From the NCBI GenBank assembly GCA_046861395.1, contig JBHHUC010000042.1, forward strand, positions 1-17,930: a stretch of DNA of 17,930 nucleotides, read 5' to 3'. The notes below the pieces were generated by a model, which worked only from the letters and a program-made list of their open reading frames with translations, did no database searches and was not told the origin of the DNA. Position numbers and translations under genes: made by a program. Positions within the stretch are counted from its first letter, which is position 1. Each line of letters starts with the position of its first letter. Below are positions 1 through 17,930 of the stretch, in pieces. Source of the DNA: Fidelibacterota bacterium. Its GTDB lineage: Bacteria; Fidelibacterota; Marinisomatia; Marinisomatales; JABMOV01.

Positions 1-1380
1 TTACAGCAGGCCGTGTTTTTTCAATTTATAGCGCATCTGGTCGCGGGAAATCTTCAGGCGTTGTGCGGCCCGGGACTGGTTGCCCTGTTCCTGATTCAGG
101 CTCCATTGGATAACATCCTTTTCAATATCAGACCAGGTTTTCCCTTCCAGGTAGGCGTCCAGGGAAAAGACCCCGTCGGGGGTTTCGGCCTTGACGCCGG
201 TTACGGCATTCTGGATGTGGGGCGGTATATGCCACGGTTCCACCTTGGTGGGGCGTTCCAGCAGAAAAATCCGCTCCATGGTATTTTTCAATTCCCGCAC
301 ATTCCCGGGCCAGTCATAGGCACACATGATATCCAGGGCCGATTTGGAAAACCCCTTCACGCGCATTTTCAATTCCACATTGAACTGTTCCGTCAGCTTT
401 TCGATAAGCAGAGGAATATCCTCCTTCCGTTCCCGTAACGGGGGCAGAGTCATGGATATGACATTGAGCCGGAAATAGAGATCTTCCCGGAACATGCCGT
501 CTTCCATTTCCTGGCGCAGGTCCCGGTTGGTGGATGCGATGATCCGCACATTCACTTTTATCTCCCGGGTTCCGCCGACCCGGTAGAAGGACTTGGTTTC
601 CAGAAAACGCAGGAGCTTGGCCTGAAAACTGATGGGAATTTCTCCGATTTCATCAAGATATACCGTACCCCGGTGGGCCAGTTCCACCTGACCGGTCTTC
701 TGCGACTTGGCATCGGTAAAGGCTCCTTTCTCATGGCCGAACAATTCGCTTTCCAGTAAATGTTCCGATAGAGAAGCACAGTTTACAGTAATAAACGGTT
801 TATCCTTCCGGGGGCTGTGTTCATGAATGATGCGGGCCAGGGTATCCTTCCCTGTTCCCGTTTCTCCCAGCATGAGGATGGTTCCCGTATCCGTTCCGAC
901 AATTTTCTGGACGGTTTCCATGATGGGGGTCATGGCCCGGGACTGGCTGATGTAATTCCCCATCTGGTACCGCTTTTCTTCCTCTTCTTCAATCCGATCC
1001 ATTTTCTTTATCTTGTCTTGTTGTTCAATCGCCCGTTCCACCATGAGCGACACTTCTTCCAGATTGATGGGTTTGTTCAGATATTCATAGGCCCCCAGCT
1101 TCAGTGCTTCTACGCTGACAGCATCCGTACCGTAGGCGGTCATAAAGAAAATAATGATGGAGGATGAAAGTGGGTGGATTTCCCGCAGAATTTCGATTCC
1201 GGAAATATCGGGCAGGCGAAAATCCACGAACAGAATATCAGGCGGGTCGGATTTTATTTTCTGGACACCGTCCCGTCCGAATTCAGTAATGGTAGTTTCA
1301 ATGTTCATCTTTTTCAACTGTTCACTCAAAGACCATGCGACCAGTTTTTCATCTTCAATAATCAGGGCACGTAATGTCAT
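1..1380 (-). CDS. Sigma54-dependent response regulator (NtrC/AtoC family; REC-AAA+-Fis HTH)
   Basis: Receiver domain (IIEDE, ILFVDFRLPD, MTAYG, YLNKP). Walker A GETGTGKD, ESELFGHEKGAFTDA, Walker B YLDEIGE, FREDLYFRLNV, WPGNVRELKN. C-terminal HTH NQSRAAQRLKISRDQMRYKLKK. RBS GGAGAGGAGG upstream. Confidence 0.97.
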   Translation of the reverse strand: MTLRALIIEDEKLVAWSLSEQLKKMNIETTITEFGRDGVQKIKSDPPDILFVDFRLPDISGIEILREIHPLSSSIIIFFMTAYGTDAVSVEALKLGAYEYLNKPINLEEVSLMVERAIEQQDKIKKMDRIEEEEEKRYQMGNYISQSRAMTPIMETVQKIVGTDTGTILMLGETGTGKDTLARIIHEHSPRKDKPFITVNCASLSEHLLESELFGHEKGAFTDAKSQKTGQVELAHRGTVYLDEIGEIPISFQAKLLRFLETKSFYRVGGTREIKVNVRIIASTNRDLRQEMEDGMFREDLYFRLNVISMTLPPLRERKEDIPLLIEKLTEQFNVELKMRVKGFSKSALDIMCAYDWPGNVRELKNTMERIFLLERPTKVEPWHIPPHIQNAVTGVKAETPDGVFSLDAYLEGKTWSDIEKDVIQWSLNQEQGNQSRAAQRLKISRDQMRYKLKKHGLL

Positions 1381-1397
1381 GAGGCCTCCTCTCCGGT

Positions 1398-2870
1398 TCA
1401 GACAACCGGCAGTTCAATAATAAATTTGGTCCAGGGAAAACTTTCATTGCAATCCACCAGGATTTTCCCGCCATGCTGCTCCAGTATTGATTTGGACAGC
1501 GACAATCCCAGCCCACTGCCTTTATGCTTGGTTGTGAAAAATGGTTTGAAGATGGATTTCCGTCGGTCAGCCGGAATGAAACTGCCGGTATTTTTAATGC
1601 ATAACCGCACCAGTTCGGGTCGTGGTGTTTCCACGGAAATTTCAATGGTTGCATTTTCCGTTCCCAGGGTAGCTTGGTGGGCATTCAGGAGAATATTGGT
1701 AATCACCTGTTTCAGGGCTTCCTTGTCTCCCTTGATCTCCACGCCATGGGGAAAACGATGTTCGATAATTTCAATATGATCCGATTTAATCTTTTCCCGG
1801 TGCAGGCTCAGGACTTCGTTCACAGTTTCCTTCAAGCTTACCGGTTCCATTTTCAATTTCAGCGGTCTGCTGAAATCTAGTAGATCCTGGACGGTTTTCA
1901 GGACGCGATCAATCTGGGAAAAGATTTCTTCCAGGATGGGATTGTCTTTTCCTTTGTCATCGCCATTCATGATGATCAGGGCATTGCGGATTCCAGAAAT
2001 GGGATTGCGGATTTCATGGGCCACGCTGGCAGCCAGTTCGCCGATGCTGGCCAGTTGCCCGGCCCGGTCCATCTGGATCTGGTGCAGGCGTTCGATTTCC
2101 TTTTTCTTGGCATCCAGTTCAGCGGCCATGGCATTGATATTATTGGCCAGAGCCTGGAGTTCACCGGGTGTTTTCACGGTAATGCGCTTGGAGAAATCAC
2201 CGCTCTTGATTTTCTCTACCTGCCGCTGGATCTTATCATAGGGACGCTGGAAGAAATTCTGATGCATGATGCCGATACTGAAGGTGACGAAGCCGATGAT
2301 GATGATGAAACTGATAAAATCAAACGTGAGCATCATTTGATAGGCTTGTTCTTCGGCATTGCTTTCCACGCCGATTTCGATGAATCCGCGGTGGCTTTGG
2401 GTATCATCGTGGCATTCGTAACAGGCCGGCCGATTGTGAATTCCCGTAATCATGCGCAGTACCGGCGGATCATTGTCATCGGTATAGACATAGAGACTGT
2501 CACGATTATTGTTGATGTCCAGTATTTCCCTGGGAATGGCCAACGTGTCCCCGATGAGGGTGGTATCGGTTGCAAAAGCAACTACAAATTCATTATTCAG
2601 CACATTCACCCACTGAACATTACTGTTCATTTCCATTTCATCGAGCAATAATTGGAAATGATCCGGTTTATGGTATTTCATATTGTGGACAATTTGATTA
2701 TTGACCAATGATTCCAGTGGTTTGATGAGAATGACGATATACTGGTGGAAAATTTTCTTCCGGTATTCATCAATGGCAAAAATCATGGCAGCCCCCAGGA
2801 CCACCATGCCGGTCATAAGAAGAATAATCATTTTGGTTCGCCAACGCAGCCCGCGTATGAAGGAAATCAT
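1398..2870 (-). CDS. Membrane sensor histidine kinase with periplasmic c-type heme motif (TM-sensor[CYECH]-TM-HAMP-HisKA-HATPase)
   Basis: Two hydrophobic segments flank a periplasmic domain containing CYECH (2409-2423). HAMP (GDFSKRI...GELQALANNINAMA), H-box LAASVAHEIRNP, N-box QVITNILLNA, IFKPFFTTK, GSGLGLS. Confidence 0.95.
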   Translation of the reverse strand: MISFIRGLRWRTKMIILLMTGMVVLGAAMIFAIDEYRKKIFHQYIVILIKPLESLVNNQIVHNMKYHKPDHFQLLLDEMEMNSNVQWVNVLNNEFVVAFATDTTLIGDTLAIPREILDINNNRDSLYVYTDDNDPPVLRMITGIHNRPACYECHDDTQSHRGFIEIGVESNAEEQAYQMMLTFDFISFIIIIGFVTFSIGIMHQNFFQRPYDKIQRQVEKIKSGDFSKRITVKTPGELQALANNINAMAAELDAKKKEIERLHQIQMDRAGQLASIGELAASVAHEIRNPISGIRNALIIMNGDDKGKDNPILEEIFSQIDRVLKTVQDLLDFSRPLKLKMEPVSLKETVNEVLSLHREKIKSDHIEIIEHRFPHGVEIKGDKEALKQVITNILLNAHQATLGTENATIEISVETPRPELVRLCIKNTGSFIPADRRKSIFKPFFTTKHKGSGLGLSLSKSILEQHGGKILVDCNESFPWTKFIIELPVV

Positions 2871-2881
2871 CTTTCGTCCTT

Positions 2882-3859
2882 TCAGGGTAAAAACGTTGTT
2901 TTAATCCGGCGTCTGATTTGCCGGGCACTTTTCTTGAATTCCGATTTGGCCTGTTCCACGTCTCCCAGTTTTTCATAAACCAGTCCCCGCCAGAAATGAA
3001 CCCGGTACATGTCCTTCATGGTGGTTACGGCCGTAAAATAATCCCTGGCAGTAACATAATCCCCGGATTCATAGGCCAAAATCCCTAACCCCATCAATAC
3101 AAAATTGGAGGAATCAATCGCAGCCAACCCTGAAAACACCGTGCGGGCGGAGTCATCCTGCCCGTTCTGTATGAGGGCATAGCCCAGCAGAATTCGGTCC
3201 TCCACCGTCAATGTATCCAGTTTACTGATTTCTATCAATGCCAGTTGGTGTTTACCACGCAAGTAGAGTTCCATTGCCAAAGATTCACGCCGTTTCTGTC
3301 GTTTGTCTTGGCGGGAAACAACCGTCGTATCCGGGCGATGAAAGAGGGTGACATATTCAGCGCTGAGAAAATCATTCAAATGCCGGATGAAACCCTGATT
3401 GAATCCCGGGAAATAGGCCAGCAATACTCCTGTGGAGGACACCAGCATGACCGTGGGATAGACCTTCAAGCCGAACTGGGAATAATGATCGAAATGCGGG
3501 TCTGGCACGGAAATCCAGTCGACTTCATTTTCGGTGAACGGCGTGCCGCGATGAAGATGAACCGGCAGAATTGTATCCCGGGGAACGGGTGCCAGAAAGC
3601 GGTCGAGTTCAGTAAAAATCCGTTCCGAATAGTGCTGATCACTACGGGTAAACAGCAATAGAATCGTCGTCCGGGGGGATAGGGCCGGGTCATCAGCCCA
3701 GACCGGTTTCACCAGCAACGAATCAGACAGGGTATCGCCGATATGCCAGATGCGTCCGGCCGCCTGTCCCGGTTCCGATACCCAGCCTCCCAGCGTCAGG
3801 CTGATCAGCAGGAGGCCGACCAGAAACGGCAGCGCATGGTGAGCGGGGGTATAGGACAT
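2882..3859 (-). CDS. Exported protein with thioredoxin/redoxin-like N-terminal domain (no CXXC) and C-terminal TPR repeats
   Basis: N-terminal hydrophobic signal. TTILLLFTRSDQHYSERIFTEL and YSQFGLKVYPTVMLVSSTG resemble the Trx-fold active-site and cis-Pro segments. TPR-like helices (LLGYALIQNGQDDSA, GLGILAYESGDYVTA, FWRGLVYEKLGDVEQAKSEF). Confidence 0.7.
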   Translation of the reverse strand: MSYTPAHHALPFLVGLLLISLTLGGWVSEPGQAAGRIWHIGDTLSDSLLVKPVWADDPALSPRTTILLLFTRSDQHYSERIFTELDRFLAPVPRDTILPVHLHRGTPFTENEVDWISVPDPHFDHYSQFGLKVYPTVMLVSSTGVLLAYFPGFNQGFIRHLNDFLSAEYVTLFHRPDTTVVSRQDKRQKRRESLAMELYLRGKHQLALIEISKLDTLTVEDRILLGYALIQNGQDDSARTVFSGLAAIDSSNFVLMGLGILAYESGDYVTARDYFTAVTTMKDMYRVHFWRGLVYEKLGDVEQAKSEFKKSARQIRRRIKTTFLP

Positions 3860-3861
3860 TT

Positions 3862-5169
3862 TTAATTACTTTGCCGGTCGCGCCGGTAGGTTTTTTCCGA
3901 ATGACAGCCAGGCGCACAACTGCCCCCTTTATCACTCGGTGTAAAGTTGATGGGAAGTAGCCATTTCCCGAATGGCACTCCTTCCCGGATATGGTAGGGT
4001 TTCTGGGAAGCGTGTGTTTCATGGCAGGCGCGACAGGTCCGTCCTTTTTCACGGTTTATGTGAAGGTAATGGAGATTTCGGTCACCATCGCGGAAATTGG
4101 TAAGCACCGCTGTGTTTTGATCAAAGACATTTTCCGCCGGATGGCACTGATAACAAAGGGCATAGTTTTCCACATCGAATCGTTCATAAAAAGATGCCGG
4201 ATAACGGTGCTTCAACAAACGGAAATTGGCGGAACTGTGGGGCTGATGACAGCCGGTACAATCCTTGTCGCGAATGGGGCCGTGCCAGTCTTCGTTCCTA
4301 TCCAGCAAACGCTTCATATTGGCCAGGCCGCCTTTTTTCCGATCGGGATTTTTATTATGGCAACTAAGACAGAGATCGAAACTTTCCGATTTCAGATTTT
4401 TATTTACTGAGGAACCGTGAGGATTATGACAATTCATGCAGGTCTTATCCTTTTCCACGGCTTTATGCACCGTTGTATCGCCTTCTATGCCTTCTTGGAT
4501 TTCATCATGACAACCGAAACATAGGTCCGGCGCCGGATCAATCAACTGAAATTTCGCTTCCGATGAATGGGGACTGTGACAGTTGGAACACGATTCTTCC
4601 ACCGGGTCGTGCTGAAACGCGAAATTGGTGATTTCCTCTTTCTTGGTTTCATGACATTCATAGCAGGTGCTGTTCACTTCATCATAGCGCAACAGGTATC
4701 CCTTGGTATTGTCATGTCCGGAATGGCAGACATCACAGGCGCCGACGGCCACCGGCCCATGGGTGTATTCATGTTCTTCCTGACCCACTTCATGACAATC
4801 ATTGCACACGTCGGCCGTTGTTTCACCGCGCAGCAAATTGGAGAAATTGCTCTGGTGGGGATTGTGGCAGGTTGTGCATTCACCGTCTTCCACCGGTTGA
4901 TGCAGTTCGGAATATTCTTCAGTAACATCATGACAGCCGGTACATAAATCCAAAATGGATTCTTCCACCAGTTCGAATTCGTTCCCCCGCCCGTCCGGAT
5001 GTCGTTTTTTCACCTGATCGTGGCAGGCACCGCAGTCGTCATCTTCCACCGGGACATGGAGGTATTCCATTTCCACCTGGTCGGCGTGACAACCGGCAGC
5101 CGTACAATCCTGTGCTCCGGCGGGAACCACCAAGACAAATGTCAGGCTGATATATAATATGGGTTTCAT
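3862..5169 (-). CDS. Periplasmic multiheme c-type cytochrome, 13 CXXCH + 1 CX4CH + 1 CX3CH (paired-CXXCH repeat type)
   Basis: Sec signal peptide ending AGA/QD. Motifs counted in the translation. Repeated unit H-x-P-V..C..CH.PH.S....LL......C..CH. TAATG overlap with the upstream stop codon. Confidence 0.95.
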   Translation of the reverse strand: MKPILYISLTFVLVVPAGAQDCTAAGCHADQVEMEYLHVPVEDDDCGACHDQVKKRHPDGRGNEFELVEESILDLCTGCHDVTEEYSELHQPVEDGECTTCHNPHQSNFSNLLRGETTADVCNDCHEVGQEEHEYTHGPVAVGACDVCHSGHDNTKGYLLRYDEVNSTCYECHETKKEEITNFAFQHDPVEESCSNCHSPHSSEAKFQLIDPAPDLCFGCHDEIQEGIEGDTTVHKAVEKDKTCMNCHNPHGSSVNKNLKSESFDLCLSCHNKNPDRKKGGLANMKRLLDRNEDWHGPIRDKDCTGCHQPHSSANFRLLKHRYPASFYERFDVENYALCYQCHPAENVFDQNTAVLTNFRDGDRNLHYLHINREKGRTCRACHETHASQKPYHIREGVPFGKWLLPINFTPSDKGGSCAPGCHSEKTYRRDRQSN

Positions 5170-6815
5170 TAATAGTCCTCCGGTTTATGATCTTCCCCAT
5201 GGCAGCGTAAATAACATTTTCCATGGTTATTTCCTAAATCCTCCCAATACAAGGAACCTTGTGAATTGGGGGTCACATAATCGGTATTGAAATTGATTAA
5301 ATGGGTATTATTGTACGATCCATGGGGATCGTGGCAAGTGGTACAGGCCGCCTTTTTCTTTTCCACATGCTCCTTATGTTTAAAACGCGATTCATCATTC
5401 AGGATGGAGGCCCGATCGTGACACTTATAGCACAAGGCATAAATACTGGATGATTCTGAATTATAATCGGAAAAAATCTGCTGCCGTTCCAGGATCGGAG
5501 TATAATTTGATCCGTGTGGCCCGTTGGGTGACTGTCCATTAACAACACCATTATTATTATGACAGTCAGTACAATACATGATGGAATTCTCATTCCAGGG
5601 TGTAATCAAACTGGGTACATTGTTATTCCGACCAATTCCAAAAACAGGATGATAGGAAGGATTGGATTCGGAAAATTCCAGACGAAGATTAGTCTGGCTA
5701 TCCAGGCGTGGTACATAAACATTATTCCCCAGTGCGTTTTCATGACATTTCAGACAAACTTCATATTCATAGGCCACGGCATTGACGGCACTACCGCTTT
5801 TATCTACCCCCGAGGCCCCACTCAGAGCGCCGGACGCGTAGGGCGCGGTGGCGTTGCCGGTTGTGGCTGTGTGGGGACTGTGACAATCGGTACACTCCAC
5901 GTGTGTGGACATCTGGTTCAGATCCTCGTTTGGTGAATGAATCATGGTATAATCTTCCACCGGGTGAGTCGACGATTTGACCAGGGAGGATTGAATATCC
6001 GCCTGGGCCACATTTCCGTTATGACAGATCAGACAATTATCTTCTTCGGCGCTGGCTTTCAGCAACCAGTAAGCGCCATTTCCCCCATGGGGGGTGTGAC
6101 AATTATTACAGGAATTTTCATTTACCGTCGTCCAATCGGTATTGGGCCAGGGATCGGGAGACTGTCCGTTCCAGGTGGCCGTGGACGTGAAGTGGGCTCC
6201 GCTGGACCAGGTGGATACATTATGACAACGGGCACATATGGCCCCGCCCACCGGGTTTTCCACCAAAAAATCGCCGGCAGAATTATCATGGGGATCATGA
6301 CAGGAAGAGCATTCCAGGGGATTGCTTTCGTCGGTATGCATATCGTGACATCCATTGCAATTATAACCGACCGGATGACTATCCAGATTCAGGGGATGAT
6401 CATCACTCAGGTTTTCAGAAAGGTTGGTACGATAGGAAGTGGGAATCTTATCCATCCCGACGGGAAATGCTATGGGATCAGGTCGTGTCAGTACCAAACC
6501 GAGCGCGACCGTTCCGTCGTGACAGCTCAGGCAGAGTCGTGAGGACTGTCCCGGTTGCATAGTATTGGTTTGGAGGGATGGACTGCCGTACAGGGTATAC
6601 GTTACATTGGAGGCCGAACGATTCCATAGCGGAGCGTCGGTAGCTCCGCCATGGGTGGCATGGCAGAAGATACAGACTTCATTTTCTTCTGTGGATTTAA
6701 GTTCTCCCGTTCCGGATATGGATAAATTATGCTTTGTATTTATGATAGAACTCTGGGCTGACAAACCATAGGCGCAGACCAGTAATAATGTTATGCCAAT
6801 GATGGGTTTATTCAT
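5169..6815 (-). CDS. Multiheme c-type cytochrome, 12 CXXCH + 1 CX3CH, N-terminal OmcE-like domain; probably extracellular
   Basis: Signal peptide MNKPII...LSA/QS (start ATG 6815 preferred, 6827 possible). 13 heme motifs counted. SIINTKHNLS, CIFCHATH, PLWNR, CLSCHDG, NLSDDHP, LECSSCHDPHDN. Asn/Ser/Thr-rich composition. Confidence 0.93.
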   Translation of the reverse strand: MNKPIIGITLLLVCAYGLSAQSSIINTKHNLSISGTGELKSTEENEVCIFCHATHGGATDAPLWNRSASNVTYTLYGSPSLQTNTMQPGQSSRLCLSCHDGTVALGLVLTRPDPIAFPVGMDKIPTSYRTNLSENLSDDHPLNLDSHPVGYNCNGCHDMHTDESNPLECSSCHDPHDNSAGDFLVENPVGGAICARCHNVSTWSSGAHFTSTATWNGQSPDPWPNTDWTTVNENSCNNCHTPHGGNGAYWLLKASAEEDNCLICHNGNVAQADIQSSLVKSSTHPVEDYTMIHSPNEDLNQMSTHVECTDCHSPHTATTGNATAPYASGALSGASGVDKSGSAVNAVAYEYEVCLKCHENALGNNVYVPRLDSQTNLRLEFSESNPSYHPVFGIGRNNNVPSLITPWNENSIMYCTDCHNNNGVVNGQSPNGPHGSNYTPILERQQIFSDYNSESSSIYALCYKCHDRASILNDESRFKHKEHVEKKKAACTTCHDPHGSYNNTHLINFNTDYVTPNSQGSLYWEDLGNNHGKCYLRCHGEDHKPEDY

Positions 6816-7797
6816 AGAGCATCTCAAATATCTGAATCCGTTTATTCATGGTATCGGTCACATAAATCATGTCCCCGTCGATTTCCAAGTCAGTGGGCGA
6901 CAATAATTCACCTGTTTTGTGACCGGAGTTGCTCACAACCAGGAGACAGGATCCGTTTTGATTGAAAATCTGAAAATTATCGAAACTGGTATCGATGGTA
7001 TAGACACGGCCGGCAATATCCACACCCACTCCCTTGGGACGATTCAATTGACCGGCGGCCAGGCCGCGCTCCCCGAATGCAGCGCGAAAGGACCCGTCGG
7101 GACGGAAACTCACGACCCTGAAATTCATCGTATCGGAAACATATATGGTACCATCCGGTGTCACGGTTAAAAAGGTGGGATAATTCAAATAACCGGTCTC
7201 AGCCCCGTGTTTACCCAGCGTCCGCAAATAGCGCCCGTCCCGGTCCAAAACCAGGACACCGTGCCGTTCGGTGTCAACAACATAATAGTGTCCGTCATGG
7301 TAGCGAATACCGGTCAATCGGCCGATGTCCGCCTGAGGAACAAGATAACGCCGAAATGTTCCATCCTTTCTGAATTCCCAGATACCGGGTCCGGCCGTGG
7401 ACGTAACCGCCAAACCATCATCGGTCCAAGTCACATCAATGGGGACGAATAACGCTTTTTTCTCCACGTCATCCGGGCCGATGAACCGATATTTTCGTGA
7501 CTCTGGGTTCAAGATGAAAACGCCCTTTTTCCCAGGATCGGCTACGGCAATCAAGCCGTTTTCCACGGCCAGACCCATCGGTTGCATGAAAAATGGTTTT
7601 TGTTCGCCGCTCAAGAGACGGGCCAGCCAGGTTTTCACTCCCGAATCCTTGCGGTAACCGGAAATATCCGCGATTGATCCCACCCAGCGGACCTTGGGAT
7701 CTTCGGGCGGGTCGGGCCATACCCAATCCGGCGATTGTCCCAGCAGGGGAAACAAAAGCAGGAAGGTCAGGATCTGAAATCGAGTTGTATTTTCCAT
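6808..7797 (-). CDS. Exported NHL-repeat six-bladed beta-propeller protein
   Basis: Signal peptide, then WPDPPEDPKVRW. NHL repeats such as LNYPTFLTVTPDGTIYVSDTMNFRV, LNRPKGVGVDIAGRVYTIDTSFDNFQIF, LSPTDLEIDGDMIYVTDTMNKRIQIF. Confidence 0.92.
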   Translation of the reverse strand: MENTTRFQILTFLLLFPLLGQSPDWVWPDPPEDPKVRWVGSIADISGYRKDSGVKTWLARLLSGEQKPFFMQPMGLAVENGLIAVADPGKKGVFILNPESRKYRFIGPDDVEKKALFVPIDVTWTDDGLAVTSTAGPGIWEFRKDGTFRRYLVPQADIGRLTGIRYHDGHYYVVDTERHGVLVLDRDGRYLRTLGKHGAETGYLNYPTFLTVTPDGTIYVSDTMNFRVVSFRPDGSFRAAFGERGLAAGQLNRPKGVGVDIAGRVYTIDTSFDNFQIFNQNGSCLLVVSNSGHKTGELLSPTDLEIDGDMIYVTDTMNKRIQIFEMLYE

Positions 7798-9719
7798 TGT
7801 TGATCCATTTCTGTTTCTTTAAAAACCCGGGACAGGAAGTTTTCGTAGGAGACGGTCAGGTCAAAGCGGCGGTTCTGGTATTTCAGGATGGCATGATAGC
7901 GTTTTTCGAAAATCTGGTTATATTTACCATCTACCTCTTTTTGGCTGAATCCCACTTTGATTTTTATCGCGCGCGAAAGACGGCGGAAGGCTTCCAGCAT
8001 AATGAACGTATTCATCTGGCGATCATCTTTTAGTGGTAGGAATTCTGAACCATATTGCAGATTCAGCATGATGTACTGGGTCAGGAATGAACCCAGGATC
8101 GTATTGAAGCCGGTATCCAGACGTTCGTAGGGCGTAATGGAAGAATTGGAACTGGTGTATTCGCTGGTCAGCTTAACAGGCGGATAATCCACAGTGATAA
8201 AATAACTGCGGTCGCGTCGGTTATCCTCCACCGTAAGTGTTGTCCAATCCGATTTGGGATATTCCATCGTACTTTGCCGCATCCCGAAATTCAGTCCCCA
8301 GAAAGTCTGATAATCGTAGCTGACACCAAATTGTTTCCCCACGGAACCCGACACTTCGTTTTTTCTTCCCTGCCATTGGTAACGGATCAGGACGGCCTGA
8401 CTATCGGGAATGGAAGTGGTGGGTGTTTTTATTAATTCCACCCGGTTGTCAAACACCAGGACGGAATAATCCAGGTCGGCCTGGTATTGAAATGTTCCTT
8501 CGGCATTGAAGACTTCAATGGTGGCGGGAAGTATGTTTTCCTGGCGGAGAATAATTTGGTCGAAAATGTCAAAATTCAGAACATCTTCCACCCATCGTTT
8601 CAGCGGGTCCTCACTGTTAATATTTTCCCAATGAGGAAGATAGGCATAATTCATATTCAGGCGACCCACCGGTAGCTTCTTCGTGTATTGCCAATCACCG
8701 GTAAAGTCCGTCGTACGCTGTTGGTAATCGTGTTCGATATAATAATCCTGCCGGAGAGACAGAAGCGTTGTAAGGCTGGCGTATAGCTGGTGGTTCAGGG
8801 CCGTATTCGCGGTATGACTGCGATTGACCCGGCCGTTCGTATCACTGTAGCGAAATAAATATCCGGCCGTGGAGTTCAGAGTATGGGACCATTCATAATT
8901 GGCCGAATTGGTGATATTGACGGTTTGAAGATCCTCCTTACTCAATATCTGGTTGACAAACAGAGAAGAATAGAGCTCCGATTTTCCCTTGTTGTGTAAA
9001 GGCAGGGAATTGCTGGACTGGAGGGTCATATTACGCACGTCGGTACGGTACAATCCCTTTTCTTCCCGGATAACACGGCTGAAATTCAGGTTGGCTGAAC
9101 CATTGATCGATTGCATTGTACCCCAAGCTCCCCGTAATCCAGAAGTGCGTTCTGCGTGGATGATAGAACGGTTACCGTATGCTTCGGCTCGTCGACTCCT
9201 ACCTGTTTCCATATTGAGACAAAAAGACGGTGTCCGCCAGCTTCCCCGCGTGTACCAGCGCCGGGAGCGATTGATGGAATTGTCAAAAAAATTACTATTC
9301 AGTTTACTGTACTTCTGATTATATCCCATGGCAAAATTCAACGGTTTACTCCCCAGCCAGATACTCTGAAAGGCAATATCATTGAAAACATTCTGACTTC
9401 TGGTTTTCTCCTGCTCGGAAAAAGCCTGGGCGTAAACATTCTGGTTCACCCCTAGACCTGTGTTCAGACTGTAAAACATGAGGTTGGGGTGATAAATGCT
9501 TCCGGTGCCGTTTACCCCGATCGATTCGAAAAATGTGTTCAGGGAGGATTTTCCATTAAAGGAAGCGTCGGCGATCTGACGGTCCTTGTTCTGAAGGTCA
9601 GATGAAAAATGCACTTCGTAACCTTTCACGGAAAAGGAAAATAATCTCCGTTGCATCATTTGTCCCGGCACCACCGTCACCAGAATCCAGCACAGCATGA
9701 CGAGTCGTAACCGGTTCAT
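7767..9719 (-). CDS. Large outer-membrane beta-barrel protein (putative porin of a porin-cytochrome conduit)
   Basis: Start re-assigned to ATG 9719, which gives an ATGA overlap with the upstream stop and the signal peptide MNRLRLVMLCWILVTVVPG. About 650 aa rich in alternating amphipathic, Tyr/Ser/Asn-rich strands. C-terminal strand WKIQLDFRS. Located between multiheme cytochrome genes. Confidence 0.75.
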   Translation of the reverse strand: MNRLRLVMLCWILVTVVPGQMMQRRLFSFSVKGYEVHFSSDLQNKDRQIADASFNGKSSLNTFFESIGVNGTGSIYHPNLMFYSLNTGLGVNQNVYAQAFSEQEKTRSQNVFNDIAFQSIWLGSKPLNFAMGYNQKYSKLNSNFFDNSINRSRRWYTRGSWRTPSFCLNMETGRSRRAEAYGNRSIIHAERTSGLRGAWGTMQSINGSANLNFSRVIREEKGLYRTDVRNMTLQSSNSLPLHNKGKSELYSSLFVNQILSKEDLQTVNITNSANYEWSHTLNSTAGYLFRYSDTNGRVNRSHTANTALNHQLYASLTTLLSLRQDYYIEHDYQQRTTDFTGDWQYTKKLPVGRLNMNYAYLPHWENINSEDPLKRWVEDVLNFDIFDQIILRQENILPATIEVFNAEGTFQYQADLDYSVLVFDNRVELIKTPTTSIPDSQAVLIRYQWQGRKNEVSGSVGKQFGVSYDYQTFWGLNFGMRQSTMEYPKSDWTTLTVEDNRRDRSYFITVDYPPVKLTSEYTSSNSSITPYERLDTGFNTILGSFLTQYIMLNLQYGSEFLPLKDDRQMNTFIMLEAFRRLSRAIKIKVGFSQKEVDGKYNQIFEKRYHAILKYQNRRFDLTVSYENFLSRVFKETEMDQQWKIQLDFRS

Positions 9720-10306
9720 GAATCCTCTGAAACATTGGTCCGTAAATACTGTTTGCTGATATTGGAAAAATGAGGTGAATGACAGGATTCGCATTTTTGC
9801 TCCGCTGTGAGCTGATGTTCGGGAATCGTTTCCCTGTCAATGGCTTCGTGGCAAAAGGTACATAGCTCCTGGCCGGCCCGGATTAACAAATGTTCGTTGG
9901 TGGTCCGGTGCGGGTTATGACAAATCATGCATTGTCCCACAGCCACCGGACCATGGGTGTAAAGGCGACGCTCATTAAATTTCTCATGGCAGGTTTTACA
10001 GAGGATATCCACCCTGTTTTCCACCAGTTTGTTGCCAAACCCTGATTCATGGCAATCATTGCAGCGTTTTTCTTTATACGGCTTATGTAAATACCAGGTG
10101 GTCTGCGGCACCCGTGGTTGGCGGGCCTGGGGTTGCGTTGCCGTGGAATCCCGGGTGGAATCTACAACGGTCACCATCTGTTCCTGACTTCCGGGGGGCG
10201 GAACACCATCGAAAAAAAAGGATAACACCTGGTACCTCGTTTCCTCATCACAGCTGGTGGGCAGTGACAGGATGCCAAGTGTAAGGATCATCAGCAGAGA
10301 TTTCAC
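9716..10306 (-). CDS. Pentaheme c-type cytochrome lipoprotein
   Basis: GTG start overlapping the upstream TGA. Lipobox-like LPTS-C, then YQVLSFFFDGVPPP and a Thr/Gln/Pro linker. Five motifs: CNDCH, CKTCH, CMICH, CTFCH, CESCH. Confidence 0.92.
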   Translation of the reverse strand: MKSLLMILTLGILSLPTSCDEETRYQVLSFFFDGVPPPGSQEQMVTVVDSTRDSTATQPQARQPRVPQTTWYLHKPYKEKRCNDCHESGFGNKLVENRVDILCKTCHEKFNERRLYTHGPVAVGQCMICHNPHRTTNEHLLIRAGQELCTFCHEAIDRETIPEHQLTAEQKCESCHSPHFSNISKQYLRTNVSEDS

Positions 10307-11445
10307 TCATTCTCACCGTTTTCTGTGGATTCCTTTTTTGTGGGCGTGGGCAACAGGGGAAGGGCATCCATCTGGGTGCTGTCCACTTCGATTTTTCCGT
10401 AAAACGTGATTTTATCAGGCCCGTACTGATTCGTCACTGCCAACAGTTCCGTAAGTCGGTAGCCAGATAATACATAATCGGAAAAATAGTCCAGACTGGT
10501 AGTGTCGATGGTAATCTGAGCCGGCAGATACATATCCCCCGGCCCCTGATAGGGACCACCGAAAAACATGAGCAACTGCCCTTCACGATTGAACATCTGA
10601 ACATTCTCGAAAGCCGAGTCCACCACATAGAGTACACCGTCCTTATCGACGGCAATTCCCTTGGGCCGGGCGAATTTCCCCAAGTTGCGTCCAATCCCGC
10701 CCACGGATTTGATATATCGACCGCGATGGTCGAATTCATTCACGCGAAATTGACCGAAATCCGTGATGTAAATATTCCCGTTATTTCCGATAGCGATGGA
10801 ATAGGGCACAAACACACGCTGGGAATCGGGTAGATCAAGATTATGGGGGGGGAATTCACCGATCGGCTGCTTCCGCGATTTTGACCACACTTCGACCACG
10901 CGATCATCGTAATCGGTGACCAGTAGTGAGTCACCGTAAAATATCAAATCAATCGGTTTCCAGGAATCGCTTGTCAGGGCATATTTATATTTCAGATCTT
11001 TGTCATAAACCACAACTTGCTGCCGTTCTGTATCCGTGACATAAATGTCACCGTTATTGTCGACCGCAACATTGATGGGTTTACGCAGAACACCACGACC
11101 TCCCGGACTGAAAGTCCGCATATCTTTATTTTCCAAATCGATGATGACCAGTCCCGGTAACATGGAATCACAAATATAGATTTTTCCGTGTTTTACTGCA
11201 ATTCCGTAGGGCTTTTCAATACCGATTTCCAGTTCCATGAGTGAGCTCCCGAATAGGAACTGATCCAGTTTCCCCGGCTGCTTGATATCGGATGAGCTGG
11301 AAATGGCCCGAAGGAACTGTAATTTTGCCTCTGCTGGAGGCGGCGGATAAATGGGAATGTTTTCGAAGTCTACCAGTACTTTCGTCGTAGGGGCGGCGCA
11401 CCCCGCCAGCAAGAATAATAATCCTATCACTATAAATTTTTTCAT
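10303..11445 (-). CDS. NHL-repeat beta-propeller lipoprotein
   Basis: Lipobox LAG-C and YPPPPAEAKLQF. NHL repeats EKPYGIAV, LRKPINVAVDNNGDIYVTD, FARPKGIAVDKDGVLYVVDSAFENVQMF. RBS AAAGGAAGG. Confidence 0.93.
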   Translation of the reverse strand: MKKFIVIGLLFLLAGCAAPTTKVLVDFENIPIYPPPPAEAKLQFLRAISSSSDIKQPGKLDQFLFGSSLMELEIGIEKPYGIAVKHGKIYICDSMLPGLVIIDLENKDMRTFSPGGRGVLRKPINVAVDNNGDIYVTDTERQQVVVYDKDLKYKYALTSDSWKPIDLIFYGDSLLVTDYDDRVVEVWSKSRKQPIGEFPPHNLDLPDSQRVFVPYSIAIGNNGNIYITDFGQFRVNEFDHRGRYIKSVGGIGRNLGKFARPKGIAVDKDGVLYVVDSAFENVQMFNREGQLLMFFGGPYQGPGDMYLPAQITIDTTSLDYFSDYVLSGYRLTELLAVTNQYGPDKITFYGKIEVDSTQMDALPLLPTPTKKESTENGENE

Positions 11446-11470
11446 TCGACCTTCCTTTCAATGAAGAAAA

Positions 11471-11486
11471 AGCAAACTTTATGCCA
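11471..11486 (-). promoter_or_regulatory. Sigma54 (-24/-12) promoter of the cytochrome operon
   Basis: Minus strand reads TGGCATAAAGTTTGCT, i.e. GG-N10-GC matching TGGCAY-N5-TTGCW, 25 nt upstream of the first start codon. The operon encodes a sigma54 activator. Confidence 0.88.
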
Positions 11487-11589
11487 CCACCCCGAGGATT
11501 TCGATTCTTACACCTGTGATAGCCAAAACCTGTTTTTCCCGGAACTGTAGAAAACTTACAGCGGGAATACAGTCGGAATAAATGAAAAT

Positions 11590-11605
11590 TGTGGATTATT
11601 ACGCA
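11590..11605. promoter_or_regulatory. Candidate upstream activator site (TGnG-N8-CnCA dyad)
   Basis: TGTGGATTATTACGCA lies about 105-120 bp upstream of the -24 element. It is 14/16 identical to TGGGGATTATTACACA at 11751-11766. Confidence 0.55.
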
Positions 11606-11718
11606 GTTTGAAGAAAAGGATATCCAATCCATTAATCATTGATTATACTTACACTACACAAATAAATCAGAAGCATCAGCTGTCAAACGAAGTGAAAATT
11701 CCGCATTTGACAGTGTAT

Positions 11719-11766
11719 TGTGTAATAATCCCCAGTAAAAAACAAAATACTGGGGATTATTACACA
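11719..11766. repeat. Perfect 19-bp inverted repeat with 10-nt spacer (hairpin and/or paired activator sites)
   Basis: TGTGTAATAATCCCCAGTA-AAAAACAAAA-TACTGGGGATTATTACACA, 18 nt past the c554 stop codon. No U-tract follows on the minus strand. Confidence 0.9.
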
Positions 11767-11784
11767 TTCAGCAAGGAACAATAA

Positions 11785-12375
11785 TTATTGCTGACGAAAT
11801 CCCTCCGGAAAATTGTGAGCGATTTTCTGTACGAATTCATCAAAGTTGAACGGCTTGTAACTGGGGCTTTCTTCATTGTGGCATTTTACGCATGTTTTCT
11901 CATCCGGGATAGTTAACCCGTAATCTGCTGCCGCCAGTGTGCCGTCAAAAATGCCCTTCATAGTTTTCTTCTTCTTATACTTTGAGCCGGGACCGTGGCA
12001 GGCTTCGCAGCCCACGGACTGTAAAGCCGACATTAATTTCACTTCTTTGGTTGGCTTTCCTTTATCCGTTACCTGGCTCCAGAAATCATCACCCTTAATT
12101 TCATAACCGCCTTTATCATAGCCGGTTACATGACATTTTACACATTCCGGGGCTTCCGTTGGTGAAACTTTGATTCCTCTTTCCTGGGCATATTTCAATG
12201 CTTCTTCCGTTTTCAGTGCTTCAAAGGCCTTGGCATGTTTAGTTTCAGCCCAAACCGAATACTGCTTCCCGCTCTTTGTTTTATTATGACACATTTTGCA
12301 TTTCTTAGTCCCGACGTAATCCTGGGCCATCAATCCGGTAATACAAAGTACCAGAACTATCCCGAATTTTTTCAT
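11785..12375 (-). CDS. Tetraheme cytochrome c554-family periplasmic protein
   Basis: Start ATG 12375 after a GGAGG RBS. Signal peptide ending LMA/QD. YVGTKKCKMCH, W.ETKHAKAF, CVKCHVTG, VGCEACHGPGS, CVKCH; this spacing is typical of the c554 family. Confidence 0.9.
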   Translation of the reverse strand: MKKFGIVLVLCITGLMAQDYVGTKKCKMCHNKTKSGKQYSVWAETKHAKAFEALKTEEALKYAQERGIKVSPTEAPECVKCHVTGYDKGGYEIKGDDFWSQVTDKGKPTKEVKLMSALQSVGCEACHGPGSKYKKKKTMKGIFDGTLAAADYGLTIPDEKTCVKCHNEESPSYKPFNFDEFVQKIAHNFPEGFRQQ

Positions 12376-12434
12376 TGTACCTCCAATTTCATTCACTGTG
12401 ATGCACGAATTTATCCTAAAACTTATTAATAGAG

Positions 12435-12450
12435 AACAAATTTTATGCCA
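12435..12450 (-). promoter_or_regulatory. Putative second sigma54 promoter (non-canonical -12 GT) for the c554 gene
   Basis: Minus strand reads TGGCATAAAATTTGTT, 14/16 identical to the promoter at 11471-11486, about 60 nt upstream of the c554 start. Confidence 0.6.
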
Positions 12451-12504
12451 TGAATTCCTTCTGTGAACCGGCTGGTAATGGATTTAATTTCTCCAATGAT
12501 ACGC

Positions 12505-12978
12505 ATGCGACAGTATTGTTGGCTTCCGGTGCTTTTCCTGGCGATCGTCCTGTTCGCATCCTGCGATACTTCCACTGGCCTGGAACCGGTGACCGGAGTT
12601 GCAGGGCGATTAATCATTTCCGGGCATTGGCCTGATAATATCCATGGCGTTGTGGTGGCCGCTTTTACCGAAATTGATCTAGATAATCCTATTGACTATC
12701 TGGTGGATTTCAGTTCGGTTCTGGAGCCGCCGCAGGATACCTTGTCCTATTTCATCCAGCTATATCCAGGCTCCTTTGTGTTGGCCCCGGTCGGCATTCT
12801 TATCGATCCTGCTTTTCTGGTGGCCAATCTGGATTCCATTATCGCATCCGATTCCATTCCTCTCATTCCGCTCGTTGATCCGGATCCCACCCATTTATTT
12901 GAAACCATCCGCAGCGTGGGGTTGGGTAAGCAATCTGTGACCACCGTTGCGGACATTGTTCTGGAGATTAATCCTTGA
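12505..12978 (+). CDS. Hypothetical lipoprotein
   Basis: MRQYCWLPVLFLAIVLFAS-C lipobox (start 12505 or 12496). The stop overlaps the TTG start of the TonB receptor. Confidence 0.75.
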   Translation: MRQYCWLPVLFLAIVLFASCDTSTGLEPVTGVAGRLIISGHWPDNIHGVVVAAFTEIDLDNPIDYLVDFSSVLEPPQDTLSYFIQLYPGSFVLAPVGILIDPAFLVANLDSIIASDSIPLIPLVDPDPTHLFETIRSVGLGKQSVTTVADIVLEINP

Positions 12979-15149
12979 AACTCCGCTTTTTTGTTATCCT
13001 GCTTGTTGTTTCCTTTCTTGTGGCGCAAACGGGACGGATTTACGGGGTGGTGCAGGATGGTGAATCCGGAGAACCGCTGATCGGCGCCAATATTCTTATC
13101 AAGGGATCACTGCAGGGTACCGCCACGGATGAAAACGGTGAATTTGATCTGTCCCGTCTTTCCCTGGGTCGCCATACCATCTTTGTAACCATGATCGGTT
13201 ATCAAGCCCTTGATCAGGATGTGGAACTGACGGAGCAGTCCCCGGAAGTCTATCTGTCATTGGGGCTGGACCGGGATGTCATCGCCTTGTCCCGCGTTAT
13301 TGTTACGGCCGGACGATCGGAGCAGGATCTCATGGAAGCTCCCTTATCGGTTTCCATTCTGGAACCGCGTGTCATTGAGGAAAAGCTGGCCACTTCTCTG
13401 GAAGAGGTATTGATCTTCCAACCGGGTGTGGCCATCGTGAAAAATCAATTGAATATTCGCGGCGCCTCCGGGTTTACTTTGGGAGCCGGCAGCCGGTCTC
13501 TATTGTTACTGGACGGCATTCCGCTCATGGGCAGTGCCGCCGGCAACATTACCTGGAGCATTGTTCCCACATCTGAGATTAAGCAGGTGGAAATTGTCAA
13601 ATCCGGCGGTTCGGCCCTGTATGGTTCCGGCGCCATGGGCGGCGTCGTAAATATCCTGACACGAACGGCACCTCTGAAGCCGGAAACCCGGATTGCGCTG
13701 AAGAAAGGCATTTATAGTACACCCCGGTTCCGACAATGGCAATGGCGGGAGCAACCGGGATTTTATAATGTACTTGATATTTCCCACGCCCGGCCGTTGG
13801 GATCCCACGGAATGTGGATCCGGTTTCAATCTATTCGGGATGACGGGTATACGGAACTGGGCTGGAAACGAAGTGTCAATTTGACGGGTAAACTGAAATT
13901 GAATTTCGGAAATCGTTTCAGCGGTTCCGTGTATGCCAATTTCCTGGCCGATAACGGAGGCCTGGAATCACAATGGAAAAGTCCCGCCGATCCGTTCGAA
14001 GCTCCGGACAATTCGATCCATGATGAGTCGCAAGGCACCAAATTGAATACTAATGCCGGTTTGAGCATTATTCTCAATTCCCGTTCCATCCTGCGTTTGA
14101 AAACAGCGCTTTATGATGTACACTGGAAAAATACAGGCACCAATAATGATACTTCCGATGAACAAAAATTCTATGGCGACATCCAGTATGATGTTCGCCT
14201 GTGGGGTCGGCTGCGGCTGGTATCGGGTATGACGGTTCAGCGGGCCCAAATTGATGCCGACATTTTCGGGAAACATACTACATTCACCCATGCTGAATAC
14301 GCCCTTTTGAAGGGTAAAATTGGGGCCGGACTCTTATCGCTGGGTGGTCGGTTCGAAAGTTTTCTGGTGGACGGCACACTCCTGGATCAGCAATTCATTC
14401 CCCAGATTGCCGCCAATTATCGGCTGGCACCGTGGTTTTCTTTGCGCACGTCCGTGGGGAAGGGATTCCGTTCGCCCACGGTTGCCGAACTCTTTTCCCG
14501 CTCCCGGCTGAATGTATTTACCATTGCACCCAATCCCAATCTGGAGGCCGAAATTTCCCTGGGCAGCGAAATCGGTTTCACCGCCCGGGTTGCCGGCCGC
14601 TCCTCCTTTCTCAATTATCTTCAGGCCGACGGAGCCTGGTTTACAACTTCCTTCGAGCAGTTGATTGAACCGACTCCCGATTCATTTGGTGTCATACATT
14701 TTCAAAATGTGACCAAAGCCCGGATTTCCGGATTTGATTTCGGTCTCCAGGGACAGTTCCTGGCGCGGCACGTTATGGTGCAGGGGGCCTATACTTATTT
14801 GAATCCTGATGTTCTTAGTCCGGCCGGTGATGTCATCGACACCCTGGCCTATCGCTATCGTCAGCATTTCACGCAAACCGTAACCGTCCGCCTCGGTCCC
14901 TGGTCCTTCTCTATTGATTCCCGACATACCAGCGCGCTGGAAAAGACAAAATTATTTTCGGAAAATCCCTTAACCGGGAGCGACCGGAGGGTGCCGGTTC
15001 ATGTGTGGAACAGCGGGTTGGCCTGGCAGGATCGGCATTGGGAAATTCACTTCCGGGTAGAGAACATTTTTCAGTATTATTACACCGATCTGGAAAGGAA
15101 TATGGGGCCGGAGCGGATGGTTCTTATGTCCGTATTCTGGAAAATATAG
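12975..15149 (+). CDS. TonB-dependent outer-membrane receptor with N-terminal carboxypeptidase-regulatory-like domain
   Basis: GRIYGVVQDGESGEPLIGANILIKG...ATDENGEF. Plug motifs VIVTAGR, LNIRG, LLLLDGIP, IKQVEIVKSGGSALYGSGAMGGVVNILT. FRSP and NPNL motifs. C-terminal VENIF...VFWKI. Confidence 0.95.
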   Translation: MKLRFFVILLVVSFLVAQTGRIYGVVQDGESGEPLIGANILIKGSLQGTATDENGEFDLSRLSLGRHTIFVTMIGYQALDQDVELTEQSPEVYLSLGLDRDVIALSRVIVTAGRSEQDLMEAPLSVSILEPRVIEEKLATSLEEVLIFQPGVAIVKNQLNIRGASGFTLGAGSRSLLLLDGIPLMGSAAGNITWSIVPTSEIKQVEIVKSGGSALYGSGAMGGVVNILTRTAPLKPETRIALKKGIYSTPRFRQWQWREQPGFYNVLDISHARPLGSHGMWIRFQSIRDDGYTELGWKRSVNLTGKLKLNFGNRFSGSVYANFLADNGGLESQWKSPADPFEAPDNSIHDESQGTKLNTNAGLSIILNSRSILRLKTALYDVHWKNTGTNNDTSDEQKFYGDIQYDVRLWGRLRLVSGMTVQRAQIDADIFGKHTTFTHAEYALLKGKIGAGLLSLGGRFESFLVDGTLLDQQFIPQIAANYRLAPWFSLRTSVGKGFRSPTVAELFSRSRLNVFTIAPNPNLEAEISLGSEIGFTARVAGRSSFLNYLQADGAWFTTSFEQLIEPTPDSFGVIHFQNVTKARISGFDFGLQGQFLARHVMVQGAYTYLNPDVLSPAGDVIDTLAYRYRQHFTQTVTVRLGPWSFSIDSRHTSALEKTKLFSENPLTGSDRRVPVHVWNSGLAWQDRHWEIHFRVENIFQYYYTDLERNMGPERMVLMSVFWKI

Positions 15150-15242
15150 AAAATATTTTCTTTTTGCATTTATGGACAAAAGGACTCTATTTTCCGTGGA
15201 TGGCATGAAAAATTAATTAATAACGAGGAATTAGGAGAAACC

Positions 15243-15851
15243 ATGAAAATAAATAAAACACAAGTTATCTTCTTGCTTTTAGCTGCTGTTGGGCTGATTC
15301 TTGTCGGTTGTGAATCAGACGATAACGGAGACACCACTACTGATCCCTTGGTCGGTGAATGGGTTATGAGCAATATGGAACAGTCTTCAACCTATGTCGC
15401 CGCCGACTCTATTACTGCTCTGGGATATGGACCGGGCACACCGCTTGGTTCCGGTTCCATGGTATGGGCACAGTTCAGCGCGCTGGGCGTATCCGCTACA
15501 GTAAATCTGAAAGAAGATAACACGTTTACACTAACGGGAAGTCTCCCGGTAGCCAATGATACCCTTGGTTTCGCACCTTCCGTTGTTCCCCTCAACGATC
15601 AGGGAACCTGGAGTGCCGCTGCTGATTACAGCACCCTTTTGATTGACGGCGGCCTCTATGATTTGGGCGGAGCTTTAACCATGGATGATCCTACCAATCC
15701 CACGGACATTTCAATGGCCTATACTGAGGTTGACACAATTACAGTTGTTCTTCCAGTTGATGTTGACCAAGACGGTGTGCCGGATATGTTCCTTCCGGAT
15801 GTTTCCGTTCAGGAAACCAGTACAACAACCCTGGGGTGGACAGCACAGTAA
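15243..15851 (+). CDS. Lipoprotein with lipocalin-like N-terminal motif
   Basis: RBS AGGAG and lipobox LVG-C. DPLVGEWVMS and DQGTWS resemble bacterial lipocalin-like domains. Acidic, with DVDQDGVPD near the C-terminus. Confidence 0.75.
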   Translation: MKINKTQVIFLLLAAVGLILVGCESDDNGDTTTDPLVGEWVMSNMEQSSTYVAADSITALGYGPGTPLGSGSMVWAQFSALGVSATVNLKEDNTFTLTGSLPVANDTLGFAPSVVPLNDQGTWSAAADYSTLLIDGGLYDLGGALTMDDPTNPTDISMAYTEVDTITVVLPVDVDQDGVPDMFLPDVSVQETSTTTLGWTAQ

Positions 15852-15881
15852 TCAGGTGTTGGTCCACAGGACTTTTGAAAC

Positions 15882-15919
15882 GAAAAGGCAGTACCGGGAG
15901 TACTGCCTTTTCTGATTTT
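15882..15919 (+). terminator. Intrinsic terminator-like hairpin
   Basis: GAAAAGGCAGTAC-CGGGA-GTACTGCCTTTTC followed by TGATTT. Confidence 0.8.
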
Positions 15920-15940
15920 ATCCATTTTTCGGAGGTTATC

Positions 15941-17248
15941 ATGAAAAAATACTTCCTTTTTGCGTTGGCAAGCCTAACGCTCTGCAGTCTTCTTTCCGCC
16001 GGTGGTATGGTGCATAATAGCAACCAAAGTGCTGACTATATGCGAACGCTCAATCGTAATGCTTCCACTGATCTTGACGCAGCTTTTTACAATGCTGCCG
16101 CCCTGACAGGCTTAAACGATGGTTTTCACCTCTATGTTAGTAATCAGACTATCTGGCAAACCAGAACCGTCAAAACAGCATTTCCCAATTATAACAGCAA
16201 CACATTCGAAGGCACAACCTTTGCACCGGCCTTTCCTAATATTTATGCTATAAAGAAAACGGGGAAAGTGGCTTTCTCCGGCGGTGTTATGCCTATCGGC
16301 GGCGGTGGTAGCGCTGAATTTCCCGATGGTCTGCCCAGCTTCGACTATCAACTGGCCCGACTGGTGGGTTTACCGGCTGCTGCGGTTGATCCGGCTTTAG
16401 ATCCTTACGGGACCATTAACGGTTATAGCGTAACAGCCAGCTTTACCGGTTCTTCCGTCTATTTTGCCGGCCAGGGATCGGTATCATATGCGCTGAGTCA
16501 TATGGTTAGCCTGTCACTGGGTTTACGTTATATTTATGCTTTGAATACATATGCCGGTAGTCTCACCGATGCCGTATTGAATGCTGATAACGGAGACATT
16601 GCCGGTGTAATTCCGGATATCAACGTAGATTCCAAACGCACCGGTACTGCCATGACGCCTATTTTAAACGCCCATATTACACCGAATGATATGATTGGTG
16701 TTTCCGTTCGCTACGAACCATTGACAAAGTTGGAAATGACCGCCGATACCAAGGAAGACGGTACCATTGTTCTGGACGGTGTCGGAATGTTCCCCGATGG
16801 CACTACCTACAATGAAGATTTACCCGCCCAACTGTCGTTCGGCCTGAACCTTACTCCCAGCGATAGAATTATGATAGCTACTTCCTTTGACTACTGGTTT
16901 AATGACCAGGTAAACTGGGACGGTGATGAAGCCAATATTGAAAACAATTGGGAAGGCGGGGGATCAATTGATTTTGCCCTTTCGGATGTATTGACAATCA
17001 GTGCCGGATACCTCCGTGCTGTGACCGGGGCCACCGAGTTTTATCAGACCGATTTAAGCTACTCACTGAGCACTCACACGGTAGCCGGAGGGTTCAAATA
17101 TGCCCTCAATCCGGGTACGTCTCTTACCTTCGGTGTCTCAAATACTTTTTACCAGGAAGATTATAACGAAGATAAAGGTTCCATTTACGAAGAATTGTAC
17201 GATAAAACCGCCTTTGTCATCGCTTTCGGCCTGGCAAAATCCTTTTAA
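15941..17248 (+). CDS. OmpP1/FadL-family outer-membrane channel for hydrophobic compounds
   Basis: Start ATG 15941 after GGAGG. Signal peptide, then GG..NSNQSA.Y.R..NRNAST.LDAAFYNAAAL (FadL hatch, NPA-like), GGGGSAEF, DLPAQLSFG. Terminal Phe (GLAKSF). Confidence 0.85.
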   Translation: MKKYFLFALASLTLCSLLSAGGMVHNSNQSADYMRTLNRNASTDLDAAFYNAAALTGLNDGFHLYVSNQTIWQTRTVKTAFPNYNSNTFEGTTFAPAFPNIYAIKKTGKVAFSGGVMPIGGGGSAEFPDGLPSFDYQLARLVGLPAAAVDPALDPYGTINGYSVTASFTGSSVYFAGQGSVSYALSHMVSLSLGLRYIYALNTYAGSLTDAVLNADNGDIAGVIPDINVDSKRTGTAMTPILNAHITPNDMIGVSVRYEPLTKLEMTADTKEDGTIVLDGVGMFPDGTTYNEDLPAQLSFGLNLTPSDRIMIATSFDYWFNDQVNWDGDEANIENNWEGGGSIDFALSDVLTISAGYLRAVTGATEFYQTDLSYSLSTHTVAGGFKYALNPGTSLTFGVSNTFYQEDYNEDKGSIYEELYDKTAFVIAFGLAKSF

Positions 17249-17269
17249 GACCTAAATTATATTTAACGG

Positions 17270-17294
17270 AAAGGGGCTTTTTAGCCCCTTTTTT
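17270..17294. terminator. Likely bidirectional intrinsic terminator between convergent genes
   Basis: AAAGGGGCT-TTTT-AGCCCCTTT followed by further T residues, between the FadL-like and PadR stop codons. Confidence 0.85.
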
Positions 17295-17820
17295 ATTCCT
17301 TCTGATTTATCAACCATTTCTCCAGAAAATCCCTTTCACAGGACAACATGGCTATCCGGCGTTCATAGCCCAATTGGATCATGGTTTCCCGGTTATCATC
17401 TATCTCGGCCCGATACTGTTGCAAAGCAGTTATGACGTTTTGAATATTATCAATACGCTCCTGGACCAAGGCTCGCAGGGCCGGGAGCGGGATTTCTGCT
17501 ACACCGGTCAATGCCAGCAAGAATTCCTCATCCTTGGCAGAGACCCGGGTAAAGGCTGAAACGAAGGATTGCGCCAGTAATGCCTTGCCCTGATCCGTGA
17601 GGGCAAAGCGTTTCTGCAATTTGCCGTTGGTCACGGCTTCCGTATGATGCACGTAACCCCGTTTCTCCAACGTATTCAGAATCTGGTAAATGGATGAAAA
17701 CCCAATGGTCACTGTGCGCCTCATCGCTTCCGATTGAATCCGCTGTTCCAATTGATAGCCATGAGCGGGACCGTCTATCAGCATTGCTGCGACGATAAAT
17801 TGTTTCTGAGTCAGTTCCAT
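17293..17820 (-). CDS. PadR-family transcriptional regulator (long C-terminal helical type)
   Basis: GPAHGYQL, IGFSSIYQILNTLEKRGYV, KRFALTDQGKALL winged-helix motifs. C-terminal helix ending ERDFLEKWL. Confidence 0.92.
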   Translation of the reverse strand: MELTQKQFIVAAMLIDGPAHGYQLEQRIQSEAMRRTVTIGFSSIYQILNTLEKRGYVHHTEAVTNGKLQKRFALTDQGKALLAQSFVSAFTRVSAKDEEFLLALTGVAEIPLPALRALVQERIDNIQNVITALQQYRAEIDDNRETMIQLGYERRIAMLSCERDFLEKWLINQKE

Positions 17821-17825
17821 ATGTT

Positions 17826-17851
17826 ATTATAATATTCTAATTATAGAATAT
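17826..17851. promoter_or_regulatory. Palindromic operator and -10 boxes upstream of the PadR gene
   Basis: ATATTCTA-ATTA-TAGAATAT (17832-17851). TATAAT on the minus strand at 17826-17831 and 17840-17845, and on the plus strand at 17828-17833. Confidence 0.65.
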
Positions 17852-17930
17852 ACATAAGGAAAATCTCTTACGGAAAGATCATTTCTGTCCGTGAGGGCAC
17901 CTTCCCGGCTGTACATTTATCCCCACATAA

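Follow-up and report, generated by a model that had tools for sequence, protein, structure and literature searches.

The locus in this contig is read, with moderate confidence, as an extracellular electron transfer module of the OmcE/Uet family, in which a trans-membrane conduit and a nanowire-type subunit are combined. The conduit part rests on the model of an outer-membrane beta-barrel and on a 13-haem cytochrome (cyt13), the tail of which is predicted to lie in the barrel lumen; these predictions are in keeping with the non-Mtr porin-multihaem conduit proposed in a preliminary description of the same DNA. That description overlooked the OmcE nanowire domain at the head of the 13-haem protein.

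The window, i.e., the whole stretch of 17,930 nt that was analysed, is an entire contig, and its position 1 belongs to the stop codon of the regulator gene; the locus is therefore cut at this end. Ten genes, all on the minus strand, were located: nine operon genes, with intergenic gaps of -31 to +17 nt, and a c554-family gene 339 nt upstream of the operon, followed by a TonB-dependent receptor region. The likely start codons are at 9719 for the barrel (650 aa), 6815 for cyt13 (548 aa) and 12375 for c554. The haem motifs total 38 (35 CxxCH and three CX3-4CH); in 200 shuffles of the DNA of positions 1-12450, six-frame CxxCH motifs average 0.67 and never exceed 4. Gene calls and motif counts confirm the nine abutting genes, the c554 gene upstream and the 38 motifs reported before, and domain searches confirm the NHL, paired-CXXCH, c554, TPR, HisKA/HAMP and sigma-54 activator assignments.

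The unit is not self-contained, as had been supposed, because all 11 related genomes carry, behind the regulator, one or two tetrahaem OmcE-family genes that are absent from this assembly, and because the cytochrome maturation genes sit on other contigs of the genome. In this genome assembly (94% complete), which holds no overlapping contig for the sequence beyond position 1, no stand-alone OmcE gene was found, and the contig stops at the regulator; the presence of such a gene in this host is thus inferred. An exact 37-nt pattern gave 0 matches in metagenome contigs, a search from which near records were possibly omitted. Contigs from four sequencing runs reach beyond position 1, three of them by 42 nt and one by 1688 nt. 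No RNA data set was listed as carrying the locus, which says nothing for or against its expression.

The cyt13 protein has 12 CxxCH motifs and one CX3CH motif. Residues 1-199 (6219..6815), which comprise its signal peptide and an OmcE-like head, include a complete OmcE nanowire domain (E = 2.1e-28 to 7TFS; E = 3e-7 with Foldseek), which, in alignment with stand-alone OmcE, retains the four OmcE haem motifs and the four OmcE distal His. All four of these His are invariant in cyt13 heads, and the head also carries a lineage-specific additional motif, CNGCH (153-157). The sole match of cyt13 to OmcS is insignificant (E = 3.6). The tail (residues 200-548, 5169..6218), with eight haem motifs, starts straight after haem 4 and has further invariant His at 208 and 243.

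The barrel protein (650 aa, 7767..9719) was assigned from its fold model, its structural match and its homology to the protein at the UetC position. The model (pLDDT 93) is an outer-membrane beta-barrel with 28 strands by our own count from DSSP output, so that the 650-aa protein is a predicted transmembrane barrel, as had been proposed. Among known structures, MtrB resembles it most (Z = 17.3, rmsd 10.0, 419 aligned residues). No family match was obtained in Pfam or NCBIfam, and a barrel profile found nothing significant among PDB sequences (best E = 0.027). Strand parity places a beta-rich insert, at about residues 370-453 (nt 8361-8612), on the outside of the cell.

The complex of the barrel and the 8-haem tail, folded without haems and without the OmcE head and using self-built alignments, was predicted with a score of 0.64 (best control 0.00); in the calibration of this score, the mark was reached by 116 of 157 solved pairs and 2 of 215 mismatched pairs. 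Contact agreement between runs is at least 83%, and the partner pLDDT is at least 75. The predicted contacts touch 25 of the 28 strands, at alternating and mostly polar positions (27 of 88 contact positions are hydrophobic vs 86 of 154 among their neighbours), and they therefore appear to face the lumen. The best placed part of cyt13 (residues 437-473) lies at barrel residues 526-533, 559-572 and 596-603, which by strand parity would correspond to the outer rim, with an MtrA-like polarity. From these models the tail is predicted to occupy the barrel lumen, and the prediction may pass through likeness to MtrAB.

The OmcE-family subunits of the relatives have kept four CxxCH motifs and four distal His, and they end with CxxCHxK like 7TFS and 9YUQ. 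The C-terminus falls exactly at haem 4, and the gene is often present in tandem copies. It is established that OmcE forms filaments that contain an inter-subunit His (PMC9473688, PMC13712944); long-range current along cytochrome filaments is disputed in PMC13194489. At one site, LWNH is found in 45 of 52 aligned partner subunits (and in all 11 of the host phylum), vs LWNR in both solved filament subunits and in five of five Desulfuromonadia-type OmcEs. This ninth His could occupy the open haem and thereby prevent polymerisation. Since secretins are encoded by the host genome, subunit export need not go through the barrel.

The other operon genes encode two NHL beta-propellers identified by domain match, two cytochromes and a Trx-TPR protein. 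NHL propeller 1 (380 aa, 10303..11445), the first operon gene, has a lipoprotein-type signal (Cys16); propeller 2 (329 aa, 6808..7797) has a signal peptide with no evident lipobox, so that of the two only NHL1 shows one. The 5-haem cytochrome (cyt5; 196 aa, 9716..10306; motifs and domain search) also has a lipoprotein-type signal (Cys19), and its position is taken in some homologous loci by trihaem cytochromes or by nothing. The paired-CXXCH cytochrome (cyt15; 435 aa, 3862..5169; domains and motifs), with a signal peptide and 15 haem motifs (13 CxxCH, one CX4CH and one CX3CH), is probably periplasmic. It matches the MtrA chain 6R2Q_A (E = 1.4e-16), and with its family HMM four Desulfuromonadia-type loci, where the cytochrome has 9-10 haems, give 319-339 bits. 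The Trx-TPR protein (325 aa, 2882..3859; TPR match and fold comparison) has a TlpA/ResA-like Trx fold (TM 0.73 to a redoxin model). It contains no cysteine, and thiol-disulfide activity of its Trx domain was therefore rejected; the protein is a probable assembly chaperone.

The tetrahaem c554-family cytochrome (196 aa, four motifs, 11785..12375; domain match) is a separate gene and was rejected as a core gene. It had been counted as part of the unit, but it adjoins the operon in none of the seven relatives with upstream DNA, and a c554-like gene is present within 10 kb in 4 of 80 loci. It is possibly co-regulated with the operon.

Self-regulation, as claimed before, is backed by predicted promoter and enhancer sites. 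The operon ends in genes for a sensor histidine kinase (490 aa, 1398..2870; domain and motif search) and a sigma-54-dependent response regulator (459 aa, 1..1380) with a receiver, an AAA+ domain with a GAFTDA loop, and a Fis HTH; rpoN is present in the genome. The single CxxCH of the kinase (residue 150) is kept in eight of the eight relatives' kinases examined, and its region, ahead of the HAMP domain, would be periplasmic. The sensor domain has no match among PDB sequences. A sigma-54 -24/-12 promoter match (11472..11486, minus strand) lies 41 nt upstream of NHL1, and a second sigma-54-like match (12436..12450, minus strand) lies upstream of c554. Between them, at 11590..11766, an enhancer-like palindrome of 16 bp occurs three times, starting at 11590, 11719 and 11751.

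With an enhancer matrix trained on relatives only, three of the four matches of at least 20 bits in this genome fall at these copies, and the fourth (C91:6996) is inside a gene. No genome-wide excess is seen (55 matches of at least 12 bits vs 53 and 64 in Markov controls), and therefore no wider regulon is claimed. In six non-training genomes, all 11 cluster-locus matches of at least 17 bits are either upstream of NHL1 or between the regulator and omcE; one of the six has no match at the cluster. Among the relatives, the promoter pattern is absent from 4 of 11 omcE upstream regions.

The preliminary description invoked the omcE and Uet clusters as an analogy of NHL genes only; the kinship stands and is now shown as homology, through the OmcE head, the NHL genes and, for Uet, the barrel and UetJ. 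The Geobacter/Desulfuromonas omcE cluster has the same kit of an OmcE subunit, two beta-propellers, multihaem cytochromes and a large beta-barrel (PMC13712944; 7TFS, 9YUQ), of which OmcE, the NHL genes (258-319 bits with our family HMMs on the Desulfuromonadia-type NHLs) and the 9-10-haem cytochrome are homologous to this locus family. In contrast, the Desulfuromonadia barrel (720-810 aa) has no HMM match to the present one; hhalign gives 8% with a 5-sequence profile, and a remote homology is possible. An OmcE-headed long cytochrome and a cyt5 ortholog are each found in none of five Desulfuromonadia-type loci. The present locus also differs in having its own two-component system and no resB/ccsB on its upstream side, the downstream side being missing; the relatives' partner subunit differs from the solved Geobacter-type filament subunits in its ninth His; and the host phylum is outside the five covered for omcE clusters (PMC13712944). 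The Geobacter-type clusters, where filaments are proven, are without cyt13 and have a barrel of no detectable homology, which counts against the favoured reading here.

Uet loci (Tenderiales, Gallionella; bioRxiv 10.1101/2022.05.06.490989; PMC10734462) were assigned by published gene order and domains rather than by Tenderia accessions. At the UetA position stands an OmcE homologue (E = 6e-24). The UetC-position barrel aligns with the barrel here over 528 columns (hhalign 97.5%, E = 7e-12; controls 8% and 0.4%); both are predicted to have 28 strands, and the insert is absent from the former. The 11-haem protein at the UetJ position has the same OmcE head and continuation as cyt13 (211-272 bits with the cyt13 HMM), but it is longer (840-934 aa vs 548 aa), and the tail length differs. 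Two NHL genes, which are likewise homologous, are common to both, and NHL genes precede the UetJ-type cytochrome. UetB PPIase, the UetDEG trihaems (c7), UetF cupredoxin, ccsAB and bat have no counterpart in the window or in the relatives' clusters; cyt5 and cyt15 stand in place of the Uet-specific genes, and the gene order also differs.

Shewanella MtrCAB (6R2Q) is similar in that a large barrel holds a multihaem cytochrome, as predicted here, and in that cyt15 is related to MtrA; the predicted plug, however, is an OmcE-fold protein. Membership in MtrCAB was rejected, because there is no MtrB-family match and no MtrC gene, and the DmsE-family model TIGR03508 scores 135 against a cut-off of 192. 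The peat clusters EET1-EET4 (Acidobacteriota, Verrucomicrobiota; bioRxiv 10.64898/2026.05.27.727921), compared by description, are also porin-scaffold-cytochrome clusters, and our own survey finds the present family in both phyla. As far as the available part of that preprint goes, its models of 8-13 haems include an OmcE-like cytochrome modelled as membrane-spanning, and NHL genes, stand-alone OmcE subunits, Uet or host-phylum clusters are not mentioned; it may already model this architecture. The osc and OetABI clusters likewise link nanowire subunit genes to a porin and cytochromes but, in the portions of PMC13194489 and PMC10553843 consulted, are OmcS/OmcX-based, and are set apart mainly by description. 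The novelty suggested before is retained for the variant features and lost for the type of gene set, which is in print (PMC13712944; bioRxiv 2022.05.06.490989; possibly bioRxiv 2026.05.27.727921).

The core gene set (omcE, NHL, small cytochrome, barrel, NHL and OmcE-headed cytochrome) was found in at least 15 phylum-level groups; one carrier of the cluster type is a named isolate, Desulforhopalus sp. IMCC35007 (L062). Co-occurrence was surveyed in 80 named loci selected by cyt13. The barrel is present in 70, NHL in 76 (directly ahead of cyt13 in 69) and stand-alone OmcE in 55, all of which also carry the barrel; in eight of the ten barrel-less loci, cyt13 is within 1.2 kb of the locus start. 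The FCB-type host proposed before is borne out; this marine bacterium probably belongs to Marinisomatota. The ten host-phylum cyt13 sequences form a single clade (support 100; FastTree, 82 rows), and a recent transfer from another phylum is therefore unsupported. The cluster is patchy, being carried by none of three genomes of the same family. Haem-copper oxidase subunits and several further multihaem clusters are also encoded in the genome. No RuBisCO was detected at its 94% completeness, which speaks weakly against autotrophic uptake of the Uet kind.

In the proposed mechanism, the 8-haem tail would thread the 28-strand barrel and form a haem path across the outer membrane, and the OmcE-like head would offer an end-to-end docking face for tetrahaem OmcE-family subunits. 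These subunits, encoded just past the regulator with their own sigma-54 promoter in the relatives and presumably also here, may lengthen the haem chain by forming a polymer, whether short or long. On the periplasmic side, electrons would be passed along by cyt15 and cyt5, and both NHL propellers, together with the redox-dead Trx-TPR protein, may scaffold or chaperone assembly. The haem-bearing kinase would sense the redox state and, through the sigma-54 activator, putatively bound at the palindromic enhancer, drive both promoters. Of the two directions, export of electrons to acceptors that are solid or of high molecular weight seems somewhat likelier than uptake.

The alternative closest to the earlier reading is a static, MtrCAB-like conduit with no filament, in which cyt13 is a fixed MtrA-like wire, its head a periplasmic contact, and the nine-His tetrahaem a monomeric surface cytochrome exported otherwise. 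The tail-in-lumen model with its MtrA-like polarity, the fold match to MtrB, the ninth His, the host secretins and the related-looking OmcE-like cytochromes modelled as pore-spanning in the accessible part of the peat preprint all agree with such a conduit, which we nevertheless regard as rather unlikely: it leaves unexplained the invariance of the four OmcE distal His in the head, the subunit end exactly at haem 4, and the frequent tandem subunit copies behind their own enhancer and promoter. Still less probable is that cyt13 is both the base anchor and the terminator of an OmcE filament, with the head outwards and the tail in the pore and periplasm. A nine-His, four-haem anchor is what Petersen et al. 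looked for (PMC13712944), cyt13 co-occurs with the barrel and omcE, and the tail, directly after haem 4 with its invariant His 208 and 243, resembles a covalently fused next subunit; the best-resolved contacts, however, bring the region of haem 10 to the outer rim, and this would fit head-in better than head-out.

The least probable alternative, which we consider improbable indeed, is that the locus does not serve mineral or electrode respiration at all and encodes a periplasmic and outer-membrane redox chain for substrates in soluble or colloidal form, such as humics, sulfur species or chelated metals, or an electron capacitor. The oxidase subunits and other multihaem clusters of the host would suit such a chain; the homology to OmcE and to Uet-order loci, together with the pore-filling haem protein, points instead to trans-membrane transfer.

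The favoured reading of an OmcE/Uet-family module has a more specific extension, which is put forward tentatively and seems doubtful as yet: the barrel may be an usher for cytochrome nanowires and the cyt13/UetJ homologues the tip initiator. The tail would plug the pore first, OmcE subunits would be added to the periplasmic head, and the filament would be pushed out tip-first, ending in the 8-haem contact domain. Nanowire secretion, anchoring and periplasmic wiring are stated to be unanswered in PMC13712944, where omcE operons yielded no candidate for an anchor or a tip. The extension, if true, would answer the tip and secretion questions of that study, would identify the Uet electron-uptake system as one built on OmcE nanowires, and would spread the OmcE-nanowire machine over at least 15 phylum-level groups including Marinisomatota.

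The present cluster type does encode an anchor or tip candidate, namely an OmcE-headed cytochrome with its tail modelled in a co-encoded barrel, and thereby offers a testable complex. The homologies join OmcE of metal reducers and Uet of electron uptake, which are treated separately in the literature examined. No earlier description of an extracellular electron transfer module of this sort in Marinisomatota was found in the literature searched, and the phylum would thus gain a regulated one, as predicted here.

The window is an entire contig (C88), in which the minus-strand run of nine genes spans positions 1-11445, with intergenic gaps of -31 to +17 nt. In the direction of transcription it encodes an NHL beta-propeller protein (NHL1), a 5-haem cytochrome (cyt5), a 650-aa protein (the barrel), a second propeller (NHL2), a 13-haem cytochrome of 548 aa (cyt13), a 15-haem cytochrome (cyt15), a Trx-TPR protein, a kinase with a haem motif, and a sigma-54 regulator. 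NHL1 and cyt5 carry lipoprotein-type signals (N-termini judged by eye). The Trx domain resembles TlpA/ResA models (TM 0.73), and the Trx-TPR protein contains no cysteine. The haem motifs of the locus number 38 (35 CxxCH and 3 CX3-4CH), while 200 shuffles give a mean expectation of 0.67 CxxCH. The near-abutting or overlapping arrangement of nine genes and the 38 motifs claimed in the preliminary description are thus borne out by the gene calls and the motif count.

The locus is not, however, self-contained as had been proposed. Position 1 falls at the stop codon of the regulator, where the locus is cut, and omcE-family genes follow the regulator in 11 of 11 relatives. Nor should the c554-family gene, 339 nt upstream of the run, be counted as part of the unit, as it adjoins the locus in none of the seven relatives with upstream DNA. 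The DNA of the window is present in four runs, all from a single sample that bears the label hydrothermal vent metagenome and may be its source; 422-13000 is covered by a single contig in three of the four. To the left of position 1, the contigs of three runs stop 42 nt beyond the regulator stop, where relatives have tandem enhancer repeats, and one run extends 1,688 nt past position 1, approximately what two omcE genes and their spacers would take up. On the plus strand, 12463-17248 encodes a lipoprotein, a TonB-dependent receptor (CarboxypepD_reg and plug domains), another lipoprotein and a FadL-like porin candidate of 470 aa that matches no family; a PadR regulator follows at 17293-17820, and the right end of the contig overlaps contig C63. 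The predicted mature c554, barrel, NHL2, cyt13 and cyt15 (3862-12375) all start with Gln after the signal peptide, in line with the pyroglutamate 'Q-rule' of Bacteroidota.

The window holds just two sigma-54 -24/-12 matches, one located 41 nt ahead of NHL1 and one ahead of c554, and the genome has 50 in 2.37 Mb. An enhancer matrix was built from a palindrome found in the relatives, and its top matches in the host genome comprise three in the stretch that separates c554 from NHL1, plus one intragenic site. When six additional genomes are considered, each of the 11 strong matches in their cluster loci lies either before NHL1 or between the regulator and omcE; one of the six has no match at the cluster. 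The promoter pattern is seen ahead of omcE in seven of 11 relatives, two by strict scan, three by eye and two among the additional genomes. The host genome encodes rpoN, and the haem motif of the kinase is kept in eight of eight relatives. The earlier proposal of self-regulation is well supported, with binding by the regulator putative.

An OmcE domain makes up the first 200 residues of cyt13. A single PDB sequence matches, that of the OmcE nanowire 7TFS (E 2e-28), which is also the sole significant fold match of the cyt13 model (E 3e-7). The 13-haem cytochrome is present as described previously, but its OmcE head had been overlooked. Among 8,000 scored candidates, 7,601 belong to the cyt13 family at E ≤ 1e-20, and the closest named homologues, at 60-63% identity, carry the labels FCB group bacterium and Ca. 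Neomarinimicrobiota, so that the host probably belongs to Marinisomatota. Across 116 aligned members, 12 haem motifs do not vary, nor do 16 additional His. The four distal His of OmcE are kept in the head, and in the alignment the tail begins directly after haem 4, the end point of stand-alone OmcE. The thirteenth motif (residues 153-157) is an insertion found in 16% of rows, with which His147 and His160 co-occur, similar to the five-haem OmcE-like proteins of PMC13712944.

Full-length cyt13 (E < 1e-200) occurs in 11 of 401 host-phylum genomes, the present one included, and one further genome has it at a contig edge; at 1e-20 the matches number 45 among the 401. All 11 other genomes have one or two OmcE-family genes of 200-240 aa downstream of the regulator (the regulator being recognized by search label in eight, by position and size in two, and by its C-terminal sequence in one). 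One of these partner subunits aligns over its full length to 9YUQ, the second solved filament subunit (E 1e-23), and to 7TFS (E 1e-22). No stand-alone omcE-family gene was found in the host assembly, in which the contig ends at the regulator. A GTDB genome scan confirmed at least 567 relatives among 642 stretches. Within 10 kb of cyt13 in the best 80 loci are NHL (76), the barrel (70), stand-alone OmcE (55, all with the barrel), cyt5 (41), cyt15 (25), the sigma-54 regulator (15), Trx-TPR (4) and c554 (4); because the loci were picked by cyt13, these counts describe its neighbourhood rather than omcE clusters overall. The gene order commonly runs omcE, NHL, small cytochrome, barrel, NHL, cyt13. 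The cyt13 tree contains at least 15 phylum-level groups, including Planctomycetota, Pseudomonadota, Bacteroidota, Verrucomicrobiota, Calditrichota and Acidobacteriota, and its 10 host-phylum rows form one clade.

The barrel matches no Pfam or NCBIfam family, and has 445 representative homologues at E ≤ 0.001. The AlphaFold2 model (alignment of 126 representatives, pLDDT 93) has 28 strands by our own count and a beta-rich insert at about 370-453; its top structural match among 48,161 chains is MtrB (Z 17.3, rmsd 10.0, 419 aligned). The 650-aa protein is thus predicted to be a transmembrane barrel; the opposite outcome was among those that would have refuted the preliminary description. The C-terminus of outer-membrane barrels is as a rule periplasmic, and with this taken to apply here the insert would be extracellular.

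The predicted complex of barrel 22-650 and cyt13 200-548 scores 0.64, while the best of three controls scores 0.00. Of 157 solved pairs 116 attained that mark, as did 2 of 215 that were mismatched, a calibration that is rough for the alignments used here, and likeness to MtrAB may have contributed to the score. The runs show at least 83% contact agreement, with partner pLDDT of at least 75, and the predicted contacts of cyt13 involve 25 of the 28 strands, at positions that face the lumen. The prediction supports binding of the cyt13 tail in the barrel lumen. The best contact pairs place cyt13 437-473 against barrel 526-533, 559-572 and 596-603, at the outer rim, so that the late haems would point outward and the OmcE head would lie in the periplasm; this orientation was read from contact pairs, not coordinates, of a complex folded without haems.

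The components, their homologies and co-occurrence and the regulatory sites are established here. Taken as a whole, it is somewhat probable that the cyt13 tail, as modelled, fills the pore, that cyt15 and cyt5 form a periplasmic relay, that the propellers and Trx-TPR protein act as a scaffold, and that OmcE subunits join the cyt13 head; the boldest form of this reading would be an usher and its tip. The chief finding that speaks against a filament is a ninth His (LWNH) in 45 of 52 partner subunits, in place of which LWNR is found in 7TFS, 9YUQ, all five Desulfuromonadia-type subunits and 97 of 116 cyt13 heads. The ninth His fits a static conduit with the partner subunit as a capped monomer, which is possible but rather improbable. 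The His count would also fit cyt13 as a head-out anchor, a distinctly unlikely arrangement that conflicts with the head-in orientation suggested by the contacts. Electron flow may run in either direction: the host genome encodes haem-copper oxidase subunits, and no RuBisCO was found in it.

The host genome contains other multihaem clusters. At C35:15110-24115, in a PCC3-like layout, are cytochromes with 20, 31+3 and 8+1 motifs, a membrane protein, an Fe-S/flavoprotein-like gene and a 512-aa possible outer-membrane protein. A possible third conduit (C39:5012-9950) has a 394-aa barrel-like gene and three cytochromes, of 11, 7+2 and 17+1 haems. The 17+1-haem one starts like NapC, and a gene similar to it lies after omcE in locus L139. 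Contigs C7, C71 and C136 carry three alternative-complex-III or Qrc-like modules (judged from N-termini only), with a pentahaem or decahaem cytochrome, a molybdopterin-type subunit, an Fe-S protein and an NrfD-like membrane protein; these modules are candidate inner-membrane partners. Of the 26 genomes of one host-phylum family, 25 have a related 11+1-haem cytochrome of 537-559 aa, as do four of four in another (f24/f29). NHL genes accompany it in loci L140, L142 and L143, as does an 18-haem OmcE-like cytochrome, and neither barrel profile matched there; beside it in L142 is a homologue of c554 that has a similar sigma-54 motif. At L100:10587-17765, a 2,393-aa cytochrome (46 CxxCH and 13 CX3-4CH) directly follows an NHL gene and an OmcE-like gene.

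In PMC13712944, omcE clusters occur in five phyla, the smallest consisting of a pair each of multihaem cytochromes and beta-propeller lipoproteins together with OmcE and a large barrel, and no anchor or tip candidate is reported for the operons. Fifteen loci were taken from 301 genomes of the phylum of Desulforhopalus sp. IMCC35007, of which five (L094-L098) are Desulfuromonadia-like; ResB and CcsA were confirmed in L096. These five share NHL and OmcE with the present locus, and four a 9-10-haem gene, but they lack cyt13, and their barrel candidate (720-810 aa) fails to align with the window barrel (hhalign 8%). Two host-phylum loci (L111 and L145) have a layout intermediate between the Geobacter type and the present one, with an 8-haem cytochrome, NHL, omcE, a 557-562-aa barrel-like gene (a weak match in L111), NHL and a 10-haem OmcE-headed cytochrome.

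The order of the electron-uptake cluster Uet is given in bioRxiv 2022.05.06.490989 as tetrahaem, PPIase, barrel, c7, c7, cupredoxin-position gene, c7, NHL, NHL, 11-haem. Seven of 20 loci taken from 400 genomes of the class Gammaproteobacteria, 48 of which had a match, show this order, the label Uet denoting gene order and not Tenderia sequences; in L125, ResB, CcsA and TPR lie downstream. Their first gene encodes a homologue of OmcE (E 6e-24), their 11-haem protein has an OmcE head and continues in the way cyt13 does, and their barrel aligns with the window barrel end to end save for the insert (hhalign 97.5%, E 7e-12; control 0.4%). The low controls (8% and 0.4%) matter because barrel profiles can match by pattern alone. 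L120 and L121 have the window type of barrel with trihaem cytochromes replacing cyt5, a bridge to the Uet layout. No statement of OmcE-Uet homology was found in the literature searched, in which one review mentions both UetA/Uet and OmcE.

In bioRxiv 2026.05.27.727921, porin-scaffold-cytochrome clusters are described in peat Acidobacteriota and Verrucomicrobiota; an OmcE-like cytochrome among them is modelled as crossing the membrane, and these clusters may cover the same family as this locus. Literature searches on the host phylum turned up no description of the present cluster; the supplements of PMC13712944 and of both preprints may bear on its novelty. The locus is real, coherent and regulated, and is a variant of the omcE/Uet family rather than a class of its own. 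What makes it valuable is the OmcE-headed cytochrome, predicted to sit in the pore, together with the connection it provides between OmcE and Uet.
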